DNA from: Calditrichales bacterium
GTDB lineage: Bacteria; Calditrichota; Calditrichia; Calditrichales; J004
Assembly (NCBI GenBank): GCA_965267575.1
Contig: OZ254086.1
Span: 1 to 64,000 of the forward strand
DNA: 64,000 nucleotides
Reading direction: 5' to 3'
Shown here: in pieces, positions 1-64,000 of the stretch
Position numbering within the stretch: the stretch's first letter is position 1
Layout of the letters: each line of letters opens with the position of its first letter
The notes under the pieces: model-generated
The model's input: only the letters and a program-made list of their open reading frames with translations
What the model was told of the DNA's origin: nothing
Database searches by the model: none
Program-made: the position numbers and the translations under genes

Positions 1-935
1 TCAATTCCCACATTGGAAATCCTCTTCCATTCACTCACATCTGGAAACCACTCTGGCCTGAGATCATGCATTAATGGTTCTTTAATAAATACCTTCTTTC
101 CTTCGATGGCCGTAATCATAACTTCCTGTTTGGTCAGCGGGATATCGGGTGTTTCCCAATGGCGGCTGCCAATTTTCACATCCTGGTAGTCATATAAATA
201 ATCGATAAGTGATGAATTTTTTCCTTCTTTATTAAACAGGTTTACACGGACAATATCAGCAACCTTAAGCTGCGTCGGATCATCAACCACAAAGTAATGA
301 TCGCCACGCCTTCCGGCCGTTACCCTGGCCAGCACATTTCGTGGTTGATTATATTTTGATAGATATTGCTTTGCCCTTTCTCCGGGATAATTGGTCCAGA
401 TAAAGCCCCCTGTCCAGGCATAAAGCGAAAACGGTTCATTTATCCCGCGCGCCTTTTCAACCTGCCGCTTGTCGTTGATTTCCAGGTACTCTTTAAGCTC
501 TTCAAGAATGCCCGGAACCGGCAACTCATTTAGGGCGAGCGGCATATACAAAACCGTACCGTTCTTTGAATCGTTTCCGGCGCCGCGGACAACCAGGTTG
601 CTCCGTTCAATGAACATAATATCTTTTAGAATAAAACGGCCTTTGGGAAAATATAGAATAGCCGGACCTTCAGTTTTATGCGCTTGTTCCAACGCCGCTA
701 AAATGGCTTTGGTATCATCCTTTTTGTCATTGGCAACTGCTCCGAAATCGCTAACATCAATTATCGTTCCTTTAAAATCAGGAATGGGTTCTTCGCCCCA
801 CTTATAGCCGGCATAGGAAAAGTCGGGGACAAAGTATTTATCATGATAGGTCTCAGATAAAATTTGGGGAGTCCATTGCTGCGCGCTAAGATGTGTAAAA
901 GAAACCACTAATAAAATCAGCAAAAATCGAGGCAT
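1..935 (-). CDS. Secreted beta-helix carbohydrate-active protein (pectate_lyase_3-like N-terminus); 3' end runs off the window
   Basis: Not in ORF track. Manual translation from ATG 935: MPRFLLILLVVSFTHLSAQ (signal peptide)...VPDFSYAGY...IDVSDFGAVANDKKDDTKAILAAL...LYFPKGRF. SD-like AAAGGA upstream. Confidence 0.75.
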   Translation of the reverse strand, partial: MPRFLLILLVVSFTHLSAQQWTPQILSETYHDKYFVPDFSYAGYKWGEEPIPDFKGTIIDVSDFGAVANDKKDDTKAILAALEQAHKTEGPAILYFPKGRFILKDIMFIERSNLVVRGAGNDSKNGTVLYMPLALNELPVPGILEELKEYLEINDKRQVEKARGINEPFSLYAWTGGFIWTNYPGERAKQYLSKYNQPRNVLARVTAGRRGDHYFVVDDPTQLKVADIVRVNLFNKEGKNSSLIDYLYDYQDVKIGSRHWETPDIPLTKQEVMITAIEGKKVFIKEPLMHDLRPEWFPDVSEWKRISNVGI

Positions 936-968
936 ATTTCTATCCTTTCGTTTGGATAACCCGGGCCT

Positions 969-1937
969 CTAAATCCTGCCCAGAATTTTATCCATGAGAT
1001 AACCGGTTTGCGCCGCGCTTGCGCCATTGCTCGGAGATTTTCCGTTGCCCAACAATTCATCTGTGATCGTTTGTATGAGCGGTTGCTGAATGTGCATTGG
1101 ATGCTCAATCACGTGTTCTTTTTGCTTACCGTCCACTTCAATAAAAACAGGACTGTTAGCAAAAACCGCGTAAACTATTTTCCCTTTTGTGCCATTAATT
1201 TCTGTGCGATCAACATTTTCTGAAGCACTGAAAGTCCACTCGCCCGTGGCCAGTATGCCGGATTGAAACTCAAGCAAAGCGCTAACGGTGTCTTCGGCTT
1301 CGTACGTGGCTGCGCGCCTGGTTGAGTTGCCCTGTACCTTTGCAACAGCGTCAAAGTAAAAAATAAATAAATCAAGCATGTGTGACGCCAAGTCGCAGAA
1401 ATAGCCGCAACCGGCAACCTCCGGTTTTACACGCCAATTACCGGGCGCATTGTCTTTCCCTGAAGGTCTCTGCCGTAAGGTTGTATTTACTGTCAGAACA
1501 TCGCCAATTATGCCTTTATCCAACTGCTGCTTGATAAACAAAAAACGCGGAAGGGCACGACGGTAGTACGCAACAAATAAAGGCACCTGTGAATGCTGGC
1601 AAGCTTCGATCATTTCATTACACTCGGCAAAACTCATGGCCATTGGTTTTTCCACGTAAACCGGCTTCCCTACTTTTGCGGCTTTTATGGTGTATTCTTT
1701 GTGGGTGGAAGGCGGGGTTGCCACATATATGGCATTCACATCCGGATCGTTAATCAAGGCATCTGCGTCATCATACCACCTGGCGACATGATGGCGACGC
1801 GCGTAATCTTCAGCCAGGGCAGCATTCCTGCGCATCACGGCGATTAACTCAGAACCACGGGCTTTCTGTAAAGCCGGTCCGCTTTTTACTTCGGTAACAT
1901 CACCGCAACCGATTATGCCCCATTTTACCTTGTCCAC
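969..1937 (-). CDS. Gfo/Idh/MocA family oxidoreductase
   Basis: N-terminal WGIIGCG Rossmann motif, YVATPPSTH, VYVEKPM, DLASH. Confidence 0.9.
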   Translation of the reverse strand: MDKVKWGIIGCGDVTEVKSGPALQKARGSELIAVMRRNAALAEDYARRHHVARWYDDADALINDPDVNAIYVATPPSTHKEYTIKAAKVGKPVYVEKPMAMSFAECNEMIEACQHSQVPLFVAYYRRALPRFLFIKQQLDKGIIGDVLTVNTTLRQRPSGKDNAPGNWRVKPEVAGCGYFCDLASHMLDLFIFYFDAVAKVQGNSTRRAATYEAEDTVSALLEFQSGILATGEWTFSASENVDRTEINGTKGKIVYAVFANSPVFIEVDGKQKEHVIEHPMHIQQPLIQTITDELLGNGKSPSNGASAAQTGYLMDKILGRI

Positions 1938-1952
1938 AGGTACCCGTTTTGT

Positions 1953-2696
1953 TTATTGAATATGTTGTTTACCCGCGGCATACAAAATTCCGCCAATAAT
2001 ATGCTGTGCAAAATGAGGGTCTTTGAAACTCTCTGCGCTATGACCGATAGCCGTATACCAGGATCGGCCACCATCAAATTCATGGTACCAGCTTATGGGA
2101 TGAAAATTTGGGTGCTTTCCACCGCTATAAGTGGCTTCATCAACAGTCATTAAAACGTTTAAACCCGACCAATCGGGATTACGGAAGTTGTACCATTCAT
2201 CTTCGTGGAGCCAACTGTCCGGAAGCTGACTGGTCGATGGGTGGTCATGATCCAATACTTTGATGGTTGCCGGTTGTATCTTTGGGTGCTTATCAAAAAA
2301 GGCGCCCACCAGCTTTCCATACCATGGCCAATCATACTCCGTGGCCGAAGCCGCGTGGATACCGGCATAGCCATGCCCCGATTGGATGAATTGTTTTAAT
2401 GCCGTTTGTTGAAGGCTGTCTAAAATATTGCCGCTTGTATTATAAAAAATAATGGCTTCGTAGCCTGAAAGGTTCTCCCTGGAAATCAGCCCGGCATCGG
2501 ACGTAGAATCCACATGGACATTATGCTGCCGACATAATTCCATGATCGCCGATGAACCTTCCGGGATGGATTGATGGATATATTTCACGGCTTTTGTAAA
2601 TAGCAGAACTTTAACGTTCGATGAGTTTTCCGGACTTACTTGGTTCTGTGCTATGACCTGGCTTACCAAAAAACACAGAATAAAAAGCAATTTCAT
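1953..2696 (-). CDS. Secreted ThuA-like domain protein
   Basis: Signal peptide; VLLFTKA..YIHQSI, GYAGIHAA, DEWYNF, GRSWYTAIGH. Confidence 0.85.
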   Translation of the reverse strand: MKLLFILCFLVSQVIAQNQVSPENSSNVKVLLFTKAVKYIHQSIPEGSSAIMELCRQHNVHVDSTSDAGLISRENLSGYEAIIFYNTSGNILDSLQQTALKQFIQSGHGYAGIHAASATEYDWPWYGKLVGAFFDKHPKIQPATIKVLDHDHPSTSQLPDSWLHEDEWYNFRNPDWSGLNVLMTVDEATYSGGKHPNFHPISWYHEFDGGRSWYTAIGHSAESFKDPHFAQHIIGGILYAAGKQHIQ

Positions 2697-2700
2697 AAGG

Positions 2701-4623
2701 TCACCTGATCAGCACCATCCGTTTGGTCTCACTGACACCTTTAAAGTTTAACCTGTAAAAGTAGATCCCCGATGCAACAGAATATCCTAGATAATTTTGG
2801 CCATTCCATTTGACTCTTTTTAATCCGGCTGCTTGCCAACCTGATAACAAATCTGCGATTTTTCTGCCCGACACATCATAGACGCTTAGTTTTATATCAC
2901 CTGCTTCCGGCAGTTCAAATGCTATCTGCGTAGCCGGGTTGAAAGGATTGGGATAATTCTGGTGCAAGGTAAATATCTTTACCGCTTTGGGCCTTTCCTC
3001 AGCAATCGAAGAGATGCCATCCAACCGCTCCTCCAATTGAGCCAGAAAAAGCGAGCGCGGATTCAAGCCTGACTGGTTTGATCCTTCGATATAACCTTCC
3101 GGTTCGTCAAACTCGGCGTAGGGAAGAACACCGCTAACCTTTGCACCGCTACAACCAATAGCATAATTCTGCGCTGTTGGAGGTTTTTGCACAATCAGGT
3201 AGCCGTCGTTCACATCACAATTCCAGGCAACCGAATGTGCAGCAGACCAGCCGTGACTGGTACCATAATAACCGCGATTATACAATCCCAGTAACCTTTT
3301 ATTATAGCCCTGGCGCGGCCCGTCCAGCTCACGGAAATTATCGTAAAGCATGGCCTGCGTCCAGCGCCGGTGCCCCTCGCTGCTGGCAAAAGCGCCTTCC
3401 GAAGTACAATCCAGGAAAACGATCCCAGACGTCCAGCTGAAGCCGTTGGACATATAATGATGGCGACCATTGCTGGCATGACAGTTTTTAAACAGAATCT
3501 GCTGGGAAGCGGTATAGGCGTTAAAGTTATACATATTGCCACCAACAACCTCCGCTACCGGGTCCAGTGCTTTACAGTTTTCAACGGTCACACGGGTAGC
3601 CGTATTGGTACGAATACCGGAAAGACCGAAATGGAGCATCGTGCAATCGCGTACCCAGGCGTCTTCAATCAGATACAGATCAATAGCGTTCCAGGCATGG
3701 TTTTCGTCCGGGTGGCCCTGGTTGGCAATATCAACTCGCAGGTTTTCTATGCCAATGTTGCGGCGCAGATTATTCTGACTGTAAATATAGATTTCGGCTT
3801 GCGAGAGTTCACGTATTAAATGGTTATAAACAGGCGCACCTACCGTAATGGTATTGCCGTTGATTTCCTTGATGTAGCGGTTATAAACAATGGGGGTGCT
3901 GCCAACACTCCAGGGAACGTCAACGCCTGGTTCAGCCCCACCTTCGTCGGAATGGGTACCGCCGTAGTCTATGCTTTCAAGCCAGGCTTCTGTTGCCTGG
4001 TGGTAAATGATAATATTATCTCCGACTCTATAAACAGAAGCGTCGGTAACGTCAAAAGAGCGGTCTCCTACGCGCACCGTATCGCTGGTAATATTGCGTA
4101 TGGAGCCGGAAACCTTATCCGACCATTTTGTAGATGATCCTCCACCTGCAACAATTACCGTACGCTTGGAGGGTGAGTTTCCGGTCGCATAAATAATGGT
4201 GTTACTGGCGGGATCTTCCCCGTCCCCCGAGCCGCGCAGTACAATGCCGTCAAACTGAACTTTAATGGTACCCGTAACTTCATAAACGCCGGGATTTAGC
4301 AACAATGCACCGCGAAAGCCGTTTTCATCGGGTGACATAAGGCCTACTTCAAACAAAGCGCTTTGGATATGTGACGTATTGTCCCCTTCAACAGGATCGA
4401 TCGTTTTTACAACCGGAACGAATGGAATGCTGTCTTCGCTGTTTTTATATCCGGCGTAGCTAAAATCCGGGATGACATTGCCCGAGTCATCCGCCACATA
4501 TACCAGCTTACCGTCTTCGCCCGGATAAACGATTTGCGACGTCCAGGATTCCTGTCCCATTACAGCAGCAGCCGCAAAAAGAAGAAGAAAAGCAATCGAA
4601 CTAAATGTCATTTTATCATTCAT
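2701..4623 (-). CDS. Secreted beta-helix protein with C-terminal YPNPFN sorting domain
   Basis: Signal peptide; IPDFSYAGY, IVLRGSG; C-terminal LHQNYPNPFNP...ASGIYFYRL...KRMVLIR. Confidence 0.8.
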   Translation of the reverse strand: MNDKMTFSSIAFLLLFAAAAVMGQESWTSQIVYPGEDGKLVYVADDSGNVIPDFSYAGYKNSEDSIPFVPVVKTIDPVEGDNTSHIQSALFEVGLMSPDENGFRGALLLNPGVYEVTGTIKVQFDGIVLRGSGDGEDPASNTIIYATGNSPSKRTVIVAGGGSSTKWSDKVSGSIRNITSDTVRVGDRSFDVTDASVYRVGDNIIIYHQATEAWLESIDYGGTHSDEGGAEPGVDVPWSVGSTPIVYNRYIKEINGNTITVGAPVYNHLIRELSQAEIYIYSQNNLRRNIGIENLRVDIANQGHPDENHAWNAIDLYLIEDAWVRDCTMLHFGLSGIRTNTATRVTVENCKALDPVAEVVGGNMYNFNAYTASQQILFKNCHASNGRHHYMSNGFSWTSGIVFLDCTSEGAFASSEGHRRWTQAMLYDNFRELDGPRQGYNKRLLGLYNRGYYGTSHGWSAAHSVAWNCDVNDGYLIVQKPPTAQNYAIGCSGAKVSGVLPYAEFDEPEGYIEGSNQSGLNPRSLFLAQLEERLDGISSIAEERPKAVKIFTLHQNYPNPFNPATQIAFELPEAGDIKLSVYDVSGRKIADLLSGWQAAGLKRVKWNGQNYLGYSVASGIYFYRLNFKGVSETKRMVLIR

Positions 4624-7340
4624 CGTATCAAAACCATCTTTCTGCTTTGGGAAAAGCCGTTCGCGGTAACGCGCAGAATATACAATCCTGACGGCATCTG
4701 TCCCGCATCCCAGCGCAACCTGTGTTCTCCGGCAGATATTAAACCGGGTGCGTCACGGAATATTCTACGACCGTTCACGTCAAATATTTCCAGCACAACA
4801 AAGCTGGCCCGCTCCAGGCTAAATTCGATAACGGCCGTTGCGTTAAAAGGATTGGGATAGGTGTCATAAAGCCGAAAAGCAAAGGGATGCCCGGCTTTGG
4901 CCTGACTATCCAATGCATTTGTCTCGTCACTCCAGCGCAGATCGCCCATGGCTTTACCATCATTGGCCATGCCACGCACCGGCGAGTCTTCGTCCAGAGT
5001 AAAATCGTTTACAAACGGATCGCGGAATTCAGGATCCACGCCTAACATGCCGTTGCCAATTTTGGCATCCCGGCTCAACAGTATATCTCCGACACTGAAC
5101 GTATCGGTATAGGAAATCGAAGCTATCACGCCATCCAATTGCAAAGCTACCGGAGCTTCGCTAAAACTGATTATGCTGTTTGTAATCTGCGTATCATCCA
5201 CATCATCTGCGTTTATGACGGCGTTGCCCTCGTAGGAGCAGTTGTAAAAAGTGCTATGGTTAATCCGTATTCTCGGTCCCGGCGTGAAAGGTATTTCATC
5301 GCCACCGTAAATGTGGATTGCCTCCAGCCTGGTGTTCCACATTGTGCAATTTTCCATTTCAAAAACGCCCACATTGTAAAGCCCGCTGCCGCCGGCCTCT
5401 TCATAAAGGCGTATACCTTCTTTGCCCGAATTCCAGAACAGACTGCGTTTAAAAACAATACTGTCTGCAAATGTACCGGCATACGCACGGAAAAAATTGC
5501 CATCGTTGCCGATTGCCACGTCGTGGAGGTCGCAATCTTCCACAAAAAGGCTGTAGCTTTTGGACATGGGGTCGTCATCACTGCGGATGAGATATTTTGC
5601 AGGTGTGTCGCTGCCGGCCATGCCGTCGAGATCAAGTCCCTGAAGACGCAGCGTCGCGCCATCGCGCATTTCAAACAAAATTCTCGTTGAAGAATCTCCG
5701 GTATGGCGAATAACCGGTTTGCTTTGCAAATCTTCAGCGGCACGTATTGTTATATTTTTAGTTACCGTCAAATTCGCTGTATTCTCATAAACGCCACCGT
5801 CACTTACCAGCTCTATCACATAACCGTCATCCGCTTCCTGGATAGCATTTAACAGAGAATCAACACCCTGCTGTACTTGAATTACGATTTGCGTCTCTTC
5901 CGGCGGATACCAGGAAGGACCCGTTTCTTCAGGACCTATGGGAAAACGCAAAACCGGTGTGTCGGCAACCTGGTCCGCTCCGCTGTCATAGTTTCCCGTT
6001 CTTCCCTGGCCGTCCATGTCATCATTAATAAAGCTGTAATCACCCTGTGCAAAACCCATAACCGGGCTTTGTGCCGCCGGGCGGAAAAGCCCATCTTCAG
6101 CCAGGCTCAACATCGGATCGATTTCAGAAATACCGCCGGGATTATCAATGCCCAATCCCGAGCCATACATGATGTTGCCTTCATAAAACATGTTTATGGG
6201 GTCATCTTCATATTCGACCATGAAATTGGTATTATCCATAGAGACCACATTGTTGGCTATAATGCAGTTTTCCGGTGGCAGCGTTTTTTCGGAGTCAGCG
6301 CCCAAACCGATATCAAAGGGCGATTTACAGTTTACGATCGTATTGAACAGGACGCGCGCGTTTGTCACCTGGAAATAGCGGTTCAGTGGCGAATTGGGCA
6401 CACCATTCATCATGCCTATGGCCGAACGGTAGCCGTCCCCGTTCAGATCCTGGAAGTAGTTATTGTAAACCGTATGGTCTTCCCCGATAATGCGCACACC
6501 TCCGGTGTTCGATTTCTTATTGCCAAAAAAGAAATTACCGTATACCTCGCAGCGGTTTCCGTGGCGTAACGTCAAAGCACCTTCATTTTCTACAAAAGTG
6601 TTGTAACGGTAAATGTTCTCGCAGGATTTATTGGAAATTATTTCAATCTCGCCATTACACTGTTCAAAATAATTGTATTCCACGATCGTACGTGAATTAT
6701 CCAATGACCATTCACTTGTCCCAATACGAATCGTTTCGCCGCCATTAACGCCCAGTTCCGGGCGATAAGCAAAATAGTTGTGGTCTATAAGGTGCGAATC
6801 CGGCAGCGCGTTTTTCCAGACAACAAGTGTAGTGCCGTTGTGGTTTTTGCCGCGTAAATAACAATGGTCCACGCGGTTATTCTGGCCGTACAGAGAGACC
6901 CATTTGTAATCAATAGATTTTGACGAAGGATTGTAATTTACGATGGCGCTGTTGGTAAGGCGGGAGTTAAAAGCATGAGCAGATCCGTCGCGGAATTCCA
7001 CTACCGCTCCACTTGGGCTTTCGCCATTTATAAAGTAAAGGCCGTCCACAACCAGGTAAGAGCCACTGATGCGCAGATTGGATTTACCGGTAAGTTTAAC
7101 CTTGCCGGGCGTTTGTGCGCGTAGCAGGACAGGTTGATCGGCTGTTCCGTTTGCCTTAAACATGATGCGCTGATCGGTCCAGATGCCATCTGTCATGGTA
7201 AGCGTATCACCGGGAGCTATGTTATTTAGCGCGGAAGCAATATCCGAAGCACTGGACACATAAATTTCAGCGGCACTCAGGCGGCCTGCCGCAAATATCA
7301 TGCAGAATATGATCGATCTAATTTTCCAATTCAGTTTCAT
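4620..7340 (-). CDS. PL6 alginate lyase (chondroitinase-B fold) plus a second beta-helix module and sorting domain
   Basis: NGGETIRIGTS, EIEIISNKS and GALTLRHGN (PL6 catalytic K/R). Start moved to ATG 7340 (MKLNWKI) because the upstream extension overlaps a terminator. Ends GDLRW...YPNPFN. Confidence 0.88.
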   Translation of the reverse strand: MKLNWKIRSIIFCMIFAAGRLSAAEIYVSSASDIASALNNIAPGDTLTMTDGIWTDQRIMFKANGTADQPVLLRAQTPGKVKLTGKSNLRISGSYLVVDGLYFINGESPSGAVVEFRDGSAHAFNSRLTNSAIVNYNPSSKSIDYKWVSLYGQNNRVDHCYLRGKNHNGTTLVVWKNALPDSHLIDHNYFAYRPELGVNGGETIRIGTSEWSLDNSRTIVEYNYFEQCNGEIEIISNKSCENIYRYNTFVENEGALTLRHGNRCEVYGNFFFGNKKSNTGGVRIIGEDHTVYNNYFQDLNGDGYRSAIGMMNGVPNSPLNRYFQVTNARVLFNTIVNCKSPFDIGLGADSEKTLPPENCIIANNVVSMDNTNFMVEYEDDPINMFYEGNIMYGSGLGIDNPGGISEIDPMLSLAEDGLFRPAAQSPVMGFAQGDYSFINDDMDGQGRTGNYDSGADQVADTPVLRFPIGPEETGPSWYPPEETQIVIQVQQGVDSLLNAIQEADDGYVIELVSDGGVYENTANLTVTKNITIRAAEDLQSKPVIRHTGDSSTRILFEMRDGATLRLQGLDLDGMAGSDTPAKYLIRSDDDPMSKSYSLFVEDCDLHDVAIGNDGNFFRAYAGTFADSIVFKRSLFWNSGKEGIRLYEEAGGSGLYNVGVFEMENCTMWNTRLEAIHIYGGDEIPFTPGPRIRINHSTFYNCSYEGNAVINADDVDDTQITNSIISFSEAPVALQLDGVIASISYTDTFSVGDILLSRDAKIGNGMLGVDPEFRDPFVNDFTLDEDSPVRGMANDGKAMGDLRWSDETNALDSQAKAGHPFAFRLYDTYPNPFNATAVIEFSLERASFVVLEIFDVNGRRIFRDAPGLISAGEHRLRWDAGQMPSGLYILRVTANGFSQSRKMVLIR

Positions 7341-7351
7341 AACAATCCTGT

Positions 7352-7388
7352 AAAAAAAGAAACCGGGCAGAAAAATCCGCCCGGCTTC
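7352..7388 (-). terminator. Rho-independent terminator or stabilising hairpin after the 7396 gene
   Basis: Minus strand GAAGCCGGGCGGA-TTTT-TCTGCCCGGTTTC followed by T7. Confidence 0.75.
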
Positions 7389-7395
7389 GGCCATC

Positions 7396-8796
7396 TTACT
7401 TGATTAAAGTCATCTTCCTGATGTCGGTGTGCCCGCCGGCTCGCAACATGTAGAAATAGATGCCACTGGCAAGCTGTTGTTGCGGATGCCACTTTACAGA
7501 GTGCGGCCCTGCCACCTGGTTGCCATCTACAAGAGTTGCCACCTTTTTGCCGCTGATGTCAAAAACGGTTAAGGTTACCTTGCCTGTCGTGGGCAGATTG
7601 TATTTGATTGTCGTTTCCGGGTTAAAAGGATTGGGATAGTTTTGGTCCAGCGTAAATTGTTTTACTATCACCGGTTTTTCATCGCCGATTGAACTGGGCG
7701 GGTTGGTGGCCCAGCGCAGGTCGCCCAGTGCGACGCCCTCATACCCTTTACCATAGGCAGGCGAACCATCAACGAGCGTGAAGTTCATATTTTCAGGATC
7801 AGCAAACATGGGATCAAAACCATAGATCGTAGTTGTATCAATGTCCGCTCCCTTTGTGGTGCGAATGGCTTCTTCACGCCGCGTAATGGGATCAAATACG
7901 AGATTGAAGGTATCGATATGGCTCGCAAAGCTACCTGTCTGCTGAATTTCGATCACGTAATCGGAACGGTCGCCGCGTCCATCCAGGCGTGCATTGGCAA
8001 CGATAAAATTTCTAAGGATCGTATTCTGGTTATTTTTGATATAAACCGTACGGACAGCTGAATTGTTAACCGTAATATTCTCCAGCAACACATAAGCGTC
8101 TGTTGTATTCGTATCTGTGTCCGCGTAAAAGCGGATGCTTTCATTGTCAATATTCACAAATGTACAGTTTTGTACGACCAGCGTATCGAGACAACGATCT
8201 ATCGTGTATTTTTCCGTTTCCGTCATGCGGATTGCCTCATAGCCGATGTTCATAAAAGTGCTGTTTGTAACCTTTACGGTTCCCGCGTCGACACCTTTTA
8301 AGAAATAGATTCCATGGCCATCTTCGGAAAGATCTTTATCGCGAAATATATCTTTAAAAACGCAATCATCTACAATCACATTAAGGCCTTCCTTGGGCAA
8401 ATATCCGTCTTCGCCTTCTCCTATGCGTATGGCGTATTTCATTCCATGGCTCATAGCATGTCCACCATCAAACACCACGCCCTTTATGGTCAGGTCGTCC
8501 ATAACGCGGAAAATTTCCAAAACGCCGGAATCCGCGGCGCTGTGAGTCAGGATCGGCCGTTCAGCCAGATCATCCGCCGCAATAATGGTCATTGGTGATT
8601 TGATCGCGAAATAGACAGTATCCGTAGTCGTGTAGACGCCCCCGCTGGTCGTAAGCAGCAGCGTATCAATTTTGTTGTTGTTTGCAAAATCAATGGCAAG
8701 CTGAAAATCGAACTGATCGGTCACCTCGATCTTGCTCGCCGATAAAGTGCCGGCCCAAATCAATAAACCGGCAAAGACAGTAATAAAAAAGCGCAT
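7396..8796 (-). CDS. Secreted beta-helix (DUF5123-like, GDLRW-ending) protein with sorting domain
   Basis: Start ATG 8796 (MRFFITV) with GGGAGG SD; module closely similar to module 3 of the 22286-26548 protein; QNYPNPFNP C-terminus. Confidence 0.75.
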   Translation of the reverse strand: MRFFITVFAGLLIWAGTLSASKIEVTDQFDFQLAIDFANNNKIDTLLLTTSGGVYTTTDTVYFAIKSPMTIIAADDLAERPILTHSAADSGVLEIFRVMDDLTIKGVVFDGGHAMSHGMKYAIRIGEGEDGYLPKEGLNVIVDDCVFKDIFRDKDLSEDGHGIYFLKGVDAGTVKVTNSTFMNIGYEAIRMTETEKYTIDRCLDTLVVQNCTFVNIDNESIRFYADTDTNTTDAYVLLENITVNNSAVRTVYIKNNQNTILRNFIVANARLDGRGDRSDYVIEIQQTGSFASHIDTFNLVFDPITRREEAIRTTKGADIDTTTIYGFDPMFADPENMNFTLVDGSPAYGKGYEGVALGDLRWATNPPSSIGDEKPVIVKQFTLDQNYPNPFNPETTIKYNLPTTGKVTLTVFDISGKKVATLVDGNQVAGPHSVKWHPQQQLASGIYFYMLRAGGHTDIRKMTLIK

Positions 8797-8812
8797 AAGG
8801 CCCTCCCTACGT

Positions 8813-10312
8813 TTATAACTGGTAAGTGTATCCAAACATGAATCTGTTTAGTTTTTCCAAAGCATAGTTTGTATTACTGAAATATTGGTCGTAATAACGC
8901 AGCGTCGTTAGCTGCCAGGCAGCGTCAACACGGCCAAAGGTTCCAAGTTTAATTCCGGCACCCAGGCTGTAGCTTTCCGCCAGCGGACCTTTGTCATCAA
9001 GGGCTGAGCCGTCCGGCACAAAGGTCTGTGGCTCACTGCGATAACCCACCATAAGCTCAAGGAAATCGGCTGGCATTAACAGAGCGCCCACACGGAAGGT
9101 ATGCTGATCCACCCATTCAGAATACTGGCCGGCCCGCGCCATCTTAAACGTGGCCTGGCTGTATGGCGCATATTCGTAATCAAGGGAAAACAGGAAAAAG
9201 TCAGTCGGCTCAAAGGTGGCCCCAAACCGGTAGATCCAGGGCAGCTCAAATTCATCTTTACCGGAAGAGGTCGTCGTTGTGGTTCCGAGCGTATCTGTAA
9301 CGCGCGTCTCGTAAGTCCAGTCCCGCGTGAGCGTGTATGGCGCCCGGATATTTACACCCAAAGTGAAGCTGTTAAACTTATAGAGGAAACCGAAATTGAG
9401 CTTCAGGGCAGAGTATTCAGATGTGCCCCGCACGCGGGTATTAAGCGTGTCATAAGAAAAGAAAAATTCGTTCTCGTCAAACAATCCGAAATAGCCTACT
9501 TTGTCCAGGAATTGAATATCTTTTGACTCACCCGTGAGGTATTCAAACCCGAGTCCCAATTCCAGATCTTCGTTGAATTGATAAGCGAGACCACCCATCA
9601 TGCTTTGCGTGTCACCGCTGCGCTGACGCAAAAAACGGTACCAATCCATATTAATAGTGTCCTGTCCGTTAACAGGCTCTATAAATCCATCATAACCGCT
9701 GTAACCGATATGAGGAGAGAGGTAGGTATCGTTTCGATCAAAATCAATCACATCATAGCTACGTGCGTAGGCAGCTGCCACTACCAGTTTTTGTCCTGCT
9801 ACATTCAGCGGGTAAGCAACGGCAAAATTATTAAGCGCAAAGTCGTTCGTTTTTTCGATCCAGTCGGCCGCGTCTTCACTATACGGGTCTTTGCTCATTT
9901 GAGGCTGATCGACGGTATAAGACGAGTCTTCCGCCAGGATGTAATCCCACTCACCGTTGTTGGCCGGATCCGGTACATATAGGCCTTCGAGATAGAACGG
10001 CATGGTAAGGAAAAACCTGTTGGGCTTGTAGCGCTGGCTCTCCTGCCACTGCTTGTCATAGCTGTTAGCCGCAATGGTGAAAGTAAGTTTCTCTAAAGAA
10101 GCCAGGCCGGCGGGATTATAAAACAGGCTGCTTAGGTCATTTTCCATGGCCGTATAGGCGCCACCCATGGCCAGGGCCTTAACCCCGCTCAAGGCCGGCT
10201 CATTAAAACCCTGAAATGCCAGATCGTCTCCACGATGCTGCGCTATTGCCAGGCAAACCAGCACCAGGGTAAAAAGTGAGATCGTTTTTGAATAGAGTGT
10301 TAAAAGACGCAT
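8813..10312 (-). CDS. Outer-membrane beta-barrel, FadL/PorV-like superfamily
   Basis: ALAMGGAYTA...LFYNPAGLA motif; C-terminal FMFGYTYQL barrel signature; likely start ATG 10312 (MRLLTLY). Confidence 0.75.
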   Translation of the reverse strand: MRLLTLYSKTISLFTLVLVCLAIAQHRGDDLAFQGFNEPALSGVKALAMGGAYTAMENDLSSLFYNPAGLASLEKLTFTIAANSYDKQWQESQRYKPNRFFLTMPFYLEGLYVPDPANNGEWDYILAEDSSYTVDQPQMSKDPYSEDAADWIEKTNDFALNNFAVAYPLNVAGQKLVVAAAYARSYDVIDFDRNDTYLSPHIGYSGYDGFIEPVNGQDTINMDWYRFLRQRSGDTQSMMGGLAYQFNEDLELGLGFEYLTGESKDIQFLDKVGYFGLFDENEFFFSYDTLNTRVRGTSEYSALKLNFGFLYKFNSFTLGVNIRAPYTLTRDWTYETRVTDTLGTTTTTSSGKDEFELPWIYRFGATFEPTDFFLFSLDYEYAPYSQATFKMARAGQYSEWVDQHTFRVGALLMPADFLELMVGYRSEPQTFVPDGSALDDKGPLAESYSLGAGIKLGTFGRVDAAWQLTTLRYYDQYFSNTNYALEKLNRFMFGYTYQL

Positions 10313-10332
10313 TTCAAAATACTCCCGAGCTT

Positions 10333-11331
10333 TTATAATTGAACGCCGAACGAAAAGCGTTGTACAGAATCCAGATATTCGCCATAGTCGCTCCACGAAT
10401 AATCCAGACGGAAATCACTGTAATTAATACCAAAGCCGGCGCTTAGTCCCTCTTCATCATAATTGATTTTATAACCGCCGCGCAGGAACAGCATGTTATT
10501 ATAGCCCCACTCAAATCCCAGGTTGTACTGCTGGTCATAGTCACGCGGCTGCACGAGATCGAAAGCAATCTGCAGCGTTTGTTTATCCGATTGCAGAAAC
10601 AGACTTTCTCCGCTGTTTATCACAAAAGCGGTCATGCCCAGATTTAACGTCTGCGGCAGAGGATAGCTCTCTTCAATATACTTTACTTCCGGACCGAAAT
10701 GACGAACGGCAGCAGCCACTTCCAACGACCGGAATCCGGTGCGATAAACCAGACCGCCATCAAACATAACCGTGCCCGCACTAAGATCTTCATTTTTGCC
10801 GGCGCTGTTGGTGTATGCCGCATCAGGATCTTCATAGGCGTATTTGGCTGTTATACCAAAGCTGAACTTATCGGTTAAATCGCGCGCATATGATAAACCG
10901 GCAACGGCCGAATAGGGACGATAGGTCTCACCGGTTAATCCCGGCCAGTAGGTGTCACCCCGGAAGCCAAGAAAATCAACACGCGTTTCATCAATTTCTC
11001 CGATATCCACATAAAGCAGTTGAAATCCAAAGCTTCCCCATCCCGGAACCGTATATGCGGCTGATACCGCCGTTTGGGTAACATCCAGGAAGTAGTCCAT
11101 ATAGGAGACGCTGATATCCAGATTGTTTATGCGGGTGAGCGCAGCGGGATTCCAGAATACGGCATCCGAGTGGCTGGCAACTGCCGAATAAGCTTCTCCC
11201 ATGGCTGTCGAGCGCGCATCCGTCAATACCTTGAGAAACTGAAAAGAGGTAGTACCTACCTTTTCAAACGAGTAGGCTGATGTAACACTTAACAAGATCA
11301 GGATGCCGCTTAATAGTTTTTTTAAATACAT
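10333..11331 (-). CDS. PorV/PorQ-family outer-membrane protein
   Basis: FQFLKV..DARSTAMGEAYSA...FWNPAAL; LFLRGGY; ends RFSFGVQL. Confidence 0.82.
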   Translation of the reverse strand: MYLKKLLSGILILLSVTSAYSFEKVGTTSFQFLKVLTDARSTAMGEAYSAVASHSDAVFWNPAALTRINNLDISVSYMDYFLDVTQTAVSAAYTVPGWGSFGFQLLYVDIGEIDETRVDFLGFRGDTYWPGLTGETYRPYSAVAGLSYARDLTDKFSFGITAKYAYEDPDAAYTNSAGKNEDLSAGTVMFDGGLVYRTGFRSLEVAAAVRHFGPEVKYIEESYPLPQTLNLGMTAFVINSGESLFLQSDKQTLQIAFDLVQPRDYDQQYNLGFEWGYNNMLFLRGGYKINYDEEGLSAGFGINYSDFRLDYSWSDYGEYLDSVQRFSFGVQL

Positions 11332-11341
11332 CTCTGGCTCC

Positions 11342-13594
11342 TTATTTGATCACCATAAATTTGCCGCTGGTCTGATCGCCGTCCGGCGTCGTCACGATAT
11401 AGAAATAGATCCCCGATGCAATATCCTGATCATTTCGCGAAACCTGGAACCAGGGTGTCTGATATACGGCTTCATCGTGTTCTATAATTTCTACCAGCTG
11501 TCCGGCATAAGAATAAATCCTTATTGTAGCCTTACGTGGCAGACCGTAAAACCCTATTCTGCCTTCTTCCTCGCCCCCGCCGGTGAAGCCGGACTTATCC
11601 ACAAATGGATTCGGAACGGCATAAACTTTATCCATCTCAGTAACTGAGCCGATATTCTTGACGTGGCGGGTTATGTTAGTTCTTCCGCTTTGTATGCCGT
11701 TTTCATCAACCGTCGTTACGGAATAGTAGCGGGCTTCGCCAACCCGGAAGGAATCTTCAATATCGAGATATTCATAAATATTATCTGCATTGACGTCTCC
11801 AACCGGCACTTCTGCCAGCATTTCCCACGGACCCATTCCGGATAAACTGCGCCAGATCCGAAAAGCTGTTAGCTGTCCTGTTAACCGTGGGTGGTCAAAC
11901 GATTCGACTTCACGATTCCAGTTTATTTTCACGTTGGCCTGCGGCGTATTTTCAATTAACAAGGCCGGAGCCGGAACCGGCGTTGGAATTGTATAGGCGC
12001 CATCTTTAGGATTCAGATTCGGCCAAAGCGGACCATCGGCAGGCTGCAACCTTGCAGAATCCAAAGCGACCGTCCTGCCCAGGTAAGCTTCAAGCGCTTT
12101 ATGCGCCACCTGCTGAACATTTACAACTTTCGAATTCACGTAATCAGGATAGCCGTATTTGTCTATGTATCTGGCCGTGTCACCGTGCATTGTCACGGGG
12201 CGATTCCAGCTGGGTACACGATTCCATTGAACCAGGTTGGCGTCAACTGTTCCTTCAATGCGTTTTCCGGGAGGGCCACCGTAGCCAACTACCTCGGCAA
12301 TGGTGTACTCAAGTTTGTCACCATGTTCTAGGGTGTAAGGGCCAAATACGATATGCTTTTGTCCGGCGTCTACGCTTTGACGGTAATTGTAAGCCGCACG
12401 ACCAATCCAATCCGGATCTGCGTTGGGCAATTCGGGCCAGGTTTGGCTGTTAGGGGAATAAACGCCACTCCAGCGGTTATCGGTGTTAATAGACTGATCC
12501 ACCATTTTTGAGCTACGCGTATTTCCCGTACTCACTTTATTAGACCAGGGCTGCTTTATATGGTCATTTTCATCCAGTTCATAAAACACAAAGTCACTGG
12601 TCCGCAACGAGTTAACAGCTTCACTCTCGTTTCGGCCCGGGTCATTGGGATCCACGATAGCCAAATGGTTGTCGTCATAATAGAGAACCATAAAACCCGG
12701 AGCCTGCGGACTTGTCAGGCCACCACCGTTTCTACCGGTTTCAGCAAATTCAAAGAAGTTTTCTTTTATCGGCTCAGGTTTGGCCCAGATATTTTGCTGA
12801 GTAACGCGCAGGTTCAGATTGAAGCTCAGCCAGTAATCGGCATCCCACATATTGTTTTGATCGCCACGATAGATCCCCGATTCATATTTCCACTCGTTGT
12901 AGGTACGCTGGTAACCGTACATCGATGGCGCAAAGCCGTAAATAAAGAGCGCCATAAAATCCGTCAGGGTCTCTGTCTGTTCGATTGTTGAAAGGTCCCC
13001 ATCCGTATCGCCGGTGTACTCCAGCGTATACTCGTAAATAATCAGATCGTCATAGTCAGGGTAGCTCCAGGCACGGGAGGTACGGGTTACTGTAACGCCA
13101 ACGGGCGTAGACCACGATGCTGTGATTATCTCTTCCGCTTCGTTTGGGTCATAGGCCGGATTGAGTGTTCCGTCTTCAAGCACAGGAAAGTTTTCCACTT
13201 CTTCGATGTAGTGCGGAAAGCTCCAGCGGTTTAGAACATTTTCGGGCTTGCTTGCACCGACACCACCACACAATGCATATATCCTGTTGTCCTTACCTGG
13301 TTTACTCTTCAGGTTAGCCGCCATATACATTCCGGCGCCAAGAATATTATGCTGACCGCTGTATTCAATCCCTTCAACGACTGTCCGCGAACGCGGCGGC
13401 CACTCAAAGACGGGGACGCTTGTGGTATTACCGGCTTCCCCTGTTTCCCAGGGTCTGCCAATATCACCGGTGTTGTATACTGTTTCATGCAACATGCCCC
13501 GGTCGTGAATACGGAATTCGCGGATCTGGGCAAAGAGATCGGTTGCCAGATAAAAGACGCAAAAAACGGTGATGAATAGAATATGTCGTTTCAT
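11342..13594 (-). CDS. Large secreted protein with FN3-like region and variant sorting domain, next to the TonB receptor
   Basis: Start ATG 13594 (MKRHIL) with GGGAG SD; C-terminal VYAVPNPF...IRIYSYAGQLV...IASGIYFY...GKFMVIK. Confidence 0.7.
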   Translation of the reverse strand: MKRHILFITVFCVFYLATDLFAQIREFRIHDRGMLHETVYNTGDIGRPWETGEAGNTTSVPVFEWPPRSRTVVEGIEYSGQHNILGAGMYMAANLKSKPGKDNRIYALCGGVGASKPENVLNRWSFPHYIEEVENFPVLEDGTLNPAYDPNEAEEIITASWSTPVGVTVTRTSRAWSYPDYDDLIIYEYTLEYTGDTDGDLSTIEQTETLTDFMALFIYGFAPSMYGYQRTYNEWKYESGIYRGDQNNMWDADYWLSFNLNLRVTQQNIWAKPEPIKENFFEFAETGRNGGGLTSPQAPGFMVLYYDDNHLAIVDPNDPGRNESEAVNSLRTSDFVFYELDENDHIKQPWSNKVSTGNTRSSKMVDQSINTDNRWSGVYSPNSQTWPELPNADPDWIGRAAYNYRQSVDAGQKHIVFGPYTLEHGDKLEYTIAEVVGYGGPPGKRIEGTVDANLVQWNRVPSWNRPVTMHGDTARYIDKYGYPDYVNSKVVNVQQVAHKALEAYLGRTVALDSARLQPADGPLWPNLNPKDGAYTIPTPVPAPALLIENTPQANVKINWNREVESFDHPRLTGQLTAFRIWRSLSGMGPWEMLAEVPVGDVNADNIYEYLDIEDSFRVGEARYYSVTTVDENGIQSGRTNITRHVKNIGSVTEMDKVYAVPNPFVDKSGFTGGGEEEGRIGFYGLPRKATIRIYSYAGQLVEIIEHDEAVYQTPWFQVSRNDQDIASGIYFYIVTTPDGDQTSGKFMVIK

Positions 13595-13611
13595 GACTCC
13601 CTCAATTGCCA

Positions 13612-16461
13612 TTAAAATTTAAAGATCACCCCGAGACGATAATGGCGGGGCTCATTGTTCAACAGGTACACCGATTGATTGGTATAATAGGGCGGTGTTT
13701 CTTTATAAATCAGGATCTCGTCGCGATCTTGGTGCCAGCGCGGTGTATTACGGTTATTATTAAAGGTCCTGCTGTAATGCCATTCTTTTTCATTAAGCAC
13801 ATTAAATGCCTCCACATATATATTCATATCAGTATTGGCAATATCGAACGATTTTTGCAGGCGGATTCTTAAGTCTTGTTCAATGGGGCTTCTCTGGTTA
13901 AACTCCAACCCTTTGCCGGATGTATCATAGGTATACGGACGACCAGTCATATAACGAAACGTCCCGCTGATTGATATACGTTCAAAAGGTTTAAACCCTG
14001 CTATTGAAAGCCCCGCGCCGGGAGCGGTTCTGTAACGCAAATTAAGAAGGGCTTTGTGCGTACGGTCGTAATCCAGAAAGATATCTTCGGGATCGGGAAG
14101 AATGCTTCCGCCTTCAACGGGGTCGGGTGTTTCAAAATAGGTGACCGGGGCATCCAGGGGTGTACTGCTTTTTCCGGTAGCCGATTCATAGTTATATCTT
14201 ACAAAACCCCTTATCGAACCCTCTATCTTTTCAAGGCTCACATGAAAACCTTTGATGTCAGCATAGTCACGGTTGATATAGGTCTGGTAAATGTCTTGTC
14301 CCGCACTGCGGTAATAAGCAGCTTCAACCAGGTTTTTAACATCTTTGTAATAAGCGCTGACATCTAATCGTAATCCCCCGCCAAGCCCCTGCACGATGCC
14401 AAAATCATAGGCTTGTGTTCTCTCAGGTTTCAAATCCGGATTACCCAAAACTTCGATTGTACCATGTAAATCGTATTGGTCGAAAAAGAGTTGATTGAAA
14501 TTGGGCCTTTGGGTAAACGTTCCGTAGTTGATGTGAAATACAGAGCTCTCCGACACCGGAAATGAAACGCCTATTCGGGGCTGAAGACGTGTAAACAGCT
14601 CCGATTCCTTATTGGCCTCTCTGTTATAAAGCGGGCTGTAAGGGTTGGAGTAGTAATTCGTTTGGAGATTATAAAAATCATAGCGCAATCCAAGATTAGC
14701 AATCAAACCTGCAAACTCCATTTTATCCTGGACATATAGAGCGCCTTCATATGGAAACACATTAAAAATTACATCCCTGTAAGCCCCCTCATCCGAGACA
14801 TTGAGACTACGGTCTACACGAACATCGTAATAGATGTATTGCAGACCGACTTGTATGAGATTGTTGTTATTAACTTGACTTGTGACGCTACCATGGAAGG
14901 ACCAGGTCTGAGTATCCTCATCACCAAAATCATCTGCAGGCTTATTAAGCTGATGATCGCTGGGTGAGTTGGAGATATCTTTCCAGTTTGTTCCGTCACG
15001 GTAATCCTGTATGAATTCTCCAGGTTGCAGCAGGTCTACGCGTTCCCGCGAGGTCAAATCCAACAAGCTCGCTTTCAGGTCCATGTAGGTGGACTGAGAG
15101 AAAACGTGTTTGTATTCCAGCCCAAATTGCAGCGATGTATTATCGATTTTGGACACTGCGAGCGTACGGTCAAACATCCAGCGCAGCCAGTTGCTGCCTA
15201 TGTCATTTTCAAATTCGTTATTGTAAAAAAAGGAAAATTTATATTTGTTGTTAACGTCGGGTTGATAGGTAAGGTTTGCCATCAGCTGGTTTTCAAAGTC
15301 CACCTGTGGTGTGGGCACAACAGGATTATTTGTTTCGCGTCGCGCAGCCAAAAAGAGCCGTACATTGTCAGTAATCGGGCCGCCACTGGAAAAATCATAG
15401 CGGTAGTCCAGCGTATTGTTATACTCCATACCCATATCGCGAACCATCTGGTACCACAGGTTTTGACCCAGGCGGGCAATGTGCAGAGAGTCGTCACGAG
15501 TTAATGGATCGGGTGGCCAGACATTGGGTTCACGCAGGTATTGCGGGCCAAAGCCATAGCCCCAGTCATAAAGTGGACGTCCCGGGTTATCCGGATTTTC
15601 TTTTAACCATTCTTCATCGTTGTCCAGCAAGCCCCAGAAAGGATGTTTACCGGTTTCATAAATGCTTCCGCCAAATGTCTTGTAATAGGGCAGAGTCGAT
15701 GAAACTTCCAAACGGCTGCTCCAGACATTGGAGCCTTCCTTCGGTACCATATTCACAACACCGGATTGGGCGTTACCATATTCAGCGCTGAAACCGCTGG
15801 TATAGACTTCAACCTGATCAAGACCGGTTACGATCGGCTTGAAAGCACGGTTATTGTCCAAGGGATTGACAATCGCTCCGGCGCCCATAACATATTGCGC
15901 CTCGCCAACACGTCCGCCACGAAAATGGTCATCTACCACATCGGCCTGTAATTGCAAAATATCTGTAATATCGTTGACGCCGGCGATAGCCTCCACGCTC
16001 TCGATATCATACACCTGTTTGGTCGCGGTCAGGTCGACTTCAACCGGCTTTTCTTTGTAGGCTTCTACAACGATTTCGTCACCAATGAGGGCCTCTGTAC
16101 CAAGTGCAAAATCAATAGCCGTTGTTTTATCAACGTAGACCTCGACCATAGTGCGCTTACTTGTCACATAGCCGATGTAGTAACAGGCAACTGTATATTT
16201 TCCGGGCCGCAGGTTAAGGATATAATAGAAACCTTCCATATCCGTTGACGCGCCATTCTTGTTGGTCAGCTCAACTTCTTCTCCATCTATCCATTGTGCT
16301 TCCACAACCACGTTGGCCCCGACAAGCGGCTCTTCACTCTGAGCATCATAAACCTGCCCGGCAATCTTACCGGTGTCGCCCGCGGTAACCGTTAACACGG
16401 GCACAAGAATAAATGCAAGAGTCCAAATAAACGGTAGCAGATATTTTCTTTTACACACCAT
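13612..16461 (-). CDS. TonB-dependent receptor
   Basis: N-terminal carboxypeptidase-regulatory-like domain (GKIAGQVYDAQSEEPLVGANV), HFRGGR, SGFSAEYGNAQSGVVN plug, GNPDLKPE, C-terminal F; start ATG 16461 with GGAGG SD. Confidence 0.92.
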   Translation of the reverse strand: MVCKRKYLLPFIWTLAFILVPVLTVTAGDTGKIAGQVYDAQSEEPLVGANVVVEAQWIDGEEVELTNKNGASTDMEGFYYILNLRPGKYTVACYYIGYVTSKRTMVEVYVDKTTAIDFALGTEALIGDEIVVEAYKEKPVEVDLTATKQVYDIESVEAIAGVNDITDILQLQADVVDDHFRGGRVGEAQYVMGAGAIVNPLDNNRAFKPIVTGLDQVEVYTSGFSAEYGNAQSGVVNMVPKEGSNVWSSRLEVSSTLPYYKTFGGSIYETGKHPFWGLLDNDEEWLKENPDNPGRPLYDWGYGFGPQYLREPNVWPPDPLTRDDSLHIARLGQNLWYQMVRDMGMEYNNTLDYRYDFSSGGPITDNVRLFLAARRETNNPVVPTPQVDFENQLMANLTYQPDVNNKYKFSFFYNNEFENDIGSNWLRWMFDRTLAVSKIDNTSLQFGLEYKHVFSQSTYMDLKASLLDLTSRERVDLLQPGEFIQDYRDGTNWKDISNSPSDHQLNKPADDFGDEDTQTWSFHGSVTSQVNNNNLIQVGLQYIYYDVRVDRSLNVSDEGAYRDVIFNVFPYEGALYVQDKMEFAGLIANLGLRYDFYNLQTNYYSNPYSPLYNREANKESELFTRLQPRIGVSFPVSESSVFHINYGTFTQRPNFNQLFFDQYDLHGTIEVLGNPDLKPERTQAYDFGIVQGLGGGLRLDVSAYYKDVKNLVEAAYYRSAGQDIYQTYINRDYADIKGFHVSLEKIEGSIRGFVRYNYESATGKSSTPLDAPVTYFETPDPVEGGSILPDPEDIFLDYDRTHKALLNLRYRTAPGAGLSIAGFKPFERISISGTFRYMTGRPYTYDTSGKGLEFNQRSPIEQDLRIRLQKSFDIANTDMNIYVEAFNVLNEKEWHYSRTFNNNRNTPRWHQDRDEILIYKETPPYYTNQSVYLLNNEPRHYRLGVIFKF

Positions 16462-16486
16462 GCACCTCCAGAACACTCCTTCGATC

Positions 16487-16527
16487 TGTAAGATGTAATA
16501 CACATTTTATTTGTAATACATCTTACA
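16487..16527. promoter_or_regulatory. Two inverted copies of the locus operator
   Basis: TGTAAGATGTAATACA (16487-16502) and TGTAATACATCTTACA (16512-16527; reverse complement identical to the site at 46798). Confidence 0.8.
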
Positions 16528-16529
16528 AG

Positions 16530-16558
16530 ATATTATTGAGATTATTTCTCCAAAGCAA
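16530..16558 (-). promoter_or_regulatory. Putative sigma70 promoter of the TonB receptor operon
   Basis: TTGCTT-17 nt-TAATAT on the minus strand, directly upstream of the operator pair. Confidence 0.55.
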
Positions 16559-16612
16559 GTACTTTTTCTAAATATTAACAGATTCTTTTGGCCTCGAACC
16601 TAACAAGCTACA

Positions 16613-18784
16613 TTAATTTCCGTCATGCTTCATGACGGTTTCGCCGTCTACATGGTCCAAAACGGTTATCAATGTTGTACCATTTTCAAATGAAACAAGG
16701 ATAAACGCTTTGCGGTCATTTTTTACATTTTTTTCGGCACCGGAAAGTCGCGAACAACCCGCAAAGATCGCCTGCCTTCCATCCTTGCTGAAAAGCGCGA
16801 GATCAGCGTTATGGCTGTAGCCTGAAAACGTCTCTCCGGCCTTTTCCGTCCAAATCCTTGCCGCAGCACCAGGGTCGATCAATGTGATTATACTTGTCGT
16901 GTCGGATGAAACGGTAAATGCAACCCGACCTTTACCTCTGTATGCGGATGTTTTTGCAAGGATATCCTTTGGGGAGGCGGGGCTAATGGTGAGCGTTCCA
17001 TCTTTCAGATCGCGAAATGCCTTGCCGTCAAAAACGTCATAAGGTCCCTGCCAGATCTGGCTGTAAGAGTGAATTTCTTTTGCCCGAAAACTATCAGCGA
17101 TAATCCAAAAACCATCTTTTACAAAGAGCACTTCCCGTTCATAAACGACCCCAAGACTGTCAAACCCGTTATGACTTCCCGCGAAGTAATCAAAACCGGA
17201 AGACTTGATCCATTGCCTGACCTGCGGCTCTGGCAAAAAGCGCCACTTGCCAAACCCGGAGCCACCGCGATTGCCACGCCAGCCTCCGCCCTGTAATACG
17301 CTGTCTGCCAATGCCACGTTTTTTACCAGCGAGTTTTTCCAATATCTGTAATCGGGTTGATTGTATTTCACCTGGTAATTGGGCAGTATTTCTGTGCCTT
17401 CGGCGTAAGCGACAATGCCAAGCATGTCCCCGTGTTGATGATCGGGCTTACGGTCGGAGAGTCCGGCACTTATAACCATAACCTCATCTCGCGGCTCCCA
17501 GCCGTTGCGCATGATGTAGTAGCCCGTCTCAGCCAGTTCGGTTGATAAAATTGTGGGTTTTTGCGCTTGTGGCCTCGGCCTTTCCAGTTCTTCCTGCCTG
17601 AAAAGCCAAAAGATGTTCGCAGGAATTCCCTCGCCGGCAAACCACTGGTAAACAGGATCTTGATATAATAAAACCGCTATGCTCATCACATCGCTGATAT
17701 CATTGTTTTCGGCGAACAATGAATCCGTATCATCCTGCAATACGGGCAATCGTCTGTTGGGCTGTCCCAGAGCCACCAGGGCATCAAACATTTTCCTGAA
17801 TTGCTTTAGGAATTTCTGCGGCAATTCAATGCCACCGCGACGGGCAAGCTGGAACACCCTGAAGTAATTTTCTATATCGCCCTTGTGGTAGTGAACGGTT
17901 CGCTCAAACTGAAATCCGTCGCTGTTGATCTCACGGGTTATATGCTTTGTTAATCCGTCAATGGCCTGATCCAGCCATTTATCACTGTCGTGGAATTCAC
18001 GCAAAAAGGAGGCTATCTCGAAAAGCGCCACCAGTCCGCGCGTATGGTGGTTACCATCGCGATAGCGCTCTGAACGCTTTTGTAGCTGGGCTCCGTGATG
18101 CAGGAAAGTTCTAATCAAAAGCAGCTGATCATCCATGTCGAATTGGGGGCTATTCAGATAGGCATTATAGCAAAACAACCAGTTATGAATGCGCTTACCG
18201 GCACGGAACACCTCGTACACGCCATTGCCTTCGTCATCATACGCGCCGGCTTCAAAAGCGCGGTTCAAATCGGCCACCTGTCGCGTGAAGTAATCTGGAT
18301 AGGTTGGGTCTTTGTCTTCGTAAAAATACATCATGGCCATGTCGGCAGATTTTTGCTGCCTGGCGACATGTCTTAATTGATATGCTGTTACTTCTTCACC
18401 AAGATTGTTTTTAAAGGGCAGTTGCCAGTGGGTTTCAGGGCTATACCGTGTCATATGGAATTCCGCCAACCTGGCGTGGTCTTCACGGGCAGACGGATAG
18501 TTTTTGCTATAAGCCTCAAAACGTTCTTCAAAATATCGCCAGTCAAAATAATAGCGCTCTGCCGCTTTTTGCCTGAAAAACGCCGCAAGCTCATTTAAAG
18601 CTGTCCTTGTATCACCCTTGTCGCGCAGTTCATATACTTTTTCCAAGCCAGAAACATCTTGCTTCAAAAAAGCCACCAGTTCGCTTGATTCAAGAACACG
18701 ATCTGCGGGTATCCCGCCGCTTTGAACGGACCCGGCTATTACGATCAAAAAAGTTATTACTTTGGCAAAAATAAATGTCTTCAT
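16613..18784 (-). CDS. Heparinase II/III-family polysaccharide lyase (PL12/15/17-type fold)
   Basis: GNHHTRGL, DGFQFERTVHYH, TGYYIMRNGW, DHQHGDML; start ATG 18784 (MKTFIF) overlaps the upstream stop. Confidence 0.8.
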   Translation of the reverse strand: MKTFIFAKVITFLIVIAGSVQSGGIPADRVLESSELVAFLKQDVSGLEKVYELRDKGDTRTALNELAAFFRQKAAERYYFDWRYFEERFEAYSKNYPSAREDHARLAEFHMTRYSPETHWQLPFKNNLGEEVTAYQLRHVARQQKSADMAMMYFYEDKDPTYPDYFTRQVADLNRAFEAGAYDDEGNGVYEVFRAGKRIHNWLFCYNAYLNSPQFDMDDQLLLIRTFLHHGAQLQKRSERYRDGNHHTRGLVALFEIASFLREFHDSDKWLDQAIDGLTKHITREINSDGFQFERTVHYHKGDIENYFRVFQLARRGGIELPQKFLKQFRKMFDALVALGQPNRRLPVLQDDTDSLFAENNDISDVMSIAVLLYQDPVYQWFAGEGIPANIFWLFRQEELERPRPQAQKPTILSTELAETGYYIMRNGWEPRDEVMVISAGLSDRKPDHQHGDMLGIVAYAEGTEILPNYQVKYNQPDYRYWKNSLVKNVALADSVLQGGGWRGNRGGSGFGKWRFLPEPQVRQWIKSSGFDYFAGSHNGFDSLGVVYEREVLFVKDGFWIIADSFRAKEIHSYSQIWQGPYDVFDGKAFRDLKDGTLTISPASPKDILAKTSAYRGKGRVAFTVSSDTTSIITLIDPGAAARIWTEKAGETFSGYSHNADLALFSKDGRQAIFAGCSRLSGAEKNVKNDRKAFILVSFENGTTLITVLDHVDGETVMKHDGN

Positions 18785-20520
18785 TTTAGCAGCATTATTT
18801 TTTGTGTGTTTCCTGCAATACGGCATACATAGATACCTGAAGCCAATTCTGAATCCGGTGTCCAGCGAACAGAAGCCGTTACGCCTTCTGCATAAACCGG
18901 GGTGCTCTGCATACTTACAAGACGGCCAATCGAGTCATAAAAACGTACATGGCCGTCATAATTGCGCGGAACGTTAAACTCAATGGTAAGCTGGTTGTTA
19001 AAAGGAAGCGGATAAGCTTTGAATAAAAACTGTTCTGGCATCGCTTTGACGCCAACATTAATATTACTGACAATATCGGCCGCAAAAGGACCGACGTCTT
19101 CCGCAGTCAAAGGACGACGCTTTGGCTCTGTGATACTCCATTCGTCGCATCCTGCATCAGGCATATCGTCGCGGTATTGACCTTCAATATCTTCAGTAAG
19201 CCAACTCTGCGTGTCTGTCCCATAGTCTGCAGCAGGACTGCTTTGGGCGATTCTCCAGAAGCCGGCCGCCCGGTAAATTTGAGGATCAACGAACCAAATC
19301 TCAGCCGAGTCTGCTTCAAAACCGAGTGTAGCGGCGCCGGTGGCAAAAGCGATATTACCGGTCCAGGTAAAGTTTATCCCCGGGCTAAAAATTTGAACCA
19401 ATGTGTTTTCTGAACCATAGATTAGATTTGAGCAAAGCGTTACATCCCGTGGTGGCTTATCATACTTGCCACTATTACTGAAGCCGATTTCAATATTATG
19501 GGAGTTATTCACAAAGGTATTATTATAAATTCCGGCGCGGTTTATCCGGAAGTGTTTACTTAGATTTCCGCCGCCGTCATAATCACCATTGGTAAGGCTT
19601 AACGCGGCATCCCACCTGCTCCCGGTAAGACCTTCAAAATAGTTATTAAATATTTTGTGATCGTCTCCGTAAATGCGGATACCGCCACTGCCTTCTTTCG
19701 TATTGCCGAAAAAGAAATTTCCATTTACCACAGAACCGTTCCCATGCCTTAAACAAAGGCTTCCCTGGCATTCTATAAAAGTATTATAGCGCACTGTATC
19801 ACGGCCCGTTTTAACAGAAATAACCTCAGGATCGCCATCACAGTTTTCAAAAAGATTGTATTCCACGACCGTATAGCCTGAGGACATGGACAGCTCACTC
19901 CATCCAACACGTACCGCTTCCATTTCGTTTTCAACGCGGGGGCCGATATTGCGGAAATGGTTATGATCAATCCGGTCGAACTGTGATGATTTATAGGTTG
20001 GATCGGGCGTTCCGTCAATAGTAATAAAATTGCCCGGTTTATGCTTTTCCTCGAACAGGTTATGATCAATGCGGTTATGATGGCTCATGGCATTCGGGTC
20101 ATCCCAAATCCCACCGACTACAATCCATTTCAGGGATTCACTTTCTTGCAGGCGAAAAATATTGCGGGTGACCCGACAGTTATTCGAAGCCTGCATTTTG
20201 ACAGCAGTTATGTCGCTACCGGTAAACTCGAAGCCCTCTATCGTGACATAAGAACAGCGCCTTAGATCAAAATAAGTTTCACCGGTAAGCCGGGCTTTGC
20301 CGATATTCTCCGCCCGGATCAAAACAGGCTTTTCCTCGCTGCCCACGTTTTTCAGAGTTAATGATCCATCCGTATTGTAAATGCCATCAGCAACCGTAAT
20401 TATATCACCACTCTGAATTGAGCCAACCGCATCCTCCAATTCGGATGAAGTGTTCACAAAGTGTTCGGCAGCATACAGCGGCAAGGCGACTGTCACCATA
20501 GACAACAAGCGGGGAATCAT
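18781..20520 (-). CDS. PL6 lyase with degenerate sorting domain
   Basis: NEMEAVRVGWS, DPEVISVKT, GSLCLRHGN; start ATG 20520 (MIPRLL); ends AYPLPFN...ASGIYV...KIMLLK. Confidence 0.87.
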   Translation of the reverse strand: MIPRLLSMVTVALPLYAAEHFVNTSSELEDAVGSIQSGDIITVADGIYNTDGSLTLKNVGSEEKPVLIRAENIGKARLTGETYFDLRRCSYVTIEGFEFTGSDITAVKMQASNNCRVTRNIFRLQESESLKWIVVGGIWDDPNAMSHHNRIDHNLFEEKHKPGNFITIDGTPDPTYKSSQFDRIDHNHFRNIGPRVENEMEAVRVGWSELSMSSGYTVVEYNLFENCDGDPEVISVKTGRDTVRYNTFIECQGSLCLRHGNGSVVNGNFFFGNTKEGSGGIRIYGDDHKIFNNYFEGLTGSRWDAALSLTNGDYDGGGNLSKHFRINRAGIYNNTFVNNSHNIEIGFSNSGKYDKPPRDVTLCSNLIYGSENTLVQIFSPGINFTWTGNIAFATGAATLGFEADSAEIWFVDPQIYRAAGFWRIAQSSPAADYGTDTQSWLTEDIEGQYRDDMPDAGCDEWSITEPKRRPLTAEDVGPFAADIVSNINVGVKAMPEQFLFKAYPLPFNNQLTIEFNVPRNYDGHVRFYDSIGRLVSMQSTPVYAEGVTASVRWTPDSELASGIYVCRIAGNTQKIMLLK

Positions 20521-20524
20521 GCGT

Positions 20525-21562
20525 TTATCTTTGAACCCTTCCGGAAAGGTCTCCGCCGGCCACAGCCAACACTTCTTTTTCCGTAACAAGATTCATATCT
20601 CCAGGGATAGTTTGCTTCAAAGCTGAAGCGGCAACGGCAAAATCAAGCGCCTTTTGCTTATTCCACTGATTTACCAGGCCATGTATTAAGCCCGCGCCAA
20701 AAGAATCACCACCACCCACGCGGTCCACTAAATGGATCGGATACTTACGGCTTTGATAATATTCTTTGCCGTCGTATAACATTGCAGACCAGTTGTTATC
20801 AGAAGCGCTGAGACTTTCGCGCAGTGTAATTGCCACAAATTTGGCATCACAGTGCTTGAATAGCTGGCTTGCAACCGACCGGTAATGCTCCGCGAACAAC
20901 TTGCCGCTGGTTACGTCGGTATCTTTAGCCTCAATGCCAAAAACATCAGCCGCGTCTTCTTCATTTGCTATGATGACATCAACGTTTTCAACAACCTTGT
21001 TCATCACTTTGCGGGCTTCGTCCCGTGTCCATAATTTTTTTCGGTAGTTTAGATCGCAGCTTACTAGTAGTCCCTTTTTCCTGGCCTTTGCGGTTGCTTC
21101 AATCGTCGCGTCCGCAGCATTAGGGGCAAGAGCAGGGGTTATTCCGGTTACGTGAAACCAGTCTGCTCCTTCGAAAACCTCATCCCAATTAATTTCGCCG
21201 GGATTTACCTGGGAAATGGCTGAGTTTGCCCGATCATAGGTCACTTTTGATGGTCGAATAGACGCGCCGTGTTCCAGAAAGTATATACCCAGCCGGTCTC
21301 CCCCGCGGATGATATGGCGACAATCGACACCAAATTTTTGCAGGTGGAAAATGGCCGCATCACCAACGGGATTATCGGGAATACATGAGACAAACCGGGC
21401 ATCGTTGCCAAACATAGCCAGAGAAACCGCAACGTTGGCTTCCCCGCCGCCATAGGTCGCCTGAAAGCGATCGGCCTGAGCAATACGCTCATAATTATAT
21501 GGCGCAAGCCTCAGCATTACCTCACCAAATGTAATAATCTTCTTTTTCATCATTAAGTCCAT
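20525..21562 (-). CDS. kdgK: 2-keto-3-deoxygluconate kinase (PfkB family)
   Basis: FGEVMLRL, GGGEANVA, DLNYRKKLW, VDRVGGGDSFGAG; locus context. Confidence 0.92.
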   Translation of the reverse strand: MDLMMKKKIITFGEVMLRLAPYNYERIAQADRFQATYGGGEANVAVSLAMFGNDARFVSCIPDNPVGDAAIFHLQKFGVDCRHIIRGGDRLGIYFLEHGASIRPSKVTYDRANSAISQVNPGEINWDEVFEGADWFHVTGITPALAPNAADATIEATAKARKKGLLVSCDLNYRKKLWTRDEARKVMNKVVENVDVIIANEEDAADVFGIEAKDTDVTSGKLFAEHYRSVASQLFKHCDAKFVAITLRESLSASDNNWSAMLYDGKEYYQSRKYPIHLVDRVGGGDSFGAGLIHGLVNQWNKQKALDFAVAASALKQTIPGDMNLVTEKEVLAVAGGDLSGRVQR

Positions 21563-21571
21563 TGTTATTAA

Positions 21572-22222
21572 TCAGGCTGCATTACGTGCCCGTTCAATTT
21601 CCCCAACAAACTGGCGGGCGCGAAAAGCCAGCCCCTGCCAATCCTCGTTCTCAATTATTTTCCTGTCCAGCAAGGAAGACCCGACACCAAGACAGCAGGC
21701 CCCCGCTCTTACAAATTCCGCTGCATTGGATAGGTCCACTCCTCCGGTCGGCGTAAGCTTAACCTGTGGTAGGGGTCCGTGAATATCTCTGAAATATTTA
21801 GGCCCCAGGACCGTCGCAGGGAAAACCTTTACGACATCAGCGCCGTTCTCCCAGGCGTTCAGGATTTCAGTAGGACTGAATGCGCCGGGGAAAACGGCCA
21901 CATCATAACGATGGGCAGCTCTAATTACTTCTTTATCAAAAACAGGACTAACCACGAACCGGGCGCCAGCCTCCACCACCGAGCGGGTGGTTTCCGCATC
22001 CAAAACCGTTCCGGCTCCTACAAGAAATTCATCTTTATACCTCTGATTCAGATCAGCTATGATTCTCCTGGCGTTCGGTGTCGTCATGGTGATTTCCATG
22101 GCCCCAACGCCACCCTTCAATAGCGCATCTATTATAGAAAAGATATGCTTGTCACTATCAAGCCTTACAACAGCTACAATTCCTGATTCCTCTATCTGAC
22201 TGACAATCTGCTGTCTGCTCAC
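21572..22222 (-). CDS. eda: KDPG aldolase
   Basis: GIVAVVR, EITMTTP, VGAGTVLD, VKVFPA, PTGGV. Confidence 0.95.
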   Translation of the reverse strand: MSRQQIVSQIEESGIVAVVRLDSDKHIFSIIDALLKGGVGAMEITMTTPNARRIIADLNQRYKDEFLVGAGTVLDAETTRSVVEAGARFVVSPVFDKEVIRAAHRYDVAVFPGAFSPTEILNAWENGADVVKVFPATVLGPKYFRDIHGPLPQVKLTPTGGVDLSNAAEFVRAGACCLGVGSSLLDRKIIENEDWQGLAFRARQFVGEIERARNAA

Positions 22223-22241
22223 TTCGTATTCTCACTTTCTT

Positions 22242-22279
22242 AAAAAAGGCATCCGGCAGCGTTAAACCGCCGGATGCCC
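22242..22279 (-). terminator. Rho-independent terminator or stabilising hairpin after the 1420-aa gene
   Basis: GGCATCCGGC/GCCGGATGCC stem followed by T6 on the minus strand. Confidence 0.8.
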
Positions 22280-22285
22280 GAACCA

Positions 22286-25200
22286 CTACTTGACCAATAC
22301 CATTTTCTTAATGGATGTAAATTTGCCGGATTGAAGTTTGTAGAAGTACATACCGCTGGCCATATTCGGATTCTGGAAAATGACCTTGTAATATCCGGGA
22401 TTCATATTCTTATTAATAAGCGTTGCCACTTCCCTTCCCATCACATCATAAATCTTCAGTGTAGTCAACCCGGCTTCTTTCAGATCGAATTCGATTGTGG
22501 TCGACGGGTTGAATGGGTTGGGATAATTTTGTTCCAGCCTGTAGGCTGTTGGGATCAGCTGAGCATCATCCAGGCCATCAACCAGGTCAAAGGTGGCCGT
22601 TACGCTCTTGTGATCGTTCATACGCAGTGTGTCGCTGGTTTCCATACTATTCAGGTCACCGCTCCAGCCGGCGAATTCCCAAACCGTTTCACCCGTATCA
22701 ACGGGAACCGCGGTAAGGTTAACAAGCGTATTTGGTTCAAACGATTTGCCTGTTGGCTGCGGGTCAAGATTTACAACACCGGAACCTTCGATTAGTATTG
22801 TAAGCGTCTTATTGACCGGCTCATTGGTCGCCCAGCGTAAGTCACCTATTGCTTCACCATCGGAGGCAAGTTTATAAAGGTGCGAAGTCCCCAACAAAGT
22901 GTAGTTGCTGTTGGCCCCATCTTCATAGCGCGGGTCTATACCATAGATGGTTGTTTCATCAACGATACCACCCTTAGGAGCCTGGATCTCAACCGGCTTT
23001 ACATTAAAGGTGTCGATATATGCGGCAATGGAACCTTCGCCCTGCACTTCCATCATATCATCATCACGACCGTGTCCGGATTGAACAGAATTAGAGATAA
23101 TGATATCGCGTACGATGGCGCCACCGCTGTTCTTGAGATAGAAAACACGTGTGGCAGAACTATTGATTGTAACGTGTTCTATAATAACAGGAGCATCCGG
23201 TGTACTCGGATCAACATCAGAGTAATAGCGCACGGCCTCAGCGTCGATTTTTTCAAACGTACAGTTTTGAATAATCAGTGAATCCAGCGCCTTGTCCGTA
23301 TCATATTTTTCCGTATCGGAGATGCGGATAGCTTCATAGCCAAAACCACTGAAGGTAGAATTTGTAATGAGTACCGTACCGGCATATATCTCACGGTCAA
23401 AACGCAGCGCGTGTCCGTCCGAAGCAGGATTTTTCTGCTCATAGAAATTGCGGAATATGCAATCGTCTATTGTAATATCAATGCCTACTTTAACTGAATC
23501 TTCATTATCATAATGGCGCAGTCTGATACCGTACTTCATACCCTGGCTCTGTTCATGCCCGCCATCAACGATCACGCCTTTTATAGTGAAATCATCAAAC
23601 ACGCGGAACACGTCCAGGTTGGAAGCTTCCGGATCGCTGTTTGTAATAACCGGACGCTCTGCCAGGCCTTCTTTTGCAACGATCGTGAGAGGTTTCGTAA
23701 CAGCCACATCCGAAGTGTTGCGGGAAGTATAAAGTCCGCCGCTTGTCACCAGGATGAGACTATCGACAGAGCTGTTGTTATTGGCAAATTCAACAGCGTC
23801 CCACAAATCCCATGTCGTATCTATTTCCATACTGTGACCCGGGAACATGATCTCGCTGAAGGAGGCCGTCACAGTTTTATCCGAAGTCATAGTGACACTA
23901 TCCGGGTTTTGCGTACCGGTCAGGTCTCCCGACCATCCGGTAAATTCCCAGCCCAGGTCAGCAACAGCAATCAACTCAACAACTGCACCTGTATCATAGG
24001 TTGCAATTACCGGCTCCGGATTTTGAATAACGCTGCCTTGTCCTTCGGTATTAACAGTAAGTGTAAACTGCGTAAATACGCTCTGGAAAGAGGCGGTTAC
24101 GGTCATATTAGAATCCAAAGCCATCGTCAGCGGATTGTCAGTCGTAGATTCGGCAGGAACATCGCCCAGCCATTCAACAAATTCCCAATCCATTTCAGGA
24201 GTTGCCGTAAGAGTTACTTCCTGTCCCTGGTCATATGTGCCTGTATCCTCGTCGGGCAGTGGGTCAACTTCTACTGAACCGAGGCCAATAACATCAACAT
24301 CAAGGGTAACTTGTGGTGTAAGATTTTGGAATACTGCGGTTATCGTCTCGTCACCGTTCATTGTGATTGTAACCGGGTTTGCGTTCGGCGGGAAAACGTT
24401 GCCTTCCCAGAGATTGAATTCCCAGCCCGGATCAGCGACAGCGGTTAAGGTAACCTGTGTACCGGAATCATAATAGGGGCCTGCCGGTTCTGCCTCTACA
24501 AGGCCAAGGCCTTTTGTTTTAATTGTCAGCAGAAACTTGTTGGGACTTATTTCCCAGCGCAAGTCGCCCATGGCACGACCGTCATCTGCCTGACCACGGA
24601 CAGGCGAACTGTCTGCAAGGCGGTAATCATTATTGGCCGGGTCAAAATAAAGCGGATCTTCGCCCAGCATACCGTCTCCAACGCTGGCGTTGTCATTCGT
24701 GGCAATGGAAGCGGTATTAAACGTGTCGCTGTAGGAAATGGTCGAATTACCAAAAAGCTTAATCGCGTCACCGTGTGTGCCGCCCTGGTTTGTAAATATA
24801 GAATTTTTGATGGTTACATTTGTAACACCATTGGGGTATACCATGCGCTTGTTTTCACGATAACTGATGGAATCAAAAGTACAGTGATTGATTTCCACAA
24901 CAGGATCGCTGAATTCAATGTAGACTGCTTCGCGGCCTGTCTTGGTAAACGTACAGTTTTCCAGCTTTACATACTCAACCTTTGGTCCGCCTGCTGAAGA
25001 ACTCTCGCGCAACAGCAGACCTTCATTATTGGCTTCGTCAAAAATACAGTCAACAAACATCACCGTATCGGGCATTGTATTGGCATAGGCCCTTACCAGA
25101 GCTTCCGTACTGTAGTGCAGAATACAATCTTCCACCTTCAGATTGAAATGGAAAGAATCTGCTTCGACGTTTACATCTTCACCGCGAATAATGTTTTTGG

Positions 25201-26548
25201 CGTGTGCGGCACCGCCGTTTTCGGCACGACCATCCAGATCAAGCCCGACGAGAGTCAGATTGCCGCCTTTGCGGATTTCGAAAATCCGGGCACTGCTGGT
25301 GGAAAGATAGGTATTGCGGATGATAGGCTTTTGGGCTATACCATCACGCGCACGGATGGTAAGCGTTTTGTCAATAACCATTTTGTCGCCATCACTATGC
25401 GTATAGACACCACCGGAGCTGATCAGTTCAATAATATCGCCGTCGGCAGCGGCTTCGATCGCATCAATAAGCGTATTTTCCCCGGCCTTGATTTTGTGAA
25501 TGGTAGCTTCTGTATAGTTGGGATCCCAGCGCAGATCGCCCATGGCAAAGCCATCATCGGCCATGGCCAGTACCGGCGAGCCGGCCTGCAATGTATAATC
25601 ATCGTTGGCGGGATCCGTGTAAAGTGGATCCTGGCCCAGCATTCCAAAGCCGATTGTGGCGTTATCATTTGTAGCAATATCGCCCACATTAAATGTATCC
25701 GAATAGGAGATCGTGGAATTGCCATACAGCTTTACCGCTTCACTGTGCGTACCACCCTGGTTTGTAAAAATGGAGTTCTTGATCTCAACATCCGTAACGC
25801 CATTAGGATAAATTATGCGCTTATTTTCGCGGTAGCTTACGGAATCGAATGTACAGTGATTGATACGCATCACCGGGTCGCTGAATTCAACATAGATTGC
25901 TTCCCGTCCGATCTTCGTGAATGTACAGTTTGTCGCTTCAAAATAATGAATCGTAGGGCCGCCGCCTGAAGAGCTCTCGCGTAGAAGGATGCCTTCCTTT
26001 TCGGATTCGTCAATGATCGTATTTTTAAAGATGATACTGTCACCAATGGTATATGTGTGCGCTTTAAACGGCGCTTCAATTGTGTGGTGCATCCGGCAAT
26101 CTTCCACCTTCAGGAAGAAATGGAAAGAATCAGCTTCCGCAGCCACGTCATGAGACCGGACAATATTCTTGGCATTATTGGCGCCGCCATCTTCAAGACG
26201 ACCATCCAGATCGAGTCCTTGAAGCGTCAGGCTGCCGCCGGCGCGGATTTCAAAAAGACGAACGCTGCTGCTCGAGGTGTTCGTATTCCTGACAATCGGC
26301 ATTTGCTCCAGCCCTTCCTGGGCGCGGATAGTCAGCACCTTGTCGATAACCAGCTTTTCCTCGGCGGAATGGGTGTAAAGACCACCGCTTTCCACCAACT
26401 CGATAATATCTCCGGACACAGCCGCATCGATGGCTGTGGCCAATGAACCGTCTCCGGGCAACACCTGATGGACGGTTTGTGCATTCAACCCGATGGCCGC
26501 TGCCAGCAGGAAAAAGCACGTAAAAACAAATCGGTTAAATTGCGTCAT
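22286..26548 (-). CDS. 1420-aa secreted multidomain protein: three GDLRW-ending beta-helix modules, four InlB-B/bacterial-repeat-like domains, sorting domain
   Basis: Internal duplication of modules 1 and 2; four LTA.(P/A)..(G)WEF..W.G repeats; QNYPNPFNP C-terminus. Confidence 0.8.
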   Translation of the reverse strand: MTQFNRFVFTCFFLLAAAIGLNAQTVHQVLPGDGSLATAIDAAVSGDIIELVESGGLYTHSAEEKLVIDKVLTIRAQEGLEQMPIVRNTNTSSSSVRLFEIRAGGSLTLQGLDLDGRLEDGGANNAKNIVRSHDVAAEADSFHFFLKVEDCRMHHTIEAPFKAHTYTIGDSIIFKNTIIDESEKEGILLRESSSGGGPTIHYFEATNCTFTKIGREAIYVEFSDPVMRINHCTFDSVSYRENKRIIYPNGVTDVEIKNSIFTNQGGTHSEAVKLYGNSTISYSDTFNVGDIATNDNATIGFGMLGQDPLYTDPANDDYTLQAGSPVLAMADDGFAMGDLRWDPNYTEATIHKIKAGENTLIDAIEAAADGDIIELISSGGVYTHSDGDKMVIDKTLTIRARDGIAQKPIIRNTYLSTSSARIFEIRKGGNLTLVGLDLDGRAENGGAAHAKNIIRGEDVNVEADSFHFNLKVEDCILHYSTEALVRAYANTMPDTVMFVDCIFDEANNEGLLLRESSSAGGPKVEYVKLENCTFTKTGREAVYIEFSDPVVEINHCTFDSISYRENKRMVYPNGVTNVTIKNSIFTNQGGTHGDAIKLFGNSTISYSDTFNTASIATNDNASVGDGMLGEDPLYFDPANNDYRLADSSPVRGQADDGRAMGDLRWEISPNKFLLTIKTKGLGLVEAEPAGPYYDSGTQVTLTAVADPGWEFNLWEGNVFPPNANPVTITMNGDETITAVFQNLTPQVTLDVDVIGLGSVEVDPLPDEDTGTYDQGQEVTLTATPEMDWEFVEWLGDVPAESTTDNPLTMALDSNMTVTASFQSVFTQFTLTVNTEGQGSVIQNPEPVIATYDTGAVVELIAVADLGWEFTGWSGDLTGTQNPDSVTMTSDKTVTASFSEIMFPGHSMEIDTTWDLWDAVEFANNNSSVDSLILVTSGGLYTSRNTSDVAVTKPLTIVAKEGLAERPVITNSDPEASNLDVFRVFDDFTIKGVIVDGGHEQSQGMKYGIRLRHYDNEDSVKVGIDITIDDCIFRNFYEQKNPASDGHALRFDREIYAGTVLITNSTFSGFGYEAIRISDTEKYDTDKALDSLIIQNCTFEKIDAEAVRYYSDVDPSTPDAPVIIEHVTINSSATRVFYLKNSGGAIVRDIIISNSVQSGHGRDDDMMEVQGEGSIAAYIDTFNVKPVEIQAPKGGIVDETTIYGIDPRYEDGANSNYTLLGTSHLYKLASDGEAIGDLRWATNEPVNKTLTILIEGSGVVNLDPQPTGKSFEPNTLVNLTAVPVDTGETVWEFAGWSGDLNSMETSDTLRMNDHKSVTATFDLVDGLDDAQLIPTAYRLEQNYPNPFNPSTTIEFDLKEAGLTTLKIYDVMGREVATLINKNMNPGYYKVIFQNPNMASGMYFYKLQSGKFTSIKKMVLVK

Positions 26549-26581
26549 AAAGACCTCCTATCCCCCATGGGAACTTGCGAT

Positions 26582-26911
26582 TTATTTGACAAAGTCTTCG
26601 CGCATCGGCGAAAACGTATCGATTAGTACTCCCTTTTCAAGACAGACAGCTCCGTGCATCGCGTTCTCAGGAACAACAAAGCTGTCTCCGGCTCGCAACA
26701 CTTCTTTTTTGCCGCCCACTTCAACTTCAAAGGCACCGCTTACCACGTATGATACCTGGTGATGCGGATGCTTATGCGGCTCGCCCACGGCACCCTTTTC
26801 AAAATTGACCTTAACCAGCATCAGCTTGTCGCTATAGCCCATTATCTGGCGAGACAAGCCTTCACCAACCGTCTCCAGGGGCACTTGTGATCCTTTTAAA
26901 TGTGTTTGCAT
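26582..26911 (-). CDS. kdgF: KdgF cupin
   Basis: GLSRQIMGY, HKHPHHQVSYV, HGAVCLEKGVLIDTFSPMREDF. Confidence 0.9.
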   Translation of the reverse strand: MQTHLKGSQVPLETVGEGLSRQIMGYSDKLMLVKVNFEKGAVGEPHKHPHHQVSYVVSGAFEVEVGGKKEVLRAGDSFVVPENAMHGAVCLEKGVLIDTFSPMREDFVK

Positions 26912-28206
26912 TACACTTCTCCATTTTTCAATTCAACACGTTCGATTTTGCCGCCAAACAGGTAGACTGAAAGAATACCCAGCGGCACTAACAAAGCACC
27001 CATCATAAAAAACGGCACATAGCTTACAGTCGTAATTATGGGCACAAACCAAGTGGTTATCATCACCCCGATTGCGGCTGTGGTACCGCCCATGCCCGCC
27101 AGCGATCCCACTGCTTTACCGGTAAAGAAATCCGAAGGCAGCGTCTGAATATTGCCGATAGCTGTTTGGAAACCGAACAGGATAAGCGCTATCAGCAGAA
27201 CGGCGATCAGAGGCGTAATGGCGTAAGCCGTCGCCAGCAGCGAGCCTAACATGACTACGCCGCCGAAAGTGATTGTCCACTTGCGAGCCTTGTTAGCTGT
27301 CCAGCCTTTGTTGATAAAGAAACCGGCCAGCCAGCCTCCAAACAAGCTGCCGACAGCGGCCCCGACATAAGGCACCCATGCAAATAAGCCGATCTGTTTG
27401 ATATCAAATCCGAATTTGTCTTTAAGATAGATGGGCAACCAGAAAACGAACATCCACCAGATGGGATCGAGGAAGAATCGTGAGATAAGGACAGAATAAG
27501 ACTCTTTATACTTCAGAAGTTCACCCCAGCCGGGTACCCTTTCCGTGGCGGTTTTTTGCTTATCTTCCGCAGCGGTGGTTATTTTCTGTCCTTCCAGGAT
27601 GTAACTGCGCTCCTCCTCAGTAATCCAGGGGTGCTTTTCAGGCAGTTCTTTGTTGATAACCAGCCATGGTACCAGCCACAACAGGCCAACGACACCAAGA
27701 ACGATAAATGTGACCTGCCAGCCCAGCCAAAGATAAAGCGCGGCAATAAGCGGCGGCGAAATGATTGAACCTATCGATGCGCCGGAATTAAAAATACCCT
27801 GCGCGAAAGCACGTTCCTTAATGGGAAACCACTCCGCATTAGACTTTGTAGCTCCGGGCCAGTTACCTGCTTCCCCAAGACCAAGGAAAAACCTGAAAAT
27901 ACTGAAACTTGCCAGGCCGCGGGCCAAACCGTGCAGGGCCATTGAAATTGACCAGACAACTATTGAGATCACAAATCCCATCCTGGTCCCTACCCAGTCG
28001 TAGAGCTTACCGGATAAGGTCTGGCTAATGGCGTATGCCAGTGTAAACATCATCGCAATAAAGGCATAGTCCTCTTTTCCCAGTCCCAGGTCGCCTTCGA
28101 TTTCCGGCCACATAATGGCCAGCGCGCTGCGGTCCACATAATTAATGACGGTGGCGATAGCAATTAGAATAATCACCCACCAGCGCATTCCCCTAAGTTT
28201 ATTCAT
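26911..28206 (-). CDS. MFS hexuronate transporter (ExuT-like)
   Basis: ATVINYVDRS, GEAGNWPGA, EWFPIKERAFAQGIFNSG. Confidence 0.88.
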   Translation of the reverse strand: MNKLRGMRWWVIILIAIATVINYVDRSALAIMWPEIEGDLGLGKEDYAFIAMMFTLAYAISQTLSGKLYDWVGTRMGFVISIVVWSISMALHGLARGLASFSIFRFFLGLGEAGNWPGATKSNAEWFPIKERAFAQGIFNSGASIGSIISPPLIAALYLWLGWQVTFIVLGVVGLLWLVPWLVINKELPEKHPWITEEERSYILEGQKITTAAEDKQKTATERVPGWGELLKYKESYSVLISRFFLDPIWWMFVFWLPIYLKDKFGFDIKQIGLFAWVPYVGAAVGSLFGGWLAGFFINKGWTANKARKWTITFGGVVMLGSLLATAYAITPLIAVLLIALILFGFQTAIGNIQTLPSDFFTGKAVGSLAGMGGTTAAIGVMITTWFVPIITTVSYVPFFMMGALLVPLGILSVYLFGGKIERVELKNGEV

Positions 28207-28220
28207 TTTTCACTCCCTCG

Positions 28221-30416
28221 TTAACGGGCGTCAAGCCGTACTTCAAAATTGCCGGTCCATTCATAGGCCGTGCCGTCAAAAGTCAGTTTATGTTTTTGGG
28301 TTGGATTGTTTTCTCCATTCGTCACCATTACAAGCCAGAAAATGCCACCTTTTCCTTTAACCTCAACCACGCTGCCTTTTTCATTATGGCCAATTACATT
28401 TACCTGCTCTATTTGACCCCTGGCCCTTAGTGATTTCTCCTGCGCTTCGTTATAGTATCCATGCGGTTCAATTAGAGAAGCGAAAAGATGGCTTTTCCCC
28501 TCCGTACGCAGAAGAAGCATGGGTTCGCTCCGCAGGCTAAAATTGGGATCAGAGGCTCCCGTGCGCCCCATAAAAATACGGGCGTTTGGCTCTGACGTGA
28601 TAAAAGTATAATAGGCGTTTCCATCCAACCAGGTAAGCCGGATATTGCCTTTAACATCACTCTCGGCTTCATTCCAGATGTGCTGGTAACCAAAATCATC
28701 TCCGAGCGGTTTAAGCATGTCTGTATGTGGCTGATATTCAAAGTTGGTTGTAATCATCTGGCCGCGGTAGTGCAGGGGATAATCATAGGTGTGTTTTTCT
28801 GATGACTGCAGCCTGAACAGATCTACGATGACGGGAAAATCAAGGCGTGGGTCATTTACAAGAAACATAGTACGCTGCATATCAATGCCGGGATAATGCT
28901 CATCGGCGCGGGCAGACATGGCTTGTATATTGGGATTGGAGGCATCAAAAAAGTGGCGTTTTCCCCAGACCTTATCTGCTTCACCACGATTGCTCCTGTT
29001 TTGGGTTGTCTGGTCAACAACCACTGTATTATGGGCTATCGTCTGCATAGCATATGATTTATTTTCGGGCAGGTAACGGCCGCCGAATTTGGGTTCAATA
29101 TTAACCCAGCGTGCGTAGCCGTAGTCCGGAACAACTTCCCTGCCCTGATTAAAAAATATAAAATGCAGTTTGTCGAAATGCCCGTGGCCTTCACCGTGTA
29201 CACCATACTTCATCAGCAGCATGCTCTCCTTAGAACCATGCCCGCTGCGCAGAATGCCGAGTCCACCCTGTTTGCCGTCATAACCATCCGTAAATTCCAG
29301 GCTGCCCCATTGTGTGACAGGAGGCTCTTCCTGTTTGGCCATATCTTTAGCAACCAGCAAACCGGCTCGGTTAAGAATAACCTGGTCTTGTATTTTTGCG
29401 ATTCCAAGAAGGTTCTTATCCGAACCGTAACGCATGTATGTAATATCATTGGAAAAAACCACGCCCGGTGCCTGAACGTTCATCGAGCGCGACGCGTCGT
29501 TAATGGGTGGGAAAGTGCCATTGGGAAAGGCAGTTTGTACAGTAGCATAGTGCGCTTTTTTAAGGATACCGTCGCGGTATTCAAAGATTTTCAGTTCAGA
29601 ACGGTTGCGTTCCAGCGCTTCGGCAAACATAAAAAACGGACGCAAGGCATAACGTATATAATAGGGACCTTCCATATAATAGCCATCCGGGCTAAAAAGC
29701 AGATCCAGCTGTTTTAAAAAGCCCCCGCTGCCATCCTTTTTTGTGCCGTACAGAGCTATATCTACAAGATTCTCATCCTTAAGCATCAAACCGAGCATGC
29801 CTATTGAGGCCACGGACCAGGTGCCATGATTATGAATCCGGTCTAACTGGCTGGCATTGTCAACGGTAAACCATTCAGCAATGAGATAAAAGATATTCTT
29901 TTCAAACAGTGCGCGATCTTCTTCAGAAAGCCATTCATAAATGCAATCATAAGCCTGGACAACATAACTCAGCCAGACGGTTTCATTTAACATTTGATGA
30001 AAGAGCTTTCCGGGTGCCTGGTTGTGTGCCAGCGGATGTGGCCCGAGGGTTGGATATAACTCAGCATATGCCAGCAACATATGCCGTACAAAGTGAGCGT
30101 ATTTTTCTTCCCCGGTAATAGCAAATAATACTCCCGCTTGTTGCATATCGCGGTAATTTTGCTTGTGGCGTTCATGTTCATAGCCACCGGCTTCTCCGGG
30201 CTGCGGCACTTCGATTTCTTTTTCAAGAATAGAGTCAACATAATCGCGGCTTTGTTCAAAAGACTTATCAAGCAGCTGGTACTTACCCAGGGCTTGGCTT
30301 ATGGCTTGGGCACCTTCCGTGTTAAGCAATAACCTGGGGTGTTGTTGGCCAACCAGGACACCAAAAAATAATACCAGCAGAAAAACAGTTTTATTTAGTT
30401 TCATTTTTACTTTCAT
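28221..30416 (-). CDS. PL17 oligoalginate lyase
   Basis: HNHGTW, DGYYMEGPYYIRYA, HGHFDKL, NIEPKFGGRYLPEN, QTIAHNTVVVD. Confidence 0.92.
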   Translation of the reverse strand: MKVKMKLNKTVFLLVLFFGVLVGQQHPRLLLNTEGAQAISQALGKYQLLDKSFEQSRDYVDSILEKEIEVPQPGEAGGYEHERHKQNYRDMQQAGVLFAITGEEKYAHFVRHMLLAYAELYPTLGPHPLAHNQAPGKLFHQMLNETVWLSYVVQAYDCIYEWLSEEDRALFEKNIFYLIAEWFTVDNASQLDRIHNHGTWSVASIGMLGLMLKDENLVDIALYGTKKDGSGGFLKQLDLLFSPDGYYMEGPYYIRYALRPFFMFAEALERNRSELKIFEYRDGILKKAHYATVQTAFPNGTFPPINDASRSMNVQAPGVVFSNDITYMRYGSDKNLLGIAKIQDQVILNRAGLLVAKDMAKQEEPPVTQWGSLEFTDGYDGKQGGLGILRSGHGSKESMLLMKYGVHGEGHGHFDKLHFIFFNQGREVVPDYGYARWVNIEPKFGGRYLPENKSYAMQTIAHNTVVVDQTTQNRSNRGEADKVWGKRHFFDASNPNIQAMSARADEHYPGIDMQRTMFLVNDPRLDFPVIVDLFRLQSSEKHTYDYPLHYRGQMITTNFEYQPHTDMLKPLGDDFGYQHIWNEAESDVKGNIRLTWLDGNAYYTFITSEPNARIFMGRTGASDPNFSLRSEPMLLLRTEGKSHLFASLIEPHGYYNEAQEKSLRARGQIEQVNVIGHNEKGSVVEVKGKGGIFWLVMVTNGENNPTQKHKLTFDGTAYEWTGNFEVRLDAR

Positions 30417-30428
30417 TATTAACCAAGC

Positions 30429-31193
30429 CTATGGCATGTACAAGCCGCCGTTAACTTCAATGGATTGGCCGGTGAGGTAATCCGCCAGCGGAGATGCGAG
30501 GAAGAAGACCACATTTGCAATATCCTCCGCCTTTCCTACGCGACCCAGCAAAATCTTGGATGGCATTTGCTCTTGTACTTCTTTGGGAGTAAAGGTATCG
30601 TGGAAAGTAGTACTGCCTATGAAACCGGGGCTTACACAGTTTACCGTAATACCGGATGAAGCGACTTCCTTGGCCAATGACTTAGTGAACGTCCATATAC
30701 CGCCTTTGGAAGCTGCGTATGCGGCTGCGCCACCACCCCCGCCATCATGGGCCGCCTGAGATGAGAGGTTTATTATTTTTCCGCCTTTTTGCCTTTTCAT
30801 ATGCGGCATGACAAGCTTGGCCATTACAAAAGCCGTCTTAAGGTTAACATCCATCACCGTGTTGAAATGTTCTTCATCAAACTCTGCGATAGGCACACGC
30901 TTCACCAAACCGCCGGCGTTGTTAACGAGAATGTGAATACCCTGCCCCCATTTCAGAGCCTCATCTACCAGCTTTTGTGCTTCTTTCTCCTTCGTTACAT
31001 CCGCTACAACCGCCTTGGCAGTGCCGCCGTTATCGCGAATGCCCTGCGCAACTTCTTCAAGCTCATCAGCGCTGCGGTGATTATTAATGATGACGCGGGC
31101 ACCGCTTGCAGCCAGGGTTTCGGCAATTTTTTTTCCTATTCCCTGAATGCTTCCCGTAACGATGGCAGTCTTGTTTTCAAATGAAATATTCAT
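30429..31193 (-). CDS. SDR oxidoreductase, probable DEH reductase (DehR-like)
   Basis: TGSIQGIG, NNAGG, GGGGGAAAYAASKG, TTFHDTFT; directly upstream of the PL17-MFS-kdgF genes. Confidence 0.78.
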   Translation of the reverse strand: MNISFENKTAIVTGSIQGIGKKIAETLAASGARVIINNHRSADELEEVAQGIRDNGGTAKAVVADVTKEKEAQKLVDEALKWGQGIHILVNNAGGLVKRVPIAEFDEEHFNTVMDVNLKTAFVMAKLVMPHMKRQKGGKIINLSSQAAHDGGGGGAAAYAASKGGIWTFTKSLAKEVASSGITVNCVSPGFIGSTTFHDTFTPKEVQEQMPSKILLGRVGKAEDIANVVFFLASPLADYLTGQSIEVNGGLYMP

Positions 31194-31206
31194 ATTCTAT
31201 CCTTTC

Positions 31207-31222
31207 TGTCATATGTCATACA
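31207..31222. promoter_or_regulatory. Variant locus operator upstream of the SDR-PL17 genes
   Basis: TGTCATATGTCATACA, 13/16 match to TGTAAGATGTAATACA. Confidence 0.55.
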
Positions 31223-31246
31223 CATTTTTATGGCAAAAAAATTTAT

Positions 31247-31960
31247 TTACAGAGTTTCGGCAATTTCTTTTGAATGTTGTTCCGCAATAACCAGGTGTTC
31301 GCGCATAGCATTACGGGCCGCTTCGGAGTCCTGCTCTTTGATCTTATTAAAAATCTTTATGTGATAATCCAGAGCCGAACTTCTGGCCTGATCGATTTTT
31401 GCATAAACCAGCGTCCTAATCTTTGGCATCTGTTTAAAAATGGGATCGACAATCAAGGGAATAAGAGAATTACCACAGGCTTCGGCGATTGTAGTATGAA
31501 AACGCAGGTCGAGATTACTCTCGCGCTCAACATCGTCGTTATCGCATTTTTTGAATTGCTCAATATTCTTTCTTAAGGCTTCTAAATGCTTGTCTGTTCG
31601 GTGCAAAGCAGCGAGTCGGGCAATTTCGGGTTCCAGAAGTTTTCTAACCTGGATTACATCCATTATTATTTTTTTGTCGAAATTTAGGTTTAGGTAGAGA
31701 TTCATTGTGCGAGTTACATACTGAGACGTATAGTCATTCACGTAAATGCCACTACCCTTTCGAACAGAGATAAGACCACGTGCGGAGAGCATGTGTAGAG
31801 CTTCACGCAATGCGGTGCGGCTCACGCCAAACATTTCGCATAGTTCTTTTTCGGTTGGTAACTTTTCACCGGCAACAAGCTTTTTTTGAACAATGACTTC
31901 TTCGATTTTTTCTTCAATTTCCTGACTGAGAGTCACTTTCTTGCCAATACGCTTAAACAT
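31247..31960 (-). CDS. GntR/FadR-family regulator (wHTH plus FCD)
   Basis: LPTEKELCEMFGVSRTALREAL, GSGIYV, DLRFHTTIAEACGN; start ATG 31960 (MFKRIG) because the longer ORF overlaps the operator. Confidence 0.93.
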   Translation of the reverse strand: MFKRIGKKVTLSQEIEEKIEEVIVQKKLVAGEKLPTEKELCEMFGVSRTALREALHMLSARGLISVRKGSGIYVNDYTSQYVTRTMNLYLNLNFDKKIIMDVIQVRKLLEPEIARLAALHRTDKHLEALRKNIEQFKKCDNDDVERESNLDLRFHTTIAEACGNSLIPLIVDPIFKQMPKIRTLVYAKIDQARSSALDYHIKIFNKIKEQDSEAARNAMREHLVIAEQHSKEIAETL

Positions 31961-31988
31961 GGATAGCCCTGCACATAAGAATGATTTT

Positions 31989-32038
31989 TGTAAGATGTAT
32001 GACAAGTATATTGTATAAAATAAGATTCATAGTGTCAA
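31989..32038 (-). promoter_or_regulatory. Sigma70 promoter and operator of the gntR gene
   Basis: TTGACA (32033-32038)-17 nt-TACAAT (32010-32015); operator TGTAAGATGTATGACA at 31989-32004. Confidence 0.82.
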
Positions 32039-32053
32039 GAAAAATATTCATTT

Positions 32054-33082
32054 TTATTGCAGCCCTTCCCAAAGTCCGCTGAGGTACATCGCTCCAAGGG
32101 CGCGGTCGTAGAGCCCGTAGCCGGGCCGTCCCTGCTCTCCCCATATCATGCGACCGTGATCCGGACGCATGGGACCATTAAATGCACTGTTTTTATAGGC
32201 CTTCATGACAGCACGCATGTCTACATCGCCAAAGCCTGTGGGGTGTTCTGATTCATGAAAATCTTTTTGCCCTGTACGTTTAATGTTGCGCATATGCGCA
32301 AAGTGGATGCGGGCTGAAAATTCTTCCACCATGGCGGGCAGATCGTTTTCCCCCAACGGACCAAGAGAACCTGTACAGAATGTAAGCCCATTATTGCGGG
32401 AGTCCACGAGGCTTAAAAACCTTCTCAGATTGTCGGCATTTGTAATAATGCGCGGCAGCCCAAATATCGACCAAGGGGGATCATCCGGGTGGATGGCCAT
32501 GAGTACTGAACTGCTTTCCGCAACAGGCACAACGGCTTTTAAAAAAAACTGTAGGTTTTCCCACAGTTTTTCTTCTTCAACGGCTTCGTAAGCTTTCAAT
32601 AATGCATTCAATTCGCCGGCCGTATAGGCGGTTGCCCAGCCGGGCAAATCACCGGTGCCTTTAGATAAATCAATCTTGTTAAGTGCAGAATGTTTATAGC
32701 TTAGCGCAAAGGAACCGTCCTTAAGGCGGTAATTAAGGTCTGTTCTTGTCCAATCAAAAATGGGCATAAAATTATAGCACAAAACGGGAATGCCCGCTTT
32801 ACCCATATTTTCTAAACTATGGCAATAATTATCTATATATTGATTGCGGCTTTGCAGACCCAGCTTGATATCCTCATGGACCGGTATACTCTCAATCACT
32901 TCAAGAGTTAAAGAATATTGTTCTATCCGTTCGCGGAGTCGCATGATTTTATCGTGCGGCCAAACCTCGCCGACGGGCACATCATAGAGGGCACTTACGA
33001 TACCGGTGACGCCGGGAATCTGGCGGATGTTTTCAAGGGTGACCGGGTCATCCGGCCCGTACCAGCGTAAAGTCATTTTCAT
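32054..33082 (-). CDS. uxuA: Mannonate dehydratase
   Basis: MKMTLRWYG, CYNFMPIFDWTRT, AIHPDDPPW, MRPDHGR, PGYGLYDRALG. Confidence 0.96.
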   Translation of the reverse strand: MKMTLRWYGPDDPVTLENIRQIPGVTGIVSALYDVPVGEVWPHDKIMRLRERIEQYSLTLEVIESIPVHEDIKLGLQSRNQYIDNYCHSLENMGKAGIPVLCYNFMPIFDWTRTDLNYRLKDGSFALSYKHSALNKIDLSKGTGDLPGWATAYTAGELNALLKAYEAVEEEKLWENLQFFLKAVVPVAESSSVLMAIHPDDPPWSIFGLPRIITNADNLRRFLSLVDSRNNGLTFCTGSLGPLGENDLPAMVEEFSARIHFAHMRNIKRTGQKDFHESEHPTGFGDVDMRAVMKAYKNSAFNGPMRPDHGRMIWGEQGRPGYGLYDRALGAMYLSGLWEGLQ

Positions 33083-33093
33083 TATCGTTCTCC

Positions 33094-33930
33094 TTAAACA
33101 CCGCTAAAGGCTGAAAATCCGCCATCAACAGGAACGACGATACCGGTCACAAATGAAGAAGCATCAGACAGCAACCACAAAAGTGTTCCAATCAGGTCGG
33201 CGGGCTCACCAAATTTTCCCATGGGCGTATGATCAATTATCTGGCGTCCACGTTCAGTAAGCTCACCCGTCTTTTCGTCGGTAAGCAGAAAACGGTTTTG
33301 CTCTGTCAAAAAGAAACCCGGTGCGATCGCATTCACACGGATTTCAGGGGCATATTCCTGTGCCATATGAACCGCAAGCCACTGCGTAAAATTGCTAACG
33401 GCCGCTTTTGCGGCGGAATATCCCGGAATTCGTGTCAACGGACGAAAAGCATTCATTGATGAAATATTAACAATATGACCTTGTTTTTGCTCAGCAAAAT
33501 AGCGCGCGAAAACCTGGCAAGGAATAATCGTTCCAAGCAGGTTTAGATCCACAACGGCACGGATAGATTCCGGGACAAGGTCAAAAAAGGATTGATCCGT
33601 TGAAGTGGTAGCTCCTTTCTGGTTTCCCCCGGCCCCGTTCACAAGGCCATCAATGCGTCCCCATTTTTTAATAATGGCTTCCAGGTTGTGTTGAGTTGTA
33701 TCGGTTTGCAAAACATTGCCTTCCAGAAACAGGCAGTTTGCTTTCAGGTCTCCCAAGCTTTTGGCTATTTCGGGATTCAATTCAGAGCCGCGATCTATTA
33801 TGGCAACACGTGCTCCAAGCCCGGCGAGCGCAATAACCATCTCACCGCCCAAAACACCGTTGCCGCCGGTTATGGCAAAAACTTTGTCCTTAAAATCATA
33901 TGCTTTCAAAAAACCCTCACTTGTATGCAT
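33094..33930 (-). CDS. SDR-type D-mannonate oxidoreductase (fructuronate reductase)
   Basis: TGGNGVLG, SSMNAFRPLTRIPGYSAAK, PGFFLTEQNRFLL, VDGGFSAFSGV; adjacent to uxuA. Confidence 0.85.
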   Translation of the reverse strand: MHTSEGFLKAYDFKDKVFAITGGNGVLGGEMVIALAGLGARVAIIDRGSELNPEIAKSLGDLKANCLFLEGNVLQTDTTQHNLEAIIKKWGRIDGLVNGAGGNQKGATTSTDQSFFDLVPESIRAVVDLNLLGTIIPCQVFARYFAEQKQGHIVNISSMNAFRPLTRIPGYSAAKAAVSNFTQWLAVHMAQEYAPEIRVNAIAPGFFLTEQNRFLLTDEKTGELTERGRQIIDHTPMGKFGEPADLIGTLLWLLSDASSFVTGIVVPVDGGFSAFSGV

Positions 33931-33941
33931 TAAAACCTCGC

Positions 33942-35240
33942 TTAGTAGTCAAACAATCTGGGTAAAGCCATGGTTAGGTCCGGGAAGTAGATAATGATCA
34001 TCAAGGCTGCAACCATGGCTATGAACATAGGTATCAGGGGTCGGATCACATCGGTTATGCGTGTTTTGGCAATGCTGCAACCGACAAACAATACACTGCC
34101 GACCGGCGGCGTACACAATCCGATACTTAAATTTAGCACCATAATAATACCAAAATGTACCGGGTCTACTCCAAGCTTCATAACCACCGGCAGAAAGATT
34201 GGCGTAAAAATGAGCACGGCCGGTGTCATGTCCATAAAGGTACCTACAACGATCAGGATCAGGTTGATGATAATCAGGACAACAAAGGTATTGTCGGTCA
34301 ATGCGATCAAGGCGCTGCTGATATTTTGTGGTATGTTTTCGTAGGAAAGCACCCAGGACATCCCCATGGAGGTCGCGATAAGCAACATAACAATGGCCGT
34401 TGTCGCCGAAGACCCGAGCAAAATGCGCGGGATATCTTTCCACTTTACCTCTTTGTAAACCAATACGGACAAAACAAACGTGTAAAGCACGGCCACCGCT
34501 GATGCCTCCGTGGCCGTAAAATAGCCGGCAACAATACCGCCAATCACAACGATGACCATAAACAGGCTGGGCAGCGCGTTTAGAAAAGCTTTTAGCGTTT
34601 GCCGAAACGATTCCGGCTTAACGACGGGGTATCCTTTGCGCCAGGCAACAATGCCCGCCACAACCATCAGGGCCAGACCCACTATAAGGCCGGGTACGTA
34701 ACCGGCGAGAAACAGCGCGGCAATGGAAATACCACCGCCCGCAAGTGAATAGACGATCAGAATATTACTGGGAGGGATGATCATACCCGTAATGGATGAA
34801 GTGATGTTAACGGCAGCGCTGAAGGAAGTCTCGTATCCTTCTTTTTTCATAAGCGGTGTCATAAAACCCCCTATGGCGGCGGCAGCCGCAACCGCAGAAC
34901 CTGAAATGGCACCAAACAGCATGGCAGAAAGAATATTTACAAAAGCCAGGCCGCCGGGCAAAACACCAACAGTGACTTTGGCAAAATCGATGAGACGCCG
35001 CGCGATCCCACCGTGATTCATAAACTGGCCTGACAGGATGAAAAAGGGAATCGCCAGCAACGCAAAACTGTCCAGACCGGTGGCCATACGCTGTGCTACT
35101 GTGGTTACGGCCGGGATACTGTCAATCGTTACCAGCATAGTAAACAGTGTGGCCAGACCGATGCTGAACGAAATGGGCACGCCTATAGCCAGAAAAAAGA
35201 CAAACCCGCAAACCAAAACGATAATTTCAAGCCATTCCAT
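33942..35240 (-). CDS. dctM: TRAP transporter large permease
   Basis: LLAIPFFIL, FGAISGSAVA, IIPPSN, GLCTPPVG. Confidence 0.93.
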   Translation of the reverse strand: MEWLEIIVLVCGFVFFLAIGVPISFSIGLATLFTMLVTIDSIPAVTTVAQRMATGLDSFALLAIPFFILSGQFMNHGGIARRLIDFAKVTVGVLPGGLAFVNILSAMLFGAISGSAVAAAAAIGGFMTPLMKKEGYETSFSAAVNITSSITGMIIPPSNILIVYSLAGGGISIAALFLAGYVPGLIVGLALMVVAGIVAWRKGYPVVKPESFRQTLKAFLNALPSLFMVIVVIGGIVAGYFTATEASAVAVLYTFVLSVLVYKEVKWKDIPRILLGSSATTAIVMLLIATSMGMSWVLSYENIPQNISSALIALTDNTFVVLIIINLILIVVGTFMDMTPAVLIFTPIFLPVVMKLGVDPVHFGIIMVLNLSIGLCTPPVGSVLFVGCSIAKTRITDVIRPLIPMFIAMVAALMIIIYFPDLTMALPRLFDY

Positions 35241-35716
35241 TAGTCTTTTTCCTGAAGTTTCTGGTAAATGAAATAAATATTATAATAGATGATGAGTAAT
35301 CCGCTTAGCGGCACAACCGTGTAGATATAACCCAACTTTATCTGCAGCGCTGCAGATATCTGGTTTAGAGTAAAGGTGATCGTCACCAGCCGAAACCCGC
35401 CCAGTACCATAACCAGCAAAGCAAAAACGGCAATCAAAACCTGGATAATGATTTCGAGCCGCCTGCGAAATAAAGCTTTGCTTTTCTCCAGCATCAGATC
35501 GATGGCGAGATGCATCTTTTTGCCCACGGCGTAAGCAGCGCCTAACAGACCCAGCCAGATCAGAAGGAAGCGGGCCAGTTCTTCCGTCCATGAACTGGGG
35601 CTCTGTAAAACAAAGCGTGTAAACACTTGCCACAAAACGTTAAGTACGCTAATGCCCATCAAGGTAATCACGGCATATTCCAGGAAGCGGTCTACCTGCG
35701 CTTTTATTTGGATCAT
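35240..35716 (-). CDS. dctQ: TRAP transporter small permease
   Basis: WTEELARFLLIW, HLAID; four hydrophobic segments. Confidence 0.92.
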   Translation of the reverse strand: MIQIKAQVDRFLEYAVITLMGISVLNVLWQVFTRFVLQSPSSWTEELARFLLIWLGLLGAAYAVGKKMHLAIDLMLEKSKALFRRRLEIIIQVLIAVFALLVMVLGGFRLVTITFTLNQISAALQIKLGYIYTVVPLSGLLIIYYNIYFIYQKLQEKD

Positions 35717-36681
35717 TATTGCACCGCCTTTATGCGCTGTATCAGTTCAAATATCTCCGGGTCGGAAGCATAGCTGGCAATCAGCTCCTGCACCTGATCC
35801 CTGAACGGCTGCTTGTCCGGATAGATGATCTGTACACCAGCCTGGCGCAGTTTTTCCAGCGCCAATTCGGTATCTTCACGCCAGATGCGTTTTTGATAAA
35901 CGACAGAGCTATCTACAGCCTGCTGCAAAATGTCTTGCTGCTTCGCCGACAAATCGTACCAGACATGCGTGCTGATCACCAGGATATCGGGAACGGCTGT
36001 ATGCTCGTCGAGCGAATAGTATTTGCACACTTCATAATGTCGCGATGTGTAAAAGCTGGGCGGATTGTTTTCCGCGCCATCAACGATGCCTTGCTGAAGG
36101 GCCGTATAAAGCTCACCCCAGGCAATGGGCGTGGCCGAGCCGCCAATGGCATTAACCATGCGTACCGATGTCGGGCTTTCCATAGTGCGTATCTTCAGAC
36201 CCTTAAGATCTTCCGGTTTATGCACGGGTATGGATTTTGTGTAAAAACTGCGTGATCCGGCATCATAATAGCATAGCCCACGCAACCAGAATTGCTCTGT
36301 TTCCAGCAACATGTTTTTACCGATCGCCCCCTCGAGCGCGGCAAAACGGTGGGTATCATCGCGAAAAAGATATGGCAGGCTAAACACCTTAAATGATGGT
36401 GCGAAACCTTCCAGCGTGTTAGCCGATACCTTGGTCATATTCAGACTGCCGATCTGCAGTAATTCGAGGCATTCACGCTCCGTTCCCAGCTGCTGGCTGG
36501 GATAGATATCAATACGCATGCTGCCTTCTGACAACGTACTTACTTCTTCCGCCATATAGACCATCGCTTTATGAACCGGGTGAGACTGGTCCAAACCATG
36601 GGCCAGCTTCAGTGTTTTGACAGAAGAAACATCCTTGCAGCTTAAAAGACCTAAAGCGACGAAAAATATGACTGTCTTCAT
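35716..36681 (-). CDS. dctP: TRAP substrate-binding lipoprotein
   Basis: Lipobox LLSC; DLKGLKIR, ELYTALQQGIVDGAENN; start ATG 36681. Confidence 0.92.
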   Translation of the reverse strand: MKTVIFFVALGLLSCKDVSSVKTLKLAHGLDQSHPVHKAMVYMAEEVSTLSEGSMRIDIYPSQQLGTERECLELLQIGSLNMTKVSANTLEGFAPSFKVFSLPYLFRDDTHRFAALEGAIGKNMLLETEQFWLRGLCYYDAGSRSFYTKSIPVHKPEDLKGLKIRTMESPTSVRMVNAIGGSATPIAWGELYTALQQGIVDGAENNPPSFYTSRHYEVCKYYSLDEHTAVPDILVISTHVWYDLSAKQQDILQQAVDSSVVYQKRIWREDTELALEKLRQAGVQIIYPDKQPFRDQVQELIASYASDPEIFELIQRIKAVQ

Positions 36682-37451
36682 CGTGCCATCCACCCGCCAT
36701 CTACCAGCATAATGTGTCCGTTTACATAGTCCGACGCTTTTGAAGCGAGAAAGACAACGGCTCCCTGCAAGTCTTCAGGCTCGCCCCAGCGACCGGCCGG
36801 TATACGCACCGAGATCTCCTTGTTACGGATGCTGTTCTCGCGCAAAGCCTGTGTGTTGTCCGTGGCAAAATAGCCGGGGGCAATGGCATTGACCTGGATA
36901 TTGTGAGCAGCCCATTCATTGGCCAGCGCTTTGGTCAGTTGAGCAACGGCCCCTTTGCTGGCAGCATATGCCGGAACCGTAATGCCACCTGAAAAACTGA
37001 GCAGAGAAGCAATATTTATAATTTTGCCGGATTTCTGTTTTATCATTTGCTTTCCGGCTGCCCGGCATAAACGCCACAACCCGTTCAAATTGGTATCAAT
37101 CACTGTCTGCCAATCCTCATCGCTGTATTGGTGGGCCGGTGCGCGGCGAATCGTGCCGGCGTTATTGACCAGAATATCAATACGCCCGAAGCTGCGCAGC
37201 GTCTCTGCAATGAGATTGTCTGTATCGCTTTTTTTTGATACGTCGCAGGTAATGGGAAAACAACGCTGACCGGCCTCTTCTACGTGTTGCCGCGTGGTTT
37301 CCAGATTGTTCAGGTTGGTGCTAGCCGCAACTATGTCCGCTCCGGCGGCAGCCAGCCCAACGGCCATAGCTTGTCCAAGTCCGCGGCTGGCACCGGTGAC
37401 AATGGCAATCTTTCCTTCCAGGCTAAAAAGAGATTCAAACCACGATTTCAT
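36678..37451 (-). CDS. kduD: 2-dehydro-3-deoxy-D-gluconate 5-dehydrogenase
   Basis: TGASRGLG, NNAGTIRR, SFSGGITVPAYAASKG, RIPAGRWG, VDGGWMAR; start ATG 37451. Confidence 0.9.
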   Translation of the reverse strand: MKSWFESLFSLEGKIAIVTGASRGLGQAMAVGLAAAGADIVAASTNLNNLETTRQHVEEAGQRCFPITCDVSKKSDTDNLIAETLRSFGRIDILVNNAGTIRRAPAHQYSDEDWQTVIDTNLNGLWRLCRAAGKQMIKQKSGKIINIASLLSFSGGITVPAYAASKGAVAQLTKALANEWAAHNIQVNAIAPGYFATDNTQALRENSIRNKEISVRIPAGRWGEPEDLQGAVVFLASKASDYVNGHIMLVDGGWMAR

Positions 37452-37455
37452 TGGA

Positions 37456-38859
37456 TCATACCTTATATGTTTTTTTTGTGAGATTGTAAGACAGGTCCCG
37501 GGCCATACGTTGCGCATCGTCCATTGTGATAAAATGGCGGGCAACCTGCTGAGCCAAAAAGTTGCAGTCTATACGTCGGGCCAGGTCATGGCGCGCCGGG
37601 ATTGAAGGGAGAGCCCGCGTATCATCAATAAAGCCAATCGTATTATAAATGGACGCTGTTTCCCAGATACGTTCGCGAAAGCGCTGCATGCCTTGCGGAC
37701 TGTCATGAAACCACCAGGAAGGCCCGATTTTCAGACAAGGATAGTGACCTGCCAGGGGTGCCAATTCGCGTGCGTAAGTTGTCTCATCCAGCGTGAAAAG
37801 GATCAGCGTAAAGCGCGGATCGTTGCCGAAAGCATTCAACAGTGGCCGCAGATTCCGGGTATATTCGGTTTGCACGGGAATGTCCGCCCCCTTATCCGGG
37901 CCAAAGCGTTCAAAAAGCGGCAGGTTATGGTTACGCAACGCGCCTGGATGGATATGCATAATCAATCCATCCTCACAGCTCATGCGCGCCATTTCCATCA
38001 GCATATGGCCGCAGAACAACCGTGCGTCATCAGCCGATGCCTTTCCTGCCAGCGCTCGAGCAAACAGCTTTTGTGCATCGCTATCAGCAAGTCGGCCGGT
38101 ATAAGGGATTTCAATACCATGGTCCGTTGCCACAGCTCCAATCGATTTAAAAAAGGCACGCTGTTTTTCAAGGGCCAGAATAAACCGTTCATAGCTATCG
38201 ACCTCAATGCCTGCCTGCTCTGACAACATATCGATCTCTTGACGCCAGTTTGGATTTTGCAGGTTGAGCACAGCGTCCGGACGGAAGCACGGTAATATTT
38301 TTCCCTGCCAGCCGCTCTCACGGATAGCTATGTGCCAGGAGAGATCGCTCGAAGCGCTGTCAGTAGTTGAGATGTATTCCAGGTTAAACCTTTCGTACAA
38401 ACGGCGTGGCCTGAAATCATCCTGGCTCAGTTTTTCTGTGATTGCATTATAAATGTGATCGGCAGTTTTCGGAGTTAACGGCTCATCAATCCCGAAGACT
38501 TCGCTGAACTCATGCTGCAGCCAAATGCCCGTTGGCGTTCCCGCAAACAGGAAAAAATTTTCCGCAAAGAGCCGCCATATTTTACGCTTATCGGTTTCAT
38601 ATGATGATCCATCTAAAGGCCTTATGCCCAGGCTCTCAAGTGAAATGCCCTGGGAGTAAAGCAGCCTGAAGATGTAATGGTCCGGCGTAATGATAAGATC
38701 GGTTGGATTATCGAACGATTTGTTTTCGGCAAACCATTGTGCCTCCACATGACTATGAGGACTAAGCAGAGGTAAACCGGCCACTTCTTTATATAACTCC
38801 AATGCGATTTGACGAACAGTCGGATCGGCATCAAAAAATCGTTCGGGCGTCAGCTTCAT
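37456..38859 (-). CDS. uxaC: Uronate isomerase
   Basis: SPHSH, PDHYIFRLL, ARELAPLAGHYP, WWFHDS, DDTRA..SIPARHD. Confidence 0.94.
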   Translation of the reverse strand: MKLTPERFFDADPTVRQIALELYKEVAGLPLLSPHSHVEAQWFAENKSFDNPTDLIITPDHYIFRLLYSQGISLESLGIRPLDGSSYETDKRKIWRLFAENFFLFAGTPTGIWLQHEFSEVFGIDEPLTPKTADHIYNAITEKLSQDDFRPRRLYERFNLEYISTTDSASSDLSWHIAIRESGWQGKILPCFRPDAVLNLQNPNWRQEIDMLSEQAGIEVDSYERFILALEKQRAFFKSIGAVATDHGIEIPYTGRLADSDAQKLFARALAGKASADDARLFCGHMLMEMARMSCEDGLIMHIHPGALRNHNLPLFERFGPDKGADIPVQTEYTRNLRPLLNAFGNDPRFTLILFTLDETTYARELAPLAGHYPCLKIGPSWWFHDSPQGMQRFRERIWETASIYNTIGFIDDTRALPSIPARHDLARRIDCNFLAQQVARHFITMDDAQRMARDLSYNLTKKTYKV

Positions 38860-40070
38860 AACGTTTCCCGGCTTAAAACATACATATTCAGCAGAATAAT
38901 AAACGGGTCTTTTTCTATAGGCTTTTCCAGCGAAATTAAACGACGGTAATCGCTGAAGTAGTCTTTATCCGGATAACGCATTCCTGCAAAGACCAGGTAG
39001 CTCACCTCTTTACTGGAAAATGGTACAACATCCTCTTTGTCCCAGGTTGCTGGATTCAAAACAAAAGGGGTATAAAACGAAATTGCTGTTTTTAGCGTTT
39101 TGCCGTCGCCAAGGGCATGCTCCCAATAATCATAACCATAGTCGCGAGCAATGGCAGCTGAAAAGGAGTGAGCATTCAGGTTAAACGTACAGTAGCTCAG
39201 AGAGCGCGTTCGTTTTTCTTCTTCAGGAAAACGGCCGGCCTTGGTCATTTGTGAAGGCAACAGGGTATCGGCAATATGCCTGTACGTTTTATGGATCGTT
39301 TTTTCGTCACCGCAAAAGTGTGCATAAGCCATAGCCTGGGCTGCCCACCACGATGCATGGTTATTGGTGTAATTGCGCTCTTTCAGCCCCTTTTCGCTGG
39401 TACTCAACCAATGCAGGTAATCACGAAACCAGTCTTGCATACCGGCATAGGCCTCATCATCCAGTGCACCACTCAAGCGAATAATGTAAACGGCTTCCAG
39501 AAACCGCACAAAGCGATGGGTATCGATAATTCCAAAGCTACGGCCCTCGCTGCGGTTGGTTATAGCCTGGGCATACTCCAGGTGCGGATTCATGCGCGTG
39601 GCTTCATCTAAAAACCAAACCTTTATCAATTGAGCGGCCCGTTCGCTATATTCGGGATTATCCAAAAAATAGCCTGCGAGGCTCAGCGTTAAAAACGCGT
39701 CGTATAAATCGTTTAGCGCGTTTTTGTGATCCATAAAACGGTTGGGGTTATGTATGCCGTCTTTTCGTATGTACGGTCCGTCTGGATCATCCGGGTTGGG
39801 CCACCAATAGGGGCTTTCGCTATAATAATCGTGGGGATTACCGCTTACAGCTTTCGACTCATAAAACGTAACGCTCCACGGCCCATGATCATAGCGCAGA
39901 TCAGCAAGTTCCTTCAATACCATTCGATAGGATTCCAGCGGTGAACCCGGGGTGTTCAGAACCTTTTTTATTTGTGCCAGTTCGTGCGCAGAAAAATAGA
40001 GTGAACCCTGCGCGGCCAGCGAAGCGATCGTTACAAAGACAACGATGATTATACTGTTTAAAATACGCAT
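38856..40070 (-). CDS. Alginate_lyase-domain protein, PL38-like
   Basis: HDYYSESPYWWPNP...GPYIRKDG, MNPHLEYAQ, GIIDT, NNHASW, E..RTRS..Y. Confidence 0.82.
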   Translation of the reverse strand: MRILNSIIIVVFVTIASLAAQGSLYFSAHELAQIKKVLNTPGSPLESYRMVLKELADLRYDHGPWSVTFYESKAVSGNPHDYYSESPYWWPNPDDPDGPYIRKDGIHNPNRFMDHKNALNDLYDAFLTLSLAGYFLDNPEYSERAAQLIKVWFLDEATRMNPHLEYAQAITNRSEGRSFGIIDTHRFVRFLEAVYIIRLSGALDDEAYAGMQDWFRDYLHWLSTSEKGLKERNYTNNHASWWAAQAMAYAHFCGDEKTIHKTYRHIADTLLPSQMTKAGRFPEEEKRTRSLSYCTFNLNAHSFSAAIARDYGYDYWEHALGDGKTLKTAISFYTPFVLNPATWDKEDVVPFSSKEVSYLVFAGMRYPDKDYFSDYRRLISLEKPIEKDPFIILLNMYVLSRETL

Positions 40071-40903
40071 CAGCTCAACTCGCTCAGTTTAATGAAATCC
40101 ATGTCATCAAAATCCTGGTTTTCGCCGCCCATGCTCCAAATAAAAGAATAATTGGATGTGCCGGCGCCGGCATGAATGGACCAGCTTGGTGAAATAACGG
40201 CCTGGCGGTTGCGCAGGAAAAGGTGCCGGGTTTGGTCAGGCTGCCCCATAAGATGGCAGACAAGGTTTTCCTCAGGGAGATCGAAATACATGTAAATCTC
40301 TGTACGGCGCATGTGCGTGTGCGGCGGCATCGTGTTCCAGATGCTGCCCGCTTCCAGCTCCGTAAAGCCCATCACCAATTGACAGCTTTTTAACCCGCCG
40401 GGATGAATGCTTTTGTAGATGGTCCGTTTATTGGCGTGATCCTGGTCGCCAAGATTTACGGCCGTTGCCTCTGATTTTGTCATTTTGGAGGTTGGATAGG
40501 AAGCGTGTGCCGGGTAGCTCACCAGGTAAAAGCAGGCCGGTTTATTTTTGTCTTTGGAAGAAAAGGAGATTTCCTTACTTCCGCGACCGATATAAAGTGT
40601 GTCCTTCTTGTTCATTTCAAAGTCTTTTCCATCGACTTTTATCGCCCCCGCATCTGCAATATTTATTATGCCGATTTCGCGTCGTTCGGCAAAATAGCCG
40701 GCCGCCATCTCTTTTTTGCTGGCCTGTAGTTTCAAGGTTTTTGATACCGGAACAGCAGAGCCGATAATAGCCCGGTCAGCATCACTGTAAAGCAGTTCCA
40801 CGCTGTCCGGCTTGAATAGGCTCTCAACAAGAAAGGCTTCGCGCAGTTCTTCGCTTGTAAGCAAAGCCATATTGTCCGGGTTGGGGCTATATCTTACTTC
40901 CAT
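40070..40903 (-). CDS. kduI: 5-keto-4-deoxyuronate isomerase
   Basis: ERREIGIINI, WNTMPPHTHMRR, SPSWSIHAG, GGENQDFDDMD; start ATG 40903 with AAGGAG SD. Confidence 0.95.
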   Translation of the reverse strand: MEVRYSPNPDNMALLTSEELREAFLVESLFKPDSVELLYSDADRAIIGSAVPVSKTLKLQASKKEMAAGYFAERREIGIINIADAGAIKVDGKDFEMNKKDTLYIGRGSKEISFSSKDKNKPACFYLVSYPAHASYPTSKMTKSEATAVNLGDQDHANKRTIYKSIHPGGLKSCQLVMGFTELEAGSIWNTMPPHTHMRRTEIYMYFDLPEENLVCHLMGQPDQTRHLFLRNRQAVISPSWSIHAGAGTSNYSFIWSMGGENQDFDDMDFIKLSELS

Positions 40904-40913
40904 TATAATCTCC

Positions 40914-43900
40914 TTAGTCGTTAATGCGCAGATAGCTGCCTTTAAAGTCCTGGTTACGTGCTTCGATAGTGGCCGCTTTTCCGGGCACCGGTATAAACTC
41001 AATTACTGCTCTACCGTTGGCCATCTCGATAATGTCGCTTCCGAAGGGCAAACCGCTGTGTTTTAAAAGTTCGCCGGGGCCATATGCACTAAAATAAATG
41101 CGCTGATTATAATCCAGACAGCGGCGGCCGTTTTTGTCCACAGCGAGCGCTTCAATCTGGTAGCGGCCGTTTTCAAGTTTGTGTATTTTAAGGGCTATTT
41201 CAGCGGCCTTGCCAAACGGCTCTTCATAATAATTTACATCGACTGTATCACTGTGAACAACGCTGCCGCTCTTTTTCCCCAAGGCAACCAGCCGGTTTGC
41301 GCCATTTACAAAGGGAACCTCCCATTGAAGGCCATGAGCCGGAAATTGTCCATAAATGCGTTCCTTCTCGCCGAGCGATTTACCATTCAGCAACAACTCC
41401 ACGCCGCCGCAGTTGCTGAAGACATCCACAAGGTTGGCATTTACGCCGGCCAAGCGTTCCGTCCACGTGGGCGATTCGATGTATACAAACGGGTCATCAC
41501 CCCAATAGCTTTTGAATACATAATAAGCGTCCTTTGGATTACCTTCACGGTCGACGAGGCCTTTTTGATTCAAATATGGTATGGCGTTTTCGGGTCTCAG
41601 AGGTGTACCAAAATCCTTAAAAGCCCATTGCGCGTTCCCGGTAAACCACTCCAGTTTCTCGGAAACGGACAGGTGCCAGTCGAACAGGTCAACGATATAG
41701 CTTTCGGACCAGTCCCCTTCCCTGGCAATATTATTAACTTTCACCTGGTTCACAGCCTCTTCCCACTCATTGGGATTCAAAACACCTTCGCCGGTAATGG
41801 GATTTGTGACATGCCGCCCCACGTGACTAGAACCGCCATATTCGGCATGAATGAATCGGGGATACTTGCTGCGGGCGTCTTCCAGGGCTCTTTCATAATT
41901 CGTATAAACGCCTGAATACCAGCCCGCCCAAATAGACGGCGAAAAAACGTCTACAATATCAGCGCCCTCGTAATACTTCCTAATAGCCGTTTTGCGCGAA
42001 GGATCAAGCTTATGGGCAATATCATTCAATTCTGAGAGGAAAGCACGCATCCGTGTGTCGTCGTCGCCACCTTCAAAGTCCGGCAGCCAATACATTTCGT
42101 TGCCCAATGACCACATAATTATTGAGGGATGATTAAAATTCTGGAGAATCTGTTCCTTCAGCAAGCGCTTTGTATTGTCCTGCCAAACCTCTTCGCCCAT
42201 GCCGCCGCGGCACCAGGGCAGTTCATCCCAGACCAGAAGCCCAAGCTCATCGCATGTTTTATAAACTTCCAGATCCTGGGGATAGTGCCCCAAGCGTACA
42301 AAATTGGCTCCCATCTCCTTAATCATTTCCATATCGCGCCGGTGCAGGCTGTCAGGCATGGCCGCGCCGTAAAAGGCGTGCTCTTCGTGGCGGTGCGTTC
42401 CGCGCAGTAACAGCCTTTTGCCGTTCAAATAAAACGGACCGTTTTCTTCAAACTCAAACCAGCGTAAACCAAACCTTTCTTCAACTCTGTCTGTACCATT
42501 GCCGCTTTCAAGTTCAACAATCATTGTATACAGATGAGGCGTGTCCGGAGACCAAAGAAGCGGCTTTGCGATTTCGGGAAACGACAAAAGAGCTTTGCCG
42601 GCGGTTACTTTCGCTTTGGCCCGGGCAACTTCCTTGCCAGCTGCATCAACAATTGACGCCTTCAGGCTCAGGGTTTTGTCCTCGCTGCTTACGATCACTT
42701 CGGCCTCAACACGAGCTTGGTCCGCACTAACCTGTGGCGTTCGAATTTCAATGCGCCGGATATGGCTCTCCGGAACCATCTTTAGCCAGACGTCGCGCGT
42801 GATGCCGCCGTAAATAAAAAAGTCCGACTTTTGTGATGGGATGATATTACGGTCGACGCTATTATCAACACGCACATGGATTATATTCTCACCGGCCTTG
42901 AGATAAGGCGTCACATCAATTTCAAAGCCGACGTATCCTCCCACATGCCCGCCTGCCTTTTGACCATTCACGAAAAAATCCGTCGTGATATTGGCGCCTT
43001 CGAAATACAGAAAACAGCGTTCGGCGGAAGACAGTTCTTCGATTGTCAACCGTTTTTCATACCAGCCGGCGTCGCGCCTGTAGCCCGGTTCCGAATCCAT
43101 AACATCCGTTGTATTCCAGGTATGAGGTAAGTCAATCTTTTGCCACGGTGCCGCCGCTTTGCGCATTCCGCTCAGATCAGGAGCATTATCTTGCAGATAA
43201 AACCAATCACGGTTAATGTTTATCAAGCGACGCTTCGCCGGCGTTTCTGCCGGAATATCCGGTTGCTCCAGCCGCCACAGTTTTTCAATGCACTCGCTCA
43301 AATAGTAATCACCGGCCGGGAAGGATTCATCGACCCCCCAATCCTTGTGGTAATTATAAACAGTGTGGATCAGCAGATCCTGTTCCGTGTCCCTGCTTGA
43401 ACTTATATAGGTATAGTTTTTAATTAACGATTGTATTAGTGCAACGGCTTTTTCCCGGGCGGATAAAACAGCATTTCTTTCCGACTCCACATCGGCAAGA
43501 AGCAAAAGGCCGGAAGCGGCGATCGCGGCGGCGGAAGCGTCACGAGGAACATCGTCCCCGCTAAGCGAAAGATCCCAGTATGGCACATTGTCTTGTGGCA
43601 GATTGGTCAGAAAATATTTGGCCATCTTACGGGAAGCATTCAGGAAGGGCTTGTATCCCGTATGTCTGAAAGCATTGGCAAAACCGTATATCCCCCAGGC
43701 CTGTCCACGTGCCCAGGTTGTCTCATCGGCAAGTCCCTGATGTGTAAACTGTTTCAGCAATTCACCGCTTTGCGGGTCAAACTCCGCCACATGAAAGGAA
43801 GAAAAATTGTCACGTACGAGAACGTCCAGCGTGGTCAGCGCGTGCCGGTAAGCGACATCGTAATAGGCGTAGTCCCCGGTTTCCTGCCAGGCCCAGAAAA

Positions 43901-44420
43901 GCAGCTCCAGGTTCATCATCGTATCGATGATCATCCAGCCCGCTTTTGATTCCGAGCCCAGCTTGCCCCAGGCGCGGATAAATTCTCCGGCGGGGTTAAA
44001 TCGCCGCATCAGCATATTGGCAGCCTGCAGTCCGGCATCGCGGTATTTTGCTTCACCCGTTTCCTGATAAGCCCGGACTACGGAAGGCAAAAAGATAAAA
44101 CCCATATCATGAGTATAATCAATCCCGGCGTATTCAAGCAGATTGTCGCTCAATTCCAGTGCAGCGTCCCGCAACTCTTCATCACCACTGATTGCGTAAA
44201 AGGCCCACAACTCACCGGCCAAAAAACCGGAAAACCAGTTGACTTTTTCGCGGTATTGCCAGGTGCCTTCCACGGTATATTCGGGCCAGCGCCCGTCGAA
44301 CCATTCAACCTTTTCCAGCACCCGCTTTTGCAGCGGCTTCATATCTGCCATGTCTAAAATAGTGCCGGAATTTACGGCGCAAAAAAGCGTCAGCACGAGG
44401 AATACCTTAATTGTTTTCAT
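40914..44420 (-). CDS. GH88 unsaturated glucuronyl hydrolase fused to a GH2 glycosidase
   Basis: N-half: THDMGF, IIDTMMNL, WARGQAW, RDASAAA. C-half: LPHTWN, LRGTHRH, FVRLGHYP, WSLGNE, AEYG. Confidence 0.88.
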   Translation of the reverse strand: MKTIKVFLVLTLFCAVNSGTILDMADMKPLQKRVLEKVEWFDGRWPEYTVEGTWQYREKVNWFSGFLAGELWAFYAISGDEELRDAALELSDNLLEYAGIDYTHDMGFIFLPSVVRAYQETGEAKYRDAGLQAANMLMRRFNPAGEFIRAWGKLGSESKAGWMIIDTMMNLELLFWAWQETGDYAYYDVAYRHALTTLDVLVRDNFSSFHVAEFDPQSGELLKQFTHQGLADETTWARGQAWGIYGFANAFRHTGYKPFLNASRKMAKYFLTNLPQDNVPYWDLSLSGDDVPRDASAAAIAASGLLLLADVESERNAVLSAREKAVALIQSLIKNYTYISSSRDTEQDLLIHTVYNYHKDWGVDESFPAGDYYLSECIEKLWRLEQPDIPAETPAKRRLININRDWFYLQDNAPDLSGMRKAAAPWQKIDLPHTWNTTDVMDSEPGYRRDAGWYEKRLTIEELSSAERCFLYFEGANITTDFFVNGQKAGGHVGGYVGFEIDVTPYLKAGENIIHVRVDNSVDRNIIPSQKSDFFIYGGITRDVWLKMVPESHIRRIEIRTPQVSADQARVEAEVIVSSEDKTLSLKASIVDAAGKEVARAKAKVTAGKALLSFPEIAKPLLWSPDTPHLYTMIVELESGNGTDRVEERFGLRWFEFEENGPFYLNGKRLLLRGTHRHEEHAFYGAAMPDSLHRRDMEMIKEMGANFVRLGHYPQDLEVYKTCDELGLLVWDELPWCRGGMGEEVWQDNTKRLLKEQILQNFNHPSIIMWSLGNEMYWLPDFEGGDDDTRMRAFLSELNDIAHKLDPSRKTAIRKYYEGADIVDVFSPSIWAGWYSGVYTNYERALEDARSKYPRFIHAEYGGSSHVGRHVTNPITGEGVLNPNEWEEAVNQVKVNNIAREGDWSESYIVDLFDWHLSVSEKLEWFTGNAQWAFKDFGTPLRPENAIPYLNQKGLVDREGNPKDAYYVFKSYWGDDPFVYIESPTWTERLAGVNANLVDVFSNCGGVELLLNGKSLGEKERIYGQFPAHGLQWEVPFVNGANRLVALGKKSGSVVHSDTVDVNYYEEPFGKAAEIALKIHKLENGRYQIEALAVDKNGRRCLDYNQRIYFSAYGPGELLKHSGLPFGSDIIEMANGRAVIEFIPVPGKAATIEARNQDFKGSYLRIND

Positions 44421-45633
44421 TAATCGCTACCGGTTGATTTAATTCTGAAAGCGTTTGTTCTATCCATTTTTCAAAATCGGCTTTGGTTGTTATTCCGGAG
44501 GGTTCTTTGTCCCAGCACGCGCCAAAAGCGTAGGAGATTTCGGGCAGGGCCTCTTTAAACACCACGATGTAACTGTAATCATTTTGGGACAATCGCTCTA
44601 CATCCGCCTTGCGGTAGAACAGGGCCAGACCAAGGCTATCTTGCGGTGAAGAGAGGCTTTGAGTGCCCCATGTGGCAAGCGCCTCCCATGGCGCTTCTGC
44701 AGAGCGACTTACAATTACATCCATACCGGGATTTTTTACCAGCCCTGTACAAAGGGCACCGGGATAATTCGTCATTATTTCGTGCATGGTAATTCGTTTG
44801 CCGGCAGAAATTGAGAGAACGGAAGTCAGATGAGATTTGACATCAAGGGGCTGCCAGCCAAACCAGTCGGTTTCAACCTCGGCATAAACCGGGCCGTCCG
44901 CACGCACGCGGCAATGCACACTGTCAATGTTTTCAAAGTGGATCAGGGAATCTTCCGTAAATGCCGCAATGCTTCCAATTCCCAGGGAATTGCCAACTTT
45001 CAGCAGATCCATTCCCCATGGCTGCATTTCGTGATACGAGGCAGCGTCTTCCGTATCAATATCCGGCAAAACCATTGCATTGGTTTTTTTACCGAAAATA
45101 TCGATCGCATTACGACCATCAAGATAAAAGCGGTAAGCGACTTTATCGGATTCCCAGCCGGGTCCTTCATAGCGGATCAAGCCGTCGTGGGCCACGTGCT
45201 CAGCAGGTACACGAAACTCCTTAATGTTTTTAAACTTACCGCCCACATAAACACCGTCTTCAAACACAGCATCATGTTTAACTGAAATTTCCGCATAGGC
45301 GCGTGGCACCGACCTTACCGGATGATCGGCTTGCACCAGATTGACTGTCTTCGTTTCGCCGGCGGCCAGATCGATGAGAAAAGCGATGCTTTCCGCAATA
45401 CCGTCTTGATTGCGATCTAATACCTGTGTCGGTAAAAGCGAATCGCCATGGCGAATAGTCAACTGCTCTCCAACAGTCATCGCCGTAGGAACTATTGTTT
45501 CGACAAGAATATCTGATCGATTTTGGCCGGCTGGGTTGGTAAGTGTCAACGTTTTTTCCGTCCCGCTACCGGAACATGAAATAAGACAGCAGACCGTTAA
45601 CGCCAAAAAAAAAGTTTTCATGATTTTGTCCAT
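44407..45633 (-). CDS. DUF4861-like lipoprotein
   Basis: Lipobox-like LISC; EGPGWESDKVAYRFY, IDIFGK, GMDLLKVGNSLGIG; true start may be ATG 45621. Confidence 0.75.
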   Translation of the reverse strand: MDKIMKTFFLALTVCCLISCSGSGTEKTLTLTNPAGQNRSDILVETIVPTAMTVGEQLTIRHGDSLLPTQVLDRNQDGIAESIAFLIDLAAGETKTVNLVQADHPVRSVPRAYAEISVKHDAVFEDGVYVGGKFKNIKEFRVPAEHVAHDGLIRYEGPGWESDKVAYRFYLDGRNAIDIFGKKTNAMVLPDIDTEDAASYHEMQPWGMDLLKVGNSLGIGSIAAFTEDSLIHFENIDSVHCRVRADGPVYAEVETDWFGWQPLDVKSHLTSVLSISAGKRITMHEIMTNYPGALCTGLVKNPGMDVIVSRSAEAPWEALATWGTQSLSSPQDSLGLALFYRKADVERLSQNDYSYIVVFKEALPEISYAFGACWDKEPSGITTKADFEKWIEQTLSELNQPVAINENN

Positions 45634-46790
45634 AAAAGAGGTTGGCGGATAGGATTGTTGCGAATGACTTCTTCGTTTTTCGGGTCCGCTTCCAGTGTTT
45701 CCCAGACCTCGATATATGCGGGTTTGTTTAATGCTTTCCCGGCAAGCAAAAGAGAAATGTGGCGGATAGGATAAAACTCAAAATATTGCACATCCGGCGG
45801 ATAGGGCCATGTGCTTTTGTCTTTGATATAAGGGAACATAAAATCCATTGCCTTAGCAATACTTTTACCGTCCACGCTGTGTCGCCAAAGGTCGTCTCCT
45901 TCCGTCGAAAGCACATGGCAGATCATGGCCATACCGTCCAGGTTGAACAAGGCGTAGTTATATGGCTTGGTGCGTTCCAGCTCCAAGGGGAAGCTTCCGT
46001 CTTCCGCTGTTTGATTTGGTAAAAGCGTGTTTTTAAAGTGTTCCCTGCAGAATTCACGGATGCTATCGTTGCCTGTAAAGTCAGCAAAAACAGCAACCTG
46101 TGCCGTCCACCATGTACCGTGATTATTGGGATGGTCGCGTTCGCTAATGCCGTATTCGTGCGTCGTAAGCCAGCTGACATAATCAGAGAACCAGCTTTTG
46201 ATCGCTTCCAACTTCTCACCCCTTAGAGCACCTTCGCGCTCCAAAACCTGTGCGGAACGCGCCACTTCCATCAGGTGAATTGTATCGATTATGCCAATGC
46301 CCCTACCGCTGACCCTACCTTTTATTGCCTGCGAATAGAGCAGATTCGGACTCATGCGTGTGGCATCGGCGACAAACCAGGCCTCCATATGCTCAATTGC
46401 CTTTTGAGCATATTTTTCATCTTTGGTTAACAGGTAAGCGGCGGTAAGAGTGGCGGCATGAATACTGAGCCGGCGCATGGCCAGACGATGATCATCGAAA
46501 TTGCCGGGATTGGAGAGCCCGTCACGTCGAATGTAAGGTCCATCCGGATTGTCGGGATCTGGCCACCAATAGTCGCCCTCGGAATAGTAATCGTGCAATC
46601 CACCCAGACTTCTTTCCGAACGGGCTGCGGTCACGGTAATCGGCTTTTTGTCTAGCAATGTGTCTGCCGCATTTACGACCCGTTCATATTCAAGATCATG
46701 CAGATCAACTGCCTGATTAGTGCACGTACAAAAAAAGCCGGTCATCAGTAACATAGTTACCGCAGTCTTAAAACCCATATTCGCAACCAT
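45618..46790 (-). CDS. Second PL38-like Alginate_lyase-domain protein (possible lipoprotein)
   Basis: HDYYSEGDYWWPDP...GPYIRRDG, MSPNLLYSQ, GIIDT, NNHGTW, ERTKPYNY. Confidence 0.82.
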   Translation of the reverse strand: MVANMGFKTAVTMLLMTGFFCTCTNQAVDLHDLEYERVVNAADTLLDKKPITVTAARSERSLGGLHDYYSEGDYWWPDPDNPDGPYIRRDGLSNPGNFDDHRLAMRRLSIHAATLTAAYLLTKDEKYAQKAIEHMEAWFVADATRMSPNLLYSQAIKGRVSGRGIGIIDTIHLMEVARSAQVLEREGALRGEKLEAIKSWFSDYVSWLTTHEYGISERDHPNNHGTWWTAQVAVFADFTGNDSIREFCREHFKNTLLPNQTAEDGSFPLELERTKPYNYALFNLDGMAMICHVLSTEGDDLWRHSVDGKSIAKAMDFMFPYIKDKSTWPYPPDVQYFEFYPIRHISLLLAGKALNKPAYIEVWETLEADPKNEEVIRNNPIRQPLLWTKS

Positions 46791-46797
46791 TCATTTT

Positions 46798-46848
46798 TGT
46801 AAGATGTATTACAAATATGATTCTAAGAATATATCCGTTTTTTGTCAA
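46798..46848 (-). promoter_or_regulatory. Sigma70 promoter and operator of the PL38/GH88/kdu/uxu operon
   Basis: TTGACA (46843-46848)-17 nt-TAGAAT (46820-46825); operator TGTAAGATGTATTACA at 46798-46813. Confidence 0.82.
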
Positions 46849-47005
46849 GAAAATTTATCTGCTGATATGAGCGTTGCCAACAACACGGCGGGGAACCGTT
46901 TGCTGAGAGCGAAGGCAGGGGTCTGTCCGGCATTAAAACAGATGACTATTTTTATTTTTGCGGCGTTTTATTATGCCCTATTCATAGCAGAACATTCCGG
47001 TTTAA

Positions 47006-49318
47006 TCAATAGACAAGCTTTTGCTTTAAATACTGGTCAACCTTGATTTTGCCGGAATTTATTATATCGTTTCCTCTGTGCTTGTTGTTTTTTTCACCCC
47101 ACAATAAGGCAACAAGTTCTACCGGGTTATTTTTAAATGTATTGTTGGATAGATCTACGTTGATAATACCGCGGGTCTTTAGCAAAATCTTGCTTTCCTC
47201 TTTTTCTCCGCAGTTTCTAAAAGTGCTGCTATTAACGGTCAAATTTCCACCAATCGTCGATTCATCGTATCCGCCACGATAAAAATTGATCACGTTTTTT
47301 TGTACGTTTTCAAACGTGCAGCCGGCGATGGTGACGAACTCCGCGTTATAGTCGCCCAGGTCGTCGCTCTCAGCTGCCAACACCAACCCGTTAACGCAAT
47401 TCGTGATGGTCGTAGCTTCAAAAGTTAAGGAATCCGCGAAAGAGCCCTTGTAAGATTTCAGCACAAATTGGAAATCCCGGATACTACAATTGCTTAGCGA
47501 AATATTGTAAGCCGCGGACATATTTTTTTCCTTGCTGCCAAAAGCGAACTGCTCCATCTTGCCTTGCAGAGAAACATTTTGCAGAACTAGATTTCCTTTG
47601 GGATGCATTTCAAACAGCGCGGAGTTGGCCGCTCCGGAATAGCTAAGGGTTACTCCAGTTTTGTTTTTGGCCCTGATTGTAATCTGTTTATTAATAACAA
47701 GCGGCTCTTCAATTTGATATGTGCCGGCGGCCAACTCCAGGATATCCCCCGCTTTGGCCTGTTCAAGCATTCCGGAAATTGATTCGGCGGTTACCTTGTG
47801 TATTTGCGGTTTTACCTCAGCCTTATCAACGGAAAACCACTTCGCGCCATATTCCTTTATATTAAAATTTACGATGGCCTGAGAAGCTTCTCCGCTAATT
47901 GCACCAACCCGGTTTGATCCTTTTCTGCTGTTGCCAAAAATGTCAGTTTCGATTTCTTCAAAGCCAAAACCCTGATAGCTGCTTTGCAAAGCATCATCCT
48001 GTCCTGTGGCAGGTACAAAAAGCCAGTCTGAAAGCTTTTCCATTTCCAGGTCAACGCTTTTGATGCCTTCGTATTTTAGCTGATGATCCCGGTTATCTAT
48101 TACGTTGCCTTTAAACTCAATGCCATCCACTTTGTCGTAGGCCTTTAAAGGCAACTCGTCCGCTTCTTCGTTATAAATAAGGTTATTGGCCATCACCACG
48201 CGTGTTGGGCGTGCAGAGCGAATTTCCCGGTCGGGCAGCACCTCTTTTTTGTCCATGTTGGCGCCCACACTTATATGCCATGGTGTTTCACAATCGATCC
48301 ATGAATTGTAAGCGACAACCACATCGGTAACCTGGTTATAGCGATTAAGCGGTGATTTCGGTATGCCATTCATTAAAGCTAATGGCGCTCTGAATTCATC
48401 TGCTTTGAGCTTGTAGAAATAGTTGTTAGTTACCCAGTGCCCCGTATTGATAACCCGGATGCCGCCGACAAAGTCCGACTCATCGCTTCCAATAAAAAAA
48501 TTGCCGTCGACAACACAGTAGTTGCCATGCCGCATCACCAGAGAGCCTTCGCATTCAAAAAAGATGTTGTTTCTGAATTCGTTAAAGTTGGATTTGCTGG
48601 AGATGACTTCGACTTCGCCGTTGCAGCGTTCGAATAAATTATTACTAACATTTATATAAGACGGCGTCATTGACGTATTGCTGGCCCCGATTTGCATCGT
48701 TTCCGCTTTTGGTCCCCCTTTGCGCGGCCGTGGCCCAAAATGGTTGTTTGTTATCTGGTGGTAATTACGAATGTTCTCATTACCGCTTAAATATACGCGG
48801 ATGGTTGGACCCTGGTTGGATTTGCCGGCGATGTAACAATGGTCCAGCTGGTTATGCCTGCCCCAGAATTCTACCCAATGATCGGCGTCGTAGCGGTTAA
48901 GCTGCGTAAAATCTTCAATAACGCAATGGGTAACACGGCAATGGTTAGCTATTCTTTCATCATCGATTCTAAATTCGATAACTGCATCGTCGGGCGTGTA
49001 GCCGTTTTTAAAATAGAGCCCTTCGACAACCAGGTATTCGCCGCCAATTTTTAAGCATGATTCACCTTCGATAGAGACCTTGCCCGGTGTTTCCGCCCGC
49101 AGCTTGATTGGTTTATCTTCTGTACCCTTGCCGTAAAAGAGAATTTTAACATCTTGCCAGACTCCATTGGCGAGAACAATTTCGTCGCCGGCACGCGCTG
49201 TTTGAATGGCGTTTTCTAATTCCTGATGATCATTTACAACAACCGTTTTTGTAAAAGAGAATCCGTTGCTTGCGCTCAATATGATCGCCGCACTTAAAAG
49301 AGATAGAATCTTAAACAT
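47006..49318 (-). CDS. Two-domain PL6 alginate lyase, no sorting domain
   Basis: EVEVISSKS, GSLVMRHGN, MNGIPKSPLNRY, YRGGYDEST; likely start ATG 49318 (MFKILSL). Confidence 0.88.
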   Translation of the reverse strand: MFKILSLLSAAIILSASNGFSFTKTVVVNDHQELENAIQTARAGDEIVLANGVWQDVKILFYGKGTEDKPIKLRAETPGKVSIEGESCLKIGGEYLVVEGLYFKNGYTPDDAVIEFRIDDERIANHCRVTHCVIEDFTQLNRYDADHWVEFWGRHNQLDHCYIAGKSNQGPTIRVYLSGNENIRNYHQITNNHFGPRPRKGGPKAETMQIGASNTSMTPSYINVSNNLFERCNGEVEVISSKSNFNEFRNNIFFECEGSLVMRHGNYCVVDGNFFIGSDESDFVGGIRVINTGHWVTNNYFYKLKADEFRAPLALMNGIPKSPLNRYNQVTDVVVAYNSWIDCETPWHISVGANMDKKEVLPDREIRSARPTRVVMANNLIYNEEADELPLKAYDKVDGIEFKGNVIDNRDHQLKYEGIKSVDLEMEKLSDWLFVPATGQDDALQSSYQGFGFEEIETDIFGNSRKGSNRVGAISGEASQAIVNFNIKEYGAKWFSVDKAEVKPQIHKVTAESISGMLEQAKAGDILELAAGTYQIEEPLVINKQITIRAKNKTGVTLSYSGAANSALFEMHPKGNLVLQNVSLQGKMEQFAFGSKEKNMSAAYNISLSNCSIRDFQFVLKSYKGSFADSLTFEATTITNCVNGLVLAAESDDLGDYNAEFVTIAGCTFENVQKNVINFYRGGYDESTIGGNLTVNSSTFRNCGEKEESKILLKTRGIINVDLSNNTFKNNPVELVALLWGEKNNKHRGNDIINSGKIKVDQYLKQKLVY

Positions 49319-49918
49319 ATGCTGAAAACCTTTTCCTTTATGCATTTCATACCTGGTTCCGTGAAAGGAACGTATCCCGCAAGACTACATAATACGCAAT
49401 AAAAACAAGCAGACCGGTACTTTTGAGACTCATAGTTCCTTCCTCCAAGAAGAATTAGGCAATAAAATATCACAGCGCACGACACCGGGCAACTTAGAGT
49501 TTTTAGATTTTAAGTGCTTCTTGAATAGGCCGTGTCCCACCGTGGGAAAAATGTCATCACTCCTAAAACAGCCTTCATCTGCCGCTGGTCAAGCTGGAGT
49601 TTCTTAACCAGCTTTTCAAACTTCTCACGATATCTGGTAGAAAAGGTCCAGGTTAAATAATCTTCGGAATGGGATACGCCAAATAACGGAAATTTCTGCT
49701 TCAGGAAATCGGGGCAGACCGAGCAACTGGTCACCTTCCCCATCGAGACATTAAAACAGTCCTGTGTAGGCTTCAACGGGTTGGGCTGATTCAGCGCGAG
49801 CCCATGAAAACAGAGAGCGGCCGCTGGATACGCGGCTATAACTATTACCGCATTCTAAAATAAAAAACTTGAGATTGCCCGTCTTAACATGTAAACATCC
49901 TGCAGGAAAGGACGGGCA

Positions 49919-50560
49919 ATGGCCAGAAAAAAATCACAAAAAGGAGATAAAGAGTTGAAATTGCCCGTTTTAAACAATACGATCCCGGAAAGGGACACAT
50001 CAGGCGGTGTTGGCGCAGACGCGCCGCCTTTAACACGGAGCGTTAACAGCATTATGATTGCCAACCGTCTTACGCTGCTGACAGGTCAGTGGAGCATCGT
50101 GCAGAAAGATATCGCCCGGCGCACGGGGCCGCCGTCCACCCTGTCGCTGGTCTTCACCGCGCAGATCAATCTTTCCACAAAGTACATGGCGCGGATTGCC
50201 GATTTCTTCATGGTCAGCCTGGACTGGCTGGTCTGGGGCGATGCGCATTCCAACCGTCTGCTGCCGGCGGGCAGGCTGCTAAACAAATACACATCTATGA
50301 TCGCATTGCGCTATGTGCTGCTGAATGCCAATCGCAAAAAACAATATTACACGATCATCACCACGCTGGCGGCGGACAACATCGCGGCCAAACCGCAAAA
50401 ATCGGATTCCGCTCCAGTCGGCCACATCTGGCACAGCGCCGTTCCCGTGCTCTACATCCCGCAGGATGCCACCCTGATGCAGGCCATCGTCCACCTGGAC
50501 AACCGCTGGGCCCGCTCGCTTTTGAAAGACATACCAAATAAAAAAGTCCAATATAAATAA
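49919..50560 (+). CDS. XRE/Cro-CI-like HTH protein
   Basis: QKDIARRTG...LSTKYMARIADFFMVSLDWLVWG resembles HTH_3; start uncertain (possibly MIANRL). Confidence 0.55.
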   Translation: MARKKSQKGDKELKLPVLNNTIPERDTSGGVGADAPPLTRSVNSIMIANRLTLLTGQWSIVQKDIARRTGPPSTLSLVFTAQINLSTKYMARIADFFMVSLDWLVWGDAHSNRLLPAGRLLNKYTSMIALRYVLLNANRKKQYYTIITTLAADNIAAKPQKSDSAPVGHIWHSAVPVLYIPQDATLMQAIVHLDNRWARSLLKDIPNKKVQYK

Positions 50561-50574
50561 AGGAGAATGACGCT

Positions 50575-50886
50575 ATGGACAGCCAAAATAAAGATATGCT
50601 GCAACTTCTGGAGAAAATCCAGTAAGAACTGGTTCGGATAAGGGAGACGCTCCAGCTTTCTGAAAAGACCGCCTTTTCAATAGACGAAGCCTCTGCCTTT
50701 ATGGGTATTCCCAAAAATACGTTGTATTATTATACCCACCGCCAGGTAATTCCCTATTACAAAACAGGGAAGAGGGTCTTTTTTAAAAAAGAGGATCTGG
50801 TGGCCTTTATTCTCAACGAGAAAAACCGCTACGAAGTTGACGCAAAAATGGCTTCGGAATTAAACAGTTTTTTCTTCAAAAATTGA
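50575..50886 (+). pseudogene. Excisionase-like (HTH_17) gene with in-frame TAA at codon 17
   Basis: AAGGAG SD and ATG 50575: MDSQNKDMLQLLEKIQ*ELVRIRE...FSIDEASAFMGIPKNTLYYYTHRQVIPYYKTGKRVFFKKEDL; stop at 50623-50625. Confidence 0.72.
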
Positions 50887-50950
50887 AAAAATGGAGGCCG
50901 GAGCAAAATCAAAAGGGGCCAAAAAGTGTTAGCAGTTGTTAGCAGAAATT

Positions 50951-50988
50951 AAAAAAGCCCTTGTTTAGATCAATAAAAACAAGGGCTT
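50951..50988 (-). terminator. Terminator hairpin just 3' of the tRNA fragment
   Basis: 12-bp stem AAGCCCTTGTTT/AAACAAGGGCTT with a T-run on the minus strand. Confidence 0.65.
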
Positions 50989-50990
50989 AC

Positions 50991-51015
50991 GCTCCGGCGG
51001 TAGGACTCGAACCTA
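50991..51015 (-). mobile_element. att-site remnant: 3' end of a tRNA gene (probably tRNA-Asn), not a full tRNA
   Basis: Minus strand TAGGTTCGAGTCCTACCGCCGGAGC = T-arm (GGTTCGAGTCC) plus 3' acceptor strand and G discriminator; no D or anticodon arms; lies next to the integrase. Confidence 0.75.
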
Positions 51016-51184
51016 GACCTAGACCTACCAGAAACAACAAAAAAGAACACAAACAGAAAGCAAAATAAACTTAATATTTACAGTATTTTATGGCTTAATC
51101 AATGGATTTGAATTATTTGTTCTTTTTCCTTATTTTTCGATCGAATGTACGAACAGTGTACGAAATATTTTAAAAGGAAACAAT

Positions 51185-52300
51185 ATGGCAGCTCCACGGA
51201 CTATTGAAGAATTGAAAAACGATCTGAAGGCGATTAACAGAGGAAAGTCTATAAAAATTCGCATTGATTGTAAAGCTGACGGCAAAAATTATTTTTTCCT
51301 GGAGTACAATAAGAATGGTAAAAGGAGTCGTGAATATCTCCGCCTTCAATTTTTTGGCGTACCAAGATATAGGCGTAACGATCAGGAGAATTACAAAAAA
51401 GTAAGAGCAATTCAAGAACGAAAGGAAACCGAACTTCATCAAAATAAATATAATTATAAACTACATAATCAAAAACTGGAGCTCTCATATCTTGATTTTT
51501 TTGAAGAGCTTACGCTTAACCGTAAGAGACCGGATAAATCCTGGCGTAATACCTTATCTCACCTTAAAAAATTTCTAAAAGGAAAAGACATCTCTTTTTC
51601 GCATGTAGATGCCAGATTTTGTGAAAGGTTTAAAGACTACCTCTTGGATAACGTCAACAACAATACAGCGCACACATATTTCGGAAAGATCAAAGCATCT
51701 CTGAACAAAGCAATTGAGAGAGATATAATTTCCGCTAATCCAGCGCAGCGCTTTCATATTAGTAAAAGTGAAGTGAAACGCGAATTTTTAACCGAGGAAG
51801 AATTACAAAAACTTGCTAATACCCCCTGCTTTAGCGAACAAACCAAGAGGGCTTTTTTGTTCGCTTGTTTCACCGGTCTTAGGATCTCGGATATAAGACA
51901 GTTGACCTGGGATAATATTGAAGATGGATATTTATCATTCACTCAAATGAAAACAAAGGGCGTTGAACGCCTAAAGCTGCATACGACTGCTCTAGAAATT
52001 CTGGAATTACAAAAAGCAGACACCTCAACAATCGGCAAACTTTTCAACCTTGTACAGGAGCGATATTCAAATAAACACTTAAAGAGCTGGGCTTTAGAAG
52101 CCGGAATAAAAAAGAAAGTCACCTGGCACGTCGCCCGCCATACGTTTGCTACATTAAATATCGGAGCTGGGACTGATCTTTATACCGTCGCCAAACTATT
52201 GGGACATAAAGATATAAAAGTGACGCAGATTTACGCCAAAATCGTCGATGAACAACGCGACAAAGCAATCGACCACTTGCCCTCCATAGATATTAGTTAA
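51185..52300 (+). CDS. Tyrosine recombinase/integrase
   Basis: TGLRISD, HVARHT, LLGH, TQIYA catalytic set; N-terminal arm-binding and SAM-like regions. Confidence 0.95.
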   Translation: MAAPRTIEELKNDLKAINRGKSIKIRIDCKADGKNYFFLEYNKNGKRSREYLRLQFFGVPRYRRNDQENYKKVRAIQERKETELHQNKYNYKLHNQKLELSYLDFFEELTLNRKRPDKSWRNTLSHLKKFLKGKDISFSHVDARFCERFKDYLLDNVNNNTAHTYFGKIKASLNKAIERDIISANPAQRFHISKSEVKREFLTEEELQKLANTPCFSEQTKRAFLFACFTGLRISDIRQLTWDNIEDGYLSFTQMKTKGVERLKLHTTALEILELQKADTSTIGKLFNLVQERYSNKHLKSWALEAGIKKKVTWHVARHTFATLNIGAGTDLYTVAKLLGHKDIKVTQIYAKIVDEQRDKAIDHLPSIDIS

Positions 52301-52408
52301 GGTTATTCCTCCAAGAAGGTTCGTCACTTATTTAAGTTGTATCTTTAACTTGTTCCGTTATTTAATCTTCGTATATTATTCCCCATTCCACCTAAAAGGA
52401 GAATAACG

Positions 52409-53132
52409 ATGACTTTTATATCAACCGGCATTAAGCCACTCGACGAACAACTTGCGGGCGGTTTTGAAAAGTGTGGGTTAGTAGTAATAGGCGCGAGACC
52501 GATGTGGGATAAATGGAAATTTATAATAAATATTATGACGAATATTACTTGCGAACTTCAACAATCTTGTATGTACTTTGTTTTAGAATCAGAGCCAGGA
52601 AGCACAGCGGACAGGTTTTCAAAAACGGTAAAAAAGCTATATGACGATGCTGAAGCAAACGATCATAATAAGAGGTTTGGATAAAATCAATGATATAAGA
52701 AATATGATTCGATTGACGGCTCAGTCTCTAAAGCTTAGGGTGGTTATAGTAGAATCCATAAGCAAGATGTATACACATCATATCGACGATGACGAACAAC
52801 ATGAATTGTTTAGAAGCCTGCACGCACTGGCTAAGGACCTCAGTCTGGTTATCATCTTGTTAGACAATTTAAAAAAGATCGACTTGCTTATTGAACCATC
52901 CGATTTTAAACATGAATTAGCGGAATTCTATGCCAGTCAAATGCTCATAATAAAGCGAGCATCGTTTTACGATGATAATTACGCATATGAATTTAATGGT
53001 GAAGATAAATGTGAAGTAGTATTAGTCAAAAACAGACCGGGTGATATAGGAACGGTATGGCTGAAATATAAAAACGGTATTTTTTCTGATGATGATATTA
53101 TATCGAATAACTTCTCGGTAACAGAGTTTTAA
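52409..53132 (+). pseudogene. Frameshifted, degenerate DnaB-like helicase C-terminal domain
   Basis: ISTGIKPLDEQLAGGF...VIGARPMWDK (decayed Walker A) in 52409-52684, continuing in the +1 frame to EVVLVKNRPGDIGTVWL. Confidence 0.65.
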
Positions 53133-53458
53133 CATACAAGACGGAAATAAGAGCCACAACCCGCTCGTGTCATCACGCATAACAAATGAGCGCTCTTTCT
53201 GGTCTTTAGTTTCTTCAAAATTTGCTGCCATTTTTGGACCAATGTGATCAACAGATTTTAATTTATCTGCAATGTTAGTAGGTCTTCCTGTAAAAGTTTG
53301 TTAAATTACTATTTTGCCTAAGTTCATTCCGGAGCCAAACAAGGCGATTATTATAATCTTTTGGCACAGTTTATTAAGACGCCGGTTTTTAAAAATCTTC
53401 AATACTCTAGGTGAGTAAATGATTCCATAATTATGTTTCATTGGCAACAGTACGAACC

Positions 53459-56311
53459 CTACTCTCCAACCTTCCCCAGCAACACTCGCACCTTCTCCTG
53501 CAATTCCGCCAGCGCATGATGCTCACATAAAGCCAGGCTTTTCTGTGCATAAAAACGGGCAGAGTCCGGTTGGCTTTGCGCATGGTATACGCCGGCAAGA
53601 TGAAAGTAGGAATACGCCAGCACTACCGCGCTGTCGTCCAGCAGGGCGCGGTTGTGGGCGATGCTCTTTTCCAGCCAGCGCTGCGCTTCCACCCAGTCTT
53701 GCAGTGACTTGTGGGCCGAGCCAAGATTGTTGAACACCATACCCTGCTGCCCAAGGTTGTTGGATTTTTCCGCCAAGGGCAATGCCTGCTTAAGATAGAT
53801 GAGCGCGGAATCCGGCTTCTGTTGCTTGATATAGCCGGCACCGATCTGGTTGAGCAGCGCCAGCCGCAAGCTGTCTGCTTTGCCGGTCGTGGCGTCATTT
53901 AAATGCAGCAGGTAGAATTGGGTTTGGTAGTGCAAGCGTTCTGTTTCGCTCAAAGACTGCCACCAAGCCTGCTGCATATTCTCGCGCACATTTTGGGTAT
54001 TCGGGTGGTCTGGCCCTAAAAATTTTGTAAGGATTGTGAGCGCTTCGTTGTATTTTTCCAGCGCCCCGGCATAATCACCTTTGGCTCGCAGCACCTCCCC
54101 GATGTTGTTCAAACGTATCGCCACCTGGGGATGATTTCTGCCGAAATAGAGCTCGTCGATTGTGAGAGCTTCACCGTATTTTTCCAGCGCCCCGGCATAA
54201 TTGCCTTGTGACTCCAGCACGCCGCCGATGTTGTTCAAGTCCGTAGCGACATTCGGATGCGTTCTGCCGAAATAGAGCTCGTCGATTGTGAGAGCTTCAC
54301 CGTATTTTTCCAGCGCCCCGGCATAATTGCCTTGTGACTCCAGCACGCCGCCGATGTTGTTCAAGTCCGTAGCGACATTCGGATGCGTTCTGCCGAAATA
54401 GAGCTCGTCGATTGTGAGAGCTTCACTGGATTTTTCCAGCGCACCCATATAATCGCCTTGTGAAATAAGCACTCCAGCGATGTTGTTCAAGATTTTTGCA
54501 ATATTGGGATGAGTATCTCCAAAAGCATTTCTCAAGATCGTGAGTGCTTCGTTGTATTTTTCCAGCGCCCCGCCATAATCACCTTTGGCCTCAAGCACGC
54601 CGCCGATGTTGTTTAAGTCTGTAGCCACCCCGGGATGATTATGGCCGAAATAGTTCTTATGGATTGCGAGTGCTTCAGTGAGTTTTTCCAACGCCCCAGA
54701 ATAATCGCCTTTAAAGTGAAGCACAACGGCGATGTTGTTCAAGACTGTCGCGACATTAGGATGTGTTCTGCCAAAAGCATTCTCGCAGATTGTAAGCGCC
54801 TCATTGTATTTTTCCAGCGCCCCGCCATAATCACCTTTGGCTTGCAGCACCTCCCCGATGTTGTTCAAGACTGTCCCGGCATTGGGATGCATTCTGCCAA
54901 AAGCTTGCTCGTAGATTGTCAGCGCTTTGTAGTATTTCTCCAGTGCCCCCGCATAATCGCCTTGTGAATGAAGCACGGCGGCGATGTTGTTCAAGTCCGT
55001 AGCGACATTCGGATGCGTTCTGCCGAAATAGAGCTCGTCGGTTGTGAGAGCTTCACTGTATTTTTCCAGCGCACCCATATAATCGCCTTGTGAAATAAGC
55101 ACTTCAGCGATGTTGTTCAAGATTTTTGAAATATTGGGATGAGTTTCTCCAAAAGCATTACTCAAGATTGTGAGTGCTTCGTTGTATTTTTCCAGCGCCC
55201 CGGAATAATCACCTTTTGCTTTCAGCACCTCCCCAATGTTGTTTAAGTCTGTAGCCGCCCTGGGATGACTACGGCCGAAATAGTTCTTATCGATTGTAAG
55301 TGCTTCAGTGAGTTTTTCCAACGCCCCGGAATAATCGCCTTTAAAGTGAAGCACACCGCCGATGTTGTTCAGACGCATCGCTACGTTGGGATGATTCCTG
55401 CCGTGCTGCGTGGTATCGATTGCCAACGCTAGTTGGTATGTGGCCAACGCCTCATCGTACCTCGCGAGCTCACCCAATGCTCGCCCCAGCATGTTCATGT
55501 GCTCGGTGTTCCCAGGGGCGGCGCTGTCGGCTTTGTTAAAATAATAGGCCGCGCTGTGGTAGCGGGCCTCTGAGAAATAGGTCTGACCCAAATTGAACCA
55601 AATCTCCGGAAGGCGCTTTTCTGCTGCCCGGCCTTCGTGAACCGTGCGCCTGTCTTTGCGCTCCGCTTCTAAGAAGCTCTTCCTGGCTTCAGTCAATTTC
55701 GTATCGCGCACCTCGTAGGTCGCCGCGGCATTGGCATCATCCAAAGCAGCCAGGCCGCGCAGGTTCAGGTCATCGCTGCTGCGCAGACTCTCCTTGTACT
55801 GGTCCACGGCGGTGGTCAATTCGGCCTCGCTCAGCCCCAATCGCGCCGCCGCCTTTTCCATTTCCAGTTGACGGGCAAATTCCTTCTCTTTACTTTCAAT
55901 CGAAGCATTCAATCGCTGGCGGAAGACGTATTCCAGCATACGCGCGCTGCGCAACAGGGCGAGCGAGCCTTTTTGCGCCAGCAGAATGGTGTGTGGCTTC
56001 TGGTAGTCGGCGTTGCGCGGCAAGCGCAGGAAGCCATCCGGTGGCTCGAGCAGCACCATTCCTTCCTTTTGCACCTCCACAAACAGGTCGCTGCCCGCCT
56101 TCAGGAAATACTCTTCCGCCATCTCCTTCGCCATGCGGAATTCGAAATAGCCGTCTGTGTTGCTGAGCTTGCTGTCAAGCCCCGGTATGCGCACGCTGGC
56201 ACCTGCCACGGCGTTGGAGTCGGCATCGAGCACAAAGCCGTGAATGCGCACCTGCGCAGCCAGCGGCATAGCGGCGCACAGGCAAGCGATAAGAAAGAAT
56301 TTGGTTTTCAT
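53459..56311 (-). CDS. Secreted TPR protein with eleven 42-aa kinesin-light-chain-type repeats
   Basis: Signal peptide MKTKFFLIACLCAAMPLAAQ; carboxypeptidase-regulatory-like N-domain; G..HP.....LNNI..VL...GDY.GALEK repeats. Confidence 0.88.
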   Translation of the reverse strand: MKTKFFLIACLCAAMPLAAQVRIHGFVLDADSNAVAGASVRIPGLDSKLSNTDGYFEFRMAKEMAEEYFLKAGSDLFVEVQKEGMVLLEPPDGFLRLPRNADYQKPHTILLAQKGSLALLRSARMLEYVFRQRLNASIESKEKEFARQLEMEKAAARLGLSEAELTTAVDQYKESLRSSDDLNLRGLAALDDANAAATYEVRDTKLTEARKSFLEAERKDRRTVHEGRAAEKRLPEIWFNLGQTYFSEARYHSAAYYFNKADSAAPGNTEHMNMLGRALGELARYDEALATYQLALAIDTTQHGRNHPNVAMRLNNIGGVLHFKGDYSGALEKLTEALTIDKNYFGRSHPRAATDLNNIGEVLKAKGDYSGALEKYNEALTILSNAFGETHPNISKILNNIAEVLISQGDYMGALEKYSEALTTDELYFGRTHPNVATDLNNIAAVLHSQGDYAGALEKYYKALTIYEQAFGRMHPNAGTVLNNIGEVLQAKGDYGGALEKYNEALTICENAFGRTHPNVATVLNNIAVVLHFKGDYSGALEKLTEALAIHKNYFGHNHPGVATDLNNIGGVLEAKGDYGGALEKYNEALTILRNAFGDTHPNIAKILNNIAGVLISQGDYMGALEKSSEALTIDELYFGRTHPNVATDLNNIGGVLESQGNYAGALEKYGEALTIDELYFGRTHPNVATDLNNIGGVLESQGNYAGALEKYGEALTIDELYFGRNHPQVAIRLNNIGEVLRAKGDYAGALEKYNEALTILTKFLGPDHPNTQNVRENMQQAWWQSLSETERLHYQTQFYLLHLNDATTGKADSLRLALLNQIGAGYIKQQKPDSALIYLKQALPLAEKSNNLGQQGMVFNNLGSAHKSLQDWVEAQRWLEKSIAHNRALLDDSAVVLAYSYFHLAGVYHAQSQPDSARFYAQKSLALCEHHALAELQEKVRVLLGKVGE
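54136..54426. repeat. Exact 126-bp tandem duplication inside the TPR gene (about 2.3 copies)
   Basis: Identical sequence restarts at 54136, 54262 and 54388. Confidence 0.9.
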
Positions 56312-56385
56312 TGTGATCCCGCCTTTGCTGCCTTTAGTTTGTGCTTTAACATGCCGTTTTGCAAATCGTAAGGTTCAACTACGAC

Positions 56386-57315
56386 CTACTCGAAAGGAAT
56401 CTTATCTCCGGCAGTAAGTACTTTGTATGCACTAAAACCGGCGTGGCCGTCTTTTAACACGCGCACGTAAACCGAGCTTTCATGTTTGGCTTTCACGATG
56501 AAATTGAAATCACCACTCTCCAGGGTGCGGCCAACGCCAAGCGTATCACCACCAACTTTTTCCAGCACGAAAATATCTGCTTCGGCGACACCATCTCCCT
56601 CTGCATACACGACCCTGCCGTAGTAGCGGGCGCTATCCGGAAGCCAGTTTTTGCTGAGTTTTTCCGGCAAATCCAGGATGAAAGTCGCAATCGCCAGGAT
56701 AGCTGTTACAATTGTCAACCACAGCGCCAGCTTTTTTGCCTTGCTTTTTTCCGCGGCAACCGGTGGCTGATTGATAGTGACATTCCCTCCCGCCTGAATG
56801 ACATTGCCGTGTACGTTTTCTATCTTTTGCTGCAGTGCTTTGACATGTTCAATCGCTTTTTCAGGGGACGATGGTTCTTTTAATTTGCCAAGCCTATCCA
56901 TTACGATTGCAGCGTTGTCCGGGTTCAGTGGGGTAGAATCCCTTCCTGTAGCCAATGCAGAGAGTATTTTCGGGATGTCTTCTTCCGTTGTCGTTCCGGG
57001 GATGGCGTTAATGGCATGAAGCGGAGGCGGCAGGGGCGTATCATCCAACACGTACGGGATGACAGGCTTTTTTAAAGCAAGGGCCGTGTTCCATTCAAAT
57101 TCTACATAGTATGACCTGCTGGCATTTTTTGACCAAAAAAGGACGATCCCATCGCTGGCGAGAATGGCTTCACCGATCGCTTTTGCCCAGCTTTGACTGC
57201 CATAAAGACTTTGCTGGTGGCTCCACACGTTGCAGCCACGCGTTTTTAAAGCCGTCTCGATTTCTGCGACTGTCTTCGAATCGTCATGAGCGTAACTTAG
57301 AAAAACATCCGGCAT
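56386..57315 (-). CDS. TIR domain-transmembrane helix-beta-sandwich protein
   Basis: MPDVFLSYAHDD...AIGEAILASDGIVLFWSKNASRSYYVEFEW...VIPYVLD (TIR_2); TM LALWLTIVTAILAIATFIL; start ATG 57315. Confidence 0.85.
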   Translation of the reverse strand: MPDVFLSYAHDDSKTVAEIETALKTRGCNVWSHQQSLYGSQSWAKAIGEAILASDGIVLFWSKNASRSYYVEFEWNTALALKKPVIPYVLDDTPLPPPLHAINAIPGTTTEEDIPKILSALATGRDSTPLNPDNAAIVMDRLGKLKEPSSPEKAIEHVKALQQKIENVHGNVIQAGGNVTINQPPVAAEKSKAKKLALWLTIVTAILAIATFILDLPEKLSKNWLPDSARYYGRVVYAEGDGVAEADIFVLEKVGGDTLGVGRTLESGDFNFIVKAKHESSVYVRVLKDGHAGFSAYKVLTAGDKIPFE

Positions 57316-57776
57316 TGGATCCTCCAGAGCACCGACCTTCAACCGTAGGGTTCGTACTCCACAGATTTTGCTATTCTCCCTCTTATTCAATTTTACAATT
57401 AAGGAGACGTAATTGTAATGATGTAATCAAAATAACACATATTATCCGAATTATCCCGAATCAAATGCACGCAGTCATAGAGCCGCTTCACCGCGTTTTT
57501 AAACTGGTTTTCTGGTAAAATGCAAAGCAGATCCGCGAATCGCAATCAAATGGCTGAGGTACAAGTCATATTCTGCTTCCATTTTGGGACTAAAAAGTGA
57601 AGCTTTTGACTCGCCTATCGCTGCAATAAATTGTAGTTCACATTGAATTTTTTAAGTAATCTCATCTCTGGTTATTTGTATATTAAAACTCCTATTTTTT
57701 AAATCTAGAGTTTTATTTCAATTTTTAAAAAATTATTGTATAATTATAGTAATAGTACATATTCTCTAACTCTAGC

Positions 57777-59597
57777 ATGACTCAGCCTTTCTACTACAAA
57801 AGCGACGTTCAGATAAATAGGTACGAGAGATTAATTGGAAAATCTGCTCGTGACATTACCAGCTTTCTAAAAACAGAATTCAAAAAAAACAATCAACCGA
57901 TAATATCAAATATACTCTGGTATAAAAATAGTTCTAGCTCACTTCACACTATTGGCATACCAAGACCGCCAACAATCCCGCCATTCAGAGTTAATCATGA
58001 ACAATATCAACAGCATCTAACTAAGATTTGTTGGTTTTTAGGCAAATACTTCACAAGTCAATTTGGTCAAAATCAAATAAAAGAAATCTTTACATATTTT
58101 AAAAATCTGACAAAAAGCGGCACTTCTATATTCAGCATTACTGTTCCTGATTTTACAAATTCTATTATTTCAGAATGGGAGACTTGGCTCTCAATTTCAG
58201 GCGAAAAATTTAATTTGAACTATAAAGAGTTTTTACAGCTAACTAAACGAGAGCCTATAGTTGAGCAAGCTTATCAGCTGGCTAATCTATTGTTAGTATT
58301 AATACCTGAAGTACTAGGACGAACTACAAAGAGAAATATATTTCAACAGGTCTATTTGGATATTACAACTCCCAAAAATCCAAATATTATATACAAAAAC
58401 TTTCATAACAGTGTTCATAACGGATATATTGTTGAACTTAAACCAGAAAATCTGCTTTACGAAAAAAGCCCATTTAAAGATTTGGGCAACATTTTGTCTT
58501 CATTATTAACAATGCCTTTATATCCAGATGAACTCCTCACTATAGTCCAACACTTATTGGATCGCAAAAAGCCAAAACTAGACGAAAAATCAGCCGTTTT
58601 TAAAGACATCCATTTTTCAGGTATCATAAAGCCAATTATTTGGAAAGGACAGTTTCAAGGAATAATCTACGCTTTGACGAGAGGAAGTAATTCTAGTTTT
58701 CAAAGTTTTGAGCCAAAAGATCTTACCCTTTTTAATCTTATCATTAACGATTTTGATTTCTCCTCAACTATAGTTGATGCAAACAAAAAAATATTTGCGT
58801 TTAGTTCACTAACATCCAAGGAACAGGATATTCATCCATATTTGCTGCTTTTAAAAAATATTGAGCTTCTAACCAACGCTAGATCATATATTGCTCTTTT
58901 TAATATAAATGACAGTAAAAAGTGTTTTTTCAGAAGTCTTCCAAGTGAAGCCAAAGCCGAAACAGCCATAGATTATCAAAGTTTTGCAAAGCTCATTGAG
59001 CAATCGTTTTTAAAAAGACCAATTTCCGATTTCGCTCTTAAGCCAAACTATGACGATAGGAAGAATTTATTTGTCGAGATAAAAAAACGAGTGCCTGAAA
59101 ATCTTTGGAAAAAAATCAAAGCTAATAATAATATAGTTTTATTAAAGCTATTTTCTCTTAAAGAGAAAAAACTAAGCTATCTAATATTGTTTTACAAAGA
59201 GCTCCCTGAGAAAGTTATTGCCGGTCACATTCCCAATGAATTTTTATATGCCAAATGCGCGGAGCAGATTTCTAATGATGTAGAATTTGGGATAAATTTG
59301 ATATCCGGAATAGGCTACAATTCGGTTAAATATTTTAAGGCGGAACTTTTTTTAGACAGCCTGGAAAAAGCGTGCGAAAAATTAAAAAAAATGGGCAAAA
59401 AAATTAACACGAGTCAGCTTGAAACGGTGTACGAATCTCCTTTATCAACTCGTAAAACAGTGAAACGTCAAGCAATTGAAAAATTATTAAAAAAAGAGTA
59501 CAAAAACGAGATAATTTACCTTGTAAAGAAGAATCCGAACTCCTGGCCTCTAACAAGGTCTTTGACAGCTTATAAGAATATAAAAAGGACAATATAA
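57777..59597 (+). CDS. Uncharacterised cytoplasmic protein with a GAF-like segment and possible C-terminal HTH
   Basis: 606-aa ORF in AT-rich DNA; SGIIKPIIWKGQFQGIIYAL...FEPKDLTLFNLI resembles a GAF C-terminal half; basic helical tail. Confidence 0.6.
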   Translation: MTQPFYYKSDVQINRYERLIGKSARDITSFLKTEFKKNNQPIISNILWYKNSSSSLHTIGIPRPPTIPPFRVNHEQYQQHLTKICWFLGKYFTSQFGQNQIKEIFTYFKNLTKSGTSIFSITVPDFTNSIISEWETWLSISGEKFNLNYKEFLQLTKREPIVEQAYQLANLLLVLIPEVLGRTTKRNIFQQVYLDITTPKNPNIIYKNFHNSVHNGYIVELKPENLLYEKSPFKDLGNILSSLLTMPLYPDELLTIVQHLLDRKKPKLDEKSAVFKDIHFSGIIKPIIWKGQFQGIIYALTRGSNSSFQSFEPKDLTLFNLIINDFDFSSTIVDANKKIFAFSSLTSKEQDIHPYLLLLKNIELLTNARSYIALFNINDSKKCFFRSLPSEAKAETAIDYQSFAKLIEQSFLKRPISDFALKPNYDDRKNLFVEIKKRVPENLWKKIKANNNIVLLKLFSLKEKKLSYLILFYKELPEKVIAGHIPNEFLYAKCAEQISNDVEFGINLISGIGYNSVKYFKAELFLDSLEKACEKLKKMGKKINTSQLETVYESPLSTRKTVKRQAIEKLLKKEYKNEIIYLVKKNPNSWPLTRSLTAYKNIKRTI

Positions 59598-59598
59598 A

Positions 59599-60435
59599 AT
59601 GGATATTTTGGTATCAATTGTAATTTCAGTCATGGCATCTATTTATGCAATGATTTTAGCCGATAAGTATGGATTACACAAAAATAAATATATATTCATT
59701 TCAATCACCGCTGTTATCGTTTTCTTTTTTGCAAATATTATGATTGGGTTTTTGCCGGCCGGTTCTACAAAGCCACAAACAATCGTACCACAAGATTCCA
59801 TACCGCAAGGACCAAAAACTTCAGAATTTTCTTTTAGAACGGAGATGCAATCCAGTCTAAAAGAAAAATTTTCTAAGCTACAATCCAGAGTGAAAAATAT
59901 CCAAACCGATTTCATTACTATCAATTTTACTAGCTTTAAGAGCAAAAATTTTAAGGATCATGAACGAACTAAAATCAGAAAAATTAGAGAAGAGGTACCA
60001 TTGCTAGCAATCGAATACGAGACCATTAATGATGTTGAACTAACCCCTGCATACCAAATATTGAAGTATGATAATTTAGCTTATATAAAAACTATTTTTG
60101 CGGAATTGGAATCTACTATGGATAGCAAAAAAAAGTATATTAGAAAAGCAGCTCTAGATTTAAAAAATGCCTTTAGTATTTTGAAGGATGTTAAGAATTC
60201 ACACGATAGAATTGATAACGATTATATCGTCAGGCTAAAAATATGGATTACCAAAAACGACACAGAAAGCCGATTATACTATTTAGCTTCTTGGCTTAAC
60301 GCATTGAAATATAAAATTTCCGGTAATGAATTGGATTGTGAGAATTGCAAAAAGGACTGGGCAAAAATAGAAGACAAGTATAAACAAGAATTCCCTGCAT
60401 CAGAGCATCCGAGCCTATACCTTTGTATCAAATAA
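59599..60435 (+). CDS. Membrane-anchored helical protein (two N-terminal TM segments)
   Basis: Starts 1 nt after the previous stop; hydrophobic segments at about aa 3-20 and 31-52. Confidence 0.7.
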   Translation: MDILVSIVISVMASIYAMILADKYGLHKNKYIFISITAVIVFFFANIMIGFLPAGSTKPQTIVPQDSIPQGPKTSEFSFRTEMQSSLKEKFSKLQSRVKNIQTDFITINFTSFKSKNFKDHERTKIRKIREEVPLLAIEYETINDVELTPAYQILKYDNLAYIKTIFAELESTMDSKKKYIRKAALDLKNAFSILKDVKNSHDRIDNDYIVRLKIWITKNDTESRLYYLASWLNALKYKISGNELDCENCKKDWAKIEDKYKQEFPASEHPSLYLCIK

Positions 60436-60459
60436 AAGAAAGCCTTTATTGTGATTTTT

Positions 60460-60477
60460 TGCAACATTTATGTTTCA
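60460..60477. promoter_or_regulatory. Palindromic operator-like site upstream of peptide gene 1
   Basis: TGCAACA-TTTA-TGTTTCA; matches the perfect palindrome at 60965. Confidence 0.5.
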
Positions 60478-60517
60478 TATTGCTTATATTTCGTCTAACG
60501 CTTAAGGAGGCAACAAA

Positions 60518-60655
60518 ATGTCACGACGAGTAAAAAATGCAATTGCCATTATATTTATTACGATTTTCTTGGTATTTGGTGTTTTTTTTCTTTACGCACA
60601 ATCCTCCCAAATAAGCATTCCCCCACCTTCTGAAATGCCTTTTGATGGATTATAA
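60518..60655 (+). CDS. Small secreted peptide 1 (45 aa)
   Basis: Not in ORF track. AAGGAGG SD at 60504-60510; MSRRVKNAIAIIFITIFLVFGVFFLYAQSSQISIPPPSEMPFDGL. Confidence 0.8.
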   Translation: MSRRVKNAIAIIFITIFLVFGVFFLYAQSSQISIPPPSEMPFDGL

Positions 60656-60754
60656 TTGTTAATTTCAGATTATTTCTTTCAATTTAAAATTTTAGTGACG
60701 AATAAATAACTTTACGAGCAAATTGTATCAACTTGTCAAATGGGCAAGGCCATA

Positions 60755-60940
60755 ATGAGCAAAAAAAAGTTACTTACGATTTCGTTGGGAATAGTCTTGA
60801 TAATTTTATTAAAGTCTGACTTCTTAAATATCTCAAGTCAAAATTCACTTAGGTTACCAGATTGCTCATCTTTGCCTAACATAGATGAAAAAGATATTAA
60901 AATAGCTTCTCCCAGCCAATTGCCACCTTTTGACCTATAA
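60755..60940 (+). CDS. Small secreted peptide 2 (61 aa; alternative start 60740)
   Basis: MSKKKLLTISLGIVLIILLKSDFLNISSQNSLRLPDCSSLPNIDEKDIKIASPSQLPPFDL. Confidence 0.72.
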   Translation: MSKKKLLTISLGIVLIILLKSDFLNISSQNSLRLPDCSSLPNIDEKDIKIASPSQLPPFDL

Positions 60941-60964
60941 ATAGATTTGCATTTTAATTTTTTT

Positions 60965-60982
60965 TGCAACAAATTTGTTGCA
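60965..60982. promoter_or_regulatory. Perfect 18-bp palindrome upstream of peptide gene 3
   Basis: TGCAACAAATTTGTTGCA. Confidence 0.55.
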
Positions 60983-61072
60983 TCTTAAATAATCAATGAA
61001 ATCAAATTTCTTCTTTACCAACATTTGCGGCCCTTTTCAGGGAAATAAACCTTAGTTAGGTGGGAGAGTTCA

Positions 61073-61234
61073 ATGAACAACATCATTATTCTAGTAGCAA
61101 TGGTAATAGTATTGATGGTCGGATTTAAAGGAGATGAAACGGAACAGGTTGCTCTACCACCATCCTCTGAGTTGCCTACTGTAGATGGAAATTCTTCCCC
61201 ACACTCATCTGACTTGCCAGATGATGGGCTGTAA
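61073..61234 (+). CDS. Small secreted peptide 3 (53 aa)
   Basis: Not in ORF track. GGGAG SD; MNNIIILVAMVIVLMVGFKGDETEQVALPPSSELPTVDGNSSPHSSDLPDDGL. Confidence 0.78.
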   Translation: MNNIIILVAMVIVLMVGFKGDETEQVALPPSSELPTVDGNSSPHSSDLPDDGL

Positions 61235-61320
61235 AACAACTATGGAATCTTAAGAGCTTTTATTTATTAGTTTAAATTAAATTATATATGTGTACATATA
61301 CGATTTAATTATATACGTCG

Positions 61321-61473
61321 CTACAGCACCCTATAATACTCCTTAATCTTCCGGGCCATGAGCTTGCGCCGTAGCTTCAGGAATTCAGCATAGTTTTCGA
61401 CGGCACGGTTTCCCATGCCACTGGGTATACAATTCATCTAAAAGTTTTCAAGCAGCTCGTCACGAGTGTTGAT
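61321..61473 (-). repeat. Displaced copy 1 of the 3' end of the GmrSD-like gene
   Basis: Aligns without gaps to 62761 onward; 22 mismatches in the first 140 nt by manual count; contains an in-frame TAG. Confidence 0.9.
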
Positions 61474-61478
61474 TCTGA

Positions 61479-61601
61479 GCTTCAATCCAATATGATTTGA
61501 TAAAAATGAAAAAACACTCATGCCGCTATACCTGCATTATAGTTCCCCGCAGGGAACTTTTATTTACACCAACGTTTCAATGCAACTATGTTCGATTAGC
61601 G
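61479..61601 (-). CRISPR. Two highly degenerate CRISPR-like repeats (orphan)
   Basis: + strand GCTTCAATCCAATATGATTTGATAAAA (61479) and GTTTCAATGCAACTATGTTCGATTAG (61574); the latter ends ATTGAAAC on the minus strand; gap is longer than a normal spacer. Confidence 0.35.
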
Positions 61602-61742
61602 CCAGTGCGCATTAACGGGGCTAAATCGTTCCAGCTACTATTATAAAAACCAGGGGCTTTGGTTCCACGCGTGGAACTTTCACTCACATTCAAATCTATG
61701 TTTTAAATAAACAAAAAAGTTACATGCATGTAACTTTGTCAT

Positions 61743-61919
61743 TTAACCAAAAATCCCTCTCAAACTCTTCATCCGTATTTCGAGCCACAAAAGCGGTAAC
61801 ACGGAGCCGCCAATAACAACAATCGCGTCTTTTAACTCGCCAAGAATATGGAGTAACTCCACCAACACCGATTTGTTGGCTTCTACTTCGCGGTCTCCGT
61901 AGGCTGATTTGCTGTCCAT
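61743..61919 (-). pseudogene. N-terminal fragment of an AbiEii-like nucleotidyltransferase
   Basis: MDSKSAYGDREVEANKSVLVELLHILGELKDAIVVIGGSV... stops after 58 aa; overlaps the end of the AbiEi-like fragment. Confidence 0.5.
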
Positions 61920-62209
61920 TCCTGCTTGATTATCCTTTCATATAAAAAATTGGCGGCTTCTTCACCGCGTTCTTTGTTGCCTGCAAGGTCTAAGTACAAC
62001 TGTACACCTGAGACGACCGGAATGATATCGTAGTCGCACGATTGATAGAATACGCCTCTCACATAAGGTTTAAGCAATACAACGTTAGAGCCGCTGTCAA
62101 CGGCCTTTAAATCAAGCGCTTGTTTCTGGTCTTCAATATCGACTTCTATGTAGGCATGCATGCGTTTATATCGCGTATAGGATGCCACGCGAAAGTGGCA
62201 CGTGTGCAA
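61883..62209 (-). pseudogene. C-terminal fragment of an AbiEi-like (type IV TA antitoxin) protein
   Basis: NVVLLKPY..GVF...PVVSGVQLYLDL....ERGEEAANFL; N-terminal HTH missing. Confidence 0.55.
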
Positions 62210-62279
62210 CTAAGTCGAAAGAATATTAATCCCAATAGGTTTTTATGAAAGAAAGGTTCTCTGCAGAGAACCTTATAGC

Positions 62280-62394
62280 CCAAAACACTTTATAGTACTC
62301 TTTAAATCCTCCAGGTAATGAGCCTGCGCCGCACTCTATGCGGTGGGATACAAGTTCATCGCAACATTTCAAGCAACTCATCACGTTTAATGAT
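62280..62394 (-). repeat. Displaced, internally deleted copy 2 of the GmrSD-like 3' end
   Basis: tatagtactctttaa...gagcctgcgccg...cggtgggatacaagttcatcgcaa...ttcaagcaactcatcacgttt matches segments of 62761-62914. Confidence 0.7.
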
Positions 62395-62489
62395 TTCAAT
62401 CCCCCTATAATTCGATTAAAAGAGTTCCACGCATGGAACTTTTCTGCGAAATCTTAAATGTTTCAATCTCAGTATGATTCGATATAATA
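62393..62489 (-). CRISPR. Degenerate single-spacer CRISPR-like mini-array (type I-B-like repeats); no cas genes in the window
   Basis: ATTTCAATCCCCCTATAATTCGATTAAAAG (62393-62422), 37-nt spacer, GTTTCAATCTCAGTATGATTCGATATAATA (62460-62489); 21/30 identical; minus-strand ends ATTGAAAT and ATTGAAAC. Confidence 0.5.
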
Positions 62490-62616
62490 CGCCTTAATCT
62501 TCCGGGCCATTGGCTTACGCCGTAGCTCCAGGAATTCATCATAGTCTTCTACTGCGCGCTTTTCCATGCCGGTGGGGATGTAGTAGTTCATCTCAAAGTT
62601 TTCAAGAAGCTCGTCA
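62483..62616 (-). repeat. Displaced copy 3 of the GmrSD-like 3' end
   Basis: tataatacgccttaatcttccgggccat...ttttcaagaagctcgtca aligns to about 62772-62902. Confidence 0.88.
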
Positions 62617-62760
62617 ACCCTTTGTCTGATCGAGATAGCTGCGTGGCCTATGGAAATAAAAAGTTACCTGCGGGTAACTTTAGATATTAGTTGCGAAGAA
62701 AAAGCCAAAAGAGCACATTGCAACGTGTTTCTTATAATCTTCATAGACAAATCGTTTTTA

Positions 62761-64000
62761 CTACAACACCCTATAATACTCTTTAATCTTCCGTGCCATA
62801 AGCTTGCGGCGTAGCTCCAGAAATTCATCGTAGTCTTCTACGGCGCGGTTTTCCATGCCGGTGGGGATGCAGTTCATCGCAAAGTTTTCAAGAAGCTCAT
62901 CGCGTTTCGTGATACCGCCGAATTTCAGACCACCGCCGTTGGTTTGATCGAGAATGGCTGTGAAATACTCTGAAGGAGCCTTATTGCCTATTGAGATATT
63001 GATCTCACTTTGCATTATGACATAATTTGCAATTTGGTTATAGCGGCCGCGTGTCAATCCAAACTGTTTTAAATAGGCTTTGGGGAAAATATGATGTACA
63101 TCGCCCTTGTGCGTTATAAGATCGTGAACCGTTATGTCTCGAGACAAGAAGCCTTTATCATTAAGCTTAACCTGGGCAGCAAGATAGGTATTAAAATAGG
63201 GACTGCTGGCAACGGATGAATTGAATTGCTGGGGCAATCCATGGTCCCAGAAAGCGTCGGAAAGCTCGGCACTTTCCACCTGCTCCAGATAGCTTTCAAA
63301 TCCTTTTTCATTAATCCTTCTAATATCATAATCCATGGATGACTCGGGAGACGCCGAATAGCGTCCTGTCAAGATTGAAATAACAAACCATTTACGCACA
63401 TACTTCTCAATGAGTGCCGCATCGTATTTCTTTTCACGGAGATGCAGGTATACGATATAGGCAAAATTCAAGGTCATTTGCGATCTGATCATTGATGCTT
63501 CGACAAAACCGGCGGAACGCAGGATCATGACAAAACGCTTAAAGTGCGTTTCATTCATGAAGTTAAAGATACCATGTTTCAGACGCTCGAATGATTCTTC
63601 AGCAATACTCTCTTCGTAGCCGCGGGTTTCGAAGTTACGGCCGGAAAGCAATGCAACAAGAACTTCCAATTGGCCGCGCTTAAATTCTGATGTAAAAGCC
63701 ACGCGCAGCATATCCGTATAGGAAGGATCGTACAGATCATCGTTCTCGTTTTTAAGCCACGCCATTTTGGGGAAGTATTCTGTTTTGACAAAATCCTTAT
63801 CCACTTCCACCAATTGAGAGTAAAATTCCGGAGCGATAGCCAAATGACAGAAGTAATCGATGCATTTACGCAATGTACTACCGCCATAGATCTCGTTGGC
63901 GGCAATCTTGGACATGGCAAAGTCCGCCTGACTGAGCACAACACCGGCTGAGTTAATCCGGATGAATATCTCGGTAACTGTTTCTATATCCAGATTAGAA
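62761..64000 (-). CDS. GmrSD-like (DUF262 plus DUF1524/HNH) restriction protein; 5' part lies outside the window
   Basis: Frame is open to the window edge: [19 protein letters not shown] (DUF262 FxRxN motif); DVHHIFPK...NQIANY...[12 protein letters not shown]-like motif. Confidence 0.82.

Follow-up and report, generated by a model that had tools for sequence, protein, structure and literature searches.

We identified a small gene set in which a membrane protein is encoded together with three small proteins that share a C-terminal motif, and we tentatively propose that the shared tails may dock on a predicted periplasmic helical domain of the membrane protein, bearing a Cys pair, to form a ligand-receptor device. 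The genes lie in the first 64,000 nt of contig OZ254086.1 of a Calditrichales bacterium (the window), as part of five co-oriented ORFs on the plus strand (57777–61234) that encode proteins of 606, 278, 45, 61/66 and 53 aa. The gene for the 278-aa membrane protein and the three small ones (s1, s2 and s3) recur together in another genome of the order, G016, and we thus regard them as a real, unnamed gene set. Since G016 lacks a homologue of the 606-aa protein, the conserved unit comprises the membrane protein and the three peptides, with the 606-aa protein as an add-on.

The five genes are held in an AT-rich, foreign-looking block (57560–61300, about 32% GC) that was defined by a composition profile and a genome-wide comparison of GC content: 32.1% over 57500–61300 versus 49.6% genome-wide, with only 0.3% of 3.8-kb stretches of the genome at 33% GC or less. 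The five genes and the AT-rich block described by the initial annotation were confirmed. The rest of the block consists of short ORFs, mostly overlapping. None of the five proteins matched a family in Pfam, NCBIfam, PHROGs or PADLOC (0 families in PADLOC-DB 2.0 at E up to 1), in agreement with the initial annotation, which had recognised none of them as a named family. An Rfam search over 56000–64000 found nothing, and in a promoter and terminator scan shuffled controls scored equally well. The stretch was present in four sequencing runs, all from one sample, and no RNA run was listed as containing it; among the sequencing-run contigs compared over 46000–64000, X1 covers the block and X5, X6 and X8 align nowhere in that interval, so that the latter three are uninformative about strain variation. 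The organism is a diderm from the FCB group; the window encodes a T9SS sorting domain and contains a polysaccharide-utilisation locus.

The right edge of the block is marked by a displaced duplicate of the 3' end of a GmrSD-like gene (61321–61473, minus strand; repeat family D2, with copies at 61321, 62472 and 62761). Neighbouring island genes are a TIR-domain gene (56386–57390), an AbiEi-like fragment, the GmrSD-like gene, and an Eco57I-type methylase, an SNF2 helicase and a DEAD+MZB helicase, the last three of which we take to be DISARM-like; an integrase is found at 51185–52300. Within the block, the repeat search recovered a 27-nt repeat (family D4) at 60455–60481 (TTTTTTGCAAC...), which precedes s1 by about 40 nt. 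Its second copy, at 60960–60986 and about 90 nt upstream of s3, contains the perfect palindrome TGCAACAAATTTGTTGCA and could be an operator, a promoter or a weak terminator.

The three small ORFs have a common layout. In particular, s1 (60518–60655, plus strand; 45 aa) combines a basic n-region and a 21-residue hydrophobic segment with the tail PSEMPFDGL, and s2 (60755–60940, plus strand; 61 aa, or 66 aa from an ATG at 60740) ends in PSQLPPFDL, its tail also carrying a degenerate copy, SSLPNID, further in. In s3 (61073–61234, plus strand; 53 aa) the motif occurs twice, as SSELPTVDG and, at the terminus, as SSDLPDDGL. The source annotation calls s1 and s3 as genes and misses s2 with either start. 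One N-terminal hydrophobic segment of 18–21 residues, following a basic n-region, was found in each of the three, as the initial annotation had proposed; h-regions of this length could belong to a Sec signal peptide or, equally, to a signal anchor. That annotation had also assigned an SD-like site to every small ORF, which held for s1 (a strong AAGGAGG, 7 nt before the start) and s3 (GGTGGGAG) but only in part for s2, where a weak AAGG precedes the start at 60755. SD sites are used in this genome, with GGAG upstream of 25% of 2065 long ORFs versus 4% of 5000 random sites.

At least three plus-strand ORFs of 45 aa or more arose in 131 of 2000 dinucleotide shuffles of 60436–61320, and at least three such ORFs that also had an N-terminal hydrophobic stretch arose in none of them (0/2000). 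The tail motif, written P-S-x-[LM]-P-x-D-G-L and built post hoc from the three tails themselves, matched four times in a six-frame translation of the genome (9.47 million residues), always within s1–s3; looser terminal patterns also matched two other frames, which we judged to be chance. Codons for conserved residues differ between the paralogues (Ser TCT/AGC, Leu TTA/CTA/CTG, Gly GGA/GGG), and in codon-usage scoring the annotated frames beat the other two forward frames, with the antisense frames scoring similarly. Judged from their sequences, s1, s2 and s3 are real paralogues. A reading as fragments of a single broken gene was rejected: the three lie in the same frame, yet several stops separate them, and a start, a hydrophobic head and a terminal motif are present in each. 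A role of the tail as a general sorting signal was likewise rejected, as no other protein of the genome carries the motif.

The 278-aa protein has a homologue in G016 (E 6.6e-19; residues 84–277 align at 28% identity), and the gene for it is followed by three same-strand ORFs of 54, 65 and 56 aa (a, b and c), the first of them 27 nt after the membrane-protein gene. Each has an SD site and an N-terminal hydrophobic segment, and their tails read PSPLPPENL, PSKVPPEGL and PSKLPPEGL. The presence of small ORFs beside homologues of the large genes had been set as a check on the initial annotation, and the single retrievable homologue of the membrane protein is thus accompanied by three, with the same N-terminus and motif. 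All six peptides, once aligned, keep S at -8, P at -5 and the final L; basic n-regions occur in 5/6, and the motif is duplicated internally in s3 and c. Cross-genome scores peak on or near the diagonal (s1-a 54, s2-b 69, s3-c 49 versus s3-b 50), so we consider both the number and the order of the peptides to be conserved. The G016 block (contig L027, about 7800–10000) has four genes and no regulator gene; it is flanked by a PGA_cap gene on one side and Fe-S/DUF362 genes on the other, and a gene pair for a histidine kinase and a response regulator is found some 2.2 kb upstream, on the other strand. The membrane protein with three peptides is therefore known at two loci, in 2/86 genomes of the phylum. 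Searches of genome, metagenome and viral contigs for loci encoding relatives found none, and tblastn against plasmids and phages returned no homologue.

The 278-aa protein (59599–60435, plus strand) was resolved by hydrophobicity, structure model and alignment into a TM hairpin (residues 1–22 and 29–56), a Pro-rich linker and an all-helical domain (74–277) with a Cys pair, C247 and C276. The two Cys, spaced 29 residues apart, are invariant between this protein and its G016 homologue. The inter-TM loop has a net charge of +2 and +4 in the two proteins and the flank after TM2 of +1 or -5; by the positive-inside rule alone, the helical domain is predicted to face the periplasm. The cytoplasmic loop would then span only 6–20 residues, and a recognisable signalling domain is absent. 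A VIA search with the helical domain gave three-helix-bundle matches with Z up to 11.4, which is noise level for a helical model, and ESM Atlas had nothing for this protein. The family profile also reached 18 other genomes at E 0.0015–0.09, mostly over the TM region, and these were not counted as homologues. Word-indexed searches returned the query alone and missed the G016 homologue, though it was in that collection.

The 606-aa protein (57777–59597, plus strand) is soluble, with zero hydrophobic TM-type segments, and its stop codon is separated by 1 nt from the start codon of the 278-aa gene. ORF, profile and model data divide it into a helical N-terminal region, a pair of GAF-like domains (about 175–335 and 345–510) and a helical C-terminal domain (about 510–606). 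A word-indexed search with this protein again returned the query alone, and is known to miss two full-length relatives, P0003 (E 1e-98, on a Logan/ENA contig of 2715 bp) and P0004 (E 1e-95, 8613 bp). Three further relatives, P0005–P0007, are soluble histidine kinases that align to residues 13–480 and have an H-box-like site and a terminal HATPase_c; neither a phospho-acceptor His box nor HATPase_c was found in the 606-aa protein, P0003 or P0004. The Pfam GAF models (PF01590, PF13185 and PF13492) gave no GAF family for these last three proteins, and P0006 matched GAF_2 only, at E 0.044 and 14.4 bits against a cut-off of 28.6.

Profile comparisons pointed to GAF more clearly, in support of the GAF-like assignment made initially. 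The PDB profile search returned a GAF domain chain (5w10_A, E 0.005), and the family profile matched GAF domains in two sigma-54 activators from related genomes; its match to L009 in relatives is a RecQ helicase and was taken as chance. In hhalign against 21 GAF domains of the same genome, P was 5.9e-5 (residues 278–325) and 0.0067 (361–505) in local mode and 1.5e-4 and 1.7e-3 in global mode, and one reversed and six shuffled controls all had P of at least 0.3. ESM Atlas placed the protein near GAF clusters at 0.91, a lead only. Structure models of the 606-aa and 278-aa proteins are low-confidence (pLDDT 46.6 and 57.9); in the AF2 model of the former, pLDDT is below 50 over residues 177–515, and the top Foldseek rows are GAF proteins at E of at least 0.15. 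By sequence comparison, the 606-aa protein contains two GAF-like domains. Among GAF proteins, one-component regulators of the CodY and NifA/FhlA types are known. The 606-aa protein resembles such regulators and histidine kinases in its tandem GAF-like sensor, and through the kinase outputs of P0005–P0007, but unlike the named GAF proteins it stays below every Pfam GAF threshold and has no detectable HTH.

The DNA-binding part attributed to this protein in the initial annotation was not recovered: no such fold was detected in its C-terminal 110 residues, and neither these nor the N-terminal 175 residues had matches. Pfam HTH models, run against the three C-terminal domains of the family, found nothing at E up to 10; the best PDB profile match was at E 0.22 and not an HTH. 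Alignments by hhalign to HTH_8, GerE, Sigma70_r4 and TetR_N gave P of at least 0.078, like shuffles, and VIA matches to AsiA, sigma and TetR proteins (Z 4.9–6.6) were at noise level.

In the proposed ligand-receptor device, the conserved unit would be a mobile four-gene envelope module. The membrane protein would be anchored by its N-terminal TM hairpin, with the large, disulfide-capable helical domain facing the periplasm, and the small proteins would be inserted or exported N-in/C-out. Their Pro-rich tails would carry one or two motif copies, the last exactly C-terminal (P-S-x-[LMV]-P-P/x-[DE]-G/N-L-COOH), and would serve as ligand of the periplasmic domain, either tethered or freed by signal-peptidase cleavage. 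The loop and flank charges, the invariant Cys pair and the basic n-regions lead us to predict that the tails and the helical domain lie together in the periplasm; a reader internal to the module is favoured over a housekeeping sorting machine because the terminal motif is confined to the three small ORFs. In this genome the module would have arrived with, and be translationally coupled to, the cytoplasmic tandem-GAF protein, and since relatives of that protein join its sensor half to histidine-kinase outputs, the device probably feeds into a cytoplasmic signal transducer. The data establish the genes, their paralogy and motif, the joint recurrence in G016, the GAF-like similarity and the kinase relatives; we infer the topology, the tail-domain docking, any signalling output and any regulated target. 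Some observations tell against such a device: a signalling output is not evident, because the membrane protein has no recognisable signalling domain and the G016 block no regulator; pheromone codes diversify, and here the motif is kept across paralogues and loci; and only two loci are known. The predicted arrangement recalls MgrB-PhoQ and SafA-PhoQ, where small single-pass membrane proteins modulate membrane sensors: here too, N-in/C-out proteins of 40–65 aa would have a periplasmic part contacting a larger membrane protein. The PhoQ-type partners, however, are histidine kinases with cytoplasmic catalytic domains, whereas the partner here has only a TM hairpin and a predicted periplasmic domain, and three paralogues with a shared terminal motif lie in one cassette with it.

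A fuller signalling scheme appears rather unlikely to us. It holds that three Sec-exported propeptides with C-terminal PSxLPP[DE]GL would be read in the periplasm by a two-pass receptor through its disulfide-bonded helical domain and, in this genome, passed to the cytoplasmic tandem-GAF transducer, whose other family members are histidine kinases, giving diderm cell-cell or envelope signalling by peptides from parts unrelated to known systems. An RRNPP-like variant, in which the mature C-terminal peptide of Sec-exported propeptides is re-imported to bind the cytoplasmic 606-aa GAF regulator, is very unlikely. The RRNPP(A) systems of Firmicutes and their phages and plasmids (Rap-Phr, PlcR-PapR, NprR-NprX, AimR-AimP) do share with the block small genes whose products have an export-like N-terminus and a conserved extreme C-terminus, on mobile, foreign-looking DNA alongside a sensor-type protein. 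The sizes of 45–66 aa, the signal-like N-terminus, the conserved C-terminal end and the duplicated motif resemble Phr-type propeptides, among them those with duplicated pheromone units (PMC11343458). Co-orientation of the five genes in one AT-rich block and a GAF-like sensor region common to histidine kinases also fit. RRNPP cassettes are defined by a small propeptide (10–100 aa), Sec/PptAB secretion and a directly neighbouring receptor of 250–500 aa with TPRs (PMC10075063). The small proteins (45, 61/66 and 53 aa) lie in that range, but the 606-aa protein exceeds the receptor range, shows no TPR family in Pfam at E up to 1, being GAF-like instead, and is separated from the peptides by the 278-aa gene, with s1 starting 921 nt after its stop. 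The three peptides have the same tail, whereas an RRNPP system has one specific code; the host is a diderm, and the partner retained at the second locus is the membrane protein, which also tells against the 606-aa protein as the peptides' conserved partner. That no DNA-binding fold was found in the 606-aa protein weighs in the same direction. GAF domains are known for small-molecule ligands rather than peptides, and nothing on peptide receptors of GAF type, or on a module of this kind, appeared in the literature searched.

Readings outside signalling were weighed on the same observations. That the peptides are membrane-active toxins or secreted antagonists, with the 2TM protein as immunity protein or chaperone, is unlikely: small size, AT-richness, patchy distribution, several tandem peptide genes beside a membrane-protein gene and the regulator-free G016 block suit such a bacteriocin cassette, but the predicted exported parts are Pro-rich (14–25%) with net charges of -8 to +1, unlike cationic amphipathic bacteriocins, and the hallmarks of class II bacteriocins and microcins (an ABC exporter with C39 peptidase, a modification enzyme) are absent from both blocks. 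Three distinct peptides that keep their positions are more readily understood as subunits or ligands than as redundant toxins. A purely structural role, with one large and three small subunits forming a hetero-oligomer in the envelope and taking no part in signalling, would explain that conservation of number and order, the tight spacing in G016 and the single predicted compartment, but we hold it to be decidedly unlikely, as the bundle matches of the partner domain are noise, nothing hints at what would be built, and it offers no reason why a GAF sensor was recruited in this genome. Its position in a defence island with an integrase suggests that the block could act against phages, the GAF protein sensing an infection cue (e.g. 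a nucleotide signal) and the membrane proteins being abortive-infection effectors. This is quite improbable, given that 0/5 proteins matched PADLOC, that the phage and plasmid collections held no homologues, that the G016 flanks are not defence genes, and that the TIR neighbour is host-like in GC and divergently oriented. Overall, the initial view of the locus as a candidate peptide-signalling module stood for its real genes, unnamed families and GAF-like protein, and was not sustained for the HTH fold or for a place of the 606-aa protein in the conserved unit.

Small exported proteins are badly under-annotated, as the omission of s2 from the source annotation illustrates. The word-indexed protein search missed relatives at 28–36% identity that exhaustive or genome-wise HMMER searches recovered, and 'ORFan' calls from a word index alone are therefore unsafe. 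The 606-aa protein adds an unnamed tandem-GAF sensor family, one form of which has a kinase output and the other a short C-terminal domain as putative output. Finally, there is ample documentation in Firmicutes of ribosomally encoded peptide ligands that have their own receptor and, to our knowledge, hardly any in diderm lineages related to Bacteroidota. In the present case, conserved synteny links a single membrane partner to a family of three peptides whose terminal motif is sharply defined, and this yields a testable candidate ligand-receptor pair, the tail peptide and the predicted periplasmic domain.

The window that contains the block under study is the opening 64 kb of a 4.73-Mb genome assembled as one contig. 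The ORF listing placed in it, all on the plus strand, a 606-aa ORF (57777-59597), a 278-aa ORF (59599-60435) and three small ORFs: s1 (45 aa, 60518-60655), s2 (66 or 61 aa, 60740 or 60755-60940) and s3 (53 aa, 61073-61234). The source annotation contained s1 and s3, while s2 was absent from it. A single base separated the stop codon of the 606-aa gene from the ATG of the 278-aa gene. The GC content of the block was 32% versus 49.6% for the genome, and only 0.3% of the 3.8-kb windows were equally AT-rich. The coordinates, strand and composition thus agreed with the five co-oriented genes in an AT-rich block described in the initial annotation. Its two transmembrane (TM) segments in the 278-aa protein were also recovered, as two hydrophobic segments close to the N-terminus; no such segment occurred in the 606-aa protein, and s1, s2 and s3 had one each, at the N-terminus. 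The Shine-Dalgarno-like site previously assigned to every small ORF was strong for s1 and s3 and weak for s2, and such motifs were enriched before genes genome-wide. Pfam, NCBIfam, PHROGs and PADLOC contained no family that matched the module, in line with the initial annotation, which recognised none of the five proteins as a named family. We also observed a perfect 18-nt palindrome, TGCAACAAATTTGTTGCA, upstream of s3 (60966-60983) and an imperfect relative of it upstream of s1 (60460-60477), which are candidate operators.

Several results indicated that s1-s3 are real genes. In 2000 dinucleotide shuffles of 60436-61320, at least three plus-strand ORFs of at least 45 aa appeared in 131 cases, and in none of the 2000 when hydrophobic heads were also required. 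The three ORFs shared a C-terminal tail (s1, PSEMPFDGL; s2, PSQLPPFDL; s3, SSDLPDDGL), and s3 carried a second, internal copy of the motif (SSELPTVDG). The earlier description of three tandem small ORFs with hydrophobic N-termini therefore stands. A tail pattern written post hoc from these three tails matched four times in 9.47 million six-frame genome residues, always in s1-s3, and a looser core pattern matched 32 times genome-wide, four of them within the approximately 160 residues of s1-s3. Such a terminal tail was found in no annotated protein of this genome. Two other frames (102 aa and 9 aa) matched two looser terminal patterns and were judged to be chance. The conserved residues of s1-s3 were encoded by different codons in the three copies, so the similarity is at the protein level and does not reflect a recent DNA repeat. 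The codon-usage score was higher for the annotated frames than for the other forward frames, a weak test since antisense frames scored alike.

The 278-aa protein had no match in a word-indexed search of a 5.8-billion-protein collection. A six-frame HMMER search of 86 genomes of the phylum identified one homologue (E 6.6e-19, 28% identity, residues 84-277) in G016, a genome of the same order and a different family. Among the 86, a profile of the membrane protein had true matches only in the genome under study (G000) and in G016, and the module is so far known from two loci only. The word-indexed search missed the G016 protein (HMMER E about 1e-19), itself present in that collection, and also P0003, a relative of the 606-aa protein (about 1e-98); such searches being insensitive at this divergence, a wider distribution of the module is possible.

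In G016, the gene of the homologue (307 aa; 7935-8858 of locus L027, plus strand) preceded three co-oriented ORFs, a, b and c (54, 65 and 56 aa), with Shine-Dalgarno sites GGAAGGAG, AAGGAAGG and GGAGG. Each had an N-terminal hydrophobic segment, and their tails were PSPLPPENL, PSKVPPEGL and PSKLPPEGL, so small ORFs with signal-like N-termini, of the kind that the initial annotation proposed to look for downstream of such homologues, were present. Peptide c had an extra internal unit (PPPSENPVFEP), like s3. When all six peptides were aligned, S(-8), P(-5) and the last residue, L, proved invariant. The cross-genome alignment scores peaked on the diagonal or next to it (s1-a 54, s2-b 69, s3-c 49 versus s3-b 50), which suggests that the triplet and its order are older than the split of the two loci. 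Public assemblies call all four G016 proteins as genes, and the GC content of that block was 36-41% versus about 47% in its flanks. A perfect consensus promoter (TTGACA-N18-TATAAT, 9567-9596 of L027) was observed in the 444 nt that separate the third peptide gene from the second. G016 had no homologue of the 606-aa protein (no match to the profile of that family; the upstream gene was PGA_cap); thus, the conserved unit is the membrane protein plus three peptides.

Both membrane proteins had a TM hairpin with a net positive connecting loop (+2 and +4), a flank after TM2 of +1 or -5, and a conserved helical domain (motifs LTPA..LKY..LA, NAFSI and LYY..W), together with two invariant cysteines 29 residues apart. 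The positive-inside rule predicts a periplasmic location for the helical domain; the peptide tails should be periplasmic too, given the basic n-regions of five of the six peptides. A single-sequence AF2 model of the membrane protein was all-helical with low confidence (pLDDT 57.9), its structure matches were generic three-helix bundles at noise level, and neither a PDB profile search nor Atlas gave matches.

With the 606-aa protein as query, an exhaustive phmmer run over 1.84 billion representatives recovered P0003 and P0004 as relatives along the full length (36% identity, E about 1e-98 to 4e-98 and 1e-95), and three longer ones (P0005-P0007, 768-784 aa) that aligned to residues 13-480 and ended in a HATPase_c domain after an H-box-like site. 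Another candidate, P0008, was a spurious repeat-protein match. Four results supported putative GAF-like domains: a GAF chain in the PDB profile search (E 0.005), profile matches in two sigma-54 activators from related genomes that fell within their GAF domains, Atlas feature matches to GAF clusters (0.91), and hhalign against the 21 GAF domains of this genome (P 5.9e-5 and 0.0067 local, 1.5e-4 and 1.7e-3 global). The hhalign matches formed two tandem regions (about 175-335 and 345-510), and controls (one reversed, six shuffled) gave P of at least 0.3. An AF2 model from six sequences was poor (pLDDT 46.6), and Foldseek found no significant match to it, GAF proteins being the top weak rows. The C-terminal 110 residues were the best-conserved part of the three short forms (41-45% identity). 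No HTH was detected there by Pfam, PDB profile search or hhalign against four HTH families, and VIA matches to AsiA, sigma and TetR were at noise level. The initial annotation was hence borne out for GAF-like similarity and not for the HTH-like fold.

The first 49 kb of the window held a polysaccharide-utilisation locus including a T9SS-tailed protein, which indicates a diderm host of the FCB group. From about 50 kb, an island comprised an integrase, a DnaB_C fragment and genes for a 950-aa TPR protein and a TIR-domain membrane protein, and with them the AT-rich block under study, an AbiEi-like fragment and a GmrSD-like gene. Its left end is probably the 33-41% GC stretch at 49919-53132, with the tyrosine integrase (51185-52300) and the DnaB_C fragment (52641-53132); no tRNA gene turned up between 46000 and 64000. 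On the minus strand (53459-57390), the exported TPR protein, in which a 126-nt (42-aa) unit is repeated ten times in tandem (54015-55448), adjoined the 334-aa TIR protein (N-terminal TIR domain, one TM segment, CarboxypepD_reg-like C-terminus). Both genes had host-like GC, and they may form a separate TIR-based membrane system. The GmrSD-like gene had three copies of its 3' end (about 150 nt; 61321-61473, 62472-62624 and 62761-62913). Identity to the reference copy was 82% and 63%, and each copy could still be read as the C-terminus of the GmrSD-like protein. The block adjoined the outermost copy (61321). These copies bracketed successive cassettes, one with the AbiEi-like fragment (61883-62209, minus strand). 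Short palindromes between cassettes (AGTT(A/C)C-N6-G(T/G)AACT; 61540-61570, 61655-61680, 61714-61737, 62419-62442 and 62658-62681) may be REP-like elements or terminators. Past the window end lay AT-rich unknown genes and, at 5720-17699 of locus L013 (G000:C1:62000-81999), a row of three genes, presumably a DISARM-like arrangement, for a 1314-aa Eco57I-type methylase, a 945-aa SNF2 helicase and a 1731-aa DEAD helicase-MZB/DUF1998 fusion.

Tentatively, we read the peptide tails and the Cys-pair domain of the membrane protein as ligand and receptor: the shared tail would be a docking ligand for that domain, being confined to the module, alike in the paralogues and at both loci, and predicted to lie in one compartment with the domain. 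A toxin-immunity cassette, built from the same peptides and membrane protein, seems unlikely, and a purely structural complex slightly more so. RRNPP-like sensing would give the role of cytoplasmic receptor to the GAF protein, which the second locus lacks; relative to the signature given in PMC10075063, the module differed in three of the five criteria (receptor size, TPRs and direct adjacency), and we consider this improbable. Just as improbable is a defence system: although the block sits in an island with AbiEi-like and GmrSD-like sequences, the G016 module was flanked by PGA_cap and Fe-S/DUF362 genes, not defence genes. Under the ligand-receptor reading, the outcome of docking may be a signal, a tethered regulator, a structural complex or an antagonistic peptide system.
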